A stretch of DNA of 64,000 bases, taken from contig OZ245730.1 of assembly GCA_965227145.1 (NCBI GenBank), forward strand, positions 451,661 to 515,660, read 5' to 3'. Made by a program: the position numbers and the translations under genes. Positions 1 through 64,000 of this stretch are shown piece after piece. The DNA is from Calditrichia bacterium (GTDB lineage: Bacteria > Calditrichota > Calditrichia > RBG-13-44-9 > J075). The notes beneath the pieces are model-generated. The model did no database searches. It saw only the letters and a program-made list of their open reading frames with translations, and had not been told where the DNA came from. Position 1 is the first letter of the stretch. Every line of letters begins with the position of its first letter.

Positions 1-967
1 GGCCGGGAATGTGAGTACCACGGCAACGTTGCGGCTCACTCAAATTCCGCTGGATGAAAATACGCAAACCACTGCCAGTGTGAACACAACGACGGAAACG
101 GTTGACATCAACATGGTGCCGACCCAGCTGGAACTGCGCATAATTGACGAAGTGACGCTGAACGAAGGCAGTTATACAGCCGGACAGCAAAATCTGGCGG
201 TGTTCGGTTTGGCGTTCAGAAACCCGAATCCTGCCGAAATTATCCGAGTGGATTCGATTCATATTCGTGTTACGGAAAACGAATCCAACGTGCCGGATAT
301 CCAAAATTTGTTGTCACGAATGGAAATGGTCAGTTGGGGATTTTATCAAACAAGCCCGAACGGCAATGCAACACCACCGGATCAATTGATTAGCGTGGCA
401 ATATCTGATCCGGGTTCGAATCCGGTGCAACTGATATTTGACCAGCCGTTGCAGATTCCAGCCGGCGAGAGCGACAGTCTGGTGTTGCGCATCGATTTAT
501 CCGGCGCACAGCTGAACCGCAATTTCAATCTGTCGATCAGCAATGTGTGGGCACGCGGCGCATCCTCAAATCCGGCAGATGTGCTGGACGGTTTCGGCAC
601 ACCGATCATCAATTCCGGTTCGATCAAGTCCGGCGGTATTACCATTCTTTCCGGCGACCCGGAAGTGGCGTTCCGCAACTATCCCAACCCGTTTGGGAAA
701 GACAGCAACAACGGCTCGGGGCTGACCTTTTTCTCATTCGTAATGGAAAGCGGCAGCGAAGCGACCATCAGCATTTATACCCTCACCGGTCAACTGGTCT
801 ATCGCCAAACCGAATCCGGGCTGGATAGCGGCGGCAGGTTGTATAACAGAACGCTGTTCTGGAATGGTAAAAACGATGTTGGGCAAACTGTGGTGAACGG
901 TGTTTACATCGCAATTCTGGAAGCCAACGGGCGGCAGTACACCACAAAGGTTGCATTCGTAAAATAG
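1..967 (+). CDS. secreted protein with type IX secretion (Por) C-terminal sorting domain; 5' end lies upstream of window
   Basis: Reading frame is open from nt 2 with no upstream stop, so the N-terminus is truncated by the window edge. The last ~80 aa (…GKNDVGQTVVNGVYIAILEANGRQYTTKVAFVK) fit the T9SS CTD pattern. Confidence 0.6.
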   Translation, partial: AGNVSTTATLRLTQIPLDENTQTTASVNTTTETVDINMVPTQLELRIIDEVTLNEGSYTAGQQNLAVFGLAFRNPNPAEIIRVDSIHIRVTENESNVPDIQNLLSRMEMVSWGFYQTSPNGNATPPDQLISVAISDPGSNPVQLIFDQPLQIPAGESDSLVLRIDLSGAQLNRNFNLSISNVWARGASSNPADVLDGFGTPIINSGSIKSGGITILSGDPEVAFRNYPNPFGKDSNNGSGLTFFSFVMESGSEATISIYTLTGQLVYRQTESGLDSGGRLYNRTLFWNGKNDVGQTVVNGVYIAILEANGRQYTTKVAFVK

Positions 968-1031
968 TGTAAATATTAAATTTGTAAAAAATGCTTTGCG
1001 GTTGTATTCAACATAGAGCAATGGACAGAAC

Positions 1032-2960
1032 ATGAGTAAACTAAGAAAAATAATCCGGCAAATGAGTATATCCATCACGTTAACGCTGTTGATGGGGACA
1101 CATATTACCGGTCTTGCACAGGATGCCGGCTTACAAAACCCGCTGCACGAGCTAGGCGCAGGCGCGCGCGCGTTTTCACTGGGGCGAGCATATGTGGCAA
1201 TGGCGGATGATCCATCGGCCGTTTATTGGAATCCGGCAGGTTTGGAATATGTGCCGCGCATGTCGTTCACGCTGTTCCGCAGTCCGCTGGCGTTGGCCGG
1301 CGTCAGTTACGATTTCATCGGGTTCGTGTTTCCCACCCTTCAATTGGGTAGTGTGGGTGTCGGGTATTCGCGTATTGGCGTGGGTGATATTTTATTCACG
1401 GATGAATCCAACGCAACAGACGGCTCAACATTTAGTTACGATTTCAGCGAAATTTACATCGCTTACGCCAAAAAAATTTGGTGGGGGCTTACACCGGGGT
1501 TAACCTTTAAAGTGCACCAACAATCTATATCGCTTACCGGACAGGATAACAGCGCATTCGGGCTGGATGCCGGATTAATGTATCGTCCCGGTTTTCAGGA
1601 TGGGATTTTCAGTGGCGTTTCCGTCGGGTTCCATTATCAGAATTTGATTAAACCGGAGCTGAATTTTTCGGCAAACAAGGATACACTGGCCAATCAGATG
1701 TCCATCGGGCTGATGAAAGGCATTCCGTTGGGATTAAGCGGAAAATTGAATGTGCTGCTCAGTTATGTGCAAATAGAAAACGGCACCAGCGCATTTCACA
1801 CCGGCGCGGAATACCAGTTCCAGAATATGGGCAACATCCGGGTTGGGTTCGACAATAATACGCCGTCGTTTGGTGCTGGTGTTGAATACAAATTTATGAA
1901 TATCGATTACGCGTTCGGCAACTTGAGCACGGATAACGCATTCAGCGCATCGCACCGTTTTTCGGTGACGTTCAACCTCGGGAAATCCCGCGAGGAAAAA
2001 ATATTGCAGGCTGATGAAAACCGCATCGCCAGAGAAAAAGAATTGGTCGAAAGCACCAAAACGCAGGAACGCCAGCGCCGCATCTCCGAAAGTATGCAGC
2101 GCGGAAAAGATTATCTGGACAACTCAAATTATTTTGAAGCATCGGTTGAATTCCAGCGCGTCATTCAGGACGACCCGTTCAACACTACCGCGCAGGCGCT
2201 GTTCGACAGCTCGCAAGGATTTATCGAACGGGAATTTGAGAAACGCCAGAATGAAGCCATCGAACAAGCTGTGGACGCAGAGTTGGCTGCGAAAACCCAA
2301 CAACAGATTAACATCTATTTTGAACGTGGTCGTAACCTTCTGCAAAATAAGCAATATACGGACGCGTTGATGCAATTTAATCAGGCGTTGGAATTGCGCC
2401 CGGATGACCCGGTGTTAACCGAAGCCGCCAATTCCACCAAACGCCAGTTGAGCGAAGAAGTGCGCACACTGGTGCAGGATGCCCGCCAGAAATTCCGGTT
2501 GGGCAATTATTCGGATGCGTTGCAGGTGCTCAGCGAGGCGATGATTCTTTCGCCCGATCCGGATCAGCCGGCCAGCCAGGCATTGCGTGATGAAATCAAC
2601 ACGCTCACCCGCCGGATTCGCTTGCAGCAATTCCTGATTCGCGGATTGGCGCTGCTCCGTGCGGAAGAATATACCGAAGCGCTGACCGTTTTTGAGGAAG
2701 CGATCAGGCTCGATCCGACCAACGAAACGCTCCGGCAATATCTGGATCAAACCCGATTGCAATTGGGCACACGCCGGGAAAAAATGGATCCGGAATCCGA
2801 GAGCCAATATGCTGAGGCAATGGACCACTTCCTGGCCGGTCGATATGAACGCTCACTGGAAATTTTCCGCAGATTATCGGAAAAATATCCATATAACAAA
2901 AAACTTCAGGATGCAATCGGGGTTGTCGAAGATCGTATAAAACGCAGTAATAATCAATAA
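1032..2960 (+). CDS. outer-membrane beta-barrel protein (FadL/PorV-like) fused to C-terminal coiled-coil/TPR domain
   Basis: Signal peptide. Alternating beta-strand-like N-terminal ~310 aa with the FadL/TodX-family motif (…SAVYWNPAGLEY). C-terminal ~300 aa is Glu/Gln/Arg-rich with repeated TPR-like 34-aa units (YTDALMQFNQALEL, YSDALQVLSEA, YTEALTVFEEAIRL). Confidence 0.5.
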   Translation: MSKLRKIIRQMSISITLTLLMGTHITGLAQDAGLQNPLHELGAGARAFSLGRAYVAMADDPSAVYWNPAGLEYVPRMSFTLFRSPLALAGVSYDFIGFVFPTLQLGSVGVGYSRIGVGDILFTDESNATDGSTFSYDFSEIYIAYAKKIWWGLTPGLTFKVHQQSISLTGQDNSAFGLDAGLMYRPGFQDGIFSGVSVGFHYQNLIKPELNFSANKDTLANQMSIGLMKGIPLGLSGKLNVLLSYVQIENGTSAFHTGAEYQFQNMGNIRVGFDNNTPSFGAGVEYKFMNIDYAFGNLSTDNAFSASHRFSVTFNLGKSREEKILQADENRIAREKELVESTKTQERQRRISESMQRGKDYLDNSNYFEASVEFQRVIQDDPFNTTAQALFDSSQGFIEREFEKRQNEAIEQAVDAELAAKTQQQINIYFERGRNLLQNKQYTDALMQFNQALELRPDDPVLTEAANSTKRQLSEEVRTLVQDARQKFRLGNYSDALQVLSEAMILSPDPDQPASQALRDEINTLTRRIRLQQFLIRGLALLRAEEYTEALTVFEEAIRLDPTNETLRQYLDQTRLQLGTRREKMDPESESQYAEAMDHFLAGRYERSLEIFRRLSEKYPYNKKLQDAIGVVEDRIKRSNNQ

Positions 2961-3099
2961 CTCGAACACGCTGATCTGCCACGTGTTTTTTCGGGGCTAA
3001 ATTCTGTAAACTTATAAAAATACGGAATGATTATCCCAAAAAATCGTTTGGTAATCGGGTGATGGCAAACTAATTTTATTGAAAAACTGATTCAAGAGA

Positions 3100-5712
3100 A
3101 TGTTCAAAAATATCTCCAAGGAAGAACTTGTTGTTCCCGCCGCGATGACCCAACTGGCATCGGTTCGCGATTTTATTGAACACATCGGCAAGAAATACAA
3201 GATTTCTCCCAAAATAGTGAATTCCTTTAAACTGGTGGTGGATGAAGCCTGTACCAACATCATCCGGCACGGTTACCAGAACGTAAAGGATGGTAAAATT
3301 ACCATCCGGGCGATTATGCGTCGCCTGAGCGTTACGCTGGTGATCATCGATAAAGGGAAAACCTTCGACCCGCGGCAATTGAAAAACCCGGATCTGGATC
3401 AGTACGTCAAAATCGGGAAAAAGGGTGGTTTGGGCATTTTGATGATGCGCCGCCTGATGGACGATATCCAATACAACATCACTGCCGAAGGCAACGAACT
3501 GCGCCTCACAAAAACCCGCGATGCGGCTATTGAATCGTCTGTTTCTGCATATTACAATTCCATGTCGCTGCGGCGTAAGTTTTTTCTTTTCACATGTTTA
3601 GGGATGTTTTTGGTGACAGCCATCGCATATTTTGCGGTGGTGCCGAGCGTAAAATCCAATGTGCAAAAGAACCTGTTTGCGGATGTCCGGGCGATTGCCC
3701 AGGATTTCGCAAAAACCAATTACGAACTGCTCCGCGAAGAGCAGGATTTGATTCTGGCGGAGAACGCCAAATCGATTCAGCAAAACCGCCCGGATCTGGT
3801 GCAACGCGCAATGATCGCCCGGCAAGATTGGGAAATTATTGCGGTTTATCCGTTTGATCGCGAAATGATCAACCAAAAATTGTTGATCGATGAATTGAGC
3901 GTGATGGAGAGCGATAGCCAGATTACCATTTACGAATCCGAAGTGGATGGCCGGTTGTGCTATTATTTTATTGCACCCGTTCGCCCGGAAACCGGCGATA
4001 TCGATCCGATCGGTTACGCCCTGCTGCAGGTGGACGACGAGCATATTCAAAATAAAATTGCCGGCGAAAATGTTCGCTGGGTTATTTTCCTCGGTATTTT
4101 GATGTTTGGCGGCATCCTCGGGATTGGCTGGATGGTCACGCAAATTACCAAACCGTTCCACCGATTGGCAGAATGGGTGCGGCAAGTTGCCCGGGGACAG
4201 GTGGATCAGGAGGAAATTGACATCGACGCCCGCGATGAAATCGGGGAAATTGCCCAGGCTTTTAGCGAAGTGACCAGCAAATTCCGCGAAGCGCAGGCAA
4301 ATGTGATCGAGCAACAGCGGCTCCAGAAAGAGTTGCAGGTTGCCCAGGAAATTCAGCAAATGTTGCTGCCCAACGATTTCCCGGATGTGGTCGGATACGA
4401 TATTACATCGTATTATCAATCCGCAAAAGAAGTGGGCGGGGATTTGTTCGACTTTGTGCAAGTCGATGACCAGAGCATCGGCATTTGCGTTGCAGACGTT
4501 TCCGGTAAAGGCATTCCCGGATCGTTGGTGATGACGATGATCCGCACATCGCTGCGGCTGGAAGCGCGCGCCAACAAAAATCCGGCCGAAGTGCTCACCA
4601 AAGTGAACAGTTTTGTGACAGACGATATTCGCCGGGGCATGTTTGTCACCATGTTTTATGTGATTCTCGATTCCCGCGAACGGACGGTTTCATTTGCCAG
4701 CGCCGGTCACAACCCGATGATCGTGTATCGCGGAAAAAGCAAAGAAACCTATTACCTCAATCCATCGGGTTTCCCGGTGGGCATTACTTTGCCGGATATC
4801 AAATTATTTGGCGAACGGGTGCAGGCAGACCGCATCCGGCTCCACCCGGATGACATTTTGGTGCTCTACACCGACGGCATCACCGAAGCGATGAACGCAC
4901 AGCGCGAGCTGTATGGTGATGAGCGATTTTTATCCGCCATCCGTAAATTCGGGCATTTGGATGTTGTCGAATTTGTGAACGCGCTGAAAAATGATATTTT
5001 GACATTTACCGGCGGTTTCGAACAAAACGACGATATTACATTGGTTGCCATCAAAGAAAACATGGCGGCTGTTGATGTAAAAGTGAACGGTTTCCAGGAT
5101 ATGTTCGAAGCTGTTCAGGAATACGATGAATTGACCGTGGCGGAAGCCTGCAAAATCGCCGGAATTTCGTCATCCACTTTCTACCGCTATCGCAAAATTT
5201 ACGAAGAAGGTGGCTACGATTTGCTTCGCGAAATGCTTCACGGATACACCAACCTCGGTTTGCGCCATATGAGTGTGGAATTGAAAACGAAAATGTATGA
5301 CATCATCCGCAGATACCCGCATTACGGCCCGAAAAAAATCAGCGATTTGCTGAATACGGAAGAATACGGATTTGTGGAAATGCCGCCGGTGCTGATTTAC
5401 GAAGAACTCAAACGTGCCAAACTGAATACCAAAGAACGCCGGGAATCGTTTGTGCAGCGCGGTGGAAAACGGCGCCTCAAACCGCCGGGAACGCCGCTGT
5501 TGACGCTCGATGGCGAAGTGCTGGTCGGTTTCCGCAGCGAAGATCAGCCGGCGATAGATATGCCGTTTGCGCCCGCACCGATAAATTCATCTGTGCGCAG
5601 CAAAGAAAAACTGATTTCCGCACGCGGAAAAGCGCATAAAACAGCATTTGGAAATCTTCAGCGATATGAAGAAACCCGTGTCGATCAACCGGATAAAGAT
5701 GACGAAAATTAA
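3100..5712 (+). CDS. multidomain partner-switching protein: RsbW-like anti-sigma HATPase + 2-TM sensor + HAMP + PP2C/SpoIIE phosphatase + C-terminal transposase-type HTH tail
   Basis: N-terminus matches anti-sigma regulatory kinases (VDEACTNIIRHGYQ…GGLGILMMRRLMDDI). Two hydrophobic helices follow (FLFTCLGMFLVTAIAYFAVVP, WVIFLGILMFGGILGIGWMV), then a HAMP-like linker. PP2C motifs are present (DFVQVDD…GICVADVSGKG, AGHNPMIVYR, LYTDGITEA). The last ~190 aa carry IS3 OrfA-like and HTH_21-like helices (LTVAEACKIAGISSSTFYRYRKIYEEGG, RRYPHYGPKKISDLLNTEEYGF). Confidence 0.75.
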   Translation: MFKNISKEELVVPAAMTQLASVRDFIEHIGKKYKISPKIVNSFKLVVDEACTNIIRHGYQNVKDGKITIRAIMRRLSVTLVIIDKGKTFDPRQLKNPDLDQYVKIGKKGGLGILMMRRLMDDIQYNITAEGNELRLTKTRDAAIESSVSAYYNSMSLRRKFFLFTCLGMFLVTAIAYFAVVPSVKSNVQKNLFADVRAIAQDFAKTNYELLREEQDLILAENAKSIQQNRPDLVQRAMIARQDWEIIAVYPFDREMINQKLLIDELSVMESDSQITIYESEVDGRLCYYFIAPVRPETGDIDPIGYALLQVDDEHIQNKIAGENVRWVIFLGILMFGGILGIGWMVTQITKPFHRLAEWVRQVARGQVDQEEIDIDARDEIGEIAQAFSEVTSKFREAQANVIEQQRLQKELQVAQEIQQMLLPNDFPDVVGYDITSYYQSAKEVGGDLFDFVQVDDQSIGICVADVSGKGIPGSLVMTMIRTSLRLEARANKNPAEVLTKVNSFVTDDIRRGMFVTMFYVILDSRERTVSFASAGHNPMIVYRGKSKETYYLNPSGFPVGITLPDIKLFGERVQADRIRLHPDDILVLYTDGITEAMNAQRELYGDERFLSAIRKFGHLDVVEFVNALKNDILTFTGGFEQNDDITLVAIKENMAAVDVKVNGFQDMFEAVQEYDELTVAEACKIAGISSSTFYRYRKIYEEGGYDLLREMLHGYTNLGLRHMSVELKTKMYDIIRRYPHYGPKKISDLLNTEEYGFVEMPPVLIYEELKRAKLNTKERRESFVQRGGKRRLKPPGTPLLTLDGEVLVGFRSEDQPAIDMPFAPAPINSSVRSKEKLISARGKAHKTAFGNLQRYEETRVDQPDKDDEN

Positions 5713-5847
5713 AAATCGTCCGGGTTGTTTTGAGTAAATGATGTTGTATCTTTGACAATATCATTATTCACAAAAATGATTTTTTTCTGTATAAAATGAA
5801 TATAAAGTTCGATGATAAAAAAGATATAATGACTGACGGAGGATTGA

Positions 5848-6630
5848 ATGGAAGGAATTCAAGTCTCAACGCTTAACGCCGGATCCCACAACCAGATTTC
5901 TATTATTAAAGTGGGCGGTTATATTGACACAACGACCTCCGCCGAAGTAGAGCGTTCGCTGAATGCTTTGCTCAAACAGGGGCGTTACCAAATCATAATT
6001 GATTTGGGTGCTGTCGACTACATCAGTAGCGCCGGTTGGGGGATTTTCATCAGTGAAATCAAATCGATCCGGGAAAATAACGGCGATCTGAAACTGGTGC
6101 AGATGATCCCGGATGTATATGAAATTTTTGAACTTCTGGAATTTCATCACATTTTGGATGTTTACGACTCGGTGCAGGAAGCGGTGAACAAATTTGAAGA
6201 ATCGCAATATGTTGAAGTGGTTTCGGAATCCCGGGTTAAAGCGCAGCCGAAAGAAGCCGCGCCAAAACCGGTAACGAATACCGCACCAACAGCGCAAACG
6301 CCACCCACACCACGGTACGAAAATCGTGAGCAAGCGGCAACGGCAGCTGCGCCAAAACTGCCCAATTTACCCAATTCCGCTGCAACAGCCGCTACGGAAG
6401 AGCCGCGTAAACAATCCATAATAGATACGGCAACCCTTCCTGTTGAGGAAAAAGTGAAACACATCGTCCGGCAAAACCCGGAATTCGGTGCATACAAAAT
6501 CAACAAACGGTTGAATACACCGGATTATGGTTTTGCGCGAATCGGTTGGTTCGGCGTGCGTTCCCTGCTCAGTCAGTTGGGATTAAATTCCCGCGGCAAA
6601 CGCCGTGAATTTGCGCAAAAATCCAGATAA
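5848..6630 (+). CDS. STAS-domain anti-sigma-factor antagonist (SpoIIAA/RsbV-like) with Pro/Ala-rich linker and transposase HTH_21-like C-terminal tail
   Basis: The first ~110 aa are a STAS fold (…IIDLGAVDYISSAGWGIFIS…). A low-complexity P/A/T linker follows. The tail (VRQNPEFGAYKINKRLNTPDYGFARIGWFGVRSLLSQLGL) is clearly homologous to the tail of the upstream 870-aa protein. Confidence 0.7.
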   Translation: MEGIQVSTLNAGSHNQISIIKVGGYIDTTTSAEVERSLNALLKQGRYQIIIDLGAVDYISSAGWGIFISEIKSIRENNGDLKLVQMIPDVYEIFELLEFHHILDVYDSVQEAVNKFEESQYVEVVSESRVKAQPKEAAPKPVTNTAPTAQTPPTPRYENREQAATAAAPKLPNLPNSAATAATEEPRKQSIIDTATLPVEEKVKHIVRQNPEFGAYKINKRLNTPDYGFARIGWFGVRSLLSQLGLNSRGKRREFAQKSR

Positions 6631-6702
6631 ACCGGTTTTTGTCGCGCATTCTGCGAAATTGCAAACATAGTTATGCCGGATTTTTCCGGCAAAAAAAGTT
6701 AA

Positions 6703-6737
6703 AGACAGGCTTCTGAAGCACTGTCTTTGCCTTTTTA
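6703..6737 (+). terminator. putative Rho-independent terminator after STAS gene
   Basis: Stem gacag…ctgtc (6704-6708 / 6721-6725) followed by ttgccttttt. Confidence 0.4.
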
Positions 6738-6868
6738 GGGGATTTGCCAATTTCAGAAACTTTTAGTGGTTTTCCGGGTAAACAATCTGAACGTTCCGGA
6801 TTCGGATCAACGCTGTGTTGTCAACAAAAAAGCCAAAACAAACGCTAATCTGCCAATGTAAATTCGAT

Positions 6869-7540
6869 ATGAAATTATCTCCCAAATACCTGTTTTTACT
6901 GATGATATTCGCGGTATTGTTTGCGACGCAGTCCGTAGTTGCCCAAAACCCGGTATCGGTTGCGCGCATCAAATACGACGGCGGCGGAGATTGGTATGGA
7001 AACCGCACCACATTTGTCAATCTGTTCCGCTTCATGCGGGAAAACAACAATGTGGAAACAACCGAACGGGAAATTGTGCTTTCAATTACCGATAAAGATT
7101 TTTTCAAATATCCGATTGCCTATATTGCCGGACATGGCAACATCAAATTTTCTGCGCCGGAAGCAAGTCGCTTGCGCGAATATCTGATAAAAGGCGGCTT
7201 TCTGTGGGCAGATGACGATTACGGGATGGACCCGTATTTTCGCCGGGAAATGAAAAAAGTTTTCCCGGAATCGGACTGGGTTGCGCTGCCATTTTCGCAC
7301 CCGGTTTTTCACATGCAGTTTAATTTTTCCAATGGATTGCCAAAAATCCACAAACACGATGGCGGCCCGCCGGTTGCATTCGGGCTCTTTTTTGAAGGAC
7401 GAATGGTGGCATTTTACAGTTACAATACCGATATCAGCGATGGCTGCGAGGATGCCGACGTTCACAACGACCCGCCGGAAGTGCGCCGTTCCGCCCTGCA
7501 AATGGGAACCAATATTTTATTGTGGGCAATGTTGCAGTAA
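6869..7540 (+). CDS. secreted hypothetical protein (DUF4159-like)
   Basis: The ATG at 6869 gives a signal peptide (MKLSPKYLFLLMIFAVLFATQSVVAQ). The frame is conserved to 7540. The upstream in-frame extension from 6815 is unlikely to be coding. Confidence 0.45.
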   Translation: MKLSPKYLFLLMIFAVLFATQSVVAQNPVSVARIKYDGGGDWYGNRTTFVNLFRFMRENNNVETTEREIVLSITDKDFFKYPIAYIAGHGNIKFSAPEASRLREYLIKGGFLWADDDYGMDPYFRREMKKVFPESDWVALPFSHPVFHMQFNFSNGLPKIHKHDGGPPVAFGLFFEGRMVAFYSYNTDISDGCEDADVHNDPPEVRRSALQMGTNILLWAMLQ

Positions 7541-7586
7541 AATGTCCGGTTCAAATTTCGCAAATAATTAAAAAGAAGTACAAATA

Positions 7587-10500
7587 ATGAGCAATACAAT
7601 CGATCCCATCTATCACGAAACGCACGAAAAAGTGTTGGCGGTAAACCGCAAATTCCGGCTGATCCACGTTGGCGCAGCGCTGTTGCAATTTGTGTTTCTG
7701 GCAATTTGCGTGTTTTTGGGATTTCTGTTTATCGAAGTATTGTTCGATTTGATTACGCCGCTGCGTCTGCTGTTTTGGGTGCTGTTGGCTGGCGGTCTCG
7801 GTTATTTTCTGATCAAAGAAATTGTGCCGAATTTGCGCCGCGCATTTTCGCCGGCGGAGCAGGATCTGTATCAAATTTCCCGGCTGATCGGCGATGAAAC
7901 CCCACAGGTGCAGGATGCACTTGTCAATTTTTTGCAAATTTATCGCGATGAAGGCATTGCCACTCACGCAGCGTTCAAAAATCTCTCGCTAAAACAACTT
8001 TACAACACATTCCGCGATGTCGATTTCGGCAAAATTCTCAATCTGGCCGGCTGGAAACGTCCCGGCATTCGGCTGCTCGCCGCGTTGGGCGGATTTGTGT
8101 TTATGTTCCTGCTGTTTCCCGGCGCAACCAACCAGACTTTTTTGAAAATTTTGCATCCGACTCAATCGTTCGAACCGCCGTTTCCGGTCACGCTAAAAAG
8201 CATTTCCGGCGAACAAGTAGTGCTCAAAAACGATCCGGTAACGCTGGAAGGTGAATTCACCGGCGTAATGCCATCGCGATTATGGCTGGTGCTGGAAAAT
8301 TTCGCCGATGACAGCAAATCGCCGGAACTGGAACGACTGGAAGTGCCGCTGCGCAGTGGAAATCGTTTCGAATATGAATTGAAGCATGTCAAAAATCGAT
8401 TCAACTATTGGTTTGAAGCGCAATTGGATATGCGCGGATTTGAAAATCGTCCCGCCAAAAGCGATATGAATGCGGTGCTGGTTAAGGAGCGTCCGTTTAT
8501 CCGCGAGTTGCAGGCAAAGCTGGCATATCCGGTTTACACGCGATTGCCCGAAAAATTTCTGCCGCTCAACGATGGTGAAGTTACCGCGCTGAAAGGCACG
8601 ACGGTTGACATTCGCATCGAGGCAAATAAATCGCTCACCGGCAGTTGGTTTCAGTTCGACGATTCCACCCGGATTGAGCTGCAAACCAATGGAAACCGCG
8701 CAACCGGGCAATTTACGGTTCGGGAAGACGGGCAATATCATGTCGGTATTCGCGATGCGGATGGCATTGAAAATTACCAACCGGTGCAATACGCCGTTTT
8801 TGCGCTGCAGGACGAACTACCGTTTGTGGAAATCACCCGCCCGGGACAGGATCTGGAATTGGGCGAAGAGCTGGATTTGCCACTGCTAATCAATCTTCGT
8901 GACGATTACGGATTTACAAAACTGAGCCTGAAGGGGCGGCACATCAAAGCCGGCTCCACCGGCGATACCAGCGAATTTGCTATCGATGTGCCGTATCAGC
9001 GTATCGAAGCGACGCGGGCGCTGGCGGATTATCGCTGGAATTTGCGCAATTTCTATCTCTCGCCGGATGACTTCGTCGAGTATTTCGCCGAAATTCGCGA
9101 TAACGATGTTATCACCGGACCCAAAACGGCACGCAGCCAAACGTATGTGCTCCGCTTGCCATCGCTGATGGAAGTGCTGGCCAAAGCGGATGAAAATTTA
9201 TCCGAACAATTGGAAGACACCCGCGAAATTGCCGAAGAAACCAAAGCGCTGAAAGAAAAGCTCGAAGAAATAAATCGCGAAATGAAGCGGGAAGAGGAAC
9301 TGACCTGGGAACGCAAACAGCAAATTCAGGAGCAGGCTCAAAAGCAGCAGGAAAATCTGGATAAAATGCAGGAATTGCGCGAAGAACTGGAACAGGTGAT
9401 CAGCGATCTGGAACAGCGCGATGTGCTCAGCCAGGAAACGCTCGAAAAATATATGGAACTCCAGCAGATGATCGAGGACCTCGCTTCGCCGGAAATGCTG
9501 GAAGCGTTGAAAGAGCTGCAAAAAGCGATGGAAAACGCCAACATGGAAGAAATTAAGGAAGCAATGGAACGCTTCGAATTTTCTGTTGAACAATTTGAGG
9601 AACGCATCGAGCGAACGTACGAGTTGTTCAAACGTGTTCAACTGGAACAGAAAATGGACGAGTTGAACAAAATGGCCCAGGAAATGCTGGATGCCCAAAA
9701 GCAAATCAACGAGCAGCTTCAGCAGGAAAATTTGTCGAAAGATCAGCAGGAACAACTCGCCCAACAGGAAGAAAATCTCGCCGAAAACAGCGATGCGATG
9801 GAAGATGCGCTGGAAAAAGCAACTTCGGAATTTGAAGAAATGATGCCGGAAATCGCTGAATCGCTCGAAAAAACGCGCGAATTTATGGACGAGCAGCAAA
9901 TCAGCGAACAGATGCAGCAGATGCAACAGCAAATGCAGCAGGGGCAGCAGCAAAACGCTCAAAAAAGCGGCGAAAATGTCCAAAAACAATTGGAGATGGT
10001 GCAAAGCCAAATGCAGCAAAATCGTCAGCAAATGCAGCAACAACAGCAGCAGGAGTTGATGCAGGCGATGCAAAAAGTACAACAAGATTTGCTGCGGTCT
10101 TCATTTCAGCAGGAAAAATTGGTGGAGCGCTCTCAAAATTCGGATATGGCATCCAACAGCATCAACCAAACCGCCCGCGAGCAGGCTCAGTTGCGGGAGA
10201 ACGCCGGAAATATCGTTCGGCAAATGCTGGAAATTTCCAACAAATCATTTTTTATGCAGCCGGGAATGAGCCAAATTATGCAATCGTTGATGGGAAATAT
10301 GGAAAATGCCCTTCAGGGATTATCGAACCGCAACCCGCGCGGTGCGGCGCGATCGCAGCAAAAAGCGTTGGGCAATTATAATGAAGCAATCATGTCCATG
10401 CAAAGCTCGATGAACAGCATGATGCAATCGCAATCCGGCACCGGATTTGAACAATTTATGCAACAAATGCAGCAAATGGCCGGACAGCAGGGGCAACTGA

Positions 10501-11009
10501 ATCAAGAATCGATGAGCATGTTCCAGCAGGGGCAACGTCCCGGCGGACAAGTTCCGGCTGAACAAATGGCGCGAATGGCAGCCCAACAGCAGGCGATCCA
10601 AAAATCGCTGGAAAAATTGAATGACGAAATGGGCAATCGCAACGATGTGCTCGGCAGATTGGGCGAACTGGGCGAGGAAATGGAAAAAGTGGTTGAGGAA
10701 CTGCAGCGGCAGCAACTCAGCCCGAAAGTGATTGAACGCCAGCAACGGATTCTCAGCCGGATGCTCGATGCTCAAAAATCGGTTCGCGAAAAGGAACATT
10801 CCAAAAAGCGGCAGGCGGAACGGGAACAGGGTGTAACCGCAAAATCACCGCCGCAGCTAAAACGGGAAATGCTCGAACGCGAAAATCAGCTCCGCAAGGA
10901 AATGCAGGAAGCGCTGAAAGAAGGTTATTCGTCCGAATATAAAGAATATATTAAATTGTATTACGAAATTCTCTCACGGCAGGGCGAAACCGCCGGCGAA
11001 AAGAAATAA
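7587..11009 (+). CDS. large membrane-anchored protein with beta-rich middle region and very long Gln/Glu-rich coiled-coil C-terminal half
   Basis: N-terminal TM helices (LLQFVFLAICVFLGFLFIEVLF, LLFWVLLAGGLGYFLI). The 1140-aa frame is uninterrupted. The C-terminal ~600 aa are an E/Q/M/K low-complexity coiled coil (QMQQQMQQGQQQ…). Confidence 0.6.
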   Translation: MSNTIDPIYHETHEKVLAVNRKFRLIHVGAALLQFVFLAICVFLGFLFIEVLFDLITPLRLLFWVLLAGGLGYFLIKEIVPNLRRAFSPAEQDLYQISRLIGDETPQVQDALVNFLQIYRDEGIATHAAFKNLSLKQLYNTFRDVDFGKILNLAGWKRPGIRLLAALGGFVFMFLLFPGATNQTFLKILHPTQSFEPPFPVTLKSISGEQVVLKNDPVTLEGEFTGVMPSRLWLVLENFADDSKSPELERLEVPLRSGNRFEYELKHVKNRFNYWFEAQLDMRGFENRPAKSDMNAVLVKERPFIRELQAKLAYPVYTRLPEKFLPLNDGEVTALKGTTVDIRIEANKSLTGSWFQFDDSTRIELQTNGNRATGQFTVREDGQYHVGIRDADGIENYQPVQYAVFALQDELPFVEITRPGQDLELGEELDLPLLINLRDDYGFTKLSLKGRHIKAGSTGDTSEFAIDVPYQRIEATRALADYRWNLRNFYLSPDDFVEYFAEIRDNDVITGPKTARSQTYVLRLPSLMEVLAKADENLSEQLEDTREIAEETKALKEKLEEINREMKREEELTWERKQQIQEQAQKQQENLDKMQELREELEQVISDLEQRDVLSQETLEKYMELQQMIEDLASPEMLEALKELQKAMENANMEEIKEAMERFEFSVEQFEERIERTYELFKRVQLEQKMDELNKMAQEMLDAQKQINEQLQQENLSKDQQEQLAQQEENLAENSDAMEDALEKATSEFEEMMPEIAESLEKTREFMDEQQISEQMQQMQQQMQQGQQQNAQKSGENVQKQLEMVQSQMQQNRQQMQQQQQQELMQAMQKVQQDLLRSSFQQEKLVERSQNSDMASNSINQTAREQAQLRENAGNIVRQMLEISNKSFFMQPGMSQIMQSLMGNMENALQGLSNRNPRGAARSQQKALGNYNEAIMSMQSSMNSMMQSQSGTGFEQFMQQMQQMAGQQGQLNQESMSMFQQGQRPGGQVPAEQMARMAAQQQAIQKSLEKLNDEMGNRNDVLGRLGELGEEMEKVVEELQRQQLSPKVIERQQRILSRMLDAQKSVREKEHSKKRQAEREQGVTAKSPPQLKREMLERENQLRKEMQEALKEGYSSEYKEYIKLYYEILSRQGETAGEKK

Positions 11010-11044
11010 TTGATTGTGAAAATGGCAACTTCCCCGTTGCGTGA

Positions 11045-13891
11045 ATGAAATTGAGCCAAGGGTATTTCGATGGCTTCGGGAATGTAGATTCTGTGCAGAA
11101 AATCAGGGTGCAAATGGTGCGATATCATCGCCCAAATAAGATAATCAGCAGATGTTGTGCAGCTTGCCTGTTAAGCTGCATTCTTTTTTTCGGTGATTTT
11201 GGTGCTGTTTTACAGGCGCAAACACCGGAAAACGATTTGTGGATCCGGTTGGAAAAAGCGGAAAAACAGCCATTCCCTTTCAAAAATATCGAATATTATC
11301 CGTTAAAACACCCCAAAGTTGCGCTGGTGCTCAGCGGTGGCGGCGCGCGCGGATTGGCGCACATCGGCGTGCTGAAGGCGTTTGAAGAGCATAAAATTCC
11401 GGTTGATCTGATCGTCGGAACCAGTATCGGCAGCATCATCGGCGGGTTTTATTCCGCCGGATTCAGCGCGGAGGATATTCGCCGCAACATCAAAAGCATC
11501 GATTGGAACAGTATTTTCAACGATCAAACCGATCGTCCGCTGATGTTTATTTCCCAAAAAAGTATTCCCCGGCGCCATTTGGTGCAATTCCGGCTGGATG
11601 GCGTGATGCCGGTTATTCCCACCTCCATTTCTCAGGGACAACGCATTTTTCAAACGCTTTACAACAAATTGCTGAAAGCGAGCTATCAAACAACTGATTT
11701 TGATCAACTGAAAATCCCGTTTCGGGCGGTGGCGACGGATATCATCAGCGGGCAAAAAGTGGTGTTGGCAGAAGGCGATTTGGCGGAAGCGATCAACGCC
11801 AGCATGGCTTTTCCGCTGCTGTTCGCGCCGGTGGAAATTGACGGAATGCGGCTGGCGGATGGCGGCATTACCGATAATTTGCCGGTTCAGGTTGCGCAGG
11901 ATGAACACGCAAACATCGTAATTGCGGTAGATTGCACATCGGAATTGCGGGCATCGGACGACATCAACGCGCCGTGGGAAGTTGCCGATCAGGTGACATC
12001 CATCATGATGAAAAAGCCGACGGAGGAAAGCCGGCAGTTGGCGGACGTGCTCATCATGCCGGAACTCGGCGATTTCAAAGGCGGCAGCTTCGAATTTTCG
12101 GATAGTTTGGTGGAATTGGGATATCAGGCTGCGCTAACACATATTTCCGAAATTGAACGGAAAATAGTCGAATCCGATTCCCAACGTATCAATGAAAACC
12201 GGTCAATTGGCGAGATCAGCGAAATCCGTTATGAGGGGCTATCAAAGGAAACATTTCAACTGCTTCGCTCGCTGTTGCTTTTCCATGCCACCAGCGAAAT
12301 ACCGTTGGCGGTAAACGATAATCAATTACCGGTTACCACTACATTTATGCCTCAAACAATGAGTGATATTCCGGTCAGCTACCGCGATGTGCTGGACAAT
12401 ATGCGCATCATTTATCAAAGTGGATATGTTCAGGATATTCAGGCGCATATTTCCATGGTTGAGAACCGGCGAATTCTGACATTTATTGTTCGGGAACAGC
12501 CGGAAATTGAATCTGTTGTCATCGATGCACACCCGGCATTACCGGATAGCATTGTTTCGAAAATTCAAAATGAACACGCCGGTAAGCGACTGAATATATT
12601 GAGTTTAGTGAAAAACCTTGAACGACTGCAGAACGCAATTTTTCAGGAGGGCTATTCGCTAACCGATGTGTCGGCAATCCGTTTTCTTCCGGAATCGAAT
12701 GAATTGCACATTTCGCTGAATAATGGGCGGGTTGACGATATTCGGATTCATGGAAACGATATCACCCGTAATTTTGTGATTTTGCGGGAAATGCCCCTGA
12801 AAGTAGGCGATTTATTTGAAAACGCAAAAGCTTCGCGCGGCATCGAAAATATATATGGTACGGGTTTGTTCGACAGGGTGCTGATCAATCTGCAAAAAGA
12901 AGATTCGCTGAATATAATGGTCATCAAAGTGAAGGAAAAACGCTATCAGGTTGCCCGGCTTGGTGCGCATTATTCGACAGAGCGGTTGACCGAAGGGTTT
13001 GCAGAACTGCTGGCGGATAACTTTTTGGGAACCCAAACCAAAATGAGCGTTTTTGGCGCTGTGGGTGAGTTTTCGCGAAATCTGGAACTGCGGTTTTATA
13101 CGGTCCGGCTGTTCAGAAGCTATCTGACTGCCAGTGTCTCAACATATTATACCGAACGACAGGATCGTTTTTATCGCAATTTCAACCGATTTCCGGATTA
13201 TGAAATTATCCGGCGGGGATTTCGGTTTTCCGTGGGCCAGCAAATTCAGCGCCTCGGTATCATTTCAGTTGAATTGCGGGCAGAAGAAATTGATCTCGGT
13301 GCGCCGGAGGACGACTTTTCTAAAAATAATTTTCGCTTACGTTCGATTTCCGTCAATTCTGTAGTGGATAAACGCGATAAATTGCCATTCCCGGAAAGCG
13401 GAATTTACAACCGTTGGTCCTGGGAAGCTGGCAGCCAGCGGCTATTGGGTGGCAGCGAGCCGTTTACGCGGGTATTTTTGGGATTGGAAGGGTATTACAA
13501 TCTCCAAAAACAATTAAATTACCATCCGTACGTTTACGCCGGCAGCGCAGATTTAACATTACCGTTTACCGAATATTTTTTCTTTGGCGGTCAAAACAGT
13601 TTCCCCGGATTGCACGAACGCGAGATCTTTGGCAGACAATTTATCCAGGCCGGGCTGGATATGCGGTATAAGCTGGAATGGAACCTACCGGTTGAAGCAT
13701 TTTTAATCAGCAATTATTCAGTTGGCGCAGCCTGGGAAGAGCCGGATGAAGACATATCGACAAATGATTTTGTCCAATCGGTTTCTGCATCTGTTGCAAT
13801 AAATTCCCTGCTCGGGCCAATCCAATTAACGTATGCATATGTGTTCAAGCGTGACGGCAAGTTGCAGTTCTCAATGGGTTTTGATTTTTGA
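11045..13891 (+). CDS. patatin-like phospholipase fused to POTRA/Omp85 beta-barrel (type Vd autotransporter, PlpD-like)
   Basis: Patatin oxyanion and nucleophile motifs are present (LSGGGARGLAHIGVLKA; VGTSIGSIIGG), and so is the catalytic Asp (LADGGITDN). The C-terminal half alternates hydrophobic and polar residues and ends in an aromatic terminal strand (…LQFSMGFDF). Confidence 0.7.
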   Translation: MKLSQGYFDGFGNVDSVQKIRVQMVRYHRPNKIISRCCAACLLSCILFFGDFGAVLQAQTPENDLWIRLEKAEKQPFPFKNIEYYPLKHPKVALVLSGGGARGLAHIGVLKAFEEHKIPVDLIVGTSIGSIIGGFYSAGFSAEDIRRNIKSIDWNSIFNDQTDRPLMFISQKSIPRRHLVQFRLDGVMPVIPTSISQGQRIFQTLYNKLLKASYQTTDFDQLKIPFRAVATDIISGQKVVLAEGDLAEAINASMAFPLLFAPVEIDGMRLADGGITDNLPVQVAQDEHANIVIAVDCTSELRASDDINAPWEVADQVTSIMMKKPTEESRQLADVLIMPELGDFKGGSFEFSDSLVELGYQAALTHISEIERKIVESDSQRINENRSIGEISEIRYEGLSKETFQLLRSLLLFHATSEIPLAVNDNQLPVTTTFMPQTMSDIPVSYRDVLDNMRIIYQSGYVQDIQAHISMVENRRILTFIVREQPEIESVVIDAHPALPDSIVSKIQNEHAGKRLNILSLVKNLERLQNAIFQEGYSLTDVSAIRFLPESNELHISLNNGRVDDIRIHGNDITRNFVILREMPLKVGDLFENAKASRGIENIYGTGLFDRVLINLQKEDSLNIMVIKVKEKRYQVARLGAHYSTERLTEGFAELLADNFLGTQTKMSVFGAVGEFSRNLELRFYTVRLFRSYLTASVSTYYTERQDRFYRNFNRFPDYEIIRRGFRFSVGQQIQRLGIISVELRAEEIDLGAPEDDFSKNNFRLRSISVNSVVDKRDKLPFPESGIYNRWSWEAGSQRLLGGSEPFTRVFLGLEGYYNLQKQLNYHPYVYAGSADLTLPFTEYFFFGGQNSFPGLHEREIFGRQFIQAGLDMRYKLEWNLPVEAFLISNYSVGAAWEEPDEDISTNDFVQSVSASVAINSLLGPIQLTYAYVFKRDGKLQFSMGFDF

Positions 13892-14031
13892 GCAAATTTT
13901 GTATGGTCATATAATATTACAATTTTGTTACGACAACAAAAAATGTCAAAAAACAGTGAATTTTAAACTCGGTGCTTGCTTTTTTGAATCGTTGCACGTA
14001 ATTTTCTCAGGTTATATATGAAATCAAAACT

Positions 14032-14427
14032 ATGAAAAAAGCACTTTTTACGATCACGTTTCTTCTGGGTTTTTGCATTTCGCTATTTGCTGATGCAATT
14101 ATTGTCGAGTTTGTTGGTGCTCCGGCACGCGATAAAATCGTATTGAACTGGCGAACAGGGGATGAAGCAGCAGTTAATCTGTTTATTGTTGAACGGAGCA
14201 GTGACAAAAAAGTGTTTACCAAAGCTGGTGAGGTTCCTGCTAAAGGAAGCAATAGTGAATATGAGTATGTAGATTCGAACCTGACCAGTGTCAACAATGT
14301 ATATTATTACCGTCTTCGTATCCGTCGAACCGACGGAACCTTCCAATCCAGCGAAATAATCTCCGTTATCCCCAAACTTAGCAGTTTTGCAAAAACTTGG
14401 GGGAGTATAAAAGCCTTATTTCAATAA
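14032..14427 (+). CDS. small secreted hypothetical protein
   Basis: Signal peptide MKKALFTITFLLGFCISLFA; 131-aa open frame; no recognisable motif. Confidence 0.35.
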   Translation: MKKALFTITFLLGFCISLFADAIIVEFVGAPARDKIVLNWRTGDEAAVNLFIVERSSDKKVFTKAGEVPAKGSNSEYEYVDSNLTSVNNVYYYRLRIRRTDGTFQSSEIISVIPKLSSFAKTWGSIKALFQ

Positions 14428-14707
14428 CCGCACAAGATTAAATCACCCCCATACTTAAATTATCAACCCCAAACATTTGGTGGGTGGAGATCTGTTTGTT
14501 GTTATATCTTGGCTTATATGGAGACTTGTGGAAAATGACTTAGTCGAGGGCAATTTTTTTTAATACAATTGAATGCTTTGTTCGATAATCAATTGTAGAG
14601 TGTTTTAAAAACTGGGGTTGACAAAATTAGGTAATTTCATTATCTTCATCGTGCGCCACTTGTGACAGGCGTTACAAAGAGAGATAAAGCGTAAGCAGGG
14701 GATAGTA

Positions 14708-15619
14708 ATGAGGAAGAAGCCGTTATTAATCTATGTTAATCCGGAATCCTCGGGTGTTAAAGAATTTAAATTGTCGTTCAAAAAAATAGCAATTGCGACC
14801 ATTGCAATTGTTGTTGGCGTAGGGATGATTTTAAAGTTTTCAATTGATCATTTTATTGATTACAGCGAAAATTCCAAAATTTCCCAGCTAAAAATTCAGA
14901 ATGAAACGCTTCACGAAGAAATTGAAAAAATCGGTCAAAAATTGTTAAGCCTTAACAGTAGCCTCGATTTTTTAGAGGAGCGTGACGACCAGTTGCGCAC
15001 TCTGCTGGATCTCCCGCCAATTGATTCTGACGTTCGTAAAGTTGGTGTTGGTGGTACCGACCCCAATCTTACAACGGCAACCATGGCAGAAGCTTTTTCA
15101 TTTAGCACCCGTTTAGCTGAAAATTTGAAATTGCTCGACAAGCTGGACCGCGAAGTCCGGTTAGAAAAAGAAAGCTATGAAAAATTAATAGCAACTGTGG
15201 AGCGTCAGCAGGACTCATTGCGTTATCTGCCAGTGCTGAAGCCCGTGCCAAATGCCTATATTTCCAGCAGCTTTGGCAATCGTCGCCATCCTATTAAGAA
15301 ATACATGCATTTCCATAAAGGTGTTGATATGGCTGCCCCGGGTGGTACGCCGATTATTGCTCCGGCTGATGGCGTTGTATCATCCTCCGGACGTAATGGT
15401 GGTTATGGCCTGGAAGTGATGATTGATCACAAATACGGATTTAAAACACGTTTTGGACATATGCAAAAAATTTATGTTCGCAAAGGACAGCATATCAAAC
15501 GTGGCGATAAAATTGGTGAAGTCGGTAAAACCGGTTTAACTACTAGTTATCACCTCCATTACGAAGTTTATTTTAAAGGTAAGCCGCTTAATCCGGAAAA
15601 CTTCTACTTTGATGAATAA
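14708..15619 (+). CDS. M23 family metallopeptidase (LytM-like) with N-terminal TM and coiled coil
   Basis: HxxxD and HxH motifs (HKGVDMAAPGGTPIIAPADG; TSYHLHYEV). N-terminal membrane anchor. Confidence 0.8.
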   Translation: MRKKPLLIYVNPESSGVKEFKLSFKKIAIATIAIVVGVGMILKFSIDHFIDYSENSKISQLKIQNETLHEEIEKIGQKLLSLNSSLDFLEERDDQLRTLLDLPPIDSDVRKVGVGGTDPNLTTATMAEAFSFSTRLAENLKLLDKLDREVRLEKESYEKLIATVERQQDSLRYLPVLKPVPNAYISSSFGNRRHPIKKYMHFHKGVDMAAPGGTPIIAPADGVVSSSGRNGGYGLEVMIDHKYGFKTRFGHMQKIYVRKGQHIKRGDKIGEVGKTGLTTSYHLHYEVYFKGKPLNPENFYFDE

Positions 15620-15653
15620 AAAAGATTTCTTACAATTTTGACGATTTTATTAA

Positions 15654-15682
15654 GCCGAAGGGTGTGTTGCCTTCGGCTTTTT
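15654..15682 (+). terminator. Rho-independent terminator after M23 peptidase gene
   Basis: Stem gccgaagg (15654-15661), loop tgtgttg, stem ccttcggc (15669-15676), followed by tttttt. Confidence 0.65.
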
Positions 15683-15767
15683 TCATGCCCGGCTATCGTG
15701 AATATCGGTTGTTTTTGGATAGGTGAATGTTTATTTTGACAGGCTGAAAAAGGAAGAGAAATTGCCT

Positions 15768-16051
15768 ATGAAAGTTACTGTAGAAACCGTTGAGCATATC
15801 GCAAAACTGGCTAAATTGACATTTAGTGATACCGATAAAACGCAAATGGCGCACGAGCTTGGTAATATTCTGGGTTACATCGAAAAACTTAACGAGCTGA
15901 ATACTGATGGCGTTGAACCGCTAAGCCACCCGATTGATATCGTTAATGTGATGCGCGAGGATAAAGCCGGTGAATCTTTTCCGCCGGAAGTTGCTGTCCG
16001 CAACGCGCCGTCGCCGCAGGATACTTTTTTCAAAGTACCCAAGGTGATCAA

Positions 16052-16055
<4 letters not shown>
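15768..16055 (+). CDS. gatC: Asp/Glu-tRNA amidotransferase subunit C
   Basis: About 95 aa with the GatC-type N-terminus (MKVTVETVEHIAKLAKLTFSD). RBS aaggaagag lies upstream. The stop overlaps the kdsB start. Confidence 0.65.
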
Positions 16056-19259
<3,204 letters not shown>

Positions 19260-19280
19260 AATTATATAAAACAACTGCTT

Positions 19281-19838
19281 ATGATCTGTGCATCTGAACA
19301 ATCTGCTGAACTGTTTCGCCGGGCAGCCAACGTCCGGGCGATCTTGGTTGATGTGGATGGTGTGCTCACCAAAGGGCAAATTATCCGAACGGATGCCGGA
19401 GAGCAGGTAAAAGTATTCAATTCGCTCGATGGATTCGGGCTGCGACTGGCAAAATTTTCCGGATATATCATCGCAATTATTTCTGCAAGTGGCAGCGAAG
19501 CGATTCGGTTCCGGGCGGAGGAAATCGGGTTCGATGCGATTTATCTCGGCAGTTACAGCAAAATCGACGCCTACCGGGATCTCAAATCAAAATTTAATCT
19601 GGATGATTCGCAAATCTGTTATGTCGGTGACGACCTCCCGGATATACCGCTGTTGGAGCTGGTCGGATTGCCCATTGCCGTTCACAATTCGGCGGCAGAT
19701 TTAAGTGCCATTACGCCGTTTCAAACGCGTCGCCGAGGCGGCGAAGGCGCAGTTCGCGAAGTGATTGATTTTATTATGTTTGCGCAAGGCAAACGCGATG
19801 AAAAAGTCGAAACGATACTTAAATCGTTTGGCAGGTAA
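19281..19838 (+). CDS. kdsC: Kdo-8-phosphate phosphatase (HAD family)
   Basis: HAD motif I (ILVDVDGVLT) and motif IV (YVGDDLPD). Length ~185 aa. Confidence 0.75.
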   Translation: MICASEQSAELFRRAANVRAILVDVDGVLTKGQIIRTDAGEQVKVFNSLDGFGLRLAKFSGYIIAIISASGSEAIRFRAEEIGFDAIYLGSYSKIDAYRDLKSKFNLDDSQICYVGDDLPDIPLLELVGLPIAVHNSAADLSAITPFQTRRRGGEGAVREVIDFIMFAQGKRDEKVETILKSFGR

Positions 19839-19841
19839 ATT

Positions 19842-20846
19842 ATGAATGGTTCAGTACAGCCAAATACAATTTTATCCGAAGAACAAAAGCGGCTGATCAA
19901 TATCGCCCGACGGGTGATTGTCATGGAAGCGGATGCTATCCGATTGTTATTAAAGGAGATAGATCATCGTTTCCTTAGCGCTGTGGATATGATTTTCGAT
20001 TGTAACGGCCGGGTAATCATCACCGGATTGGGCAAATCCGGCGCGATCGGCAGAAAAATTGCCGCAACGCTGGCATCCACCGGAACAGCTACCTATTTCA
20101 TGCATCCGACCGATGGCGTTCATGGCGATATCGGCATTGTTCACAAAGATGATGTGATCATTTGCCTCTCCAAAAGTGGCGAGTCAGAGGAATTGTTTAA
20201 TCTGTTGCCGATTTTCAAACGGATTGGCGTGCCGGTCATTTCGATTACCGCAAATGCAGAATCGGCGTTGGCAAAGCACAGCAGCATCGCGCTGACCATT
20301 GCAGATTTTGAGGAAGCCTGCCCGCACGATTTAGCACCAACAACCAGTTCCACCGCAATGCTGGCGCTCGGCGACGCTTTGGCGATGGCATTGCTGGAAA
20401 AACGCCATTTCACCCGCGAAGATTTTGCATTTTTGCATCCGAGCGGTGCTTTGGGCAAACGCCTGCTGCTAAAAGTGGATGATATTATGGAAACCGGGGA
20501 ACACATTCCGGTTGTTCAGCCAACCGCCCAAATGAAAGATGTAATTTTGCAAATGACCGCAAAGCGCGGTATTTGTATGGTTACGGATCCTGAAAACAGG
20601 GTGGTCGGCGTCGTAACCAACGGCGATTTGAACCGGTTGGTTGAAAAAACGGAACACTTTTTCCAAATTCCCGTGGAAGATGTGATGAATCGGTCGCCAA
20701 AAACGGTACAGAGTGGCACTTTGGCTTATACGGTTTACAAAAAAATGGAAAAATACCGGATCATCGCGATGCCGGTGCTGGATCAAACCGATCATTTGAT
20801 TGGCGTTATTCATTTGCATGACATAATGCGCACAGGTATTTTCTAA
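19842..20846 (+). CDS. kdsD: arabinose-5-phosphate isomerase (SIS domain + tandem CBS)
   Basis: SIS motif (VIITGLGKSGAIGRKIAATLASTG) followed by two CBS-like repeats. Kdo context. Confidence 0.8.
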   Translation: MNGSVQPNTILSEEQKRLINIARRVIVMEADAIRLLLKEIDHRFLSAVDMIFDCNGRVIITGLGKSGAIGRKIAATLASTGTATYFMHPTDGVHGDIGIVHKDDVIICLSKSGESEELFNLLPIFKRIGVPVISITANAESALAKHSSIALTIADFEEACPHDLAPTTSSTAMLALGDALAMALLEKRHFTREDFAFLHPSGALGKRLLLKVDDIMETGEHIPVVQPTAQMKDVILQMTAKRGICMVTDPENRVVGVVTNGDLNRLVEKTEHFFQIPVEDVMNRSPKTVQSGTLAYTVYKKMEKYRIIAMPVLDQTDHLIGVIHLHDIMRTGIF

Positions 20847-20873
20847 ACTTAAATAGAGTAAAAATAAGACAAT

Positions 20874-21446
20874 ATGAATCGTTTTTTTTGGATGCTGACA
20901 GTTATTGCAACGCTGTTTTTTATGACCGGTGCGTGTAGCAAAATTGAGGATGAGCCTGCATCAACCAATCCGCCGGATTCGTTACAGGAAGTGCCGGATC
21001 AGGAAAGTTGGGGCTCGATTATCGTTATTTCGAAAGAAGGGCGACGATTTGCACGGGTTTGGTCGGGATATGTTGCGGTTTACAATAAACAAAATCAAAC
21101 GATTTTGAAAGATAGCATCCACGTTGATTTTTACAACCGCGAAGGGCAGCACAACTCTGTTCTCACCGCGCAGGAAGGCGTGGTTGATAACCAAACCGAA
21201 AATCTCCGGGCGATGGGTAACGTGATTGTCATTTCCGATAGCGGCGTGGTCTTGGAAACGGAAGAGCTGCTCTGGGATAATCAGAAACAAAAAATTATCA
21301 GTGATGTGCCCGTAAAATTCACGACTGATGAAGATACGTTAGTCGGCGATTCATTTATTTCCGATCCCGAGTTGGTTAATTACGAAATCCGTAATGCCCG
21401 CGGTTATTCAAAACGAAAAATGCAGTTGGAAAAACCCCGAAATTGA
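20874..21446 (+). CDS. lptC: LptC-like periplasmic LPS export component
   Basis: N-terminal membrane anchor and a beta-jellyroll-sized periplasmic domain. Sits immediately upstream of the OstA-like and lptB genes. Confidence 0.5.
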   Translation: MNRFFWMLTVIATLFFMTGACSKIEDEPASTNPPDSLQEVPDQESWGSIIVISKEGRRFARVWSGYVAVYNKQNQTILKDSIHVDFYNREGQHNSVLTAQEGVVDNQTENLRAMGNVIVISDSGVVLETEELLWDNQKQKIISDVPVKFTTDEDTLVGDSFISDPELVNYEIRNARGYSKRKMQLEKPRN

Positions 21447-22543
21447 ACGCCAAAATAACATTAAATATTACGCTGCGTAAGTTTTTGTATTTATTGATCT
21501 TGCTTGCCTCCACGACACTCGTTGCGCAATCCCGGATTGAATTGGTTCATGCGGATTTTTCGCGCGGTGTTCGCCTGAACACCAACGAAGAAGTTAAAAT
21601 TCTCGAAGGCAGTGTTCACATTCGTCAGGATACGGTTGAAATTTTTTGTGATCAGGCGGAATATTATCGCGAGCAAAATAAGGTTGTGTTGTTGAACTCT
21701 GTCCGGCTGATTCGCGGTTCTGAAACGCTGACGGCAAACAAAGTGACCTATTACGAACTGAGCAAAATTGCCGTTTGCGAAGGCAATGTGCATCTCGAAA
21801 GACCGGAACAGCGCCTATTTTGTGATTATTTACGCTATTTTTACGAAACGGATCAATCGTTTGCGAAGGGCAATCTGGTGCTGATCGACGATGATGCACG
21901 CGTTACCGTCACCGCTGAACAGGGCGAATATTTGCCGGAACAATCATTGAGCCGGGTTGAGCGGAACGCTCATTTTTTGCAGGTGGATAGCTCCGGCACT
22001 GATACGCTGCATATTTTTGCCGAAAAAATGGTGTATCAATTTGATCCCGAACGAAAGGCGATTGCGACAGATTCCGTGCGAATTATTCGGGCGGATTTGT
22101 TTGCGCGCTGCGATTCCGCAGTTTATCAACTGGATACGGAGCAGGTTTTTCTGGAAATTGAGCCAGTCGCAAACCAGAAAAACAACGAATTAACCGGACA
22201 TCAGATCGAATTTGAACTGCCGGAAATGGAGCTCAGCCGGATTATTGTCCGGCAAAATGCAGTTGCCATTTCGGTGGAAGATTCCGCAAGTCAAAAAATC
22301 AACCGCCTCAGCGGAAAGGAAATTCAAGCGTTTATTCAACAGCGCCAGATTACCGAACTGTGGGCGTATGATAATGCCAGAAGCCAATATTTTTTGAAAA
22401 ATGAGGAAGTGGTGCAGGGCGTCAACAGCGCATCTGCGGATACGATAAAAGTATTTTTCAAAGAAGGCGAAGTGGATATTATTCAGGTTAAGGGTGGTGC
22501 AGAAGGCGTTTATAAACCGGATCAAATAGCGAAAAAACAATAG
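21443..22543 (+). CDS. lptA: LptA/OstA-N-like periplasmic LPS transport protein
   Basis: Signal peptide and repeated OstA-like beta-jellyroll segments. Start overlaps lptC; lptB lies downstream. Confidence 0.5.
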   Translation: MNAKITLNITLRKFLYLLILLASTTLVAQSRIELVHADFSRGVRLNTNEEVKILEGSVHIRQDTVEIFCDQAEYYREQNKVVLLNSVRLIRGSETLTANKVTYYELSKIAVCEGNVHLERPEQRLFCDYLRYFYETDQSFAKGNLVLIDDDARVTVTAEQGEYLPEQSLSRVERNAHFLQVDSSGTDTLHIFAEKMVYQFDPERKAIATDSVRIIRADLFARCDSAVYQLDTEQVFLEIEPVANQKNNELTGHQIEFELPEMELSRIIVRQNAVAISVEDSASQKINRLSGKEIQAFIQQRQITELWAYDNARSQYFLKNEEVVQGVNSASADTIKVFFKEGEVDIIQVKGGAEGVYKPDQIAKKQ

Positions 22544-22546
22544 CTT

Positions 22547-23320
22547 ATGACAATCGAAGATATTACAGCAATCAGCGGGCACGAAGGCGAGTCTTCCATT
22601 CTGCGATCAGAAAATCTGGTGAAAATTTACGGCAAACGGAAAGTCGTGAACGAGGTCAGTTTGCAGGTGCGGCAGGGGCAAATTGTCGGGCTGCTCGGTC
22701 CCAACGGCGCCGGGAAAACCACCTCGTTTTACATGATCACCGGACTGATTGCGCCCAATAGCGGCGAAATTTTTCTCAACAAACGGCAAATCACCAATTT
22801 GCCGATGTTCAAACGTGCGCGATTGGGAATGGCATATTTACCGCAGGAAGCTTCAATATTTCGTAAATTAACGGTTGAACAAAATTTGTTGGCGATTATG
22901 GAAGCCCTCAAATTTTCCCGGAAAAAACGCAAAGAGCGCTGCGAACAGTTGATGGAAGAATTGCGCATCACCCACATTGCCAAAAATCTGGGATACAATC
23001 TTTCCGGCGGTGAGCGCCGGCGTACGGAAATTGCCCGCGCGCTGGTGAACAATCCCAAATTCATTTTGCTGGATGAGCCGTTTGCCGGTGTGGACCCGAT
23101 TGCGGTGCAGGATATTCAAAATATTGTGATCAGCCTGAAAGAGAAAAATATCGGCATTCTGATTACCGATCACAATGTTCACGAAACGCTTTCCATTACC
23201 GATCACGCATATTTGCTGTTTGAGGGCAAAGTGCTGAAAGAGGGTAACAGTGAATATCTCGCCAACGATCCCGAGGCGAGAAAATTGTATCTCGGCGAAA
23301 CCTTCAAATTGCTGCGTTAA
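22547..23320 (+). CDS. lptB: LPS export ABC transporter ATP-binding protein
   Basis: Walker A (GPNGAGKTT), ABC signature (LSGGERRR), Walker B (ILLDEPFAGVDP). Confidence 0.8.
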   Translation: MTIEDITAISGHEGESSILRSENLVKIYGKRKVVNEVSLQVRQGQIVGLLGPNGAGKTTSFYMITGLIAPNSGEIFLNKRQITNLPMFKRARLGMAYLPQEASIFRKLTVEQNLLAIMEALKFSRKKRKERCEQLMEELRITHIAKNLGYNLSGGERRRTEIARALVNNPKFILLDEPFAGVDPIAVQDIQNIVISLKEKNIGILITDHNVHETLSITDHAYLLFEGKVLKEGNSEYLANDPEARKLYLGETFKLLR

Positions 23321-25668
23321 ACCAAAATTTTTTCCAATACATCTTCAAACGATTGCACTTCGATGATGGTCATTCCGTCGCGGATTTCTTTTGGCAAATC
23401 GTGCACCTCTTTGCGGTTTTCTTTGGGAAGCAACACGGTTCGGATGTTGTTGCGCTGCGCGGCCAACAGCTTTTCGTTGATGCCGCCAACGGCCAGAATT
23501 TTACCGCGCAACGTCAGTTCGCCGGTCAGGGCAATATTATTTCGCAGCGGTCGCCGGATAATTGCAGACAGCATCGCTGCTGCCAGCGCAGCACCGGCGG
23601 ACGGACCGTCTTTGGGAACCGCACCTTCCGGCAAGTGCAGGTGCAAATCGTTGTTTTCGAAAATTTCGCGGTCTATGTTGTATCGCCCGGAAATTGCGCG
23701 CACATAACTCAACGCAATATTCGCGGATTCTTTCATCACATCGCCGAGCTTGCCGGTGAGGGTCAGTTTGCCTTTACCGGGCAGCATAATTACTTCAATT
23801 TTAAGTATATCGCCGCCGAAAGATGTCCAGGCTAATCCCGTTGCCACGCCAACTTGCTCTTCCAATTCCGATTCGCGGCTGAGATACAGTGGTTTCCCGA
23901 GAAATTCATCGAGATTGTCATGGGTAATTTGTTTGGGCTGCCCGTTTTTGGCTTCGCTGAACAGTCGGACGGTTTTTCTGCAGAGGTTTGCCAACTGACG
24001 TTCCAGCTCGCGAACACCAGCTTCGCGGGTGTATTCGCGGATGACGCGCAAAACGGCATCGTCTTCGATTCGCATTTCGCTTTCCACCAAACCGTGTGCC
24101 TGCATTTGTTTGGGGATGAGGTGATACCGGGCGATGCTCAGCTTTTCGTGCTCCAGATAACCCGGCAGCTCGATAATTTCCATCCGGTCTTGCAACGGCA
24201 GCGGAATATTTGAGCGAACATTGGCTGTGGTCAGGAAAAACACGTCGGATAAATCGTAATCGACATCCAGATAATGGTCGTTGAATGTGCGGTTTTGCTC
24301 CGGATCGAGCACTTCCAGCAGCGCTGATGCGGGGTCGCCGCGAAAATCGGAGCTCAGTTTGTCCACTTCGTCCAATAAAATAACCGGATTTACGCTGCCT
24401 ACTTTTTTCATCGACTGAATAAATTTGCCGGGCATCGAACCGATATATGTTCGCCGGTGCCCGCGAATTTCTGCTTCGTCGCGTACGCCGCCGAGCGAAA
24501 TGCGCGTAAAATTGCGTCCCAACGCCCGCGCGATGGATTTACCGAGCGAGGTTTTGCCCACGCCGGGCGGACCGACGAGGCACAAAATCGGACCCTTCAA
24601 TTGTTTGACCCGTTTCATAACCGCCAGATGTTCGATGATCCGTTCTTTCGGTTTTTCCAAGCCGTAGTGATCTTCATCGAGAATTTTTTGGGCTTCGGCG
24701 ATGTTCAGCCGGTCCTGGGTGCGGGTTTGCCACGGCAGCCGGATCATCCAGTCCAGATAATTGCGGATGACCGTGTATTCCGGCGAAAACGGCGGAATTT
24801 TGCGGAGTTTGTTAAATTCTTCGGTGGCTTTGTCTAAAACGGGATCGGGCATGTCGGCGCTGAAAATGTCATCTTCCAGCTTCATCAATTCCGGGGAATT
24901 GAGGTCGTCATCTTCGCCCAATTCTTTGTTAATGATCTTAAGTTTTTCCTGAATGTAATAATTGCGCTGATTTTTCATCAGGTTTTCCTGAACTTTTTGG
25001 TCCAGATCCATGCGCACCTGATGGTGACCGATCACCTGCCGGATCAGATCCAGCAACATAATCAGCCGTTTTTCGATATCCCGTTCTTCCAGAATTTGCT
25101 GTTTTTGATGCGCGGAAGCCTGAATGTTCAATGCAACAAAGTCAATCATCCGGTAGGTATCGCCCTGTCGCTGCAGATGGTCGAGCATTTCTTCGGGCAA
25201 GTCCGGTGTCAGGGCAATGTATTCTTTAAAATAATGGTGAAGTTGATCAACGTAGCTTTCCGTGATCTCATCGAGATCCGACATTTCTTCAAAAATATCT
25301 ACTTCGGTGCGAAAATATTGGCGGTTGCCGTTAAATTTGCGAATTTTCGCCCGGATAACGCCTTCCACAACAACTTTGGCATGACCGTTGGGAAATTCCA
25401 GCAGTTGCAAAATCCGGCAAACGGTTCCCACCCGGAAAATATCAGACGATCGCAGCGCTTCCTGTTCAGAGTTTTTTTGGGTGGCAACCAGCAGCAGATC
25501 GTCGTTATCTCTGGCAACCTGAATGGCTTTTAGCGATTTGGTGCGTCCGACCAGCAACGGCACAACCGAATATGGGAAAACCACCAGTTCCCGAACGGGT
25601 AACAGTGGCAGTACTGTCGGGATTTCCAAAACGTCGTCGCCTTTTAAAATGCGTTGGTATTCGCTCAT
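23317..25668 (-). CDS. lon: ATP-dependent Lon protease
   Basis: Lon N-domain, AAA+ Walker A (GPPGVGKTS) and C-terminal Ser protease motif (DGPSAGAA). 783 aa. Confidence 0.9.
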   Translation of the reverse strand: MSEYQRILKGDDVLEIPTVLPLLPVRELVVFPYSVVPLLVGRTKSLKAIQVARDNDDLLLVATQKNSEQEALRSSDIFRVGTVCRILQLLEFPNGHAKVVVEGVIRAKIRKFNGNRQYFRTEVDIFEEMSDLDEITESYVDQLHHYFKEYIALTPDLPEEMLDHLQRQGDTYRMIDFVALNIQASAHQKQQILEERDIEKRLIMLLDLIRQVIGHHQVRMDLDQKVQENLMKNQRNYYIQEKLKIINKELGEDDDLNSPELMKLEDDIFSADMPDPVLDKATEEFNKLRKIPPFSPEYTVIRNYLDWMIRLPWQTRTQDRLNIAEAQKILDEDHYGLEKPKERIIEHLAVMKRVKQLKGPILCLVGPPGVGKTSLGKSIARALGRNFTRISLGGVRDEAEIRGHRRTYIGSMPGKFIQSMKKVGSVNPVILLDEVDKLSSDFRGDPASALLEVLDPEQNRTFNDHYLDVDYDLSDVFFLTTANVRSNIPLPLQDRMEIIELPGYLEHEKLSIARYHLIPKQMQAHGLVESEMRIEDDAVLRVIREYTREAGVRELERQLANLCRKTVRLFSEAKNGQPKQITHDNLDEFLGKPLYLSRESELEEQVGVATGLAWTSFGGDILKIEVIMLPGKGKLTLTGKLGDVMKESANIALSYVRAISGRYNIDREIFENNDLHLHLPEGAVPKDGPSAGAALAAAMLSAIIRRPLRNNIALTGELTLRGKILAVGGINEKLLAAQRNNIRTVLLPKENRKEVHDLPKEIRDGMTIIEVQSFEDVLEKILV

Positions 25669-25831
25669 GAAGGTCTCTTTATTACTAAATTTGACAAAAT
25701 ATAAAACAAGAAAATTGGGGAATCAAAGAACTTTTGAAGGGAGTTCCGGCGGTTGTGGCGTTGAAACGCCATTTCGAAATCCAGTATTGTTTTACGACTG
25801 TGCAGGTAACAATCAATATTTCGTTTCATTA

Positions 25832-25866
25832 TAAAAAAACGGGGTAGAATCCACATCATCTACCCC
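25832..25866 (-). terminator. Rho-independent terminator downstream of clpX (minus strand)
   Basis: On the minus strand: stem cggggtaga, loop tgatgtggat, stem tctaccccg, then ttttttt. Confidence 0.6.
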
Positions 25867-25895
25867 GTAAAGAAAATTTATTCGGCTGAGGAAAA

Positions 25896-27143
25896 TCAGG
25901 CGGATTGCCGCGATTTTTCCATTTTGAGCACCGGTTCATCTTTGCCGAGGATAACATCTTCGGTTACCAGACATTCCTTTACGCCTTCCATCGAAGGCAC
26001 TTTGAACATTACTGATTGCATGGCTTTTTCGAGAATGCCGCGCAGTCCGCGAGCGCCGGTTTTGCGTTTTCGTGCTAAACTGACCACTTCGCGAAGCGCT
26101 TTATCCGTAAATTTCAACTCAACGCCTTCCAGCTCGAACAGCTTTTTGTACTGTTTGATCAGTGAATTTCGGGGTTCAACCAAAATTGCCAGCAATTCGG
26201 ATTCGGAGAGATCGCGCAGGCCAACCAATACGGGTAATCGACCGATCAATTCGGGAATCAATCCGTAGTGAACCAGATCTTCCGGCTCAACATATCCAAA
26301 CAGCTCGGTGTCGGATAATTCACGAACAGAGCGAACGTGGGCGCTGAAGCCCATTTTCTTTTCACCGATGCGACGGCGGATAACATCACCCAATCCGTCG
26401 AATGCGCCACCGCAGATAAACAAAATATTTTTGGTGTTGATATGCACCATTGGCGCTTCCGGATGTTTGCGCCCGCCTTTTGGAGGAATGGCGGAAACCG
26501 TTCCTTCCAGAATTTTGAGCAATGCCTGCTGCACGCCTTCGCCGGAAACATCGCGGGTGATGGAAGGGCTGCCGGCTTTCCGGGCAATTTTGTCCACTTC
26601 ATCGATATAAACAATGCCGCGTTCGGTTGATGGCACATCGTAATTTGAGGATTGATACAGCCGAACGAGAATATTTTCCACATCTTCACCGACGTATCCG
26701 GCTTCTGTGAGCGTTGTTGCGTCGGAGATGGAAAATGGCACCTGAAGCAAACGTGCCAATGTTTGGGCCATCAGGGTTTTGCCAACACCTGTGGGTCCTA
26801 AAAAGAGGATATTGCTTTTTTCAATTTCGATATCATCCTGAAAGCCATCCAGCGAAATCCGTTTGTAATGATTATAAACCGCAACTGCCATGGCAATTTT
26901 GGCGTGTTCCTGCCCGATCACAAACTGATCGAGGAACTCTTTGATTTCTTTGGGTTTAGGGAGCGTAAATTCACCGCGCTGGTACTGCGAATAGCGGGAA
27001 TTACGCAAAATTTCGTTCGCGCTGTTTACACATTGGTCGCAAATGCTGGCGGATTGCCCGGTAATTAATTGGGTAACCTGCGTGGCGCGACGTCCGCAAA
27101 ACGAACAATTTGATTCGTGTTCATAAAAATCTTTGTTGGCCAT
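25896..27143 (-). CDS. clpX: ATP-dependent Clp protease ATP-binding subunit
   Basis: N-terminal C4 zinc finger (CSFCGR…CDQC), Walker A (GPTGVGKT), Walker B ([10 protein letters not shown]). Confidence 0.9.
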
Positions 27144-27169
27144 AAAACAAAACTCTTTTATCAGATTTA

Positions 27170-27775
27170 TTATTCAGTAGCTTCGGACTCAACTTCACGA
27201 CGGGTCAGGATTTCGTCCACAATACCATATTCTATTGCCTGGCTGGCTGTCATGAAAAAGTTGCGGTCGGTATCCTGCTCGATCTGTTCCAGCGGTTGCC
27301 CGGTACGATCAGCGAGAAGTTTATTGAGTCGTTCGCGCATTTTCAAAATTTCCTGTGCGTGGATGTCGATATCGGCAGCCTGACCTTCCACCCCACCGAG
27401 CGGCTGGTGAATCATCACTCTGGAGTTCGGGAGTACAAAGCGTTTGCCGCGTTTGCCCGCTGCCAACAAAATGGCGCCCATACTGGCAGCCTGCCCGATA
27501 CACGTTGTAACAACATCCGGACGAATATACTGCATTGTGTCGTAGATTGCCAATCCGGCCGTCACAATCCCGCCGGGACTGTTTATGTAAAGATAAATAT
27601 CTTTTTCCGGATCTTCTGCTTCCAGAAACAACAATTGCGCAATGGTTAGGCTGGCAATGTTATCATCAATCGGCGTACCCAAAAAGATGATGCGTTCTTT
27701 CAGCAATCGTGAATAAATGTCGTAGGCGCGTTCGCCGCGTCCGGTTTGTTCAACAACCATTGGAATTAATGGCAT
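27170..27775 (-). CDS. clpP: ATP-dependent Clp protease proteolytic subunit
   Basis: Ser-His-Asp ClpP motifs (GQAASMGA; MIHQP). 201 aa. Confidence 0.9.
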
Positions 27776-27854
27776 GGAGCAATCCTCCCCTGATTATCCA
27801 ATTTTATCCTGAATATTTTTTGCGTAATCGTTTACGCTTGATTACAATTTAAGT

Positions 27855-29153
27855 TCATTCTGCCGGATTATCTACCTGTGCTGTAAATTTAGGGGTTTCC
27901 GGCGGATCTACTTCGGTTATTTTGGCGTTTTCTTTGAGAAATTTGATAACTTTGTCGTCGATCATATCGTCTTTGATGCGGCGAAGGAACTCCGGGTTAC
28001 CTTTCAACATCTCAACATCTTCCGGGCTAAATCCTGCTTTATCAACACGTTCAAATGCTTCTTCGTCAGAAACTTCTATATTCTCGACCTGCCTGATCTT
28101 ATCCTTTAACAGATGCCAGCGAATGGCATGAATTCCCTCAACCCGATGGTTTTGGCGCACAATTTCTGCATCGATTTTGGCTTTGGGGTTCTGCTTTTTG
28201 AGGTCTTCGATAACATAGCTGATGTAATTATCAACCATTGCTTCCGGCACTTCAAACGGGTTTTCTTTCAATAATTCATCGATCAAGTGTTGGGTCAGGT
28301 GTTGCTCCGCATGATGCGTCATCCGGTGTTCCATTTGATCGTTGAGATATTTTTTGAGCTCATCCAATGTGCTGATATTTTCTTCACCGATATTTTTGGC
28401 TAACTCGTCGTCAATTTCCGGCAATTCCTGCTCTTCAACGGCTGTTGCGGTAACTTTGTAGCTTTCCGTTTTGCCTTCGGTTTCGCCTTCTTTGGGTTCG
28501 GTTTTGCGGCGGATAATCCGTTCTTCATTTTCCGTTAAACCGATCATTTGTTTTTCCATATCTTCATCAAACTGGCCGGAGCCGAGCTTCACTTTCACAT
28601 CGTCGTATTTGCGACCGACTATCGGCATATCACCTTCGCCAAGTTCCTGAATCGACAGCGTAACCAGGTGACCTTCTTCCGCTTTTTCCGCAGATTTTAC
28701 GGTGGCGTAGCTTTGGCGAATGTTTTCGAGCGCTTCCTGAATCATTTCATCTGTCACAACTACTTTTTCTTTTTCAACAGCGAGTTCTTTGTATTTTTTG
28801 AGATCAATTTCCGGCTGGATTTCAACGACGACGGTGAACGTCATGTCGGTTTGCGGACCTTCAAATTTGAGATCCTGAATTTCACCTTTGGAGACAATTT
28901 TCAATTCGGAATCGGTCATTGCCTGTTGGTAGCCACGGCTGACAGCGGTTTCCAGTATTTCTTTGCGGATGAAATCGGCGTAATTTTTTTTGATCAAACC
29001 GATGGGCGCGCGGCCTTTCCGAAAACCCGGCAGCGATACGTTTTTGCTGACATCTTTCAAAATATCGCTTTCAATTTTTTGGAGATCATCTGACGGAACG
29101 GTCACCAAAAGATGTCGTTTTATACTGTCAATTTCTTTCACTTCAAATTGCAT
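27855..29153 (-). CDS. tig: trigger factor
   Basis: Length 432 aa, acidic, with an FKBP-like central region. It is the first gene of the classic tig-clpP-clpX-lon block. Confidence 0.8.
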   Translation of the reverse strand: MQFEVKEIDSIKRHLLVTVPSDDLQKIESDILKDVSKNVSLPGFRKGRAPIGLIKKNYADFIRKEILETAVSRGYQQAMTDSELKIVSKGEIQDLKFEGPQTDMTFTVVVEIQPEIDLKKYKELAVEKEKVVVTDEMIQEALENIRQSYATVKSAEKAEEGHLVTLSIQELGEGDMPIVGRKYDDVKVKLGSGQFDEDMEKQMIGLTENEERIIRRKTEPKEGETEGKTESYKVTATAVEEQELPEIDDELAKNIGEENISTLDELKKYLNDQMEHRMTHHAEQHLTQHLIDELLKENPFEVPEAMVDNYISYVIEDLKKQNPKAKIDAEIVRQNHRVEGIHAIRWHLLKDKIRQVENIEVSDEEAFERVDKAGFSPEDVEMLKGNPEFLRRIKDDMIDDKVIKFLKENAKITEVDPPETPKFTAQVDNPAE

Positions 29154-29391
29154 GTTGCTTCCTCGTCATTAAACATCAGCTGTTATCGTAATTAATTTGT
29201 TTTCTGATTTTCCGGCAAAAAAACCGGGGAAACAGCCTGGCTCAAGCTGTAAAAAGGAAAAAAACTGCGGAAATCGCCATAAATAATGCCACAAAAGTTA
29301 TGAAAATGTTACTTTTATTTCATAACTGCCAAATATAATAGCTGCAATAAGGTATTGCAAGAAGCTTGTAAAGCGGTTAAAACTGCGATTT

Positions 29392-30696
29392 TTACACGAT
29401 TTCTTTAAGAATTAATGGCGGTGCCGTAACCGGTTTTTCGCCGATAGAAATGGCATTTTGCAGCCGTTCCAGCGCCGGTTCAACCTGTCCGGGCAGGTTG
29501 GTGTGGATGGTCAGCAGCAGATCGCCTTTGGCAACGGCATCGCCGATGCTGACATTCATCATAATACCCGCAACCGGATCGATATTGTCTTCGGCGCGCA
29601 ATCTGCCGGCGCCCAGGCTAACGGAGGTCATCCCGATTCCGAAGGTATCCATTTGTGAAACGTAGCCGGATGTTGTTGCGGTAAGTCTATGAATTTCAGT
29701 CGCCTGGCGATATTTTCCGGGGTTATCCAAAAATGAAACATCGCCGCCCTGCGCCGCGGTAATTTGCCGGAATTTTGCCATTGCGGAGCCATCCGACAGC
29801 GCGCGTTTCGCCAAAGTTTCACCGGCTTCGAGGGAATCTGCCGCGCCGCCGGCAACCAGCATATGCGCCGCGAGACGAACGGTAACTGTTCGCAAATCGT
29901 CCGGACCTTCGCCGTTGAGGCACTCCAGCGATTCCTTTACTTCCAGCCAATTGCCGATGGCGTTGCCGAGCGGTTGTTCCATCCCGGTTAGGCATGCGAC
30001 CGTTTTTTTGCCAAAATCTTTACCGATCCGGATGAGCGTTTGCGCCAATTCTGTTGCCTGTTCGGGCGTTTTCATGAATGCGCCGTTGCCGTATTTTACG
30101 TCCAGCACCAGCGCATCAATGCCTTCGGCAATCTTTTTGCTCATGATGCTGGCAGCGATGAGCGGCATGCAATCGACCGTTGCGGTTACGTCGCGAAGGG
30201 CGTAAATCCGTTTATCTGCCGGAACGATTTCCGCTGTTTGCCCGATGAGCGCAAGCTTATGATTTTTCAATAATTTATGGTAGTCATCCAACCCCAAATT
30301 TGTTTTAAATCCGGGGATCGATTCCAGTTTGTCCAGCGTGCCGCCGGAGTGCCCGAGCCCGCGCCCGGAAATCATGGGAACCGGAACGCCGAGGCTGGCA
30401 ACCAATGGCGCCAAAATCAGCGAAACTTTGTCGCCAACGCCGCCGGTGCTGTGTTTGTCCACTTTGATGCCGGGAATATCTTGTAAATCGACCATCACAC
30501 CGGAGTTGATATAGGCTTTGGTGAGTGCGCCGGTTTCCTCAAAATTCATGCCGCGCAGATAAATGGCCATCAGCAACGCGGTGAGTTGGTAGTCGGTAAC
30601 ATCGCCGCGCATGTATGCGGCAATAAATTCGGTGATCTGGTTGGGCGAAAGCGTTTTTCCGTCGCGTTTGATCGCGATAATTTCGTAAGGTGACAT
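29392..30696 (-). CDS. pyrimidine-nucleoside (thymidine) phosphorylase
   Basis: Phosphate-binding motif (KHSTGGVGDK) and the glycosyltransferase family 3 N-terminal helical domain. 434 aa. Confidence 0.8.
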   Translation of the reverse strand: MSPYEIIAIKRDGKTLSPNQITEFIAAYMRGDVTDYQLTALLMAIYLRGMNFEETGALTKAYINSGVMVDLQDIPGIKVDKHSTGGVGDKVSLILAPLVASLGVPVPMISGRGLGHSGGTLDKLESIPGFKTNLGLDDYHKLLKNHKLALIGQTAEIVPADKRIYALRDVTATVDCMPLIAASIMSKKIAEGIDALVLDVKYGNGAFMKTPEQATELAQTLIRIGKDFGKKTVACLTGMEQPLGNAIGNWLEVKESLECLNGEGPDDLRTVTVRLAAHMLVAGGAADSLEAGETLAKRALSDGSAMAKFRQITAAQGGDVSFLDNPGKYRQATEIHRLTATTSGYVSQMDTFGIGMTSVSLGAGRLRAEDNIDPVAGIMMNVSIGDAVAKGDLLLTIHTNLPGQVEPALERLQNAISIGEKPVTAPPLILKEIV

Positions 30697-30712
30697 ATTT
30701 TTTTCCGAAAGT

Positions 30713-31180
30713 TTAGCTGAATTTTTGTTTGCCGGTGAGCATTTCGATCGCTTTGTTGATGCGCCGCTCCCGGGTTTCCGGGCGTTTGGCTTCGGTGATC
30801 CAGCGGATATATTCTTTGCGATGGGTGAAGGCGAGTCCGTCGAAAAATGCCTGCACTTCGGGATTTTCGTTTAGTTTTTTCCGGAAATCTTCCGGTACTT
30901 CAACCGTGCGCGGCTGGTCATCTTTTTGGATGGTGACGTGAACGGAATCGCCGGGCTGTTTGCCGATGGCCTTGCGCACTGCCTGGGTCATAATCAAAAA
31001 ATGGCAGTGGTGATCCATTTTTGCCAGCGATCCGCGATATTCGAAACCGTCGAAAATGGCGCGAACTTTTATCCACCCACGGGTGCCGAATTCTTTTTCA
31101 ACATCAAATGGGAACTCGATGAACGCCGCGTTCATCTGCCCGTGTCCGATAATTGTTGCATCAAAAGTGTAGGTTTTCAT
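30713..31180 (-). CDS. DUF1905/YdeI-like small protein
   Basis: 155-aa frame. Two-part architecture resembling DUF1905 plus a YdeI C-terminal region. Weak, from memory only. Confidence 0.4.
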   Translation of the reverse strand: MKTYTFDATIIGHGQMNAAFIEFPFDVEKEFGTRGWIKVRAIFDGFEYRGSLAKMDHHCHFLIMTQAVRKAIGKQPGDSVHVTIQKDDQPRTVEVPEDFRKKLNENPEVQAFFDGLAFTHRKEYIRWITEAKRPETRERRINKAIEMLTGKQKFS

Positions 31181-31325
31181 TTCAGAAATCCGTTTGTTTT
31201 TGCGGATTTTACCAATTTAGCGATAAAGTCGGGCGAATGCTCCAAAAAATTCAATTGTCCGCCGGGAATAAAAAAGCGCTCAAAAAGAGCGCCTAAATTG
31301 TAAATCTGCGGATGGTGCCGATCGC

Positions 31326-32324
31326 TTAAAACGCCAGCGTCACCCACACCGGAATGTGGTCCGAGGCAAAGCTGCCGCGCTCCTTATACACCAGTTTGTC
31401 ATCCACAAAACGGATGCTGCTGCGGCTGCCGCGCACCGCCGACGAACGGTTGAAAACACCCGATTCCTTCACATACGGCTTCAGGTTCATGGAAACGAGA
31501 ATGTTGTCCAGCAGGGTGATTTTCACGATCACATCTTTCATGTAATCGTGGGTTTTGCCGCGCCATTTGTTGTTTTCCGCACGGGAACCGGCTGCTGTCG
31601 GGTCGAATGTTTCCGTTTCGATGCTGTCCAGCAAAAAATTGTAGCCGTATGAGCCGTAGTCTTTTTCCAACAGCGATTCGGATGTGTTGAAGAAAAAAGT
31701 GTCCTCTGTTTTGTCGATGCCTGCGGGTGCGTCGGGATTGCCATATTCGAGAATATTGAGCGAACGGTCGTCCGGGTTATCGTTGAAATCGCCGAGAACA
31801 ATCACGTTTTTGCCGGCCATTTCCGCCGATTGCAGGTGCCGCAAAATCAGCTTCGATGCGCCGTTTCGCAACGGATCGTTCTTCTCCCGTCCGCCGCGAC
31901 GGGATTTGGCGTGATGCACCAGAAATACAAATTCCCGGTCGTAACCTTCGACGGTCACTTCAAGCAAATCGCGGCTGCGCGGAAATTCAAAATCATACAG
32001 CGTATCGGGAAAAACATATCGTTGCGAAACAATTTTGAACGGTTCGCGAACCAGTAGCGCCACTTCCTGCACTTCGCTGGTGTCGTCGATCATGGCGATT
32101 TGGTAAGTATCGCCAACAATATTTTGCAAAGCTGCCGGATTGTTGATTTCTTCGCAAGCGATCACATCTGCATCTAACTCTCGAATTACCGTTTGCAAAC
32201 TCGCTTTGCGTTCCGCAGAAATGCCGTCATCGAGAAAATAAATATTGTATGTGGCAATTTTCATGGTTTGACCGGCAGCAAACTGGAGCGCCAATATTAG
32301 CAAGAAAAAGGATATGCGTTTCAT
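31326..32324 (-). CDS. secreted endonuclease/exonuclease/phosphatase (EEP) family protein
   Basis: Signal peptide. EEP family motifs including the C-terminal SDHIPV. Confidence 0.6.
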   Translation of the reverse strand: MKRISFFLLILALQFAAGQTMKIATYNIYFLDDGISAERKASLQTVIRELDADVIACEEINNPAALQNIVGDTYQIAMIDDTSEVQEVALLVREPFKIVSQRYVFPDTLYDFEFPRSRDLLEVTVEGYDREFVFLVHHAKSRRGGREKNDPLRNGASKLILRHLQSAEMAGKNVIVLGDFNDNPDDRSLNILEYGNPDAPAGIDKTEDTFFFNTSESLLEKDYGSYGYNFLLDSIETETFDPTAAGSRAENNKWRGKTHDYMKDVIVKITLLDNILVSMNLKPYVKESGVFNRSSAVRGSRSSIRFVDDKLVYKERGSFASDHIPVWVTLAF

Positions 32325-32571
32325 TTTCAGCCCTTATTTTGTTCGCGAAAATATCCGAATTTTTCCCGACGAAACCAAGCTTCAAAACACTTTCCCGGCA
32401 TTGCGCTAAATGGAATCCGGGATTCTTTATTTTCATTAGAAACAACGGGTTGATAAAAAAATGTCATCAATTTTTGCGAAAAAAAACAGTGAGAAAAAAT
32501 AAGCTTGCCAGTTCCATTTTTCCGCGATATTTTCCAACCAAAAAAACGCAATTAACCGACGAACGAACCGC

Positions 32572-33774
32572 ATGTACCGAAACGTAAAACCATTTATTTC
32601 CCCGCGAAAACGCTTTTTCTTTTTGCCTTTTGCCTTTTTCTTTTTTCCTTTTGTCATTGCCGCACAGCCGCACGCGTTAACAGATAGCGCGACGATTTCG
32701 CTGATCACGGTTTCGCCGGGAAACGAGCTGTATACCACGTTTGGGCACAGTGCTTTTCGGGTGGTCGATAAATCCCAAAATCTCGACCGGATTTATAATT
32801 ACGGCACCTTCAATTTCGACGAACCGGGATTTTATCTCAATTTTTGCCGTGGGAAACTGGATTATTTGTTATCCGCGTATCGTTACAAATGGGCGGAAGA
32901 AACCTACATCGATGAGCAGCGCTCAATTTTTCAGCAACAGCTGAACGTGACGCCTGAGATGCGGGATTATCTGTTCCAGTTTTTGGAGTGGAATCATTTG
33001 CCGGAAAACCGGCGCTATCGATATGATTTCTTTTTTGACAACTGCGCAACGCGCATTCGCGATGTTTTTGAACGAACACTCGGCGACGATGTGCGGCTTT
33101 ATGAAAATCCCGATCGCCATATGACGTTTCGGGAATACATCGATTTGTATCTGACCGGATTACCCTTCAGCGATTACGGTATCGATCTGGCTTTGGGCGC
33201 GAAAACGGATAATCCGGCGTCGGCTCATGAAGCGATGTTTTTACCGGATTATTTGTTCGAAGCCGTTGAAAACGGAGAAATACGGGTTAACGGTGAGTGG
33301 CAACCTTTGGTGGCGCAGTTCGATACGTTATTCTGGACGGAAATTTCCGAGCAACCAAAAACCGCGTTGCCGTGGATGACCATTATTTTGTGGCTGGTTT
33401 TTGCTTTTGCCGGATGGGCGACTTTTCGGGCGTATCAGGAAAAACAATCACCAAAAATCAGCAGAATCGATTATGGTTTATTTGCTTTAAACGGATTAAT
33501 GGGGCTGGTAATGTTGCTGCTTTGGTTTGCCACCGATCATACCACAACGGTAAATAACTGGAATCTGATCTGGGCGTGGCCGACAAATCTGATTGTTGCC
33601 GGATTGTTTTTTGTGCCAAATATGCGGGAACAGTTACGGGTCTATTTTATGGTTTTTGCTGGTGTTCTGGTTTTGTCGCTGGCGGGTTGGGCTTTTCTGC
33701 CGCAGGATTTACATGAGGCAAACATCCCGTTTATTTTGGCGTTGGTGTTGCGTTGTTGGTGGTTAAGCCGATGA
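32572..33774 (+). CDS. DUF4105 (Lnb-like N-terminal domain) membrane protein
   Basis: N-terminal anchor, then a periplasmic domain with GNELYTTFGHSAFRV… followed by 4-5 C-terminal hydrophobic helices. Confidence 0.5.
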   Translation: MYRNVKPFISPRKRFFFLPFAFFFFPFVIAAQPHALTDSATISLITVSPGNELYTTFGHSAFRVVDKSQNLDRIYNYGTFNFDEPGFYLNFCRGKLDYLLSAYRYKWAEETYIDEQRSIFQQQLNVTPEMRDYLFQFLEWNHLPENRRYRYDFFFDNCATRIRDVFERTLGDDVRLYENPDRHMTFREYIDLYLTGLPFSDYGIDLALGAKTDNPASAHEAMFLPDYLFEAVENGEIRVNGEWQPLVAQFDTLFWTEISEQPKTALPWMTIILWLVFAFAGWATFRAYQEKQSPKISRIDYGLFALNGLMGLVMLLLWFATDHTTTVNNWNLIWAWPTNLIVAGLFFVPNMREQLRVYFMVFAGVLVLSLAGWAFLPQDLHEANIPFILALVLRCWWLSR

Positions 33775-33884
33775 TCGATCTGGCCAACGCGCAAGACATT
33801 GTTGATGATGGACAGTCGCTTTTCAATTTTTCGGTTGTAAAGCCACTATCCTGACGCTAAATTTGCCTCGCCAAAAAAACAGAT

Positions 33885-33966
33885 GCCCGGGTGGTGGAAT
33901 TGGCAGACACGCATGACTTAGGATCATGTGCCGAAAGGCGTGGAGGTTCGAGTCCTCTCCCGGGTA
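33885..33966 (+). tRNA. tRNA-Leu (anticodon TAG)
   Basis: Acceptor stem GCCCGGG/CCCGGGT with a G1-U72 wobble. D-arm GGTGGAATTGG. Anticodon stem CATGA/TCATG with loop cTTAGga. Long variable arm GCCGAAAGGCGTG. T-arm GGAGG-TTCGAGT-CCTCT. Discriminator A. CCA is not encoded. Confidence 0.85.
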
Positions 33967-34193
33967 CTGAATAAAAACAACTACTTACAGACACACCTGA
34001 CTTTACAGAATTTCTCTTGCTCCAAACTTGCTCTATTTGCGTTTTAAGAAAAAGCCCCTTGTAGAGGCTAATCTGGTGGTCGCCAAGATTAATTGCCGTA
34101 ATTGGCTGCGCTCGTTCAAGGGGCAAAATGTATAATTAATCCTGGCGACCGGCTTCAATATACAAACCTGCCTTCCGTTTTACTATACCCACT

Positions 34194-35417
34194 TTACCGG
34201 TACATAGTTATGATTTTCGGCGTGGCTGTGAGATAGGTTTCGGTCGTGACCTTCAGGTCGGTATGCCCGAGGATCTGCGAAAGGGCATACACATCCCCGC
34301 GGCGGTTCTCCAGAAAGTTGACCGCGAAAGTATGCCGGAGGCTGTGGATCGAAACGTTCTCCTGGAGATGGCACTTCATTTTGGCTACCCGGAAAAATTC
34401 GTTGACGCTGTTCCGGGAGCTGATCTCGAAAAACAGGTATCCGTCGAAGGCGCGCCGGCGCCAGGATTCGGCGTTTTTGTTTCCGGAGTCAAACAGCAGC
34501 TCGTTCAGCTTTTGGGGATCGCTCATAATCGCCCGGCGGCGTTCAATGATTTCCATAACATCGTTCACCGGCACCCAGCGGGCCTTTTCCTTGAACTTCC
34601 GGGAGCCCTTGCCAATCACCCTCAGGAAGTGCCGGGTTTCGCCGTCGATATCGTTGGTCCGGAGGCGGTTGATGTTCACGTCCAGTATCTCGCTTCTGCG
34701 GAGCCCGGTTTTTAGCCCGAACTCAAAAAAGTCGAGATGCCAGGAAACCTCGCTTTTTTCCAGATACCGGCGGATTTTTTGGATTTCGCTTTCCTCCAGA
34801 TACCTGGGCGAGGTATCCACGTTGAGCAGCGGAAAGCCGATAAACGGGTTGACAGGTATCAACCCGAGTTTTCTGGCATGGCTGAACGCCGAGCGCAAGG
34901 TGCGCAGGTGGACGTTGATCGATGTTGGCTTATAGGGCTTGCCGAATTTGGTGGTGGAGCCAAGCAGGGTATCAATAAAGTGCTGGACGGCGTTCCGGCT
35001 GATTTCCGAAAGCAGGCGCTGCTCCCCAAAAACGGTGATGAGCAGCTTGGTGCTTTGGTTGTCCGTGTCGAATGTGTTCTGGGAAATGTTGCCTCGCTCG
35101 ATTTCCTTTTCCCGGTGGTCCAAGTAGAGCCTGCGGAACTTGCCGAGCGTCATTTTATTCAGATGCGGCAGGTATTCCTTTAGGTTGAAGGACTCCAGCG
35201 CCACCTCGCCCTGGATTTTCCGGAGCGCCTTTTCTGCGACGGCTAGCGCCTTACGGGTGTCGGTTCGGAGGTCAACGTGCTTAATTGTAATGCTTTTGGT
35301 GGAGCCGTCTTGAAATGTAATGAGAATATACGGGCGCTTTCTGCCGGTCCACGGCAGGCTTGCCAGAACCTGCTCCGGCGATGGCTTCAGCTGGACATAG
35401 CGAATCCGGTTATTCAT
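34194..35417 (-). CDS. int: tyrosine-type site-specific integrase
   Basis: C-terminal catalytic motifs (HSLRHTFAV…LGHTDLKVTTETYL). 407 aa. Lies adjacent to the tRNA. Confidence 0.85.
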   Translation of the reverse strand: MNNRIRYVQLKPSPEQVLASLPWTGRKRPYILITFQDGSTKSITIKHVDLRTDTRKALAVAEKALRKIQGEVALESFNLKEYLPHLNKMTLGKFRRLYLDHREKEIERGNISQNTFDTDNQSTKLLITVFGEQRLLSEISRNAVQHFIDTLLGSTTKFGKPYKPTSINVHLRTLRSAFSHARKLGLIPVNPFIGFPLLNVDTSPRYLEESEIQKIRRYLEKSEVSWHLDFFEFGLKTGLRRSEILDVNINRLRTNDIDGETRHFLRVIGKGSRKFKEKARWVPVNDVMEIIERRRAIMSDPQKLNELLFDSGNKNAESWRRRAFDGYLFFEISSRNSVNEFFRVAKMKCHLQENVSIHSLRHTFAVNFLENRRGDVYALSQILGHTDLKVTTETYLTATPKIITMYR

Positions 35418-35438
35418 TGGTCAGCCCTCTCATGCATT

Positions 35439-35696
35439 TCAATGATCGTTATTCTTAACTTCAGTAATACGAACTTTTTTTCCGCGAATCAATACCAATT
35501 TGATTGTTTCGCCGGCGTTGGTTCTGCCCGTGATGGTCGTGTAGTGCTTTTTCTCCTTGTCCTTTGGATCGATAATGACGGAAATGATGACCTCGGGCGA
35601 GTAGTCCTCAATTGCGTCGATGAATTTTTTGAGTTTTTTTCCGGTGGGAGCCGGTAGCTGCTTTTGCAGAAGCTGCAATACTTCCTTGACGTACAA
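35439..35696 (-). CDS. small hypothetical protein between integrase and umuD-like gene
   Basis: 85-aa basic ORF, 21 nt upstream of integrase on the same strand. No motif recognised. Confidence 0.3.
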   Translation of the reverse strand: MYVKEVLQLLQKQLPAPTGKKLKKFIDAIEDYSPEVIISVIIDPKDKEKKHYTTITGRTNAGETIKLVLIRGKKVRITEVKNNDH

Positions 35697-35873
35697 TTCG
35701 CCTACCTCCTTATATAGGAATGGATGTATGTATTACTAGCCTCGATTGAACCCGAACAAAAATAAATTACCCGAAATAAAAATGCAACAACTTTTTAGTG
35801 AACTTTTATATACTATTTTTCTTGACATATGTCACTCCAGTTTTTACTTTTGCCCTGAGAGAAAAACAACAAT

Positions 35874-36293
35874 ATGGAGGTTACTTTGAAGATCGTAACA
35901 GCAACCCAGCAGCAAGTCAAGTTTATTTTGGCGCCGGCAATGGCCGGCTTTCCATCGCCGGCGGATGACTATCTGGAGGGCAGCCTGGATCTGACCCAGC
36001 TGATGATTTACCACCCGGCCGAAACCTACCTGTTCAATGTCAAGGGTAACTCGATGGTAGATGCGCATATTGACGACGGGGACATGCTTTTAGTGGACCG
36101 GGCGATTAAGCCCCAGAACGGGGATCTGGTTCTGGCGAAGCTAGACGGCTGTTTTCTTGTTAAAAAGTATTTCAACAAGGGCAGCTATGTTGTCCTGGCG
36201 TCATGCAATAAGGACTACGAGCCCATCCGGATTGAGGAGGGGCGGGAGTTTGAGGTGTTTGGGAAGGTAATATTTGCGATACGGCCTAGGTAA
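35874..36293 (+). CDS. UmuD-like S24 peptidase domain protein (no HTH, no adjacent umuC)
   Basis: 139 aa. The protein carries the GFPSPADDY cleavage-site region, the Ser nucleophile in GNSM and the Lys in LVKKYF. It is colinear with UmuD/LexA C-domains. Confidence 0.75.
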   Translation: MEVTLKIVTATQQQVKFILAPAMAGFPSPADDYLEGSLDLTQLMIYHPAETYLFNVKGNSMVDAHIDDGDMLLVDRAIKPQNGDLVLAKLDGCFLVKKYFNKGSYVVLASCNKDYEPIRIEEGREFEVFGKVIFAIRPR

Positions 36294-36466
36294 GTGCAAA
36301 GCTTAAAGACCGGTGAGAAAATTTGAGAAATCGATTTACGACTTGTCTGAATCACCTCTTGTTCAATGGTGTGCCAAAGGGTGAGGTCGAAGTCGTTTGC
36401 AGAAAACAACACCATTCGATTCCCGGCAAGAGTTCCCGAATTAAATCACGGATCAATAAATAAATA

Positions 36467-37138
36467 TTAACTATTAAATATCTGATTAAAATTATAGAAG
36501 CAAGTCGGTTCGCTATTGTTCTTATTGTACTGCTTAAATTTCTTTGTGAGATTTGAAATAGCAATATACTTTGACATACTGTCACAGGTCTTTGATTTTC
36601 TTGCTTTTTGTAAAATTTTTAGTTGCACATCTTCAATTGAAATTAGACCAACTCCATTATTTTTCAAGATTTGGAGATCAACATTTTTAACATATCTTGA
36701 ATGTATTGCAAGGTAAGAATAGTCCGAAAAGTAACTATACCTAAGTGCTTGGTAAAAGCCCCCCCGCCAATCTTTAACTTTTACTTCTACCGAAGAAAGA
36801 GAGGGTAACTTTGAAAAATCTATATAATAATTAATAAAAATCGAGTTGTTGTTTACTATTAATAAATTTTTGCTAATTAGTTCTTTGACTATGTTGTCTG
36901 TTTTTCTTTTTGCTAACTTAGATTGGCTGTAAAGGTCATAAGTGTTTTCAATGCGATTTTCAACAATTGCGTTATATATTTTCAAGGTATAATAATCGTT
37001 GATATATGGGCTGTTGACTTTTTTATCCAAGAAAGCGATATCCGGAATTCCTATACCCATCCTAACCTCATTGGCATAGACAACTTTGCAACGTTCCAGA
37101 ACGTTATTAAATGTTGCGACTAGCTCATTTTCTTTCAT
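36467..37138 (-). CDS. hypothetical protein, possible PD-(D/E)xK-type nuclease, co-operonic with kinase fusion
   Basis: Starts 3 nt after the kinase stop on the same strand and is AT-rich. Candidate motifs GIGIPDIAF…VEVKVK…QALRY (hPD…ExK…QxxxY), but the spacing is atypical. Confidence 0.5.
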   Translation of the reverse strand: MKENELVATFNNVLERCKVVYANEVRMGIGIPDIAFLDKKVNSPYINDYYTLKIYNAIVENRIENTYDLYSQSKLAKRKTDNIVKELISKNLLIVNNNSIFINYYIDFSKLPSLSSVEVKVKDWRGGFYQALRYSYFSDYSYLAIHSRYVKNVDLQILKNNGVGLISIEDVQLKILQKARKSKTCDSMSKYIAISNLTKKFKQYNKNNSEPTCFYNFNQIFNS

Positions 37139-37140
37139 TA

Positions 37141-39198
37141 CTATATACCATAAAGTTTTCTTAGTTTTTCAATTACTAACTGCCAGTTATTCAAAAATTG
37201 ATAACTTTCAGGCTTAAATATAGCCTTAAGAGCCTTGTAATAATTTAAACTTTCGACTATATCGTTATTGAGTTTATCCAATCTTTCTGTCGTTGTTTTT
37301 TGTAACAATATATCAATTTCATTTTGGATACGATACAAAAAGTGCTTTTTGGTGTTTTTGTCAATAATTATGTCTTCAGGTGGTTTTCCCTTGCAATAGG
37401 GACAATTGCAGGCCAAGTTTTTTCCAGTGGCTCCTGCGAGAATTGCAAAAAGTTTTGATGGGTCTTTTCGATTAATAGGGACATTCGCAAAAAGCTCAGG
37501 TATATAATATCTAACAAATAAATTATATGAATCTGTTCTGTCTTTGTATAAATCCTCATAAAAACTTTCAAATCTTGCGCTACCAGACTCAAAGCCATGG
37601 ATTCCAAATGCAAGTAGTAACAAGCCAATTAAGCCTACTCTACCGGCAATGACTGGTTTACCAGAAGAAACTTGTAATGTTCTGAGTGTCTGAATGAAGT
37701 GGTATAGCTCTGAAGTTGATGATTGATGATTTATGCAATCGACATAAATAAGATAGCCGTCACATGGGAGACCAGTTAAAATGTTAATAAAATATTCTTT
37801 TTCAACCTTACTTGTTAATATCTCTGAACGAATTGAAAAACCTGCGATTAGAGGAATTGAAATATTGTTTTCATCTAGATACATCCTAGTTTGTTTTATT
37901 AGGCGATAATCGACATTAAACCAGTTTAGCTGCCTATCGTGTTTTATTGTTATGTGTTCAGAATTATTACTTACGTGAAAGGGGCTGACTAAATAAGTGG
38001 GATCATGTTCCAGTTGAGTATCAATAACGCTTTTTATATATTGGTATCTTTTTGTGTCATCATCTAAGTCAGATAACTCGATTTTTGAATAATTACTAGG
38101 CGCATAAGGTAGTTGTGTTAAACCTTTTACATCTGAAAAAGTATCATATGCTAAACGCATTGTTGCAGGGTCAAACATTAAATTTATTTTGGGGTTTTGT
38201 AGAATTTTTAGCAAATTTTTTTGTTGATATTGATGGTTGATCGGGAAAATAGCATTTTTTATTTTATACCCGTCATTGAGGTACTCAGTTAATACTTGCT
38301 TCTCGTTCCAAGTTCTCAAATAAAGCCCTGGTTCAAAGTAATTACGATTATGCTTTGGTAGTTGGTTATTTGTGATATTAAAGTATTTTTTTATATCAGA
38401 TATCGAATTTGGTCGATTATGTACAGTTTTTTCAAGAAGATGATAAATCAACTTTTCATAGGACGCATCTAAATCTGGTCGATATAATAATATAGAATCC
38501 GGCCTATTATTTAGAATTCTATAAAATAATTCAGGAAGTGAGGTTGCTCTCCCATAGGGACTTACTTTAGTAAGAATTTCAAAGTATAACACTCCTAAGG
38601 AATAATAATCAGAACGGTAATCTATATTTTTTGAATCATTTATTTGTTCTGGTGACATATACAGTGGGCTACCAATTTGGCTTCCTGTGCTGGTTAGCGA
38701 GGAATAATCAATAAGCTTTGAAAGCCCAAAGTCGAGAAGTTTTATTTCACCTGCGTTTGTTAAGTAGATATTCTCAGGCTTTAAGTCCCTATGAATTATT
38801 CCCTTAGAGTGTATTGCATTTAATCCTTCTAGTATTTGAAAAAAGATGTCCTTTTCATTAATTTGTCGATTATTCCTTATTATATCACGGATATCTGAGC
38901 CCTCAAGGAATTCCATCACGACATAGATATAAATTTGTGAATTTTCTATTAATTCTCCACTCTCAATGTATTTGATCACATTTGGGTGATCGATTCTTGT
39001 TAAGGTTTCAATCTCTCTTGAAATACGGTTATTCGCCCCTCGTGTAAATTCCTCATAAACATATTCTCTATTAAATATTTTAATGGCATAGGTTTTAGAA
39101 GTAGTATCCCTAATGCATTTATAGACTGATCCAAATGCACCTTTTCCAATAAAAGAGGATATTGAATAGCATCCAATTTTTTTTCCTAACATTACCAT
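37141..39198 (-). CDS. Hanks-type Ser/Thr protein kinase fused to a C-terminal tRNA-guanine-transglycosylase(TGT)/DpdA-like domain
   Basis: Kinase subdomains: GKGAFGSVYKC (G-loop), YAIKIF (VAIK), HRDLKPENIYL (catalytic loop), DFGLSK (DFG), GSPLYMSPE (APE). The ~400-aa C-terminal domain contains LMFDPATM (cf. TGT DSGGYQ), GKPVIAGRVG…GIHGFES (cf. TGT KPxYLMGVG…GIDMFD) and a Zn-type CNCPYC (CxCxxC) followed by HFLYRIQNEI (cf. TGT His and HNL helix). Confidence 0.7.
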   Translation of the reverse strand: MVMLGKKIGCYSISSFIGKGAFGSVYKCIRDTTSKTYAIKIFNREYVYEEFTRGANNRISREIETLTRIDHPNVIKYIESGELIENSQIYIYVVMEFLEGSDIRDIIRNNRQINEKDIFFQILEGLNAIHSKGIIHRDLKPENIYLTNAGEIKLLDFGLSKLIDYSSLTSTGSQIGSPLYMSPEQINDSKNIDYRSDYYSLGVLYFEILTKVSPYGRATSLPELFYRILNNRPDSILLYRPDLDASYEKLIYHLLEKTVHNRPNSISDIKKYFNITNNQLPKHNRNYFEPGLYLRTWNEKQVLTEYLNDGYKIKNAIFPINHQYQQKNLLKILQNPKINLMFDPATMRLAYDTFSDVKGLTQLPYAPSNYSKIELSDLDDDTKRYQYIKSVIDTQLEHDPTYLVSPFHVSNNSEHITIKHDRQLNWFNVDYRLIKQTRMYLDENNISIPLIAGFSIRSEILTSKVEKEYFINILTGLPCDGYLIYVDCINHQSSTSELYHFIQTLRTLQVSSGKPVIAGRVGLIGLLLLAFGIHGFESGSARFESFYEDLYKDRTDSYNLFVRYYIPELFANVPINRKDPSKLFAILAGATGKNLACNCPYCKGKPPEDIIIDKNTKKHFLYRIQNEIDILLQKTTTERLDKLNNDIVESLNYYKALKAIFKPESYQFLNNWQLVIEKLRKLYGI

Positions 39199-39369
39199 CC
39201 CTTTCCTTTAAAGAAGTCGTTACACATATTTTTAATACTACTGAAAAAATTTAAGTTCTTCGAAAGATCCTCATAAGTATTAAATGTTTGGAGTTTTTAG
39301 AATTAGATAAAAAACAAAGCTTAACAAGAATAATTCTTTGGGTTATTAAAAGTTAAATAAAAGAGGATT

Positions 39370-40365
39370 TCAGTCCTGCCAGGCAGTCAGAACTCCATTC
39401 TCAAAGTAAACATAAGTGCGATAATAAACCCACTGCTCATGAACTCCCCACGATCCAACCGACCTGTTAATATCACGAGGATCACCCCAGCTTGCACGTA
39501 CCATTTCCCTGCTCATTCCAATATAAATTTCTCCATTTAAGATTTGATTTTTTCTAGAACGTGATAATTTTGGATTGTCTCTAACGAATTTTTGTCTTCT
39601 TAAATCACTTTCAGAAATTAAAGCCACTTCACGATAGCTTACAAGATCCTTGCTTATCCAAGCATCTGTATACTTTTGTTTTAACTGTTTAAGGGTAGAC
39701 GGGGTAGTGTTATTATTTTTAATACGAATCTTAATCCAGCTTCCCGCTTCAAGATTTTTATAAACAATTTCTCCTTGCCTAAGAGTTGATACAATTTTGC
39801 CACCAGTTGATGATGTATCTCGTACATTGGCAGTTAGTGAGCTAATCCATAACGGTGTTGATTCATACTCAATGTCAAGTTTTTTGGCATTAGTGCTCTC
39901 GGCTTTTCGGTCTATTGAGCTTTTAAATGTGCCCTCATTATTAACATGAAAGCTTAACTCTCGTTTGATAGATGCAAGTTCATTTTGTAGTTTTGTAAAT
40001 GAGGATATGTCTGGTGAGTCTTTAATGAATGATTCAAAAATAAAACCCTTTTTACCTTGAAACTCAACAAAGGCATACTTTTGTGATTCATGTCTGTTTT
40101 CAATAAAACGAAATAAATGGATTTCATCTCCGGAACTAATTTTAGCAATTTTTTTTGAACTACGTGATCCTTCTCTGAATAAACTCGCGCCATATACCAG
40201 CTTGACGGTTAGCCCTTCATTATTGATCCTATTAATTTGTGTTTCTAATTTTTTTTCAAGAAGTGTTAAGCTATCAAGTTTAGCCACATATAAGCGATTT
40301 GCTACGTCGGAGTACTGCGCATGGCAAATCAGGCTAACAAATAACAATAATATCGTAATTCTCAT
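39370..40365 (-). CDS. secreted protein with C-terminal BamE/SmpA_OmlA-like domain
   Basis: Signal peptide MRITILLLFVSLICHAQ. C-terminus GMSREMVRASWGDPRDINRSVGSWGVHEQWVYY…NGVLTAWQD resembles the BamE fold signature. AT-rich. Confidence 0.5.
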   Translation of the reverse strand: MRITILLLFVSLICHAQYSDVANRLYVAKLDSLTLLEKKLETQINRINNEGLTVKLVYGASLFREGSRSSKKIAKISSGDEIHLFRFIENRHESQKYAFVEFQGKKGFIFESFIKDSPDISSFTKLQNELASIKRELSFHVNNEGTFKSSIDRKAESTNAKKLDIEYESTPLWISSLTANVRDTSSTGGKIVSTLRQGEIVYKNLEAGSWIKIRIKNNNTTPSTLKQLKQKYTDAWISKDLVSYREVALISESDLRRQKFVRDNPKLSRSRKNQILNGEIYIGMSREMVRASWGDPRDINRSVGSWGVHEQWVYYRTYVYFENGVLTAWQD

Positions 40366-40418
40366 CTTTTCCCTCGCCGAATGACAAAAAATTAGATATT
40401 TATTTATTTCAAAAGTCC

Positions 40419-40862
40419 TTATCTCCCCAAAAACTTCTCAATCTCCTTCCGGTCCGGATCGGTGATGCTGCCGAGCTGGGTCAGCTTTGCCTTCGTCTCG
40501 AAGATGACCTCCTCGCACTGCTGCAGAGCTTCCGGGCTTACGGCGTTGGATTCCTCCGCGTCCATGTGAAATCCCAGCATAAAGTTCAGAAAGTTGTTCA
40601 GGATGTGCTGGCTTGACCTAACGGACGCCAGAAACACCTCCCTTTTTTCCTGCTCCTTTTTCGCCATCTGCTCAAAATGGTGCTTGATAAGTATATATAG
40701 CATCGCAGTAGTTGCGACGACAAAAAGCCACCCCTTGAACGTTTGGGCTACGGTAACAAGATCAAGGGTTTTAAATAAAAGAGCTACGGCTTTATCTGAA
40801 AGCAAAATCCATATAGTGCCAATCATGAAATAGATCAGCGGGATTTTAAGCTGAGGCTTCAT
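40419..40862 (-). CDS. small membrane protein (2 TM helices + helical C-terminal domain)
   Basis: Hydrophobic helices IYFMIGTIWILL and WLFVVATTAMLYILI. 147 aa. Confidence 0.4.
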   Translation of the reverse strand: MKPQLKIPLIYFMIGTIWILLSDKAVALLFKTLDLVTVAQTFKGWLFVVATTAMLYILIKHHFEQMAKKEQEKREVFLASVRSSQHILNNFLNFMLGFHMDAEESNAVSPEALQQCEEVIFETKAKLTQLGSITDPDRKEIEKFLGR

Positions 40863-40973
40863 TAACAGTTACTCCGATTTGTGGTTTCATAGATCACAGC
40901 ACAGATGGGTAGCTGAATGTAGCCAGTTTTTATATCGAAAGAAATCCGCGATTACGGAGCTTTGGAGTGATTT

Positions 40974-41011
40974 TCTCTGTAATTACGGAGAGCTTCTCTG
41001 TAATTACGGAG
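40974..41011. repeat. direct repeats TCTCTGTAATTACGGAG x2 (21-bp phasing) plus third ATTACGGAG copy at 40951
   Basis: 17-bp units at 40974-40990 and 40995-41011. Core ATTACGGAG also at 40951-40959. They lie between the membrane-protein gene and the cI-like gene. Confidence 0.6.
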
Positions 41012-41047
41012 GGCAATATGTCAAAATACAGAGGCGCAAACGGCCTT

Positions 41048-41440
41048 TTAGTCGAGGTCGTCTACCATCCCCTTTAAAAATTCCAGAATGCTTTCCCGCT
41101 TTTTTTCGGGCATCCGCATGAGCAGGTCGTAGATTTCTTTCATGTCCGGGCGGAGTTCGTTTTGGGGTATTGGCTTTGATTTCTCAAAGTATACCAAATC
41201 GCCATCCTCAATAATTTCACGATTAAACGCCTCAGCTATTGACCTTACAGTTGCTTCCTGAACGTTTTGCGTTTCGCCAATGATGATTTTTCTTAGTCCT
41301 GGGTAAGACATGCCTACTCGTTTTGCCATTTCGGGAATTGACAAACGCTCCTCTTTTCGAAGCTCCTCTATGGCCTCCCTGATGTTCGAGTATCGCATAT
41401 CAAAATATAGCACTTGTCTAATCCTTTGTAAATGAAACAC
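41048..41440 (-). CDS. XRE/cI-like HTH transcriptional regulator (prophage repressor candidate)
   Basis: HTH segment IPEMAKRVGMSYPGLRKIIIGE. Divergently oriented from the rightward early genes, with an operator-like palindrome in the intergenic region. Confidence 0.6.
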   Translation of the reverse strand: MFHLQRIRQVLYFDMRYSNIREAIEELRKEERLSIPEMAKRVGMSYPGLRKIIIGETQNVQEATVRSIAEAFNREIIEDGDLVYFEKSKPIPQNELRPDMKEIYDLLMRMPEKKRESILEFLKGMVDDLD

Positions 41441-41476
41441 TTATAAACTTTTATAAATTTTTATAAAAAAATATTG

Positions 41477-41531
41477 CCTCGTTAGTTTATAGAAGTTATA
41501 TTATTTCCGTTACTTTTATAAACTAACGAGG
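41477..41531. promoter_or_regulatory. perfect 15-bp inverted repeat (CCTCGTTAGTTTATA / TATAAACTAACGAGG) with 25-bp spacer in divergent promoter region; candidate operator
   Basis: Arms at 41477-41491 and 41517-41531 are exact reverse complements. AT-rich TTATAAA direct repeats lie at 41441-41470. Confidence 0.55.
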
Positions 41532-41536
41532 ACAAC

Positions 41537-41773
41537 ATGGATCGAACATCAATTTCCGTTTTCAAACCAACCAAGGAAAAATTTGACCAGGCACGGCGGA
41601 AGTATCCCAAATACACAGCCAACGATGACGAGTTTTTGTCTTGCCTGCTTCATCTGTTTGATGATGCTGAAAATTCCATTTTCGAGGGTTCGGAAAACGC
41701 GGAAGCGCCATCCCTGTTGAGCAAAGATAATAACATTTCAAATTTTCAACAAGCCACAAAAGAAAGCGCATAA
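41537..41773 (+). CDS. small acidic hypothetical protein (early rightward gene)
   Basis: 78-aa ORF immediately downstream of the operator region. Confidence 0.35.
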   Translation: MDRTSISVFKPTKEKFDQARRKYPKYTANDDEFLSCLLHLFDDAENSIFEGSENAEAPSLLSKDNNISNFQQATKESA

Positions 41774-41783
41774 GGAGCGTGTT

Positions 41784-42122
41784 ATGCCAAAGCCAATTAA
41801 CCCATTTGATGTGCGGGAGCTGGTCCGGAAGGGGCATGTGCTTCCGCTGCTGCTGAACCAGCAGAATACCGCGGCTTTTATCGGCGTTTCGGAATCGCTG
41901 CTGAAGGTCTGGATTCAGGACGGCGTGTTTCCCGTCCGCCCGTTCAAAAACGGCTGGTACCGGCGAATTGACGTGGAAACCTACATCAACCAGCCTATTG
42001 AAAAAACGGACGACGAGCTGGTTGATGAGATATACTCAGATTTTCAAGCCGAGATGGGATCACACCACAGAAAGGAGGGCAGAGATTTTGGCGCGGCGGG
42101 CTCAAACGCTCTGAACGGCTGA
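41784..42122 (+). CDS. AlpA/excisionase-like HTH DNA-binding protein
   Basis: Segment LLNQQNTAAFIGVSESLLKVWIQDGVFPVRPF resembles MerR/AlpA-type excisionase HTHs. Confidence 0.45.
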   Translation: MPKPINPFDVRELVRKGHVLPLLLNQQNTAAFIGVSESLLKVWIQDGVFPVRPFKNGWYRRIDVETYINQPIEKTDDELVDEIYSDFQAEMGSHHRKEGRDFGAAGSNALNG

Positions 42123-42211
42123 CAGGCTTGCCGTACTTCGAAGGACGGGCGGCGGGCTCCTTGGGTTGAGGCGCCGCCCAAATTTTAACACCACAAAAGG
42201 GAAGGCAGATC

Positions 42212-42541
42212 ATGAAACGGACTTTTAAATCGCTCAAAAAAATCATTGACCGGCTGAAGCTTCGCCTGCGGCTGCTAACGGTTGCGACGGTTTGCAAGTG
42301 GCACGATAGCGTAACGCCGCCCATCAATATGCGTTCTGCCCTGCTGTTCTGGGTTTACTACAAAACCGGCAGGCTGGACGCATTTCACATTTCCGGGGGG
42401 ATTTGCCCGGCATGCGCTGCAAAGGTGCGGCAGTCTGCAGCGCTTCCGCAGCGGGCCGGCAGGTTCGAACGCGGGACTTTTTTCGACCGGTTAATGAGAA
42501 AATTCTTCAAAGGAGGTGAATCGAATGCTAACGCCAGTTGA
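42212..42541 (+). CDS. hypothetical protein
   Basis: 109-aa ORF with contains a Cys pair (ICPACAAK); no family recognised. Confidence 0.3.
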   Translation: MKRTFKSLKKIIDRLKLRLRLLTVATVCKWHDSVTPPINMRSALLFWVYYKTGRLDAFHISGGICPACAAKVRQSAALPQRAGRFERGTFFDRLMRKFFKGGESNANAS

Positions 42542-42824
42542 AGCAGCAAGCCTGGATCGCTGGATCACTACCCGCCCGGACGATACGAAAAGCAACTCTG
42601 CCGGCTGCGAATGCTGCAGCGGGCCGTTTGACCCGGACGCCGAGGGCGTGGTTGCATGGGAAAAGGGGCGCGAAATCGTGGTTGCGGTTTGCGAAAGCTG
42701 CGTTCCGGAGATGTTCTCAAGGTATGCAAAAGTAGTTGAAAGCTGCCTCGCCGGGCATCCGTACGACCGGAAGGAGCTGGGGAAGGCTAACCGGTTTATC
42801 CGGCAGATGTTGTCAGAAATGTAA
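42516..42824 (+). CDS. Cys-rich (CxC…CxxC) hypothetical protein
   Basis: CECCSGPFDP…VCESCVPEM suggests a zinc ribbon. Confidence 0.35.
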   Translation: MNRMLTPVEAASLDRWITTRPDDTKSNSAGCECCSGPFDPDAEGVVAWEKGREIVVAVCESCVPEMFSRYAKVVESCLAGHPYDRKELGKANRFIRQMLSEM

Positions 42825-42913
42825 AACCCCACGATGAGCAGATCGCGGGGCTATTATCGGGTTGTGAGTAAATCATTGCACTCACCCACACCAAAAAATT
42901 AAGGAGAAAATCG

Positions 42914-44224
42914 ATGGCAAACAATGCCTTTTTTCAGGAGCTCGAAAATACCCGCCCGTTTTTTAAGGCGGCGTTCGAAGGATTTAGCGGAACGGGAAAA
43001 TCGTTCACGGCCGGCGTGATCGCCTGCGGGCTGCACGATATGATCAAAAGCAAAAAGCCGATCGCGCTGTACTACACCGAGCGCGCCGGCAAGGGCGCGA
43101 TGGCTAACTTCTACAGCCAGCGCAAAAAGAAGGCAATCATTAAGGAATCGCGGACGCTGGCGGACCTGCTGACGACCATCAACCTGTGCGAGCAGGGCCA
43201 CGCGGATATCCTGGTGATCGATTCCATTTCCCATATTTGGGAAAGCTTTGTCCAGGCGTATATGCGCCAGAAAAACCGGAAAAAGCTTTACTTCCAGGAC
43301 TGGGGCGTTTTGAAGCCGGACTGGAAAGAGAAGTTTTCCGACCGCTTCCTGGAGGCGCAGGTGCATATCATTTTCACCGGGCGCGCCGGCTACGAGTACG
43401 ACTTTGTGGAAAACTCCGACGGCGAAAAAGAGCTTGCAAAGACCGGCATCAAAATGCGGGTCGAGGGCGAGACAGAGTACGAGCCGGACATGGTCGTGCT
43501 GATGGAAAAGGTAAAGGAAATGAACGGCAACGTCATGAGCCTAAAGCGCCGGGCGCTGGTCGTTAAAGACCGCACCAACCTGATCGACGGCAAAAGCTTT
43601 TTCAACCCTTCCTTTGAGGACTTCAAGCCAGCCATCAACATCTTGCTCGCCGGCAGCGCGGTGGCGGATAACTTCGATGAAACGCCGGACGATTTTGAGT
43701 CCGACGATACCTACGAAAACCGCAAAAAGCAACGCACCATTCTGCTTGAGGAAGTGAAGGGCATTTTTGACCAGCTGGAGCTGGGGCAGAGCGCCACGGC
43801 AAAGGCGTTCAAGGCCGATCTGGCGGAAAAAGTTTTTGGCAGCCGGAGCTGGACAGCTATCGAAGAGCTCGATCTCAAGCTGCTGGAAAAGGGCAAAACC
43901 CTCCTCGATACCTACAAAGCCTGGTTTGTTGAATATTTCCGCGGGCGCAAGTCCCAGGGCTTGGACCTGAACAAAGAGGATGCCCTCGCGGCGCTGGAAA
44001 AGATCATCAGCCCGCCGGCAGAAACCCCGGCAGACGAGTGGCTGGCGGAAGCCGAAAAGCCGAAAGCCCCCCGGGCCTCAGCGCCCAAAAAGCAGGCGCC
44101 GGACGAGCTGCCCGGATTCGATACCGAGCCGCAGTCCTTCGGCGATGCTCAGGAACCGTCCTTCGGCGGTGCTCAGGAGCCAGCCGGCGCAGCCATCAGC
44201 AACGGGCAAACGGATCTGTTTTAA
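42914..44224 (+). CDS. phage RecA-like/AAA_24-type ATPase (Sak4-like) with Pro/Ala/Glu-rich C-terminal extension
   Basis: P-loop FEGFSGTGKSFTA; Walker B-like ILVIDSISHIW. Sits within the replication/recombination module. Confidence 0.55.
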   Translation: MANNAFFQELENTRPFFKAAFEGFSGTGKSFTAGVIACGLHDMIKSKKPIALYYTERAGKGAMANFYSQRKKKAIIKESRTLADLLTTINLCEQGHADILVIDSISHIWESFVQAYMRQKNRKKLYFQDWGVLKPDWKEKFSDRFLEAQVHIIFTGRAGYEYDFVENSDGEKELAKTGIKMRVEGETEYEPDMVVLMEKVKEMNGNVMSLKRRALVVKDRTNLIDGKSFFNPSFEDFKPAINILLAGSAVADNFDETPDDFESDDTYENRKKQRTILLEEVKGIFDQLELGQSATAKAFKADLAEKVFGSRSWTAIEELDLKLLEKGKTLLDTYKAWFVEYFRGRKSQGLDLNKEDALAALEKIISPPAETPADEWLAEAEKPKAPRASAPKKQAPDELPGFDTEPQSFGDAQEPSFGGAQEPAGAAISNGQTDLF

Positions 44225-44359
44225 TGGAACCGTCCATCGACTTCGCTCAGGAACCGCCCCGTTGGGAATATTTGACAAAGGAACAGTTTCTCAAGCTGCT
44301 GGCGCGCGTCCGGCAGCTTGAGGCTGAAAACAGCAAACTTCGAATGAGAGGCAAGATCA

Positions 44360-46183
44360 ATGCAATTATCATCCATAAAGCTGACCAACTTCTTGAACCA
44401 CTCCGAAGCGGCAGTGGACTTCAACAAAGTGAACATTTTCTCCGGGCACAACGGCGCCGGAAAAACGGCCATCCTGCAGGCGATCCTGTTCGCGCTGACC
44501 GGGATCAGCCGGCGTGACCCGGTCCAGTGGGGCGCGAGATCCTGCGCCGTGAACCTCGTTTCAAACGACTTAGAGATCACCCGAAAGGAAACCCGATCCG
44601 GCAGCAAGGAGCTTTCGCTCTGGAAAAAGGGCGGGGACTTTGAAGGGACGATCACCGAAAAGCAAAGCCAGCTGATGCGGCTGTTTGGCATGACGGAAAC
44701 CCAGGTCGAGGCGGTTCTGGAAACCGGGCGGTTCCTGGAGCTGAAGGACGACGACCGGAAGGACGTGATTTTCCGGGCGCTGGATATCCGGGTAACGGCG
44801 GAGCACCTGCTGGGCTGGCTGGGCAAGCAGCAGCCGGATATCGACTGGAATAAAATTGTTGGCCGCGAAATAGAAAGCGGGCTGAATCCGGATGCGGACA
44901 ACCAGAAGGTTTTTGTCGAGCGGCGCCGGGCGGCCAAGCGCCGGCTGTCTGACCTTTCCGCGGAAATGGATCGCTTCCTGCAGCTGCCCAACGTGGATAT
45001 CCGCCGGAAGCATAACGCCCAGGCGCTGCTGGCTGATCTGGAAAAGAATCTCGCGGAGCTGCACCAGCGCAAGGGCGAGGCAAGCCACCTGCCCCGGATA
45101 ACCGTGGAGTTTGAGGCGGTCAAGTCCGAGCTGAATAAGCCGGACAACTCCGACCGGATCCGCGGGCTGACCTACGACGCCGAAGTCCTGCAGGAGCAGC
45201 TGGACGGGCTGAACGCGGAAAAGGAAACGCTGCTGGAAAAGGTTTCGACCGAACGCGGGACGATTGCCGGCATCGGCGCCTTTCAGGATTTGGGCGATAG
45301 CTGCGACCGCTGCGGGCAAAGGGTCACCAAAACCCTTGCGAAACGGCTGGCGTCCGAGCACAGCAAGCGGGTGAAGCTGCACGAATCCCTGCTGAAGGAT
45401 GCGACCGGCAAGCTTGCGGAAGTGAATAAGGAAGCCGGCGAAATATCGAATAAAATTGGCGCGCTTAAAAAGGAAATCCGCGATCTGGAATCCGGCAACT
45501 ATAAGGGCGACCGCAAAACGCTCGAAAGGCGTTACGACGAGCTGCTGGCGGAAAAAAAGCGGCTTTCGGAAATCGTGGTGACGCCCGCGGAAATTGATGC
45601 GTTGGAGCTACGAATCAGCAACGGTCGGAACCTGCTGGCCAATATTGAGCTGGTGGAACAGTCCGAAAAGCGCAAGGCGGAGATCGAGGAAGCGGTTGCC
45701 GAAACGCAGCTGGAAATTGAGGCGTCCGACTGGCTGGAAAAGGCGTTCTCGCCCAAAGGCGTGAAGGCGGATCTGCTTCGCAGCGCCATCGCACAGGTGG
45801 AGGATCTCGCCAACGAATTCCTGAGCCCGCTGGGCTTTGGCGAGTTCCGGATCCAGACAACCGACGGCTCGCGCGAGGTCTTTCGGGTGATGGTCGGCGA
45901 AAAGCCTGATGTATCGTTCAGCCGGGCGCAGCGCCACGCCATTAACTTCGTGATACAGGCGGTGCTCTCCCAGCTGACCGGGCTGAAAATTCTGGCGGTG
46001 GACGACGTGGACATGTTCGTGGGCGATACCAAAAGCCTGGTCAACCGGATCATTTTTAACAACATCGCCAAGTTTGATACAGTCCTGATTTTTAAGGCGG
46101 ACGCCGAAAAGCCCAAGCCGGTGCCGGTGGACGGCGTTTCCCAGTTTTGGCTGAACGGCAAGCTGGAGGAGGTAAAGGCGTAA
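44360..46183 (+). CDS. SbcC/Rad50-like SMC-family ATPase
   Basis: N-terminal Walker A (IFSGHNGAGKTAILQAILFALTG), long coiled-coil middle, C-terminal D-loop and Walker B (LKILAVDDVDMF). Confidence 0.65.
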   Translation: MQLSSIKLTNFLNHSEAAVDFNKVNIFSGHNGAGKTAILQAILFALTGISRRDPVQWGARSCAVNLVSNDLEITRKETRSGSKELSLWKKGGDFEGTITEKQSQLMRLFGMTETQVEAVLETGRFLELKDDDRKDVIFRALDIRVTAEHLLGWLGKQQPDIDWNKIVGREIESGLNPDADNQKVFVERRRAAKRRLSDLSAEMDRFLQLPNVDIRRKHNAQALLADLEKNLAELHQRKGEASHLPRITVEFEAVKSELNKPDNSDRIRGLTYDAEVLQEQLDGLNAEKETLLEKVSTERGTIAGIGAFQDLGDSCDRCGQRVTKTLAKRLASEHSKRVKLHESLLKDATGKLAEVNKEAGEISNKIGALKKEIRDLESGNYKGDRKTLERRYDELLAEKKRLSEIVVTPAEIDALELRISNGRNLLANIELVEQSEKRKAEIEEAVAETQLEIEASDWLEKAFSPKGVKADLLRSAIAQVEDLANEFLSPLGFGEFRIQTTDGSREVFRVMVGEKPDVSFSRAQRHAINFVIQAVLSQLTGLKILAVDDVDMFVGDTKSLVNRIIFNNIAKFDTVLIFKADAEKPKPVPVDGVSQFWLNGKLEEVKA

Positions 46184-46542
46184 TGAAAATTACATTCAAC
46201 CAGCACAACGAATTTATTGAAGAGCTGAAAAGGGACAGCCTGTTTATTGATCGAAAGATTGTCCGGGTGACCCGCCAATTCCGGCGCGCCGGCGGCGGGC
46301 TTCCCTTTACCGAGGCAAGCATTCTCGCCTCATATTCAATCCGGGTTAACCCTCAATCTGGTAACGACCACAGCCGCCAGGTTATCTCGTTGAATAATTA
46401 TTGCGGCCGGTACATGCTGGAAGATCCGCACGAGGAGAAGGTGCTGAAGCTTGCGGACGAAATTCAAGGCGAGATCGAGGCCGCCGCAAAAAAGCTGAAC
46501 ATGGAAATTCGCGCTGGGTATATCGAGGACGGAGGTGAGTGA
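46183..46542 (+). CDS. hypothetical protein
   Basis: The ATG overlaps the sbcC-like stop (TAATG); 119-aa frame. Confidence 0.4.
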   Translation: MKITFNQHNEFIEELKRDSLFIDRKIVRVTRQFRRAGGGLPFTEASILASYSIRVNPQSGNDHSRQVISLNNYCGRYMLEDPHEEKVLKLADEIQGEIEAAAKKLNMEIRAGYIEDGGE

Positions 46543-46808
46543 TGGTGTATATCCTCCATTTTTCCCAGCCCTACTTTCACGCCCGGCACTATGTCGGTTT
46601 TACCGAGGATGCCGGCCGGCGGTTGAAGGAGCATTTGAACTCGAGCAGCTCAGGCTCGCCGCTGGTTCGCGCTGCGCTGGATTCCGGGATCACCGTTTCG
46701 GTGGCAAAGGTTTTTTCTGACGGCGACCGCGAGCTGGAGCGGAAAATAAAGAAGGCTCACAGAACGGCGCGGTATTGCCCGATCTGCCAACGGGAGGCGT
46801 CGGCATGA
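46539..46808 (+). CDS. GIY-YIG family small endonuclease-like protein
   Basis: Segment VYILHF…HYVGFTEDAGRRLKEHLNS fits the GIY…YIG…R…E pattern. C-terminal CPICQ. Confidence 0.55.
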   Translation: MMVYILHFSQPYFHARHYVGFTEDAGRRLKEHLNSSSSGSPLVRAALDSGITVSVAKVFSDGDRELERKIKKAHRTARYCPICQREASA

Positions 46809-48529
46809 ACTTGAAATACATCGACGGCGTGTTTGTGTTCGAGTGCGGTTATATGGAGCGGCATCTTCCCAAAGATGCCGGCTTCCAATGGCATACCGAC
46901 AGCTGCAGCCAGAAGTGGTGCCCCGCCTGCCTGGTCGGGCTGGGCAAGGGCTGGTTTACTGCCAGCGACGTAATCGCCGAAAAGCTGATCGGTCTTGCCG
47001 ATGAAAGCGCCATCGCGGCGCTGTCGGAAAGCAAGAAGGCGCGCGAGGCGACCCTGAAGCAGAGCCATGCCCAGGAATCCGATATCGAAATCCCGGCGCC
47101 AAACGGGCTGGATTACCTGCCCTACCAGCGGGCCGGCGTTGCCTTTGCGGCTTCGCGCGAGGCGGCGCTGATCGGCGACGAGATGGGGCTGGGAAAAACG
47201 ATTCAGGCGATCGGGCTGATCAACTACCTGCCGGAGATCCGGCGGGCGCTGGTTGTTTGCCCGGCATCGCTGAAGATCAATTGGAAGCGCGAGCTGAAAA
47301 AGTGGCTGATGCCTGAGCGGGAATGGTTTATCGGTATCGCCGATTCGAAGTCCTTCCCGCGGGCGGATATCGTAATCATTAACTACGATATTTTGGGGCA
47401 TCACCGGGAGGAGTTGCGTCGGCTGCCGTGGGATTTGATGGTCCTGGACGAGGGTCACTATATCAAAAATCCGGATGCCAACCGCTCCAAAGAGGTTTAC
47501 GGCGCAAAGGTTCGCGGCGCAAAGGTGCCGCAGATTCCGGCCAAGCGCCGGCTGATTTTGACCGGGACGCCCATCGAAAACCGCCCCGCGGAGATCTGGG
47601 CTTTGTGGCGCTACCTGGACCCGGACGCCTGCCCGACCCATCAGCGGTTTATGCAGACCTATTACGAGAGCGAGCCGCAGGAGGTCTTTATCCGGGGCGG
47701 CGGCGGGAAAAAGCGCAAGATTACCAGCTACACCGAGCCGCGAAACCTGGACGACCTGCAGTATCGCCTGCGGACAACCGTGATGATCCGCCGGAAAACC
47801 GCGGACGTGTTGACCGAGCTGCCGCCCAAGCGCCGGCAGATTATCGAGATTCCGCAGGTGGACGCGGCGGAGCTGATCCAGCAGGAATTCGCGGCGTACC
47901 GGGAGTATAAGGCGTCGATATCGGCGCGGGAAAACGCCCGGACGCTCGCCAACGAGCGGGACTACCGGGAGCGGATCACCCGGCTCCGGGAAAACGAAAA
48001 CCAGAGCATGGCAAACCTCGCCAGCGCCCGGAAGCGCCTCGCGCTGAAAAAGATCCCCTTTGTGGCGCAGCATACCGAGGAGATGGTTGATTCCGCCGGC
48101 AAGGTCGTGCTGTTTGCCTACCACCGGGAAGTTATCGAGCGGCTGAAGCAGCACTTCGGCGCGTCGGCTGTTCACCTTTATGGCGGGATGAGCGCGGCGG
48201 AAAAGCAGGCGTCCATCGATGCCTTCGACAACGATCCGCGGGTGACGGTCTTTGTCGCTTCGATTATCGCCGCCGGCGTCGGGCTGAACCTCACCGTTTC
48301 GAACCACCAGATTTTTGCGGAGCTGGACTGGGTGCCGGGGCGCATCGAGCAGGCGGAAAAGCGCTGCCACCGGATCGGTCAGGAGCGCCCGGTGCTGATC
48401 CAGCACATCCATTTTGAGGAGTCGCTGGACGCCTTTATGGCAAAGAAAATCATCGAGAAGCAGGAGCATATCGAGAAAGCGTTGGATAAACAGGAACCAT
48501 TATCACAAGGAGCCAACAGCCATGTCTAA
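46805..48529 (+). CDS. SNF2-family DNA helicase with N-terminal Cys/His-rich region
   Basis: Motif I (DEMGLGKTIQAI), motif II DEGH (MVLDEGHYIKN), helicase-C region (…LNLTVSNHQIFAELDW). Cys/His cluster HTDSCSQKWCPAC at the N-terminus. Confidence 0.8.
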   Translation: MNLKYIDGVFVFECGYMERHLPKDAGFQWHTDSCSQKWCPACLVGLGKGWFTASDVIAEKLIGLADESAIAALSESKKAREATLKQSHAQESDIEIPAPNGLDYLPYQRAGVAFAASREAALIGDEMGLGKTIQAIGLINYLPEIRRALVVCPASLKINWKRELKKWLMPEREWFIGIADSKSFPRADIVIINYDILGHHREELRRLPWDLMVLDEGHYIKNPDANRSKEVYGAKVRGAKVPQIPAKRRLILTGTPIENRPAEIWALWRYLDPDACPTHQRFMQTYYESEPQEVFIRGGGGKKRKITSYTEPRNLDDLQYRLRTTVMIRRKTADVLTELPPKRRQIIEIPQVDAAELIQQEFAAYREYKASISARENARTLANERDYRERITRLRENENQSMANLASARKRLALKKIPFVAQHTEEMVDSAGKVVLFAYHREVIERLKQHFGASAVHLYGGMSAAEKQASIDAFDNDPRVTVFVASIIAAGVGLNLTVSNHQIFAELDWVPGRIEQAEKRCHRIGQERPVLIQHIHFEESLDAFMAKKIIEKQEHIEKALDKQEPLSQGANSHV

Positions 48530-48908
48530 ACCAAACACAGTGAGCGTTTACGGTCGTTACGAGCTGAGCAAAAAAGAGCTGGATGAAATCGCCAAGCAGA
48601 CCGCTTTGATCGTCCAGCAAAAGGACCAGCTGCAGGAAGAAAAAAAGAACACGGTCGCCACGCTGAGCAGCCAGATCAAGGATCTGGAGCAGCAGCTTTC
48701 CAGCCTCGCGCAGTGCACCCGCGAGGGCGCCGAGTGGCGCTATCTGGAGTGCCGGGTTGAGTATGATGTTACCCGCGGCGTTAAGGAGTATTTCTGGGTG
48801 CATGACGACCGGTTTATTAAGGACGAGCCGATGACGGCGCAGGAAATTGCCGAGCGCAAGCAGCTGCGGCTTTCGTGGGATATCAATAACGGCGACGGCG
48901 AATTCTAA
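48522..48908 (+). CDS. hypothetical coiled-coil protein
   Basis: The ATG at 48522 is preceded by aaggag; 128 aa. Confidence 0.4.
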   Translation: MSKPNTVSVYGRYELSKKELDEIAKQTALIVQQKDQLQEEKKNTVATLSSQIKDLEQQLSSLAQCTREGAEWRYLECRVEYDVTRGVKEYFWVHDDRFIKDEPMTAQEIAERKQLRLSWDINNGDGEF

Positions 48909-48926
48909 AAAAACGGAGTTAGGCAG

Positions 48927-49859
48927 ATGCCACGCGAAAAAAGAGATACAGTTGAATATTTCCCCCATTACGCCAAGCCTGGCGGGGGGAAAACCAAGCG
49001 GCTGCTGTTCAAGGAGTTCGGTCACGCCGGGAAATCCTGCTGGTTTGAGCTGCTGGAAATCCTCGCGGATTCGGACGGGCACTACCTCGATTTGCGGGAA
49101 GATATCGACTGGCTGGACGTGGTCGAAACGCTCCAGATCGACGAGGAAACGGCGAAACGCTTCTTTGATTTCCTGGTCCGGCTGGGAAAAATCGACGCCG
49201 AATTGTGGGAAAAGAAGGTCGTTTGGTGCCAAAACCTGGTGAACGAGGTTGAGCACGTTTACCGTAACCGGCGTAGAAAAGCGCCGAAAAAGCCGGTGAT
49301 TGATGATTCCAACAGCCAAATCATTCAAGAAACCGAGCCATCGGACGATTCCGGCGGCGTTTCTACGGTAGAAACGCCGGATTTCAGTCCAGAAATGCAA
49401 CAGAGCAAAGTAGAGCAAAGAAGAGCAAAGCAAAGTAGAGAAGAGCAAAGTAGAGCAAAGCAAACCCGCGAAAGTAGCGTAGGAACATCCGCCGGCGCTG
49501 TGAGCCGAAACGGGACCTCGCCGCCCGGCAACGGTTTGCTTCGTTTGCCTCCTGACGGAGATATTTTTGCTACTTTGCTTTTTGTCCTGCGGAAGGATAA
49601 CGGCTCGCGGCATCCCGGAGCGAAAGCCAACGCGGAGAAGAAGGTCGCGGAGCTGCGGAAAACGCAGGATCCCGCCTGGGTATCGGAAAAGCTGGAGCAC
49701 TACAGCTACTGCAAGAAGTTTCGACCGGAGCTTTTGGGCGATAAGCCGACCGGCTACCTGATCGCGTCCATCGAGAAGCGCTACCCGCCGCCCTTTGGCT
49801 ACGACGAGCACGTCCGGCAGCAGGTGCAGGAATCGTTGAAACGGGCATCTCCGGGATAG
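48927..49859 (+). CDS. phage replisome organizer/replication initiation-like protein containing internal iterons
   Basis: Position between the helicase and RusA. The N-terminal domain looks like phage Lin1244-type replication organizers (from memory, unverified). The internal 10-bp-phased repeat encodes the SKVEQRRAKQSREEQSRAKQ stretch. Confidence 0.4.
   Translation: MPREKRDTVEYFPHYAKPGGGKTKRLLFKEFGHAGKSCWFELLEILADSDGHYLDLREDIDWLDVVETLQIDEETAKRFFDFLVRLGKIDAELWEKKVVWCQNLVNEVEHVYRNRRRKAPKKPVIDDSNSQIIQETEPSDDSGGVSTVETPDFSPEMQQSKVEQRRAKQSREEQSRAKQTRESSVGTSAGAVSRNGTSPPGNGLLRLPPDGDIFATLLFVLRKDNGSRHPGAKANAEKKVAELRKTQDPAWVSEKLEHYSYCKKFRPELLGDKPTGYLIASIEKRYPPPFGYDEHVRQQVQESLKRASPG
49402..49460. repeat. 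iteron-like tandem repeats: AGAGCAAAG at exact 10-bp phasing (5 full copies + partial)
   Basis: Copies at 49402, 49412, 49422, 49442, 49452 (49432 degenerate). Inverted CTTTGCT-type copies and an AT-rich tract lie at 49531-49590. Confidence 0.65.
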
Positions 49860-49911
49860 CCGGCAGTGGCACGAGCTGAACCAAAACCAAAAACCAACGA
49901 GAGGAGAACGC

Positions 49912-50337
49912 ATGAAAACGGCGCACAATCACGCCAGCGAGCTGGTTAACCGGCTCCGGCTACGGGAAAGCCCGGTGGATGGCAACGGCGACCTGGACGA
50001 GGCGCGGGACGTTGCGGAGGCAACCCGGATGATCGCGGATTACATCGAGCAGAACTTTATCGGCGAGCTGATGCAGCTGGAATACCTGCTGGCGGAGAAA
50101 TCTACCGGCGGGGCGTTTCTGGAAATCAAGCGCGGGATGGACGTCAAGGGCATGCTGGCGACTGCCGAGCGGGAGCTGAGCCTGCGGCGCCGGTGCTACC
50201 CGGAGTGGGTGCGGATCGGGAAAATGTCCCAAAGCCTTGCCGACCGGGAGCTCGCGCGGATGGGCGAAATTGTTTCTCTGCTGCAGGATGCCTGGGCGGA
50301 GGTTAACCCGGAAAATAAGCAAACGTCGCTGCTGTAG
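49912..50337 (+). CDS. hypothetical protein
   Basis: 141-aa ORF in the prophage early region. Confidence 0.4.
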   Translation: MKTAHNHASELVNRLRLRESPVDGNGDLDEARDVAEATRMIADYIEQNFIGELMQLEYLLAEKSTGGAFLEIKRGMDVKGMLATAERELSLRRRCYPEWVRIGKMSQSLADRELARMGEIVSLLQDAWAEVNPENKQTSLL

Positions 50338-50345
50338 GAGGAGGA

Positions 50346-50711
50346 ATGCCCAGTGAGCAATGGACAAGCGAAGAGTACCAAGAGTGGGAACGTTCCGGAA
50401 AGTGCCCGGATCGTTATCGAGTTCCCGGTAAAAATGGCCAGCTGGAACCAGATTCTCGCCATGAAGCGGGGCAAGCTGATGCGCTTCAAGAAGTTGTGTC
50501 GGAGTATCGCATCACAGTCTATCACTACCGTCACCGGCTCGCCGACTTCGACAACCTCTGCACGAAGTACTTCCTCGATGCCATTGTTGATTCGGGACTA
50601 CTACCAGGCGATACGCCCGACAAGGTCATCATGACCCATAAGCAAATCAAGATCCCAACAACCCTAAGCGAGAAAACCGTTTTTGAAATCGAGAGGAATG
50701 GCGAACGATGA
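50346..50711 (+). CDS. rusA: RusA-like Holliday junction resolvase (N-terminal part appears to be in the +1 frame: possible frameshift)
   Basis: C-terminal two-thirds align with E. coli RusA (…HYRHRLADFDNLCTKYFLDAIVDSGLLPGDTPDKVI… vs …[29 protein letters not shown]…). A RusA-like N-terminus (IEFPVKMASWNQ) is encoded in the overlapping frame 50353-50634. Confidence 0.55.
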   Translation: MPSEQWTSEEYQEWERSGKCPDRYRVPGKNGQLEPDSRHEAGQADALQEVVSEYRITVYHYRHRLADFDNLCTKYFLDAIVDSGLLPGDTPDKVIMTHKQIKIPTTLSEKTVFEIERNGER

Positions 50712-50947
50712 GCGTACCAAAAAAGCAAAAGGGCATGATTCAGCTGACCCAGTATGTGCACGTGCAAGCGCAGTGGCCCGGGGTGAGCATCAACAAGGTT
50801 TTTAACGGCGAGGGCTACCTGAACAAGCTGGCAGCCATGGTCGAGCGGGACGGGCGGAAGTTTGAGCTGCGCCCGAACCCGGAAAACAAAAGGGAGCTGG
50901 CGTTGTTTGTTCAGCCGGTTCCGCGGCACCAGCGCACGCAGCCGTGA
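50708..50947 (+). CDS. hypothetical protein
   Basis: 79-aa ORF overlapping the RusA stop. Confidence 0.3.
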   Translation: MSVPKKQKGMIQLTQYVHVQAQWPGVSINKVFNGEGYLNKLAAMVERDGRKFELRPNPENKRELALFVQPVPRHQRTQP

Positions 50948-51053
50948 TCCGGGCAATTTTACGCGATCTGGGGCGGAGGCGGCTAACCACAATACGGCTC
51001 TGCCCATTTTAACGCAACACAACCGATTTTCCGTGACTGAGGGAAAGGCAAGG

Positions 51054-51266
51054 ATGATCAAAGTCAAGGCATTGAAGCAGTTCGGCGGGGAAGCCTACGA
51101 ATTCGAGTTTACCGTTCGGGAGTTGAAAGATATCAAGCGAGATCTGATCCGGGCGGTTTTTGCGTATAACCTGTCGGTTGCCAGCTGCCGGTCGGATGCG
51201 ATTACCTGGACGGCGGAGATGCTGAACTACTCGGAGCGGTGGGTTTGGGAGTGTGTGCGGGAGTGA
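51054..51266 (+). CDS. small hypothetical protein
   Basis: ATG at 51054 preceded by gggaaagg; 70 aa. Confidence 0.3.
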   Translation: MIKVKALKQFGGEAYEFEFTVRELKDIKRDLIRAVFAYNLSVASCRSDAITWTAEMLNYSERWVWECVRE

Positions 51267-51458
51267 AATAGTGAACATTTTTATTGACAAAAGGCGAAAA
51301 AAAACCTTACCTTTAGTGAACAAAAATTCACACAATTTGTTTTGTTAAATGCTTCTCTGGTTCTGACGAAAATTTCATTTTTTCTTAATAATTTTTCATG
51401 AATTTATCTCTTCACTATGCTTTCAGTATTGAAGGTCTAGCTTTTTGAAGAGGGGGAT

Positions 51459-52370
51459 ATGATTAACTATATTGATGGAAAGTTTTTTGCTTCGCCTGCT
51501 CAAGTGTTTGTAAATACTGTGAATACTGTTGGTGTTATGGGCAAAGGTGTTGCAAAGGTATTCAAAGATATTTATCCCGATATGTTTAAAATTTATCAGA
51601 AATTATGTGATTCTCATGAGTTAGGGATTGGGAAATTACAGCTATACAGAAGCTCAAATAAGTGGATTTTAAACTTCCCAACTAAAAAAGATTGGCGGCA
51701 TCCTTCGAAGGTAGAGTATGTAGAGGCCGGGTTAAAAACATTTGTGGATTCATATGTTGATATGGGTATAAATAGCATTGGGTTTCCTGCGCTTGGATGT
51801 GGGAATGGCGGGCTTGACTTTGAAAAGCAGGTTAAACCACTGATGGAAAAATATTTGTCAAACCTGCCAATTGCCATTTTTATTTATCCCCATAAACATA
51901 ATTATGGGCTACCTGAGCATACAGATAAAGCTGGTATGAAAAAGTGGCTTCAGTCGGAACCGTACTTTCTGCCATTTTCCGAAGTTTGGAAGGACTTGGT
52001 GAATACTCTTGAAAGTCGAAAGCACTTTAATACGCTTGACAAAAATACGCCATTTGAAGCAATTTTGGATAATTTGGCAGTTATCAAAATAACTACATCA
52101 TGTGATGTTCTCTATGTCCACAAAGAAGATACAATGGACTTTTGGCAACAAATAAGAAGCTACGGTTTCATATCAAGTATGGACGCACCCTCGGGACTAA
52201 ACCAAATTTTTTACTATTTATCCCCGATTTTTAGTGTACTAGGCTATATCAAAGTTATCAGATTAGTTAATGAAAATGTTGCAAGAAGCATTTATGGCTT
52301 ACAATACTTTGAACCTTACGTTTATAACAATATGATTTATGACGCTGATGAACATTTAAATTTCTATTAA
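51459..52370 (+). CDS. macro-domain (ADP-ribose binding/hydrolase) protein with ~150-aa C-terminal extension
   Basis: Macro motifs VFVNTVNTVGVMGKGVAKVF (cf. VNAAN…GGGV…AI) and NSIGFPALGCGNGGLD (cf. IAFPAISTGVYG). AT-rich cassette. Confidence 0.75.
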   Translation: MINYIDGKFFASPAQVFVNTVNTVGVMGKGVAKVFKDIYPDMFKIYQKLCDSHELGIGKLQLYRSSNKWILNFPTKKDWRHPSKVEYVEAGLKTFVDSYVDMGINSIGFPALGCGNGGLDFEKQVKPLMEKYLSNLPIAIFIYPHKHNYGLPEHTDKAGMKKWLQSEPYFLPFSEVWKDLVNTLESRKHFNTLDKNTPFEAILDNLAVIKITTSCDVLYVHKEDTMDFWQQIRSYGFISSMDAPSGLNQIFYYLSPIFSVLGYIKVIRLVNENVARSIYGLQYFEPYVYNNMIYDADEHLNFY

Positions 52371-52519
52371 AACAACAAGGAAAATGTCTGGTATTTGATC
52401 AAAACTCTTTTTACGCCGTTGATTCTTTCTAAATAATAACAAGCAGTTGAATTATTGGATCAATTTTCATAAATATGCTTAAGAATTGAAACAAGAATAG
52501 CGTGGAGAATATTTGCTTG

Positions 52520-53443
52520 ATGAAAAATGGACTATATATGGATTCAGAACATATTTTAATAAAAGGGGACACCCTTAAAAATTTAAAAAAAATCGAATCG
52601 GACAAATTCGATTTAACAATCACGTCTCCACCTTACAACATTGGTAAGGCATATGAAACCAAAATGTCAATTGAAAAATACTTAGAGCTCCAGGAAGAGG
52701 TGATTGCGGAGCTGGTTAGAGTTACGTCGAGCCGAGGTAGCATTTGCTGGCAGGTTGGTAATTATGTGGATAATGGTGAAATTTTTCCTTTAGATATTTA
52801 CTACTATCAAATTTTCAAAAAGCTAAATCTAAAGTTAAGAAATAGGATAATCTGGCACTTTGGACACGGGCTGCATGCGTCTAACCGATTTTCGGGTAGA
52901 TACGAAACTATTTTGTGGTTTACAAAAACTGATAACTATATTTTTAACCTTGATGACGTTAGAATCCCCTCTAAATACCCCGGAAAAAGACACTTTAAGG
53001 GCCCAAACAAAGGCAAGCCATCTGGTAACCCAAAGGGTAAAAACCCTTCGGATATATGGGAAATCATTATGGGCGACTGGGAAAAGGGGCTTTGGGATAT
53101 TCCTAACGTAAAATCAAATCATCCTGAGAAAACGTCTCACCCCTGCCAGTATCCGGTTGAGCTAATTGAAAGATGCATATTAGCTCTAACTAATAACGAC
53201 AGCTGGGTTTTAGATCCATATGTAGGGGTAGGATCGACGGCAATAGCAGCGATCAAAAACGGGCGTAGTGTAGTCGGGATTGACAAAGAAGAAAATTATA
53301 TAAAAATTGCCAACGAGCGAATTCGGGACTTCAAAGTTGGAAAACTTAGACTAAGACCTATCAATAAGCCCATACACAAGCCAAGCCCAAATGACAAAGT
53401 TGCGCGAATTCCGGACGAATGGAATATAGGTAACCCAAAATGA
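52520..53443 (+). CDS. beta-class amino-DNA methyltransferase (N4-cytosine/N6-adenine, SPPY motif)
   Basis: FDLTITSPPYNIG catalytic motif near the N-terminus. AdoMet motif in the C-terminal part (VLDPYVGVGSTAIAA). Start ambiguous (GTG 52502 / ATG 52520 / ATG 52538). Confidence 0.8.
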   Translation: MKNGLYMDSEHILIKGDTLKNLKKIESDKFDLTITSPPYNIGKAYETKMSIEKYLELQEEVIAELVRVTSSRGSICWQVGNYVDNGEIFPLDIYYYQIFKKLNLKLRNRIIWHFGHGLHASNRFSGRYETILWFTKTDNYIFNLDDVRIPSKYPGKRHFKGPNKGKPSGNPKGKNPSDIWEIIMGDWEKGLWDIPNVKSNHPEKTSHPCQYPVELIERCILALTNNDSWVLDPYVGVGSTAIAAIKNGRSVVGIDKEENYIKIANERIRDFKVGKLRLRPINKPIHKPSPNDKVARIPDEWNIGNPK

Positions 53444-54054
53444 GAATATCCCAAAAGTATTCACACCTGAACGGCGAGGAGTTTCTGATTGTGCATCACA
53501 ACGACATTTATCAAGAAATAAAGGATGTCGTTAGTTCGATAGATGCTAATGTGTATAGGACAAAGGTTAGCCAGGAAAAGAGATCGCCTGGTAAGCTACT
53601 TTATAGCCCGGTTGATATCAACCAAGCTCTAAAGGAAGAGTTTGCAAGTAGAGGTTGGAACGAATCAAGGTATTCCTACTACATAACGCTTAACAGGCAA
53701 CTCATGGAAGAAAGCCTGAAGATGGATATACAGGAACAACGGAAGTTCTTCATTGAAAATGGTGACGCCGAGCCGATTTACTCATACAATCAAACAGACT
53801 TTCTTAAGGACCTGATCGCAATAGAAGTTCAGTTTGGTAAATACGCGTTTGTCGCGTATGATCTATTTGTTAAGCATATGCTATTTTTTTCCGGCGGAAA
53901 AATTAATCTGGGAGTAGAAATTCTACCAACCAAGGTAATGCAGAGAGAAATGTCATCCGGAATTGCCTATTTCGAAGGCGAGGTCTATAACGTAATGCGT
54001 CAAGGAAGAACAAGCCCCCCCGTTCCTTTACTCATATTAGGGATTGAACCGTAG
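53440..54054 (+). CDS. BglII/BamHI-family Type IIP restriction endonuclease-like protein
   Basis: Start overlaps the MTase stop (ATGA). The segment LKDLIAIEVQFGKYAF closely resembles the BglII active-site strand (…RDTLVEVQFSNYPF…, Glu/Gln pair). The N-terminus is also BglII-like. Confidence 0.6.
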   Translation: MRISQKYSHLNGEEFLIVHHNDIYQEIKDVVSSIDANVYRTKVSQEKRSPGKLLYSPVDINQALKEEFASRGWNESRYSYYITLNRQLMEESLKMDIQEQRKFFIENGDAEPIYSYNQTDFLKDLIAIEVQFGKYAFVAYDLFVKHMLFFSGGKINLGVEILPTKVMQREMSSGIAYFEGEVYNVMRQGRTSPPVPLLILGIEP

Positions 54055-54417
54055 GTAAGCCATTCAGCATTCATAAAGGAATATCGGTCGTAGAAAGCTG
54101 CTTTATAAAAAATTGACACTCGCCTATTGCTTTCGTCATCAATCAGGCCGCTCCACATGAAATATTCCGTTTTTTTCCATCCGTCAGGAAGTTGTGTTTG
54201 GCAGAAGAGCGGGTCACCCGCCATCTGCTCGCCGAATACTATGTTGGTGGAATCCGGTTTTTCCACATTGGAGCACTTTATACCTGCTTTAGAATAGAAA
54301 ATGGATGGTTACCTGGCATACAAAGTTGTGTATAAGCACGTTCTCAATTTATTCTGAACCTCACTTCATAAAACCCCTCCATATCTGCCTTATGTTTCTC
54401 CTAAAAAAGGAGAAGCC

Positions 54418-54708
54418 ATGGATTTACAACAAATTTTCGTTCAGCTGATCGGGTTACTGTCGCTGATCGTGGGCAATACGCTTGCCGACGAGATCAGCGA
54501 GGAAACGCGGGCGTTGCTCCAGCAGGTCGTTCCTAACGTTTACTCGGCGACCAAGTTTGCGCTGCCGCCCATCGTGATCAAGACACCAAACGTCATCGAC
54601 GACGCCGGCAATATGGAGGTCTCGGAGATCTGCGAGGTGATTGCCGCGAAGTATGGGCTGGAGCTGAATCCGGAAAACGTCAACCTGAAGCTGCTGTTCA
54701 AAAAGTGA
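54418..54708 (+). CDS. hypothetical protein
   Basis: 96-aa ORF with RBS aaaaggagaagcc. Confidence 0.35.
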   Translation: MDLQQIFVQLIGLLSLIVGNTLADEISEETRALLQQVVPNVYSATKFALPPIVIKTPNVIDDAGNMEVSEICEVIAAKYGLELNPENVNLKLLFKK

Positions 54709-55115
54709 CGGGCAGCTTCCACGACCGAAGCCCGGCAGACGCGCGCGGCTATTTGCTCTCCGAGTATGGCTACGGCTTCCATCTTGGGGAGCACTTCAAC
54801 CTGGGCGAGCTTGCCTCGCGGGACGGGGCGGATTTTGTGATCGTTCACCCGGACCTGGTCTGGCTGCTCGAGGCGATACGGGCGGAGTTTGGCGTAATCC
54901 ACATAAACAGTGGCTACCGGACGCCCATGCACAACGCCCGAATCGGCGGGAAGCCGTGCAGCTACCACATTATGGGCATGGCGGCGGATATCGTTTCCCG
55001 GCGGGCAAAGCCCTCCGATGTTGGCAGGTTTGCCGAAAGCCTGGGCGCCGGCGGGGTCGGCATTTATGCATCATTTACCCACGTGGATGTGGGCAAATCA
55101 TTCAGGAGGTGGTGA
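54705..55115 (+). CDS. peptidase M15-like (zinc D-Ala-D-Ala carboxypeptidase fold) protein
   Basis: Segment INSGYRTPMHNARIGGKPCSYHIMGMAADI matches the H…D…H metal-ligand pattern of M15/YcbK-like peptidases. Confidence 0.55.
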   Translation: MTGSFHDRSPADARGYLLSEYGYGFHLGEHFNLGELASRDGADFVIVHPDLVWLLEAIRAEFGVIHINSGYRTPMHNARIGGKPCSYHIMGMAADIVSRRAKPSDVGRFAESLGAGGVGIYASFTHVDVGKSFRRW

Positions 55116-55116
55116 C

Positions 55117-55275
55117 ATGTTCAAAAAAGTCTGGTCGGCAGCCAAGTGGCTGTATAATAACATCGAGGAGATCAAGGAGATCATCGAGCTTTTGAAAAAT
55201 AGCCCGAAGGCGAAGATCGCGGTTGCCCGGCTGGCCCACGAGATCCGCAAGGAGCAGGAAGGGAGCCAGGCGTAA
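55117..55275 (+). CDS. small hypothetical protein
   Basis: 52 aa; RBS ggaggtgg. Confidence 0.3.
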   Translation: MFKKVWSAAKWLYNNIEEIKEIIELLKNSPKAKIAVARLAHEIRKEQEGSQA

Positions 55276-55595
55276 TGCAGGAGGCGCTGAACATTGCCGC
55301 AGAGCAGGCGCCGACCCTGTTTGTGCTGGTTTTTCTGGTGGTGATCTTCATTTTGTCCACCCGAAAAACCACAAAGTCGTTCCTGGAGCACCTGGACCAT
55401 AAGGACATCCGGACCGAGCAGATGGTGGATAAAATGGCGGAAACGGTCGAGCGAAACACCGACAAGATGAACGCCGCCATCGAGAAAAACACCGACAAGA
55501 TCAACTCGGCGCTGGAGCGGAATACCGAGATGCTCACGCATGTGCGGATAGTCCTGGACACCAAAAAGCAAAGTGGGAGAAATGAGCAAGCATAA
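55275..55595 (+). CDS. small membrane protein with repeated ERNTDK units
   Basis: TM helix LFVLVFLVVIFIL. Internal repeats VERNTDKMNAAIEKNTDKINSALERNTEM. Confidence 0.35.
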   Translation: MQEALNIAAEQAPTLFVLVFLVVIFILSTRKTTKSFLEHLDHKDIRTEQMVDKMAETVERNTDKMNAAIEKNTDKINSALERNTEMLTHVRIVLDTKKQSGRNEQA

Positions 55596-56112
55596 CCTGA
55601 AGTATGTCTCGCCGCACGAGATCACGCCGTATTATAACAACCCGCGAAACAACGACGCGGCGGTCCCGAAGGTGGCGGAATCGATACAGGCTTACGGATT
55701 CCAGCAGCCCATTCTGGTGGATGAAAATATGGAGATCCTCGCCGGCCACACCCGCTGGAAGGCGGCGCTGGTCCTGAATTTGGAGAAGGTGCCGGTGGTG
55801 GTTTCGCATGGGCTGGACGAGAAGCAAAAGCGCGCCTACCGGATCGCGGATAACCGCTTTGGCGAGCTGGTGGACTGGGATTTCCAGAAGCTGTTTGTGG
55901 AGCTGAAGGACCTGGACGGGATGCCGGTGGGCTTTACAGCGGAGGAGCTGGAGGCGAAAATCGGCGGGGAGAACGATCCTTTTGACGACAAGGGCATCTC
56001 GGATATGAGCCAGTATGGCGTGATCATCATTTGCGACGACGCGGCGCATCAGGAGAAAGTTTACACGGATCTGTCCGACGCCGGCTATACCTGCAAGGTG
56101 GTGGTGACATGA
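55573..56112 (+). CDS. ParB-like nuclease (ParB/Srx) domain protein
   Basis: Segment QPILVDENMEILAGHTRWKAA matches the ParB N-terminal domain signature (…DG.HR..AA). Confidence 0.7.
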   Translation: MGEMSKHNLKYVSPHEITPYYNNPRNNDAAVPKVAESIQAYGFQQPILVDENMEILAGHTRWKAALVLNLEKVPVVVSHGLDEKQKRAYRIADNRFGELVDWDFQKLFVELKDLDGMPVGFTAEELEAKIGGENDPFDDKGISDMSQYGVIIICDDAAHQEKVYTDLSDAGYTCKVVVT

Positions 56113-56804
56113 TTATCCAGGTGCGCAACAAAACGAAGAATTTCAACGGCTACCGGGCGGCGCGGGTTAAGTCCCTGTTCAACGCTGAGCGCGGCGATAC
56201 TTTCGAGCTGGACGCCAACCTGCCCATTGAAGACCTGGACTGGCAGATCGGGCTGGTCGTTGGCGGCAGCGGGTCGGGCAAAACCTCCATCGGGCGGGCG
56301 CTATTTGGCGGCGGGAAGCTGGTCGATTTGTATGCCGGCTGGGATCCGGATTTGCCGATCGTTGAGGCGATTTCTCCGGAAAGCGATTTCGACACGATCA
56401 CCGGCGCTTTGGCGAACGTCGGGCTGGGCGATGTGCCCAGCTGGCTGCGACCGTTTCATGCATTGAGTAACGGGCAGCAGTTCCGGGCGGGGCTGGCTCG
56501 GGTGATTGTCGAGGCGCCGGATCAGGCGGTGATCGATGAATTTACGTCGGTGGTGGATCGCCAGATCGCCAAAATCGGCGCGATGGCGTTTGCCAAGGGC
56601 TGGCGCAGAAACAAGGGAAAGCAGATTGTTTTGCTCTCCTGCCACTACGATATCGTTGAGTGGCTGCAGCCGGACTGGGTATTTGATACCGGCGCCGGCG
56701 AGCTTAAAAAAAAAGCCAAATCGGGGAGCGCCCCAGCTTCGAGCTGGAAGTTTGGAAGGTCAACGGCGCTTACTGGAAGCTTTTTAAGGAGCATTACTAT
56801 TTAG
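56109..56804 (+). CDS. ABC-type ATPase domain protein (probably continues by frameshift into downstream GNAT frame)
   Basis: Walker A (GGSGSGKTS), ABC signature-like (LSNGQQFRAGLARVIV), Walker B (AVIDEFTSVVD). The frame terminates 90 nt after an A9 run. The GNAT frame is open from 56708. Confidence 0.6.
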   Translation: MIIQVRNKTKNFNGYRAARVKSLFNAERGDTFELDANLPIEDLDWQIGLVVGGSGSGKTSIGRALFGGGKLVDLYAGWDPDLPIVEAISPESDFDTITGALANVGLGDVPSWLRPFHALSNGQQFRAGLARVIVEAPDQAVIDEFTSVVDRQIAKIGAMAFAKGWRRNKGKQIVLLSCHYDIVEWLQPDWVFDTGAGELKKKAKSGSAPASSWKFGRSTALTGSFLRSITI

Positions 56805-56812
56805 ACCTGCCC

Positions 56813-57226
56813 ATGCCGCCGGCGTCGGAGTATTTCGTTGGGACGGTGGACGGCGAGCTGGTGTCGCACCTGGCGGTTCAGCCGTTTTTCACCGCCAACG
56901 CCTACCGGGCGACCCGGCTGGTGGTCATGCCTGAGTGGCAGGGCGCCGGCGTCGGGACGAAGTTTCTGGAGTATGTTTGCGAGCTGCACAAGCAGGGCTT
57001 GGGTCGCTGCGAGAGAAGGCTTCCGACCCTGTTTCACACCAGCCACCCGCAGCTGATCGGCTACCTGAAGCGCAGCCGGAAGTGGGTGCTGAAGTCCCAG
57101 CAGATTTTTGGCGGAAACAAGGCAAAGAGCGCAAGAAGCCTGACCAAAGCCGGCTCGAAAATCACCTCCGGCTATGGCGGGCACTTCCGGGCGGTGCAGG
57201 GATTCAAATACATTGGAGAAAAATGA
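56813..57226 (+). CDS. GNAT-family acyltransferase domain (open frame extends upstream to 56708)
   Basis: Acyl-CoA binding motif (MPEWQGAGVGTKFLEYV) and the beta-strand pattern of GNATs. Confidence 0.55.
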   Translation: MPPASEYFVGTVDGELVSHLAVQPFFTANAYRATRLVVMPEWQGAGVGTKFLEYVCELHKQGLGRCERRLPTLFHTSHPQLIGYLKRSRKWVLKSQQIFGGNKAKSARSLTKAGSKITSGYGGHFRAVQGFKYIGEK

Positions 57227-57915
57227 TCGGCGTAATGACAGAGCAGGATGCAACAAGCCTTTTTGAGTCCCGAAAGGCAGCAAAGCCCTTCCGGGTCTTC
57301 ATCAGCGGGCAGAAGTTTTTCGGGCAGGAAGTCCTGCAGCTTTGCCTGAATTTTGGCTTTGATGTCGCCGGCGTTTGCTGCCCGGTGGGCGACAAGTACC
57401 TGGGCAGGCTGGCAGCGCTGAACGGTATCCCCGTGATGCCATCGGGAAGCCTGACGGCGGAGACCATGCCCGACCGGGTCGATCTGGGCATTGCGGCGCA
57501 TTCGTTTGACTACATCGGCAGGCGGACGAGATACCGGGCGAGGCTCGGCTGGATCGGCTATCACCCCAGCCTGTTGCCGCGGCACCGGGGGCGCTCGAGC
57601 ATCGAGTGGGCGTTGCGGATGCGGGATATCGTCACCGGCGGGACCATTTACTGGCTGAACGACGGGATCGACCGCGGCGATATCGAGCGGCAGGGCTGGA
57701 TCTGGCTGGATCACTCCAGGACTGCAGCCGAGGTTTGGCGGGGCGAGCTGCTCCCGCTGGGGCTTCGCTTGATGGGCGAGGCGCTTTCTGATATTTCCCG
57801 CGGCGTGGTCAACCGGCAGCCGCAGGATAACCGATTTTCAACCTTTGAGCCTTCGCTGGAGGGCATCAGGGATATCTACAAACCCGATATGTTAATGCTT
57901 ACAGATGGCAGATAA
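57226..57915 (+). CDS. formyltransferase, Fmt/PurN/ArnA N-domain-like (catalytic domain only)
   Basis: Colinear with Fmt (RVFISGQKFFGQEVL…; GIPVM; LGWIGYHPSLLPRHRGRSSIEWAL; GGTIYWLNDGIDRGDI; QPQDNRFSTFEPSL). SLLPxxRG signature. Catalytic His and Asp present; the Asn of the N-x-H pair is replaced by Gly. Confidence 0.8.
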   Translation: MGVMTEQDATSLFESRKAAKPFRVFISGQKFFGQEVLQLCLNFGFDVAGVCCPVGDKYLGRLAALNGIPVMPSGSLTAETMPDRVDLGIAAHSFDYIGRRTRYRARLGWIGYHPSLLPRHRGRSSIEWALRMRDIVTGGTIYWLNDGIDRGDIERQGWIWLDHSRTAAEVWRGELLPLGLRLMGEALSDISRGVVNRQPQDNRFSTFEPSLEGIRDIYKPDMLMLTDGR

Positions 57916-58353
57916 GTGGCACGCAGTAAATACAACGAGGATTTCCCGCTATTGGCGGAAGGCTACGCGCGGGAGGGGCTCAACGATGAACAAATCGCGG
58001 CGAAGTTGGGAATTTCAAAGCCAACTTTTTATGAGTATCAAAAGCGCTATCCAGACTTTTTTAACTCCATAAAAAGGGGTAAGGCGCCGGTTGATACCGA
58101 GGTCGAGAATTCGCTGCTGCGGAACGCGCTTGGCTTTGAGTATGAGGAAACAACCCAGGAAATCAGGATCATCAATGGCAAAGAATATAAAACTATCCGG
58201 AAAACGAAAAAGTTTGTTGTGCCCAGCACGACTGCCCAGATCTTCTGGCTTAAGAACCGCAAGCCCCACAGGTGGCGGGATAAGCAGGAAATTCTTATTG
58301 GCAATGATGTTGATATCAACGTTTCTTTGCGGGAAACCGATGCCGACGATTAA
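57916..58353 (+). CDS. terminase small subunit
   Basis: HTH segment LNDEQIAAKLGISKPTFYEYQKRY. Sits immediately upstream of, and overlaps, the large-subunit gene. GTG start. Confidence 0.6.
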   Translation: MARSKYNEDFPLLAEGYAREGLNDEQIAAKLGISKPTFYEYQKRYPDFFNSIKRGKAPVDTEVENSLLRNALGFEYEETTQEIRIINGKEYKTIRKTKKFVVPSTTAQIFWLKNRKPHRWRDKQEILIGNDVDINVSLRETDADD

Positions 58354-59551
58354 TGTCACTATCGACCCTGCCGTTTTTAACGCCACCTACCTGCCTTACC
58401 TGGATTATACCGGCAAGCGCTTTGAGGTGCTTTACGGCGGCGCAGGCTCGGGCAAGTCCGTGTTTATTGCCCAGCGCAAGGTTTACCACCACCTGAAGTA
58501 TAAGGGGCGGAAAACGCTGGTTATCCGGAAGGTCGGGCGGACGCTGCGGCACTCGGTTTTTTCGGAGGTCGCCGGCGTTATCAGCAGCTGGAACCTCGGG
58601 CAGATTTTCCAGGTGAACAAGTCCGATCTGGAGATCCATAACCGCGTGAACGGTAACCAATTTATTTTCAGCGGGTTAGATGATGTTGAAAAGATGAAGT
58701 CCATCGCGGGGATCACCGATATCTGGATTGAGGAAGCCAGCGAGATCAGCGAGGACGATTTCAAGCAGCTGAACCTGCGGCTTCGCGGCGCATCCAAGGC
58801 GATGAAGCAGATCACCCTTTCGTTCAACCCGGTTTCGGCGCTGTCCTGGCTGAAGAAGCGCTTTTTTGACCGGCGGGACGAGAATGTTCTGAAACTCAAA
58901 ACGACCTACATCGACAACCGTTTTCTGGATCCGGACGACGTGGCGGAGATCGAGGCGCTGAAGGAAATCGATCCGGTGTATTGGCGGATTTACGGCTTGG
59001 GCGAGTGGGGCGTGCTGGGCGACCTGGTTTATACCAACTGGGAAATCCGGGATTTTGACCCGGATCTGAAGCTTTTCCCGCGGCAGTATAACGGGCTGGA
59101 CTGGGGCTTTAACGATCCCGCGGCTGCGATCAAGGTGGCTTTCAAGGATGCGGAAATTTATGTCCTGAACGAGCTGTATGTGAAGGGCATGGACAACAGC
59201 GAGCTGATGGCGGAGGCGCCGGCGGTGTTCAGCAAGGCGGGCGATTCGATTATCGCGGACAGCTCGGAGCCGGCGCGAATCAAGGAGTGGAAAAAGAACG
59301 GCTGGAAAATCCGGGGCGCGAAAAAGGGCAAGGACTCGGTGTCCTTCGGCATCGATTTTGTGCGGCGCCACAGGGTGATCATCCATCCAACCTGCCAGAG
59401 TTTTATCAACGAAATCCAGGCGTATTGCTACCGGAAGGATAAGGACGGCAACACGCTGGAGGAGCCGGTCGATTTTAACAACCATTTGATGGATGCGCTC
59501 CGCTATGCCCTGGAGCCGATTGCCCACGAAAGACAACTGAGGTTTGCCTGA
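58340..59551 (+). CDS. terminase large subunit (PBSX/XtmB-like)
   Basis: Walker A (YGGAGSGKSVFIAQRK) and an ATPase/nuclease two-domain length (404 aa). The ATG at 58340 is preferred over the longer upstream extension. Confidence 0.8.
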   Translation: MPTINVTIDPAVFNATYLPYLDYTGKRFEVLYGGAGSGKSVFIAQRKVYHHLKYKGRKTLVIRKVGRTLRHSVFSEVAGVISSWNLGQIFQVNKSDLEIHNRVNGNQFIFSGLDDVEKMKSIAGITDIWIEEASEISEDDFKQLNLRLRGASKAMKQITLSFNPVSALSWLKKRFFDRRDENVLKLKTTYIDNRFLDPDDVAEIEALKEIDPVYWRIYGLGEWGVLGDLVYTNWEIRDFDPDLKLFPRQYNGLDWGFNDPAAAIKVAFKDAEIYVLNELYVKGMDNSELMAEAPAVFSKAGDSIIADSSEPARIKEWKKNGWKIRGAKKGKDSVSFGIDFVRRHRVIIHPTCQSFINEIQAYCYRKDKDGNTLEEPVDFNNHLMDALRYALEPIAHERQLRFA

Positions 59552-59699
59552 TGTTTGCACTTTTTGCTTGACCAAAAAGTGCGCAAAAAGTCAAGACGAT
59601 TTTAAACTCGCCATCCTGGCTCGAACAGTAAAATCGTCGGGTGCATCCCTGCAAGAGGGGAAAAGACAAAAGATTAAAGATGAAAGATGGGATTGAAAA

Positions 59700-61142
59700 A
59701 TGGATTTGCCGTTGCCGAAATCGTTGAGTGAGATGATTGCTGAAAACGGGCAGGCGCCCGGCATCACCCGGATTATCCGGGATCTGATCGAGTCCGATCT
59801 GGGATCCGAGGAGAAGCAAAAAGCCTTTGAGGGGATTGCCTACTATAACGGCGATCACCAGATCCGCTACAAGAAGCGCTATTATTACGATAAGCACAAG
59901 AAGCGCCAGGAGGACACGATCAAGGAGAACGCCCGCCCGGTGAATAACTTCCACGCGGATTTTGTGGACGAGAAGGTTTTCTATGTGCTGGGGCAGCATC
60001 CCGGATTTACCTCGGTGAGCGAGCAGCTCGCCGGCGATCTGGACAAGGCGCTGGACCTGAGCTTTTACGAAACGCTGCAGAACGCGGTCGAGGGCGCCTC
60101 GAACAAGGGCAGCGAGTTTATTTATGTGTATGTGGAAAACAACGCTTTCAAATATACCGTGATGCCTTTCGAGGAGCTGATCATCATACGGGACCAGAGC
60201 ATTGCCAAAAATATTACGGACGTGGTGCGCTACTACCTGGTGGAGGTGATCACCGAGGGCGACAAAAAGCTCCGCTACCGGGTGGAGTGGTATAAGCCGG
60301 AGGCGGTGACCTACTTTATGGAGCAGGCGGACGGGAAGTTTGAGCTGGACGAGAACGAGCCGGTGAATCCCAAGCCCTATTTGACGCGGGTCCGGGAGGT
60401 GGAGCGCGTGAATATTCCGGTGGACTCGGCGGCCTGGGGGGCGCCGGCGCGGCTGCCGTTTATCGAGGTGGCCAATAACCGGCGCCGGCAGACAGACCTG
60501 GAGCGGATCAAGAGCCTGCAGGATTTATACAATGTGATTGAGGCGGGCTTTTTTGACAATATCGCGGATATGCAGGAGCTGGTGACGGTGGTGAAGGACG
60601 CGGTGGGCAGCGATCCGGCGGAGGTGCTGGAAAACCTGCGGCACTACAAGCTGGTGCTGGCTGAGGAGGGCGGCGGGATTGAGGCGGTGAAGGCGGAGAT
60701 TCCGGTGGAGGCGCGGGAAACGGCGCTGAAGCGGCTATACCGGGATATCCACCACTTTGGCAAGGCGGTGCTGTTTGAGCCGGACAAGTATGCCAGCGCG
60801 CCCTCGGGCGTGGCGCTGAAGTTCCTATATTCCCGGCTGGATATGAAGGCGGACGACGTGATCCTCTCGCTGCGGGCGGCGCTGAATGCCTTTGTGGAAT
60901 TTTTTGTGATTTTCCAGAAGTGGGCGAAGGGCGTTGACTATGGCGAAAATGCCTTTGTGGAGTGGACGTTTAACAAGTCTCAGATTTTTAACGAGGCGGA
61001 GCAGGTGGAGAGCTGCCAGAAGTCCAAGGGGATTGTGTCGGATGAAACGATTCTGGCGCACCATCCGTTTGTTTCGGATGTTCAGGAGGAGCTGAAGCGG
61101 GTGGAGACGGATCAGGATTTGAAATTGAACCTAGAAAATTAG
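59700..61142 (+). CDS. portal protein (SPP1 gp6-like) candidate
   Basis: 480-aa acidic protein directly after the terminase large subunit. Typical order and size. Confidence 0.5.
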   Translation: MDLPLPKSLSEMIAENGQAPGITRIIRDLIESDLGSEEKQKAFEGIAYYNGDHQIRYKKRYYYDKHKKRQEDTIKENARPVNNFHADFVDEKVFYVLGQHPGFTSVSEQLAGDLDKALDLSFYETLQNAVEGASNKGSEFIYVYVENNAFKYTVMPFEELIIIRDQSIAKNITDVVRYYLVEVITEGDKKLRYRVEWYKPEAVTYFMEQADGKFELDENEPVNPKPYLTRVREVERVNIPVDSAAWGAPARLPFIEVANNRRRQTDLERIKSLQDLYNVIEAGFFDNIADMQELVTVVKDAVGSDPAEVLENLRHYKLVLAEEGGGIEAVKAEIPVEARETALKRLYRDIHHFGKAVLFEPDKYASAPSGVALKFLYSRLDMKADDVILSLRAALNAFVEFFVIFQKWAKGVDYGENAFVEWTFNKSQIFNEAEQVESCQKSKGIVSDETILAHHPFVSDVQEELKRVETDQDLKLNLEN

Positions 61143-61208
61143 GCTAGCCAACCTATGGTTGGCATAGCCCGAATTTATTATAAATTACTTACTGGTACCG
61201 TTTTGTCA

Positions 61209-62702
61209 TCATCTTACATTTTTCACGCAGCGGATGTATAAAATATCGTTTTGAGAGGCAACAGCGGACCAGGTGCCGTTATCTCCATCAGCTATTTTTG
61301 TCATAATCGGGATTTGATTATTATTCTTTGGCCCCCACCACCCGCTTCTTTTTCCAAGGTAATAAAATTTTCCATTCCATAGCCATCCACCGGGGCGAGC
61401 AGAAAAGCCGGTTGAATTCGTGGCTTTACCATTGTTTGGCCAGTAATCCCCTGTTTCTCTTTTTTCTCTCAATTGATAAGCCGCAAATGTTAACCCTTTA
61501 GCACCCGGTTCTATCGTTATACCATCTACTTCTTTATCATACCATTTACGTAAAACCAATTCCCAATCCTCTTGGCCGGGAATTCGCCATCCGTTTGGGC
61601 AGACATCGCAATCTTTGATTGTGGTCCAATTGTAGAGCGGTCCATATACAACGCTGTTGCTGCTTTTGGGCGAATTATCGTGCCAATACATGGCCGCTTT
61701 GCTGTCTTTTTCATCTAAATTCACACGCTTGATATCTTTGATTGTTTGTGTGGAAGCATCCCACCACCGGCGTGCCCGCAGATTCTCTGCCATCCAAAAT
61801 CGATTGTCAATTTTTACAACCCGATAGAACGGATACAAATCAATTTTCGCCAAATTGTTGAGAATCCGTTCATCAAAAGATTTGATCCTGTTGGGTATGG
61901 CTGCCGTTATTTTTGTTAATGTTTCCTGTGCGAAACGATCATTTCTATATTTAACAACGAGGTATGCGACAAAACTTTCAGCAACATCTTCCCTGCATTT
62001 AAAATCAAAAGCATACTTTGAAATGTACATGGGATCATCGTTTTGAATTTGTTGCCATTCTTCCTTACAAACTTCCCCTTCATTGTAATATAAATAATCC
62101 AAGGCAGCATGGCATGACTCGTGAATCAAGGTTTCTTCTTCAACTTTTCTTCTTTCATAGTCCCTTGAATGTTCTCCATCAACTTGTAAATCTAACCACC
62201 CGACATTCCGGTTGCGATTACCCCCCCAAGCCAAATCGCCTTTCATTAGATTAATATGGTTAACGCCTTCACGTAAAAAGGCAGGAATCCTTCCCATCAT
62301 TGTTGCATATTTTATGGCAAGAGTTTTGGCATCTGCTTGATCTGGATAATCGCTCTTTCTAATATTTATTTTTGAGGTTATATCGTCATCATATGTAATG
62401 CTGAAAACATAAGCCTCAGGGTAATCCCAAGCACCAGCGCCATTGTTAGCCTCCCTATCGTACATTTCAACCCTTGGTTCAATTGTTGGGCCGGAAATTG
62501 TTTTATAGGTGGTTAGGTCGTCTTTATTCACCAGGTCCGAATATATAAAAGTTGTTCCATCTTCGGACATGTAATTTTGGGTTGTCTGGGCTTGCGTTTT
62601 ATAAGTTGAGAGAAAAAAACAGCACGCTACCAATCCTAGTAAGATTGTATTTTTTAAGATACATATTTTACGTTTTTTTTCAGTCCTTATTAATATACCC
62701 AT
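61209..62702 (-). CDS. lipoprotein with HExxH metalloprotease domain and C-terminal Fibrobacter succinogenes major paralogous (FISUMP) domain
   Basis: Lipobox LLGLVACC. Zinc motif LIHESCHAALD. C-terminus …WMAENL…YNW…CPNGWRIPGQEDWELV…TGFSARPGGW… matches the FISUMP pattern. The upstream in-frame extension to 62774 is probably not coding. AT-rich. Confidence 0.6.
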   Translation of the reverse strand: MGILIRTEKKRKICILKNTILLGLVACCFFLSTYKTQAQTTQNYMSEDGTTFIYSDLVNKDDLTTYKTISGPTIEPRVEMYDREANNGAGAWDYPEAYVFSITYDDDITSKINIRKSDYPDQADAKTLAIKYATMMGRIPAFLREGVNHINLMKGDLAWGGNRNRNVGWLDLQVDGEHSRDYERRKVEEETLIHESCHAALDYLYYNEGEVCKEEWQQIQNDDPMYISKYAFDFKCREDVAESFVAYLVVKYRNDRFAQETLTKITAAIPNRIKSFDERILNNLAKIDLYPFYRVVKIDNRFWMAENLRARRWWDASTQTIKDIKRVNLDEKDSKAAMYWHDNSPKSSNSVVYGPLYNWTTIKDCDVCPNGWRIPGQEDWELVLRKWYDKEVDGITIEPGAKGLTFAAYQLREKRETGDYWPNNGKATNSTGFSARPGGWLWNGKFYYLGKRSGWWGPKNNNQIPIMTKIADGDNGTWSAVASQNDILYIRCVKNVR

Positions 62703-63291
62703 CCATGTGCCTTTTTTTCCCATGCCTGTTGGAATACTATCCAACTTAATTTTTACTTGCGTAACTCGTTTCATACATTTGCCTCTTCTCTTTAGGTTAT
62801 TGTTGCCATAATCCTGATCAATGAAAGACTATGATGGGTTCATAACAGTTATTTTCAAAATGCTGTATGTGGCATGGGTAAGAGATTTTAGGTTTTTCAG
62901 AGTTTAAACGGCAGATGGATTATTAAAGCGAATATTTTCCGGTTCGTCATATAAGGCTGGTTTTCTTATAAAGGTAATTCACCAATATTTTGGAGATGCT
63001 GAACCCAGATTATCCAGGATTAAAAACTATTTCCGAGGTTTTCGCTTTTAACGAGTGCGAATTTTAGTAGAGAGGATATTGCTAAAACTAATTATACCGT
63101 AATTACGCGTTTTTGTCAAGTAGAAATCTGGCTCTGAAGGTTTTATTTTTTTTGCTAAGAAAAAGCTTGTAACAATTGGGTAATTTGAATCAGATCCAAC
63201 GATATAATATTTTTTCATAATATGATTGCGACTTCATATATCTTCAATTATACGCTTATAACTTTCTCCTGCGCTAACAAAGGAGTAAGTT

Positions 63292-64000
63292 ATCACCAGC
63301 ATAAACACCGAATTAGCTACACTTTTCAATAACGGCCGGGCGCTGACCGACCTGTTGCTCGCCGAATACGAGAGAACAATTGTCCAGCACTACCGGGATG
63401 CGCTGCGGGCGGTCCGTCGGGAAATTGCGGATGTTTATGCCAGGTTTGGGGATGACGTCAGCTATGCCGAGATGCAGAAGTATAAGCGGCTGGCCAGCTT
63501 GGAGCAGGCGATTGTGAAGGAGCTCCAGCGGCTGGGCGTACAGGCGCGCTCGGCGATCCGGGCAGGCATCAAGGATGTGTATTCCGCCAGCTACTACCAC
63601 TCCGCGTTTACGTTTGAAACTACCCTCCAGACAAAATTTGGCTTTGGCGCGCTGGATCCGGCGAAGATCGAGGCGGCGGTCTTTAACCCGCTGGACCGGA
63701 TCAAGTGGAGCGAGCGGCTTTCCGGGCACATCACGGTTCTGAACCGGCGGATCCAGTCGGCGATTACCCAGGGGCTGATCCAGGGCTATGGGTTGGCAAG
63801 GACTGCCCGGAGCGTCCGGGAGGCTATCGAGCGGAACGCCTACGAATCGCTGCGGATTATCCGGACGGAGTCCCAGCGGGCGCAGTCCGCGGCGCGGCTG
63901 GCAGCCATCGAGAAAGTTGAGGCGGCGTCTTCTGAACTGGGCTTCAGTGTTTACCGGGTATGGCTGGCTACATTGGATCAACGAACGCGGGAATCGCACC
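63292..64000 (+). CDS. phage head morphogenesis protein (SPP1 gp7 / Mu F-like); 3' end beyond window, start codon uncertain
   Basis: My own translation of the + strand gives …RIKWSERLSGHI…SVYRVWLATLDQRTRESH, the Mu-F family signature. The minus-strand ORF of the track over the same span is antisense to it. RBS aaggag at 63280. Confidence 0.7.
   Translation, partial: MTSINTELATLFNNGRALTDLLLAEYERTIVQHYRDALRAVRREIADVYARFGDDVSYAEMQKYKRLASLEQAIVKELQRLGVQARSAIRAGIKDVYSASYYHSAFTFETTLQTKFGFGALDPAKIEAAVFNPLDRIKWSERLSGHITVLNRRIQSAITQGLIQGYGLARTARSVREAIERNAYESLRIIRTESQRAQSAARLAAIEKVEAASSELGFSVYRVWLATLDQRTRESH

Follow-up and report, generated by a model that had tools for sequence, protein, structure and literature searches.

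Enzymes built on the fold of tRNA-guanine transglycosylase (TGT) exchange guanine-family bases in tRNA, as with queuosine and archaeosine, and in DNA, as with DpdA. TGT and DpdA share three invariant aspartates, two of which have been tested by mutation, with loss of exchange in each case; DpdA also requires DpdB and the preQ0 pathway (PMC10164549). The fold can be put to other uses too, and in CBASS the TGT-fold enzyme Cap10 has been adapted so that its target is a protein partner (bioRxiv 10.1101/2025.04.06.647259). What, then, is to be made of a barrel of this kind when it is fused to a protein kinase and encoded beside a nuclease-like gene? Such an arrangement is found in the window, the whole 64-kb stretch of Calditrichia bacterium DNA that was analysed, where a Hanks-type Ser/Thr kinase with a C-terminal TGT-like domain shares a two-gene locus with a putative nuclease (Table 1). 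The locus is a candidate module for phage defence or abortive infection, made up of a sensor, a kinase and a nuclease, a reading to which we give slightly less than an even chance; we infer the defence role by guilt by association, and we also infer how events follow one another and what kind of ligand is recognised. Literature searches returned no description of a kinase-TGT fusion or of a module combining a TGT-like protein with a nuclease.

Table 1. Coordinates, within the window, of the kinase-fusion gene, its parts and its neighbours.
Feature	Position	Strand	Basis or remark
tRNA-Leu gene, likely integration site of the carrier element	33885-33967	+	ARAGORN
Tyrosine integrase of the element	34194-35417	-	NCBIfam XerC/D-like matches; PHROG 1 integrase, E=2.7e-51
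Partner gene, 223 aa	36467-37138	-	PD-(D/E)xK nuclease-like core with inserted winged helix
Whole fusion ORF, Hanks kinase and TGT-like Zn/TIM-barrel domain	37141-39198	-	ORF list and translation; homologues
Hanks-type Ser/Thr protein kinase domain, residues 11-285	38344-39168	-	Pfam PF00069, E=2.8e-54
Predicted TGT-superfamily (beta/alpha)8 barrel, residues 287-590	37429-38340	-	includes D343, H408, D487, R520, E537
D343	38170-38172	-	end of strand 3
E537	37588-37590	-	end of strand 8
Predicted C-terminal Zn subdomain and helical bundle, residues 591-685	37144-37428	-	CxCxxC...H
C597-x-C599-x2-C602	37393-37410	-	
H619	37342-37344	-	

The fusion gene begins with an ATG, encodes 685 amino acids and has its stop codon at 37141-37143. 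A first-pass annotation had given the limits of this reading frame exactly, and all the motifs quoted there are found in the translation; the strand, on which it was silent, is minus. The nuclease-like partner, the prophage and defence-island setting, the standalone relatives and the family-wide variability of the aspartate positions are further observations that go beyond that annotation. In public data the protein has a 683-residue form (P0001), which starts from the second in-frame ATG, two codons downstream, and exact look-ups of the 685-residue product and of P0121 gave no record.

The kinase had been described as complete, and this holds. The Pfam Pkinase profile matches residues 11-264 with 184.7 bits against a cutoff of 31.7, and the full catalytic signature is present, with the Gly-rich loop (GKGAFG, 18-23), K40 within YAIK (37-40), E62, D138 and N143 within HRDLKPEN (136-143), D156 within DFG (156-158) and an APE-like SPE at 182-184. 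Across 142 full-length fusions, 30 of them distant, K40, E62, H136, D138, N143, D156, G158, D197 and R262 are essentially invariant, and the residues thus predict a catalytically intact enzyme.

The C-terminal domain has no Pfam match at E<=10, and of the two profile searches that had been proposed, for Pkinase and for TGT, only the former found its domain. None of 33 relatives matched the Pfam TGT model (PF01702) at E<=1, the hhalign probability for E. coli TGT was a non-significant 0.5-1.6%, and phmmer and hmmsearch against PDB sequences found nothing significant; the domain appears deeply diverged, outside the canonical TGT sequence profile. Its kinship is seen in the predicted structure. 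The AF2 model of the domain (about 400 residues) has a pLDDT of 84.4 and a pTM of 0.88, the best six Foldseek matches are all QTRT1/TGT (E 1e-5 to 3e-4), and the nearest folds are those of the tRNA enzymes TGT, QTRT1 and QTRT2, such that the model supports the TGT/DpdA-like TIM barrel that had been suggested and places it closest to TGT-family structures. Mitochondrial ATP-synthase subunit b gave matches as well (E about 1e-3); they cover the C-terminal helices only, have no support from the fold search and probably reflect spurious helical similarity.

Within this domain the motifs LMFDPATM (340-347), GKPVIAGRVG (513-522) and GIHGFES (532-538) are followed by CNCPYC (597-602) and HFLYRIQNEI (619-628). 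The last two would supply a structural zinc site, C597/C599/C602/H619, predicted to lie after strand 8. It corresponds position by position to the ligands C279/C281/C284/H307 of ArcTGT, albeit with a weak E-value of 0.81, and in 55 diverse relatives spanning the superfamily C597, C602 and H619 are conserved at >=90% and C599 at about 85%. The correspondence agrees with the earlier assignment of CxCxxC to a TGT-type site as opposed to an unrelated zinc ribbon.

The three aspartates were mapped by strand order, by the likeness of motifs and by the non-significant hhalign alignment, as distinct from a residue-level superposition. By strand order and motif, D343, at the end of strand 3 of the model, would take the general acid/base position (Zm D102 / Ec D89 / DpdA D95); all 142 fusions have this Asp, and standalone proteins have D or N. 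H408 would correspond to the strand-4 base-recognition aspartate (Zm D156 / Ec D143 / DpdA D130), a position that is F, L or H among wider relatives. E537 would correspond to the strand-8 nucleophile (Zm D280 / Ec D264 / DpdA D256), within GIHGFES where TGT has GIDMFDC; the Glu is invariant in the close subfamily only and the position is S, T, I or E more widely. The His and Glu reported earlier at usual Asp positions are thus recovered by this mapping, according to which two of the three canonical base-exchange aspartates appear lost and D343 alone kept. Since only one of the three TGT/DpdA aspartates appears to be retained, canonical base exchange by the domain is doubtful. A nucleophile could still be supplied by an acidic residue placed elsewhere, such as E544 or D487. 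The close subfamily keeps D343, H408, D487, R520, E537 and E544 without exception, a pattern that would be no less expected of an active enzyme than of a passive sensor.

The partner's ATG lies 2 nt past the stop codon of the fusion. Its product has a restriction-endonuclease-like core fold with an intact D...(D/E)-x-K motif, which makes it a putative nuclease, and an inserted winged helix (about residues 45-115) separates the first core element from the second. E24, D33, E118-x-K120 and Q130-A-x-R-Y134 are invariant in 16 sequences with identities as low as 16%. The partner matches nothing in Pfam, NCBIfam or PADLOC, and the TGT-like domain likewise has no model in any of the three; as a consequence the genes carry no annotation beyond 'serine/threonine kinase' and 'hypothetical protein', and both escape defence-system finders.

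The pairing of the two genes recurs. The partner adjoins the TGT-like gene in all 25 related loci that have downstream DNA, it is also found beside a distant kinase fusion of 29% identity, and pairing is strict in all kinase-fusion loci checked. Standalone, kinase-less TGT-like genes have it beside them in four of five cases, with varying gene orders. The full-length fusion architecture is common to >273 clusters (90% identity), with 50-57% identity in the C-terminal domain, and an exhaustive HMM search gave 300 clusters at 50% identity; with the Pkinase score, these numbers put the architecture well outside what chance would produce. Shorter matches that look kinase-less (P0027, P0041, P0064 and others) are N-terminally truncated or split copies and constitute no separate architecture.

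The locus is an operon in the integrase-proximal accessory region of a phage-like element integrated at a tRNA-Leu gene, which is the likely integration site. The window also holds an Xre-like repressor and Sak4-like and SbcC-like phage genes, and a search for attR with the 3' end of the tRNA-Leu found no second copy within it. The fusion ORF has a GC content of 32%, against 48% for the window, and belongs to a low-GC patch at about 36-42 kb. A scan for promoters and terminators gave no excess over shuffled sequence and is for that reason uninformative. Elsewhere the homologous loci occur within prophages, on an ICE and in defence islands, with type III R-M, Abi_C, Fic, DpnI and WYL genes nearby; in a set of 125 neighbouring ORFs the families that recur most often are AbiEii/AbiEi and DNA methyltransferases, and the distant fusion is adjoined by a helicase (Helicase_C) and an MZB-domain gene. 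No relatives were found among IMG/VR viral contigs with the close-family profile, which indicates that this is not a typical phage gene and counts against the defence reading that we prefer.

How else might the locus be explained? An ordinary housekeeping signalling kinase of the PknB/Stk type, carrying an uncharacterised sensor domain and standing outside conflict systems, would account for the generic PknB/Stk1 similarity of the kinase, although NF033483 scores 198 bits, well under its cutoff of 450. Such a kinase is very hard to reconcile with a low-GC island beside an integrase and tRNA, with a patchy distribution (only 19 matches in about 185,000 species-representative genomes), with an obligate nuclease-like partner, with the occurrence of split or decayed copies, with defence-island neighbours, or with a protein that has no PASTA or transmembrane region, and we consider it highly improbable. 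The nearest folds being tRNA enzymes, the TGT-like domain might instead bind the anticodon loop of tRNA and sense or target host or phage tRNAs, with the nucleases acting on RNA. PIN/VapC toxins often cut tRNA or rRNA, and PIN_3 genes overlap some of the standalone relatives. The PIN gene is, however, confined to some branches, whereas the universal partner combines a PD-(D/E)xK core with a winged helix, as is typical of DNA enzymes, and a tRNA-directed role seems distinctly unlikely.

A restriction-modification system akin to Dpd, in which an active DNA transglycosylase writes 7-deazaguanine or another base as a self mark and the partner restricts unmarked DNA, would make good use of the zinc site, the strand-3 Asp and the acidic residue that is invariant at the nucleophile position in the close subfamily, and a TGT-like protein beside a nuclease core with a winged helix-turn-helix does resemble a modifier paired with a restriction enzyme. 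The kinase would then be a regulator or fail-safe, as proposed for the PglW/MAD6 kinase in methylation-based systems. Against this, two of the three aspartates are missing by the mapping, the nucleophile position is S, T or I in many relatives and none of the 33 members searched gave a Pfam TGT match. DpdB, DpdC, QueC/D/E and FolE are absent from the annotated neighbourhoods, and the 25 families listed as recurring most often in the 125 neighbouring ORFs include no Dpd or preQ0 family, which means that none recurs in two or more of those ORFs; such a system is improbable. We are similarly sceptical of an addiction cassette of toxin-antitoxin type, in which the TGT-like protein restrains a nuclease or PIN toxin and the main role is maintenance of the element, as opposed to phage defence. 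The small, tightly overlapping gene pairs, the association with PIN_3 and proximity of a RES toxin, a cassette that sits inside a ribosomal-protein operon, carriage on an ICE and prophages and the frequency of AbiE toxin-antitoxin neighbours all speak for it, but an 'antitoxin' of 400-685 residues with a conserved enzyme-like pocket and a predicted-active kinase would be atypical. As toxin-antitoxin action and abortive infection are not mutually exclusive, this explanation overlaps with the preferred one.

In the preferred reading, that of an anti-phage or abortive-infection module, the TGT-like domain would be a recognition module for nucleic acid, for a flipped or modified purine-type base, or for a nucleobase-like infection ligand. 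Recognition would switch on the fused kinase by way of autophosphorylation and/or by its phosphorylating the partner or proteins of the host or phage, and the nuclease partner would be the DNA-cleaving effector. The evolutionary core may be the TGT-like protein with the nuclease, to which the kinase (here) or a PIN gene (in other branches) are interchangeable add-ons. More tentatively, and on balance doubtfully, the domain may be a new immune sensor or enzyme that gates the fused kinase and the PD-(D/E)xK nuclease, either by recognising a base or signal or by non-canonical excision with Glu537. What is sensed could then be a purine of the invading DNA that is flipped or hypermodified, such as in the 7-deazaguanine DNA of phages, or a nucleobase-derived signal. 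Were this so, the TGT-like and nuclease pair would represent an unrecognised, widespread prokaryotic conflict family with swappable kinase and PIN modules. A defence role would also widen the repertoire of the TGT fold in immunity by a fourth, sequence-invisible branch, one that is nuclease-paired throughout and fused to an active-looking Ser/Thr kinase in hundreds of lineages, and it would offer a tractable case of a Hanks kinase coupled to a defined sensor and effector, unlike Stk2, PD-T4-6, PglW and MAD6.

With these four (Stk2, PD-T4-6, PglW of BREX/Pgl and MAD6 of MADS) the module shares an active-looking Hanks kinase in mobile or defence loci, and PglW and MAD6 couple theirs to DNA-modification-based immunity, but none of them has a TGT-like domain or the partner found here. 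In PADLOC, the kinase part alone is matched, if strongly, by the models mad6 (over profile positions 53-308 of 659) and PD-T4-6, the NCBIfam models fall far short of their cutoffs (MAD6, 150 bits against 460; PglW, 50 against 990), and within the window no mad, pgl or brx genes adjoin the module. Matches of this sort are generic, and the label 'PD-T4-6' has also been given to a housekeeping PASTA kinase of S. thermophilus (PMC11514479); on this ground and that of kinase-only coverage, membership of the mad6 and PD-T4-6 systems is rejected. GrwAB of V. cholerae, which targets deazaguanine-modified phage DNA, consists of DUF262/DUF1524 proteins and is unrelated. The partner shares its restriction-endonuclease-like fold with SPO1766 (PDB 3DNX), NucS, PaqCI and XisH with no family membership at the sequence level, and its inserted winged helix sets it apart from SPO1766 and restriction-endonuclease-like nucleases.

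Among TGT-fold proteins, QTRT2 (PDB 6FV5) is a non-catalytic eukaryotic subunit whose counterpart in tRNA modification is a catalytic TGT paralogue, and unlike the module here it has no kinase, nuclease or conflict context. DpdA (PDB 7UI4) has in common with the module the CxCxxC...H site, a defence setting with nucleases and, if the mapping of D343 is right, an Asp ending strand 3. DpdA keeps D95, D130 and D256, whereas here the strand-4 and strand-8 positions would be His and Glu and vary in relatives; the present protein differs further in its fused N-terminal kinase, in having no Pfam TGT match and in having no recurrent DpdB, DpdC or Que genes. Cap10 of type IV CBASS (PDB 9NTN), a TGT-family enzyme that has as its target the deazaguanylated N-terminus of a CD-NTase, retains its catalytic D248 and base-reading D73/S74/D122 and is encoded with Cap9 (QueC-like) and the CD-NTase, neither of which is found near the module in the window or in the homologous loci. 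By analogy, Cap10 may be taken as a precedent for the repurposing of the TGT fold.

The kinase-TGT-like protein is encoded, as the first-pass annotation had claimed, by one open reading frame, to which it can be added that the gene lies on the minus strand, the plus strand of the interval giving a translation riddled with stop codons. The motifs quoted in that annotation are all found at the expected residues. The gene is genuine and conserved: its C-terminal 399 residues alone match more than 273 clusters at 50-57% identity, nearly all of them about 683 aa long with a kinase at the N-terminus. Its G+C content is 32%, against 48% in the window, and it is contained in a low-GC patch at about 36-42 kb.

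Features of the window
Feature	Position	Strand	Remarks
tRNA-Leu	33885-33967	+	
Tyrosine integrase	34194-35417	minus	
UmuD/LexA-like S24 peptidase	35874-36293	+	Pfam E=7.9e-28; between integrase and kinase operon
Partner	36467-37138	minus	223 aa; next ORF on the strand of the kinase gene
Kinase-TGT-like ORF	37141-39198	minus	685 aa; ATG start; from ORF listing and translation
Low-GC cargo gene	39370-40365	minus	331 aa; signal-peptide-like N-terminus, bacterial SH3_3 domain
Low-GC cargo gene	40419-40862	minus	147 aa; hydrophobic N-terminus
Tandem 21-nt repeat TTCTCTGTAATTACGGAGAGC	40973-41014		two copies, 95% identical; intergenic, beside repressor gene; possible operator
Xre-like repressor	41048-41440	minus	
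Periodic repeat AGAGCAAAGTAGAGCAAAG	49402-49460		short; four copies, 10-15-nt spacing; within high-GC coding region
Further low-GC patches	14000-15600, 51400-54000, 61200-62800		33-42% GC against 48-60% background
ORFs in these patches	14708-15619, 51459-52370, 52502-53443, 53440-54054, 61209-62774 (minus strand)		

The N-terminal half is the complete Hanks kinase that had been proposed, with Pfam Pkinase matching residues 11-264 (E=2.8e-54; 184.7 bits against a threshold of 31.7 bits). Alignment of 142 full-length fusions, of which 112 are close and 30 distant, leaves K40 (VAIK lysine), E62 (alphaC glutamate), H136 and D138 of HRD, N143, D156 and G158 of DFG, D197 and R262 essentially invariant, a pattern which suggests that selection maintains the domain as an active enzyme. 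Matches to the PADLOC models mad6 and PD-T4-6 and to the NCBIfam models PknB, MAD6 and PglW are confined to the kinase domain, fall far under the full-length cutoffs and were set aside as generic Hanks-kinase similarity; a housekeeping PASTA kinase of S. thermophilus has also been labelled 'PD-T4-6' (PMC11514479).

Residues 287-685 are recognised by no sequence library searched, and Pfam TGT, the second family that the first-pass annotation had named for an HMM search, is matched by no member of the TGT-like family. With 63 homologues as input, AlphaFold2 gave a confident model (pLDDT 84.4, pTM 0.88) in which eight beta-alpha units lead into a helical region; the values tabulated beside it are 19.9 for bacterial TGT, 18.8 for QTRT2 (the non-catalytic eukaryotic TGT subunit), 17.6 for DpdA, 16.5 for CBASS Cap10 and 16.0 for archaeosine TGT (ArcTGT). 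Within the close family C597, C602 and H619 are invariant and C599 is kept in at least 90%, and across 55 relatives (to 17% identity) these four residues, together with D343-P344, are the most conserved. When a profile restricted to this region is aligned with ArcTGT, the C-x-C-x2-C...H pattern falls on C279/C281/C284/H307 in a position-exact match of weak E-value (0.81), with an identical LH[NF]L helix start coming next. On the strength of the model, the cysteine and histidine conservation and this alignment, the fold is predicted to be TGT-like, and the CxCxxC cluster is a predicted TGT-type zinc site as opposed to part of an unrelated zinc ribbon.

What chemistry might such a domain support? 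TGT and DpdA have in common three invariant aspartates, acting as general acid/base, in base recognition and as nucleophile, and DpdA loses exchange when the residue equivalent to the first or the third is mutated (PMC10164549). The corresponding residues were mapped from the strand order of the model, from motif order and spacing against E. coli TGT, and from a co-linear but non-significant hhalign alignment spanning strands 4-7.

Mapping of strand motifs onto E. coli TGT
Strand	E. coli TGT	Window protein
3	LTD89SG	MFD343PA
4	IFD143EC	SPFH408VS
6	FDGYAVGGL	CDGYLIYVD487
7	KPRYLMGVG	KPVIAGRVG
8	GIDMFD264C	GIHGFE537S

By this mapping the protein appears to retain the first catalytic aspartate as D343, a residue conserved without exception in 142 of 142 fusions; standalone relatives have D or N there. 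At the second aspartate the mapping gives H408 (F/L/H elsewhere) and at the nucleophile E537, the latter invariant in the close subfamily only and S/T/I/E elsewhere, in keeping with the first-pass remark that usual aspartate positions read His/Glu. Because of this mapping and the absent Pfam TGT matches, the domain is filed in the TGT structural superfamily but outside the canonical base-exchange enzymes. A QTRT2-like pseudo-enzyme or a binding module is one possibility; another, for the window protein's subfamily in particular, where D343, H408, D487, R520, E537 and E544 are invariant, is an enzyme whose chemistry has changed.

The main addition to the earlier finding is the partner gene, whose start lies 2 nt past the kinase stop codon (...ATA TAG TA ATG...). 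Its product has no match in Pfam, NCBIfam, PADLOC or PHROG. In its AF2 model (pLDDT 87.5) an inserted domain, at about residues 45-115, superposes on many winged-helix regulators. Across 16 homologues (to 16% identity) E24, D33, E118, K120 and Q130-A-x-R-Y134 do not vary, which is the predicted signature of an active PD-(D/E)xK nuclease. By local HMM search the partner immediately follows the kinase-TGT-like gene in 25 of 25 related loci with downstream DNA, including 19 species-representative genomes, mostly Clostridia; it is also found, convergently oriented, next to a high-GC kinase fusion of 29% identity.

An exhaustive profile search gave 300 clusters (50% identity). Two architectures occur among them: the fusions, about 670-700 aa long, and standalone TGT-like proteins, about 380-430 aa long and lacking any Pfam or PADLOC annotation. 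A partner homologue is adjacent, in varied gene order, in four of five standalone contexts (E = 1e-30, 8e-28, 6e-27 and, for a truncated copy, 2e-9); the fifth gene is located near an Xre-like/RES pair. Two of the standalone contexts share a cassette in which the TGT-like gene is overlapped by a PIN_3 gene and accompanied by a convergent partner homologue; in locus L031 (4701-7302) it separates S10 from L3 in a ribosomal-protein operon, and in locus L029 (3411-5733) its neighbours include an integrase and a type III R-M system. From partner adjacency in fusion and standalone loci, the conserved core is therefore the TGT-like protein with the wHTH/PD-(D/E)xK protein, the kinase and PIN being accessory modules. 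Among the P0064 protein cluster and loci L026 (8265-9698) and L028 (8136-9186), some lineages have split copies (kinase about 240 aa, TGT-like about 433 aa) and in others fusion and partner are decayed, in keeping with the fast turnover that accessory or defence genes typically show. One protein, P0232 (466 aa), joins the DnaA N-terminal domain and start of the DnaA ATPase to a TGT-like region (151-446), and may represent either a real alternative fusion or a chimera produced by assembly or gene calling.

The pair is flanked in the window by tRNA-Leu and the integrase on one side, where an integrated phage-like element has its left end, and by phage-type genes (Xre-like repressor, Sak4-like ATPase, SbcC-like ATPase) on the other; it lies in the accessory region of that element. 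No attR, as a second copy of the tRNA 3' end, occurs within the 64-kb window, so the element extends past it or has a short att core. The two cargo genes upstream of the kinase gene are not conserved beside homologues elsewhere, and the three further low-GC patches may be more horizontally acquired cargo.

Elsewhere, homologue pairs in prophages and an ICE have type III R-M, Abi_C, Fic, DpnI and WYL genes beside them; partition genes, and a helicase (Helicase_C) with an MZB-domain gene, are neighbours at other loci. Among 125 pooled ORFs around 19 loci (handles L001-L025) the most recurrent families are AbiEii (6 ORFs) and AbiEi (4), along with several DNA methyltransferases, AAA_21, Eco57I, Bro-N and resolvase. 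In several loci (e.g. L014, L015, L017) an ORF pair likened to AbiEi/AbiEii by size only ends right at the kinase gene start; AbiE here could be a recurrent association or mere defence-island co-location. No close-family relative was found in IMG/VR viral contigs.

The best-supported reading is that the kinase-TGT-like protein and its partner are a candidate two-gene defence or abortive-infection module, the function being one that we infer entirely. Such a module would use the TGT-fold domain for recognition, the predicted active kinase as transducer or co-effector and the partner, a putative DNA nuclease, as its effector. Rival readings would make it a Dpd-like modification-restriction pair, a toxin-antitoxin-type addiction cassette or a tRNA-directed system; that of a housekeeping kinase is disfavoured. 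Canonical base exchange, which bears on the Dpd-like pair, is argued against on two counts: catalytic aspartates are missing by the mapping, and preQ0-pathway genes are absent, no queuosine/deazaguanine pathway family being recurrent among the 125 neighbouring ORFs.

Neither a kinase-TGT fusion nor a module pairing a TGT-like protein with a nuclease turned up in full-text literature searches, and two components, the TGT-like domain and the partner, escape every current family model. What is undescribed, on these searches, is the combination: known superfamilies joined in a candidate defence-island module. The nearest published precedents are DpdA (PMC10164549), Cap10 (bioRxiv 10.1101/2025.04.06.647259) and the TGT homologue in BREX-related capture systems (PMC12839542), from all of which the kinase-TGT-like/partner architecture sets the present module apart.

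Follow-up and report, generated by a model that had tools for sequence, protein, structure and literature searches.

What is a macrodomain gene doing in a prophage, beside a restriction-modification (R-M) pair and with no toxin gene next to it? The gene in question occupies positions 51459-52370 on the forward strand of the window (the whole 64-kb stretch of a Calditrichia genome that was analysed). The original prediction took it for a phage moron: a macro fold with an extra C-terminal domain, lying in AT-rich DNA between prophage early genes and an R-M pair, and serving perhaps as an anti-ADP-ribosylation counter-defence or as part of a toxin-antitoxin pair.

The setting is as it was described. 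Around the gene, GC content drops to 0.33-0.42 over a 3-kb island, compared with 0.55-0.61 on either side, with prophage early and replication genes to its left and a type II R-M pair, a methyltransferase and a BglII-family endonuclease, to its right. The surrounding prophage is recognizable from an integrase (34194-35417), an S24 peptidase, an HTH repressor, AAA/SNF2 replication-recombination genes, an M15 peptidase, ParB, terminase subunits, and a portal protein. A Calditrichia/Calditrichota host is indicated by the source names of proteins that match the flanking thymidine phosphorylase at 90% identity or more.

A DarG-class macrodomain and a second domain

The open reading frame is genuine, running from ATG to TAA over 303 codons, with the ribosome-binding site GAGGGGGAT directly ahead of the start, and the protein contains both of the motifs that had been quoted for it, VNTVNTVGVMGKGVAKVF and FPALGCGNGG. 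Pfam Macro (PF01661) matches residues 18-123 with 59.7 bits against a cut-off of 22, and the PADLOC DarG model covers residues 1-151 (E = 2e-56), so the predicted macro fold is supported far beyond chance. The NCBIfam antitoxin_DarG model scores 182 bits, all on its N-terminal half; as a full-length equivalog match (NF048014) this falls short of the cut-off of 250 bits, with only profile positions 1-156 of 338 aligned. The ADP-ribose-binding, MacroD-type model NF001666 reaches 25.4 bits against a cut-off of 246. The subfamily check that had been proposed, DarG-like versus MacroD, therefore comes out as DarG-like, and a MacroD/YmdB classification is ruled out (25 bits vs 182 for the DarG model). 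The ‘DarG3’ of the literature is the ARH-type protein of DarHTG and does not belong to this macro family.

Structural comparisons agree with this placement. Profile A1, built from 48 full-length relatives of the window protein, finds the DarG of Thermus aquaticus (5m31/5m3e) at E = 3e-50, aligned through FPTKKHWR and GCGNG, and the macrodomain of Mycobacterium tuberculosis DarG at E = 2e-48; TARG1 comes next, at about 1e-12. In an AlphaFold model (mean pLDDT 79.5), the N-terminal half superimposes on 5m3e by Foldseek with E = 8e-17, an rmsd of 1.5 Å, and 42% identity. Residues 1-150 (51459-51908, forward strand) are thus assigned to the DarG/TARG1 class of macrodomains by the PADLOC, PDB profile, and Foldseek matches. 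Human TARG1/OARD1, the terminal ADP-ribose glycohydrolase, shares this macrodomain subclass (Foldseek E about 1e-10, 22-24% identity), but it is a eukaryotic single-domain enzyme that acts on protein and nucleic-acid ADP-ribose and has no toxin partner. The residues expected of the class are present in the window protein: N19 and N22, the loop G25-V-M-G-K-G30, a catalytic-type lysine (K76) in FPTKK, and the loop G113-C-G-N-G117. All 54 columns that are invariant in the A1 family are kept, these residues among them. A non-functional glycine-rich loop had been named as grounds for rejecting the prediction, as had homologs that are never phage-associated; the ADP-ribose-binding glycine loops and the catalytic lysine are intact, and homologs do occur in phages.

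The extra C-terminal domain is also real, at least in the model. Residues 157-285 (51927-52313, forward strand) are predicted to form a confident alpha/beta fold, with pLDDT mostly between 76 and 95 and a dip to about 65 near residues 241-250. Residues 152-303 have no family match in Pfam, PADLOC, NCBIfam, or PHROGs, the domain has no sequence match in the PDB, and Foldseek of residues 157-285 against the PDB returns nothing better than E = 0.015 with a TM of about 0.2. A diverged version of the canonical DarG domain is ruled out by two comparisons. An hhalign of the family domain (A2) with canonical DarG C-terminal domains taken from toxin-then-antitoxin loci (A3) gives a probability of 1%, and the two kinds of domain separate completely in BLAST clustering; the window protein therefore lacks the canonical DarT-interacting domain. 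The window-type domain forms 217 clusters (50% identity) among 1.84 billion representative proteins; almost without exception it follows a macrodomain and begins near residue 152, in proteins about 305 aa long. Its presumed role is interaction with the toxin. From sequence, then, we file the window protein as one that would work like DarG, in a distinct DarG-like subfamily and currently orphaned, because it scores below the equivalog cut-off over its full length, lacks the canonical second domain, and has no darT beside it.

An antitoxin family with a long DarT partner

In every close relative with a readable contig, the next gene encodes a member of the Pfam DarT family (PF14487), about 330 aa long. 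This gene lies downstream of the macro gene in L001-L008, abutting or overlapping its end, and relatives with DarT next to them range from 52 to 83% identity (P0040 52%, P0006 60%, P0005 62%, P0002 83%). An iterated DarT HMM was run over another 160 loci, drawn from IMG/VR and GTDB genomes, whose macro proteins fall into three groups. The first comprises 65 loci whose macro protein has the window-type C-terminal domain; the long DarT is directly downstream in 60 of the 63 that are informative. In the second, of 55 loci, the macro protein ends in the canonical DarG domain, and almost always a canonical DarT of ~200 aa is encoded upstream. The third comprises about 40 single-domain macros, nearly all of 143-165 aa, mostly on viral contigs and without DarT, which resemble the AdfM type (see below). 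The idea that many full-length DarGs on viral contigs are orphans was ruled out, as the iterated HMM recovered a DarT upstream of nearly all of them. Within the two-domain family, toxin-less copies account for three of the 63 informative loci, or four if both copies from Traorella are counted (about 5%), which indicates that the orphan state is not commonly fixed.

The long DarT scores only 34-56 bits with NCBIfam toxin_DarT (cut-off 150), and it spans the whole DarT fold plus N- and C-terminal extensions. Its profile matches Thermus DarT (7omv) at E = 3e-33 and Escherichia coli DarT1 (8baq) much more weakly, at E = 2e-6. At the catalytic position glutamate is invariant, and at least 878 clusters are found at E<=1e-20.

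The nearest characterized system is DarTG2, known from T. aquaticus, M. tuberculosis, and EPEC. DarG2 has the same macrodomain class, with the catalytic lysine and both glycine-rich loops, and likewise has two domains; moreover, the DarT proteins that adjoin the window's relatives are closer to DarT2 (7omv) than to DarT1 (8baq). The differences are consistent across the family. The C-terminal domain bears no relation to the one that binds DarT in canonical DarG, the antitoxin is about 305 aa long rather than about 340-390 aa, the antitoxin precedes the toxin whereas in DarTG2 the toxin comes first, and the partner DarT of about 330 aa has N- and C-terminal extensions; the window itself is without the toxin gene. 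Taken together, these features make the family a DarTG2-like subtype in which the gene order is reversed, the second domain of the antitoxin is of another kind, and the toxin has extensions. We found no name for this antitoxin-then-toxin macro/long-DarT subfamily in the searchable literature.

Orphans of the family are rare, and two of them are informative about selection. The Traorella genes L131 and L132 lie in different genomic contexts that have only the gene itself in common, and no darT remnant is seen near either. Between them dN/dS is 0.09 at a dS of 0.70, from which it follows that orphans of the two-domain family can be kept by selection.

Replacement of the toxin gene in a prophage cargo slot

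We located sibling phages in Logan and ENA assemblies through a 96-aa flanking protein and the M15 peptidase cluster; an IMG/VR search with the flanking M15 peptidase and a 121-aa early protein gave no close relatives. Comparison with the siblings by blastn defines a slot. The last conserved backbone gene on its left encodes 70 aa from an internal ATG (51054-51266, forward strand), and backbone homology stops at 51267, just past the stop codon, up to which L171 and L173 are 97% identical to the window. The end of this homology, ...GTGTGTGCGGGAGT(G/A)A, is common to L005, L171, and L176; L175 is more distant, at only about 81% there, and all diverge after it. Cargo starts within 1-2 bases of the upstream stop, and the backbone resumes at 54342. 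The first conserved gene on the right (54418-54708, forward strand) encodes the 96-aa protein, which is 99% identical in L171-L174 and 72% identical in L175, and the M15 peptidase gene follows at 54705-55115.

Four further sibling variants have four other cargoes between these backbone genes, which makes the slot a variable cargo hotspot. L171 and L173 (97% backbone identity) have genes for a 519-aa pentapeptide-repeat protein and a 298-aa protein; L176 has open reading frames of 120, 187, and 64 aa and a 308-aa HNH_2 protein; L175, from a Calditrichia MAG with about 69% backbone identity, has a type III R-M system and small open reading frames. Synonymous divergence (dS) between the window backbone and L171 is 0.05-0.18, and between the window macro gene and that of L005 it is 0.75. 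The cassette alleles are thus far older than the split of the backbones, indicating recombinational exchange of cargo. Turnover of defence cargo in this prophage slot is rapid, five siblings having five different cargoes.

The sibling L005, a phage contig of 2.3 kb (Logan SRR12358675), is the one that explains the window, as a complete macro-DarT pair occupies the slot there. The contig opens with 31 nt that correspond to the end of the window's upstream phage gene. Its blastn match to the window spans 51234-52364 at 83%, with the macro gene (51459-52364) likewise at 83% nt identity, and its last 201 nt match 54316-54516 at 96%. Between these matches L005 has a gene for a 331-aa DarT (L005:1146-2141), and the window has an R-M cassette and no darT counterpart. 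The L005 toxin keeps the glutamate that aligns with that of Thermus DarT (7omv) and, by its sequence features, looks live.

The region just upstream of the macro gene (51268-51458, forward strand) belongs to the cargo, since in the window-L005 alignment it is common only to L005, at about 75% identity, and it is retained in the window. It contains two direct TAGTGAACA repeats, at 51269 and 51314, the second within the palindrome GTGAACAAAAATTCAC. Candidate matches to a sigma-70-type promoter upstream of the macro gene do not exceed the shuffled expectation.

The edges of the replacement are still sharp. The left breakpoint (52364/52365) is set by blastn of L005 against the window and by comparison of the protein tails: the L005 macro homology ends 6 nt before the window stop, and the last nine codons of the sibling gene give way to a tyrosine codon and a stop. 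The nine residues lost belong to a poorly conserved, disordered tail. On the right, a 3' remnant of darT survives on the forward strand as its last 18 codons and TGA (54301-54357), in frame with the end of the L005 gene. The remnant reads MDGYLAYKVVYKHVLNLF-stop against MDDSLACKVVYKHVLNLF-stop in L005, with 49 of 57 nt identical. Its last 16 nt, from 54342, are also common to the L171/L173 backbone, and an unrelated bacterial DarT, that of L001, likewise ends in LACKV.Y. Apart from this remnant no DarT gene adjoins the macro gene; a tblastn search of the 64-kb window with two long DarTs gave no match below E = 0.008 and none that was credible.

What stands in place of darT is a type II R-M cassette of 1.9 kb (52365-54300, forward strand) that is absent from L005, L171, L173, L175, and L176. 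It encodes an N6/N4 DNA methyltransferase (52502-53443, forward strand; 313 aa from GTG, with an alternative ATG at 52520) that matches Pfam N6_N4_Mtase (E = 3e-54) and PADLOC MTase_II (E = 3e-80). The second gene (53440-54054, forward strand) encodes a BglII-family type II restriction endonuclease of 204 aa, which matches Pfam Endonuc-BglII (E = 1.5e-28) and phrog_28079 (E = 8e-76) and is spanned from residue 1 to 204 by the 203-position PADLOC REase_II profile (E = 2e-78). Both genes are full length. No macro-associated homolog of this R-M system occurs across 176 fetched loci; the adjacency is unique to the window among them, ruling out a conserved macro-R-M association.

Because darT was replaced by the R-M cassette, the window macro gene is best read as an antitoxin orphaned by toxin displacement; for this origin, taken alone, we consider the sequence comparison to make a highly probable case. 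The idea of a moron must be revised accordingly: rather than an anti-defence gene acquired independently, the macro gene appears to be the leftover of a defence cassette whose toxin gene was replaced. The idea of a toxin-antitoxin pair holds historically, as relatives are paired with DarT, and fails for the present state of the locus, which has an 18-codon remnant and no DarT in the window. The window and L005, two closely related prophages that differ at one slot, form a natural before-and-after pair for the origin of an orphan antitoxin.

Function of the orphan and its precedents

Whether the orphan still does anything is a separate matter. Against L005 the macro gene has a dN/dS of 0.12 overall, 0.06 in the macro domain and 0.19 in the C-terminal domain; much of this constraint may date from the time before the toxin was lost. 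Where the family is at least 90% conserved, the window protein has six deviations, all conservative (L>F, E>D, H>D, A>G, L>I, V>I), of which H>D is common to the paired sibling. Deviations at conserved columns are twice the median, and the distance to outgroups is slightly above that of the paired sibling, mainly in the C-terminal domain.

These figures bear on the reading that competes most seriously with a retained function, namely that the gene is a neutral relic, recently orphaned by the R-M recombination, with no selected function now, and has simply not yet decayed. The slight excess of substitutions at conserved positions would fit such a relic, as would the sharp breakpoints and the surviving darT tail, which suggest a young event. 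The rapid turnover of the slot, with its five cargoes and a backbone dS of only 0.05-0.18, points the same way, and so does the rarity of orphans in the two-domain family. The macro+R-M arrangement is, moreover, single-copy in 15 billion proteins (P0001 is a one-member cluster, and no second copy was found). On the other side, the open reading frame is complete, every invariant residue is present in both domains, and all deviations are conservative; the breakpoint spared the folded part and the frame was closed at once. Purifying selection acts strongly on other family orphans, and an antitoxin gene is cheap to keep and of clear benefit where sibling phages carry the cognate toxin. Neutral persistence has a substantial but minority share of the probability, and intactness together with the purifying selection on other family orphans favours a retained function.

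The retained function need not be that of a free-standing factor. A DarT partner elsewhere in the host chromosome or the prophage could make the protein a working toxin-antitoxin antitoxin in trans, and there is room for one, as the window is only 64 kb of a 6.28-Mb genome and DarT toxins of the long subfamily are widespread (878 clusters at E<=1e-20). Yet the toxin is immediately adjacent in 60 of 63 loci, usually overlapping or abutting the antitoxin gene, and the window, which has no other DarT, holds the remnant of an adjacent darT, which argues that the local partner was lost and not moved; an in-trans partnership is very unlikely. A macrodomain hydrolase of general use, with a target other than DarT (for instance an O-acetyl-ADP-ribose deacetylase of the MacroD/YmdB type, an enzyme that strips ADP-ribose from proteins to counter defences whose ADP-ribosyltransferases target protein or RNA, or one that breaks down immune signals derived from ADP-ribose), which might cooperate functionally with the neighbouring R-M genes, would suit the versatility of macrodomains and the generic annotation of relatives as ‘O-acetyl-ADP-ribose deacetylase’ or ‘phosphatase’, but it is very unlikely given the 25 bits of the MacroD-type model against 182 for DarG, the nearest solved structures (DarG macrodomains at 42%, then TARG1 at 22-24%), the tie of the family to DarT genes and not to other transferases, and the macro-R-M adjacency found nowhere else among the 176 loci.

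The reading we prefer is that of an orphan antitoxin turned immunity factor. Within a prophage-borne defence cassette, the antitoxin was very probably left behind when an R-M cassette replaced the toxin gene. The orphan would still be made from its own upstream region and would still be an active ADP-ribosylglycohydrolase, acting as a stand-alone immunity factor that reverses DarT DNA modification, and perhaps sequesters the toxin, whenever related DarT toxins are encountered by the phage or its lysogen. Those of sibling prophages in the same Calditrichia hosts are a possible target; the existence of a sibling phage with an apparently live cognate toxin supplies a direct selective reason for keeping the orphan. 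An anti-DarT counter-defence role for the window gene, as originally proposed, is plausible by analogy with published cases. For the account as a whole, origin as the antitoxin of a DarTG module plus a present-day function in immunity, we judge the chances to be about even.

Phage orphan anti-DarT factors are already published, AdfN in 2025 and AdfM in 2026, and the route proposed here is the same as for these orphan antitoxins. AdfM (PhiKZ gp104) is a phage macrodomain protein that removes the ADP-ribose added by DarT2 from DNA and rescues cells from DarT2 toxicity (PMC13309987). Like the window protein it is phage-encoded, DarG2-like, and without a cognate toxin, and its enzymatic de-ADP-ribosylation of DNA is what is proposed for the window protein. 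Macro genes of chimalliviruses are among the tblastn matches to the window protein (201phi2-1). The differences lie in architecture and history. AdfM is reported to come from lytic jumbo phages, in which it undergoes import into the phage nucleus (PMC13309987), and AdfM and the roughly 40 toxin-less viral-contig macros of our survey are stand-alone single domains, a point that counts against the preferred reading. The window protein is instead a two-domain antitoxin of 303 aa, with a second folded domain in the model, and it belongs to a temperate phage in which descent from a resident toxin-antitoxin cassette is visible.

AdfN denotes orphan DarG1-like NADAR antitoxins of T-even phages that counter DarTG1 (PMC11825919). 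They too are phage orphan antitoxin-like ADP-ribosylglycohydrolases that reverse a DarT modification (PMC11825919). They differ in having a NADAR rather than a macro fold and in their target, the guanine modification of DarT1 (PMC11825919). AdfN proteins are inferred to be co-opted from bacterial sources, not left by toxin loss in the phage's own cassette (PMC11825919), and the published work remarks that the evolutionary origins of phage counter-defences are often unknown (PMC11825919).

Set beside these precedents, the novelty lies in an antitoxin with two domains, in a parent subtype that is itself uncharacterised, and in a visible route to orphanhood in a prophage cargo hotspot; the window case is a testable evolutionary snapshot and not a new mechanism. 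The locus points to a sizeable, uncharacterised DarTG-like subfamily whose toxin-neutralising domain is unlike that of Mycobacterium or Thermus. It is possible, and we advance this tentatively, that the window and L005 together record how a phage counter-defence gene arose out of defence cargo that the phage itself carried, the surviving two-domain antitoxin giving cross-immunity to the DarT that rival sibling prophages would use against superinfection, and the parent module being an uncharacterised macro-type DarTG subtype in which the antitoxin gene comes first, the toxin is bound by a new kind of domain, and the 330-aa DarT has additional regions at its ends. The phage may thus show a route to a stand-alone antidote against a DNA ADP-ribosylating defence.

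Cargo of the macro-gene slot

Two direct TAGTGAACA repeats, spaced 45 nt apart, precede the macro gene on its 5' side (window 51269–51331), and the second lies inside the palindrome GTGAACAAAAATTCAC. Both are also present in L005, the sibling phage contig that carries a complete macro–DarT pair, despite only ~75% overall identity between the window and L005 across this region. The repeats may serve as an operator of the cassette. Within the R-M cassette that occupies the place of darT, an ORF of 88 aa runs on the minus strand (54000–54266), overlapping the endonuclease gene at its 3' end. No match to it was found in Pfam or PADLOC; it may be a gene, for instance one for a controller protein, or else mere spacer DNA.

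Other sibling phage contigs hold different genes in the slot. L171 encodes a 519-aa pentapeptide-repeat protein and a 298-aa partner (L171:3290–5748), neither of which matches any PADLOC model, and in L176 three small ORFs accompany the gene for an HNH_2 protein of 308 aa (L176:6977–9476). In L175 the slot (L175:2041–9859) is occupied by a type III R-M system, along with genes for a DUF3560 protein and three proteins that lack annotation. We regard the slot cargoes of all three contigs as candidates for unknown defence systems.

Other possible cargo regions of the prophage

The first low-GC island of the window (36467–40862, minus strand; GC 0.32–0.37) adjoins the integrase and S24 peptidase genes and is probably further defence cargo. 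In its 685-aa product, the N-terminal Ser/Thr kinase domain hits two defence models of PADLOC, mad6 (E = 7e-64) and PD-T4-6 (E = 1e-60), and the ~400 aa that follow the kinase domain have no family match. A 331-aa secreted SH3-domain protein is encoded in the same island, together with ORFs of 223 aa and 147 aa that lack family matches.

A block at 55573–57915, with the lysis-like M15 peptidase gene on one side and the terminase genes on the other, encodes ParB-N nuclease-like, ABC-ATPase-like and formyltransferase-like proteins and a GNAT acetyltransferase. The corresponding position is occupied by a methyltransferase, a PAPS reductase and ParB in L175, and by a C5 DNA methylase in L176; the block may be a variable DNA-modification module.

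A third low-GC insert (61209–62774, minus strand; GC 0.37–0.43) immediately follows the portal gene and codes for a protein of 521 aa whose N-terminus resembles a signal peptide. At this position, between the portal and Mu-F genes, L176 instead holds PfkB, NUDIX and radical-SAM genes and a 268-aa ORF. The site appears to be a second slot with variable cargo.

Toxin-less relatives and viral macro–DarT pairs

Members of the antitoxin family that lack a toxin also occur in two Traorella MAGs (L131:1482–2270 and L132:5977–6768), where they encode proteins of 253–256 aa with a shortened C-terminal domain. The two genes lie in differing genomic contexts, that of L132 just 3' of a 180-aa ORF, and their dN/dS of 0.09 indicates strong purifying selection. 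Further chromosomal orphans of the family are found in Bryobacterales (L117) and Anaerolineae (L128). The complete pair, a macro gene followed by the gene for the long, divergent DarT of ~330 aa, is present on seven viral contigs from IMG/VR (L009–L015). This DarTG-like subtype thus recurs as cargo of (pro)phages and is not a chromosomal system alone.

Follow-up and report, generated by a model that had tools for sequence, protein, structure and literature searches.

Introduction

The closest described counterpart of the gene cassette reported here is a DNA modification system made up of a GNAT acyltransferase and an ABC-type ATPase, which was predicted by Aravind's group in NAR in 2013 and restated in Viruses in 2021 (PMC7824862). 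The system is a computational prediction only and concerns a two-domain phage protein family that is expected to acylate a DNA nucleobase. The known ac4C writers, the TmcA/NAT10 enzymes, are likewise built of an ATPase joined to a GNAT, and they acylate a pairing base amine in RNA. The corresponding erasers are ASCH-domain proteins, including YqfB, which are N4-acylcytosine amidohydrolases (PMC6972931). Another GNAT, Mom of phage Mu, glycylates N6 of adenine in double-stranded DNA from Gly-tRNAGly (PMC13219725). In phage thymidine dioxygenases, a ParB-like protein of CTPase fold is needed to activate the base-modifying enzyme, and such systems are often located close to the terminase genes (PNAS 2026, PMC13229309). 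The formyl-transferring FDH domain of ALDH1L1 passes its formyl group to a 4'-phosphopantetheine thiol, and the N-domain of HypX is proposed to make formyl-CoA (PMC6802093). Both domains take the formyl group from 10-formyl-THF, and the acceptor is an ACP arm in ALDH1L1 and, as proposed, CoA in HypX.

In this study we analysed a prophage locus in a 64,000-nucleotide stretch of Calditrichia bacterium DNA, hereafter called the window, in which genes for a ParB_N protein, an ABC-type ATPase, a GNAT and a formyltransferase (FT) precede the packaging genes. The preliminary description of this locus held that no module like it had been described. This was wrong, because the ABC-GNAT pair is already predicted to be a DNA modifier in the 2013 and 2021 papers, and the window gene is a member of the same family, phrog_11143. 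The 2013 text aside, we found in published accounts no FDH-type FT, no small domain (SD) of the kind described below, no ParB-SD-ABC-GNAT fusion and no slippery poly-A tract in such genes, and no description of a combined cassette of formyltransferase, GNAT, ParB and ABC ATPase; nor did we find in the literature an experimental study of any cassette member. The cassette is widespread, occurring in thousands of phages and prophages from at least a dozen bacterial phyla. Tractable carriers in culture include the Gordonia Sourvirus group and the Gordonia phages Axumite, Fresco and Shatter, Burkholderia phiE255, phages of Porphyromonas gingivalis, prophages of Streptococcus pyogenes and Pseudomonas Komp_PAO1_1.

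Results

All genes of the locus lie on the plus strand, in the order ParB_N gene, ABC-type ATPase, GNAT, Formyl_trans_N, terminase small subunit (terS), terminase large subunit (terL) and SPP1-type portal. Pfam profile searches recovered the ATPase, GNAT and Formyl_trans_N domains where the preliminary description had placed them, and they also bore out its statement that the cassette follows a ParB-like gene and directly precedes the terminase genes. The ParB_N domain protein has 179 aa (55573..56112; ParB_N E 1.8e-9, phrog_620 E 2e-44), and its stop codon overlaps the start of the ATPase in an ATGA at 56109. A second ATGA overlap is found at 57223, where the FT gene begins (57223..57915), and this gene is followed by terS (57916..58353; phrog_309 E 6.6e-51), by terL (from an inferred start at about 58340 to 59551; Terminase_3 E 1.7e-60, with Terminase_3C) and by the portal gene (59700..61142; SPP1_portal E 8.3e-67). 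Because these genes overlap or abut, the cassette and the packaging genes form one operon inside the prophage. Between 54 and 61.3 kb, no internal promoters or terminators were detected above the shuffle expectation.

The locus had first been read as encoding three enzymes back to back. The three domains stand, but the separate ATPase and GNAT genes do not, since comparison with homologous sequences indicates that both belong to one gene, which a poly-A tract divides in two, and the cassette therefore encodes two enzymes rather than three. The ATPase half (56109..56804; Pfam ABC_tran) is in frame 0, while the GNAT half (56708..57226; Pfam Acetyltransf_7/1), annotated as an ORF at 56813-57226, is in the -1 frame relative to it. 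A single PHROG family, phrog_11143 (357 positions), spans both halves, with E values of 9e-84 for the ATPase and 1e-36 for the GNAT, and the window halves are 60-74% identical to hundreds of its full-length members. The search gave more than 5,800 homologues, each about 375 aa long. ATPase and GNAT form one uninterrupted protein of this size in all of the 120 best homologues and in all 160 related loci that we compared, and the best match in a scan of genome contigs, among which the window's own genome did not figure, was 62% identical. The junction in the window is an A9 homopolymer in the ATPase/GNAT linker (56706..56714), and the GNAT frame opens exactly at this run. The only start codon of that frame is at 56813, and the invariant HYYLDLP motif of the GNAT is located upstream of it; on the other side, the last 30 codons of the ATPase ORF, past the tract, are out-of-frame read-through. 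As sequenced, the window requires a -1 slip to give a single ABC-GNAT chain. A tract of ten A restores an intact protein of 372 aa, as is found in P0245, a relative at least 90% identical.

The motifs of both domains are well preserved. The ABC half carries Walker A (GGSGSGKTS), the signature (LSNGQQ), Walker B with its catalytic Glu (VIDEF) and the H-loop (CHYD), and these motifs are invariant. This half resembles the nucleotide-binding domain of transporters rather than DNA-binding ABC proteins such as SMC, Rad50 and UvrA. Its best NCBIfam score for an ABC transporter equivalog is 30.5 bits, where the cut-off is 131.6, and there is no membrane gene in the operon. The GNAT retains the fold and an intact Q-x-x-G-x-G CoA motif.

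The FT is a stand-alone catalytic domain of 230 aa (Formyl_trans_N E 8e-14, phrog_9240 E 9e-46). As the preliminary description had noted, it ends after the catalytic domain and has no Fmt-type C-terminal tRNA-binding domain. Its scores were 25.8 bits against the NCBIfam cut-off of 150.1 for PurN, and 49.7 bits against 201.5 for Fmt. Among proteins in the PDB it matched the FDH N-domain with E values of 4.5e-19 (single sequence) and 1.4e-33 (family profile), and Fmt with 3.7e-21. Judged by these scores, it is neither PurN nor Fmt and is closest to the N-domain of ALDH1L1. With the ALDH1L1/HypX N-domains it shares a YHPSLLPRHRG-S-I-W motif and a His/Ser/Asp triad, which corresponds to H114, S116 and D150, invariant in 121 sequences of the family; Gly112 is likewise invariant where PurN-type enzymes have Asn. 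The phage FT differs from ALDH1L1 and HypX in having no OB-fold subdomain, carrier, ALDH or hydratase domain, and a sequence search from the FT gave no match to HypX.

The ParB_N protein, which has the ParB/Srx fold, scored 38 bits against PF02195 (cut-off 26.3), but as a chromosomal ParB it reached only 38.8 against the TIGR00180 cut-off of 58.45. By jackhmmer and alignment we found that it carries a previously unnoticed C-terminal SD of about 45 aa (55966..56109), with the core QYGVIIICDDAAHQEKVYTDLSDAGYTCKVVVT at 56011-56109, which is part of the cassette. In most related loci the SD is a free-standing protein of 50-80 aa encoded directly upstream of the ABC-GNAT gene. It stands alone in 82/139 loci and is fused to ParB_N in 33/139, and ParB_N itself is present in only about one quarter of the loci. 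The SD matches phrog_28816, a PHROG of unknown function, and a Pfam search at E <= 10 returned only noise and no family. A conserved Cys of the SD was considered as an acyl-carrier thiol and rejected, because several FT-containing loci do not have it.

Synteny was compared across 160 related loci from many phyla, with adjacency counted over 137 loci for the FT and 152 for the SD. The FT follows ABC-GNAT directly in 124/137 loci (91%) and the SD directly precedes it in 127/152 (84%). The linkage of the FT to the ATPase/GNAT is thus conserved across many phyla, and the FT, with scores below both cut-offs, is not the unlinked housekeeping PurN or Fmt copy that the preliminary description had named as a refuting outcome, which supports that description. 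Lineages without the FT also exist. Natural fusions include one chain of ABC-GNAT-FT (L034) and chains of ParB_N-SD-ABC-GNAT in at least eight cluster representatives. Terminase genes lie directly downstream in about half of the loci, and their large subunits belong to four Pfam families; in phiE255, which is Mu-like, the cassette is found distally in the tail operon, at its end. Streptococcus phages have an ASCH gene 3' of the GNAT, one locus (L005) has an ASCH gene that separates the fusion from the FT, and DNA methyltransferase genes adjoin the cassette in two further loci (L012 and L120).

Discussion

The preliminary description had proposed that the cassette acts on a nucleotide, a DNA base or an aminoacyl moiety. 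Of these, a role on DNA is the best-supported reading, given the ParB-SD-ABC-GNAT fusions, the ASCH and methyltransferase neighbours and the proximity to terminases. On balance we lean towards the view that the cassette is a late-expressed DNA modifier. This view starts from what the sequences show, which is how the gene is built, the family it belongs to, its synteny and natural fusions, the polymorphism of the tract and the integrity of the motifs; from these we infer a substrate, a chemistry, a formyl-CoA relay and a role for the tract. In such a modifier the ParB/SD part would hold the enzyme on DNA or activate it there, the ABC module would spend ATP to clamp the substrate or expose a base, and the CoA-dependent GNAT would acylate an exocyclic base amine, with N4 of cytosine as our leading guess. 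The resulting mark would shield progeny DNA from host nucleases. The resemblance of the FT to thiol-directed domains of the ALDH1L1/HypX type, which pass a formyl group from 10-formyl-THF on to a pantetheine thiol, suggests that it may supply formyl-CoA to the GNAT; it would make formyl-CoA, or formylate CoA bound to the GNAT, so that the written mark would be N-formyl, and lineages without the FT would use acetyl-CoA. The length of the A tract would set the amount of full-length ATPase-GNAT relative to ATPase alone. Counting against this view are the transporter-like character of the ABC half, the presence of ParB_N in only about one quarter of the loci while most have just the SD, and the failure of the FT to match HypX by sequence. 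In addition, N-acyl groups on N6 of adenine have been reported to be unstable (PMC13219725).

The cassette can be compared with two of the systems introduced above. Like Mom, it has a GNAT fold, and it is predicted to share late expression, an exocyclic amine of phage DNA as target and restriction evasion. In Mu, mom lies at the distal end of the tail operon, as the cassette does in phiE255. Unlike Mom, the GNAT of the cassette comes with an ABC ATPase, a formyltransferase and ParB/SD partners, and it shows no similarity to the Mom family. Because the canonical CoA motif is present, its donor is probably an acyl-CoA and not a tRNA, and a Mom-like tRNA-dependent mechanism is not favoured in view of this motif and the lack of Mom similarity. 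Like the ParB-dependent thymidine dioxygenases and the ParB_N-DNA methyltransferase fusions, the cassette has a ParB-like protein beside or fused to a base modifier, here a predicted one. It differs from the dioxygenase systems in that the partner is ABC-GNAT plus FT and in that the link is made through a domain of about 45 aa, often without ParB_N.

If an acyl or formyl mark on DNA proves true, it would be a natural DNA modification of a new class as well as a new way to counter restriction, with a bearing on phage sequencing, cloning and the choice of phages for therapy, and it would provide new DNA-labelling enzymes. A computational prediction that is now 13 years old is narrowed to specific assays, and a probable recoding or phase-variation switch is flagged in a putative DNA-modification gene. 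We offer only tentatively, as a speculation more likely to fail than to hold in all its parts, the fuller scheme of an N-formyl DNA relay, in which an ALDH1L1/HypX-like FT would pass formyl to CoA and on to an ABC-driven GNAT seated on a ParB clamp by way of the 45-aa adaptor, while the tract, and in Firmicutes phages the -1 site, would deliberately yield both subunits or phase-vary the mark. Such a relay would add a new base to natural DNA and make this GNAT the first one known to act on formyl-CoA; we know of no natural GNAT that uses formyl-CoA, which counts against it.

The strongest alternative is that the target is RNA, which we regard as rather improbable but deserving of attention. ABC-GNAT would then be an analogue of TmcA/NAT10 on tRNA or rRNA, or the GNAT and FT would both target the alpha-amine of aminoacyl-tRNA in the manner of AtaT/TacT toxins and Fmt, so that translation is taken over or tRNA-directed defences are countered. 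Transfer RNA is a live alternative because ASCH proteins and the TmcA/NAT10 writers act on ac4C in RNA. An NTPase fused to a GNAT and a pairing base amine as acceptor, the latter predicted for the cassette, are common to both systems, and Met-tRNA formyltransferases are the next-best relatives of the FT after FDH. ASCH genes recur near the cassette, and this family removes ac4C from nucleosides and tRNA (PMC6972931). Unlike TmcA/NAT10, however, the cassette has an ABC nucleotide-binding domain in place of a RecD-like helicase, and Pfam gave no match to a TmcA-type helicase, to GNAT_acetyltr_2 or to a tRNA-binding domain, a domain that the FT also lacks at its C-terminus. The context is one of phage DNA and ParB: several lineages fuse ParB_N to the enzyme in a single chain, and DNA methyltransferase genes and terminases are close by. 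These observations all favour DNA as the target.

A two-step hypermodification, in which the GNAT adds an acyl group bearing an amine, such as an aminoacyl group, and the FT then N-formylates this amine directly, is in our opinion unlikely. It corresponds to the stepwise acylation and formylation suggested earlier, and we do not favour it, since the FT groups with the thiol-directed domains of the ALDH1L1/HypX type. Most enzymes of the formyltransferase family do formylate amines, and the ABC-GNAT-FT fusion is compatible with sequential action. Mom, itself a GNAT, can aminoacylate adenine in DNA (PMC13219725). In the FT family, however, the Asn of the Asn-His-Asp triad found in amine formyltransferases is always missing, and there are lineages without any FT. 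Moreover, tRNA-dependent aminoacyl transferases are without the canonical CoA pyrophosphate-binding motif, which the GNAT retains.

Another question is whether the split of the ABC-GNAT gene has any meaning. Homopolymers are known sites of recoding and phase variation, as in the transcriptional slippage of Thermus dnaX, IS elements and Shigella mxiE, and in the phase-variable Mod methyltransferases ('phasevarions'). The A9 run is the longest homopolymer of the window. Close relatives, located through an exact-protein cluster look-up, are polymorphic for it, with A10 in P0245, L172 and L173 and A9 in the window and in L174-L179, which have a different SNP haplotype. A10 also occupies the same linker in three relatives that are 62-74% identical and have diverged flanks (L009, L092 and L007), and the tract is therefore a probable site of slippage or phase variation. 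Firmicutes phages also change to the -1 frame at this boundary between the two domains, and the junction is conserved (caggtttttcaattcccccac; Streptococcus 315.4, Lactococcus P335). The tract thus resembles homopolymer recoding sites and phasevarions in being an A9/A10 run within an ORF, polymorphic in close relatives and conserved in distant ones, and phasevarions in particular in its location in a predicted DNA-modification gene with a predicted truncated or full-length product. It differs from those cases in having no stimulatory RNA structure downstream. The 76 nt 3' of the tract fold no better than shuffled sequences (z = 0.01), and on this ground a ribosomal -1 frameshift with a stimulatory structure was rejected. 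An exact-pattern scan of metagenome contigs for the tract region gave no matches.

That the split is instead a sequencing error or the mark of a dead pseudogene seems to us quite unlikely. Assemblies err most often by one base in a homopolymer, genes are commonly inactivated by the same kind of change, and the tract sits 3' of a complete ATPase. Nevertheless, A9 is present independently in the NCBI genome and in six separately assembled Logan contigs of a second haplotype, and the GNAT frame shows no decay, with four synonymous and no non-synonymous changes between the window and L172 and with every invariant GNAT residue upstream of the ATG intact. The retention of the tract in the more distant relatives and the Firmicutes junction also speak against it. 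Counting against the preferred reading of a slippage or phase-variation switch, the A9 allele could simply be an inactive state.

We give little credence to the idea that the GNAT acylates a phage or host protein, such as RNA polymerase, as with phiKMV Rac, or a ribosomal or packaging protein, while the FT would serve one-carbon metabolism. In its favour, the best structural neighbours of the GNAT are RimI and Naa-type protein N-acetyltransferases, and examples of phage GNATs acting on host proteins have been described (PMC7824862). Finally, the reading of the FT as a PurN/Fmt-type auxiliary metabolic gene and of the ATPase as an ABC transporter subunit that lets the lysogen import or export a substance, which goes back to a 2010 annotation and survives in the database labels 'phosphoribosylglycinamide formyltransferase' and 'ABC transporter', is effectively refuted by NCBIfam scores far under the cut-offs of PurN, of Fmt and of all ABC transporter equivalogs, by the lack of a membrane partner, by the fusion of the ATPase to a GNAT and by a linkage that is conserved across phyla and phage types.

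Two other candidates were also considered. A 7-deazaguanine/DpdN pathway was rejected, as the prophage part of the window contains no DpdA, preQ0/preQ1 synthesis or Que genes. An anti-phage defence system was rejected as well, since the PADLOC matches were marginal, namely the MTase_II model to ParB_N and mad3 (E 1.5e-6) over 40 residues of the ATPase. The homologues of the SD include gp28 of phiE255 and an 'acr candidate' of P. gingivalis phages.

Results

On the + strand between 55.5 and 61.2 kb of the window, the genes are densely packed as an operon in which stop and start codons abut or overlap. They encode a ParB_N protein (55573-56112), an ABC-type ATPase ORF (56109-56804), a GNAT ORF annotated with 137 aa (56813-57226), a Formyl_trans_N protein of 230 aa without the Fmt-type C-terminal domain (57223-57915), terS (57916-58353), terL (about 58340-59551) and an SPP1-type portal (59700-61142). 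ORF and domain annotation of this region confirms the coordinates and domain calls of the preliminary description. Promoter- or terminator-like sites are no more frequent here than in shuffled sequence. We assign the region to a prophage because phage replication genes, an M15 peptidase and a low-GC insert lie 5' of the operon.

The preliminary description had three enzymatic domains, ATPase, GNAT and formyltransferase, encoded back to back. The observation is real, but instead of three genes there is one split gene, ATPase-GNAT, plus one more, since the two ORFs match positions 3-202 and 230-351 of a single family, phrog_11143 (function unknown, 357 positions), and the homologues are uninterrupted. 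A joined ATPase-GNAT query has more than 5,800 homologues, the best 120 of which are all about 370-390 aa, and the fusion is continuous in 80/80 genome loci and 80/80 viral loci; the family comprises 772 clusters at 50% identity (E <= 1e-30). In the window the frame changes at a run of nine adenines (A9, 56706-56714). The -1 frame opens exactly at this run, because the preceding stop TAA overlaps its start, and reads KKSQIGERPSFELEVWKVNGAYWKLFKEHYYLDLP ahead of the first possible start codon (56813). This stretch holds the family-invariant K27, H29, Y30, Y31, L32 and L34, so the annotated 137-aa ORF would miss essential parts. One added A restores a single protein, and this full-length A10 allele is modelled as a compact protein whose linker is ordered (pLDDT 85.5, pTM 0.80). 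Another homologue, P0338 (715 aa), from the representatives search, carries an intein (Hint plus LAGLIDADG homing endonuclease) within its ATPase part.

Exact-sequence look-up reveals three kinds of members in the 90% cluster of the ATPase. Two are split pairs, one being that of the window (231 + 137 aa, on a 6.28-Mb contig) and the other occurring on seven Logan contigs; the third is intact, with 372 aa. The tract is A10 in the intact relatives L172 (a Calditrichia-labelled contig of 2.26 Mb) and L173; the window shares A9 with six Logan contigs, L174-L179. The flanking SNPs of these six differ from those of the window, which puts A9 on two haplotypes and in assemblies made independently. The reading that the A9 allele is simply dead has to be weighed against the comparison of the window with L172, where the GNAT region in the -1 frame has 4 synonymous and 0 non-synonymous differences (ATPase 16/3, formyltransferase 23/8, ParB 26/5), with no sign of decay. 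The A9 run is the longest homopolymer of the 64-kb window, in a gene of 58-60% GC. A10 stands at the same linker position in L009, L092 and L007, which are only 62-74% identical and differ in the flanking codons (GEVKKKLNKRP, MSFKKKIRQRP and TFKKKSEVGSRP). That ten consecutive A's are kept across such divergence argues for selection on the homopolymer itself. Folding of the RNA 3' of the tract does not surpass that of shuffled sequence, which makes a structured ribosomal frameshift signal less plausible than slippage during transcription or in the DNA (phase variation).

A frame difference between the two halves, with GNAT again at -1, also occurs in Lactococcus P335 and Streptococcus prophages. 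Streptococcus phages Javan141, Javan420 and 315.4 and Lactococcus phage P335 (L004 4560-4700, L089 3520-3760, L090 3520-3800, L091 3430-3700) have a conserved overlap sequence (caggtttttcaattcccccac; also given as caggtttttcaattcccccacgaagc), and these loci offer no credible start codon ahead of the invariant HYYL motif. This junction, which lies at the domain boundary marked in the window by the poly-A tract, is a candidate for a programmed -1 frameshift, and recoding at this boundary may have arisen twice. All four loci are without a formyltransferase.

In the ABC half, the Walker A, signature, Walker B-Glu and H-loop motifs are all invariant. Structure comparison places it with transporter-type nucleotide-binding domains, some of which serve enzymes other than transporters, as with PhnK; it does not resemble SMC or Rad50. 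For the formyltransferase, identity as PurN or Fmt is ruled out by scores far under both equivalog cut-offs. Among solved structures it is closest to the N-terminal domain of 10-formyl-THF dehydrogenase (FDH), ALDH1L1, with which it has YHPSLLPRHRG-S-I-W in common. The FDH domain is matched at E 4.5e-19 with a single sequence and 1.4e-33 with a family profile, the best Fmt at 3.7e-21, and ArnA and PurN at about 1e-8 to 1e-12. Among 121 family members H114, S116 and D150 are invariant, and so is Gly at position 112, the place of the catalytic Asn in PurN, Fmt and ArnA. The FDH domain transfers formyl from 10-formyl-THF to the 4'-phosphopantetheine thiol by a His/Ser/Asp triad, and the FDH-like N-domain of HypX has been proposed to formylate CoA to formyl-CoA (PMC6802093, PMC8748788).

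Conservation was counted over 160 related loci (80 genome and 80 viral) from Bacteroidota, Firmicutes, Planctomycetota, Verrucomicrobiota, Chloroflexota, Proteobacteria, Acidobacteriota, Spirochaetota and others. The formyltransferase directly follows the fusion in 124 of the 137 loci with enough sequence. The last ~45 residues of the window's ParB protein form a small domain (SD; Y[KR]xQ[YF]GVIVxCxDExxQxxxYxxLxxxGxxxKVVxV) for which the Pfam search gave no family. It is homologous to free-standing 50-80-aa proteins encoded immediately 5' of the fusion, among them gp28 of phiE255 and, in P. gingivalis phages, the 'acr candidate'. SD adjoins the fusion in 127/152 loci, being free-standing in 82/139 and fused behind ParB_N in 33/139. 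Single chains also exist: ABC-GNAT-formyltransferase on an Oscillospiraceae MAG contig (L034 1245-2849, 534 aa), and ParB_N-SD-ABC-GNAT (about 570-620 aa) in at least eight representatives of 50% clusters (P0311, P0349, P0315, P0376, P0348, P0324, P0337, P0279). In about half of 60 loci the first large gene 3' of the cassette encodes a terminase large subunit, drawn from four different Pfam families; the remaining loci have the cassette at a prophage edge. Cultured phages keep this gene order: genes 1-4 of Gordonia phage Axumite are ParB, fusion, formyltransferase and terminase, gp28-gp30 of Burkholderia phiE255 close the tail operon, and in P. gingivalis phages the cassette stands at the record end.

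Discussion

The genomic context points to a nucleic-acid base as the target. In some lineages ParB_N is in the same chain as the enzyme. Phage DNA thymidine dioxygenases have recently been shown to be activated by a ParB-like protein (PMC13229309). N6_N4 DNA methyltransferase genes occur just 3' of the cassette in L012 (7641-8939; a ParB_N-methyltransferase fusion directly after the formyltransferase) and in L120 (6614-7552; without a formyltransferase, the second ORF after the ABC-GNAT gene), which suggests that DNA-modification genes are stacked at this position. Mom is a GNAT shown to modify dsDNA (PMC13219725). An ASCH-domain gene directly follows GNAT in Streptococcus prophages (L091 3996-4373, L004 5090-5467, L090 4085-4461), and on an unrelated contig (L005 1860-2225) an independent one separates ABC-GNAT from the formyltransferase. 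Members of the ASCH family act as hydrolases of N4-acylcytosine nucleosides and as erasers of ac4C in tRNA. The combination of ATPase and GNAT is also found in TmcA and NAT10, which write ac4C.

We propose that ParB-SD, ABC-GNAT and the formyltransferase are made from the operon late in infection, and that ParB/SD would tether or activate the enzyme on DNA. The ABC module would then dimerise with ATP and clamp DNA or expose a base, and GNAT would acylate an exocyclic amine, the acyl group being taken from CoA; the ASCH neighbours and the analogy to TmcA make cytosine N4 the leading guess. The formyltransferase may supply formyl-CoA, such that cassettes with it would write N-formyl and those lacking it acetyl, and the poly-A tract may fix the ratio of ATPase-only to ATPase-GNAT protein or act as an on/off switch. 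Among less likely rival readings, an RNA target would fit the tRNA ac4C erasers and has the ParB_N fusions and methyltransferase neighbours against it. Against a two-step pathway, acyl then formyl, stand the loci without a formyltransferase. GNAT may also act on a protein, or the A9 allele may simply be dead.

That the ABC ATPase-GNAT pair of phages acylates a DNA base was predicted by Iyer et al. (2013, restated in 2021, PMC7824862). A 2010 paper mentions phiE255 gp29 and gp30 and gives no function, and literature searches found no experimental study of the cassette; the module is therefore already described, by computation only. The earlier idea of DNA modification is reasonable and agrees with the existing prediction, but its novelty was overstated. 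The FDH-type formyltransferase, the adaptor domain SD, the Rosetta-stone fusions and the conserved slippery tract were not found in the accessible literature. The cassette is very widespread.

Within the 55-60% GC sequence of the prophage, the insert at 51459-54054 (35-41% GC) encodes a Macro-domain protein (51459-52370), an N6/N4 DNA methyltransferase (52502-53443) and a BglII-like restriction endonuclease (53440-54054). In L172 these flanking phage genes enclose an HNH_2 gene on the opposite strand (3146-4072) instead, and gene calls in this interval had no methyltransferase, BglII-type or Macro match, with Pfam precomputed for part of the collection only. The insert looks like a variable moron/defence hotspot. 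A 521-aa gene of low GC (40%; 61209-62774, - strand) is inserted between the portal and the remaining head module; the same place is kept in L172, whose copy has a Fib_succ_major domain. Just beyond the high-GC phage region, a block of very low GC (31-36%; 36467-40365, - strand) encodes a 685-aa Ser/Thr protein kinase (37141-39198, - strand) and an SH3_3 protein (39370-40365, - strand), and may be another island or prophage-border cargo.
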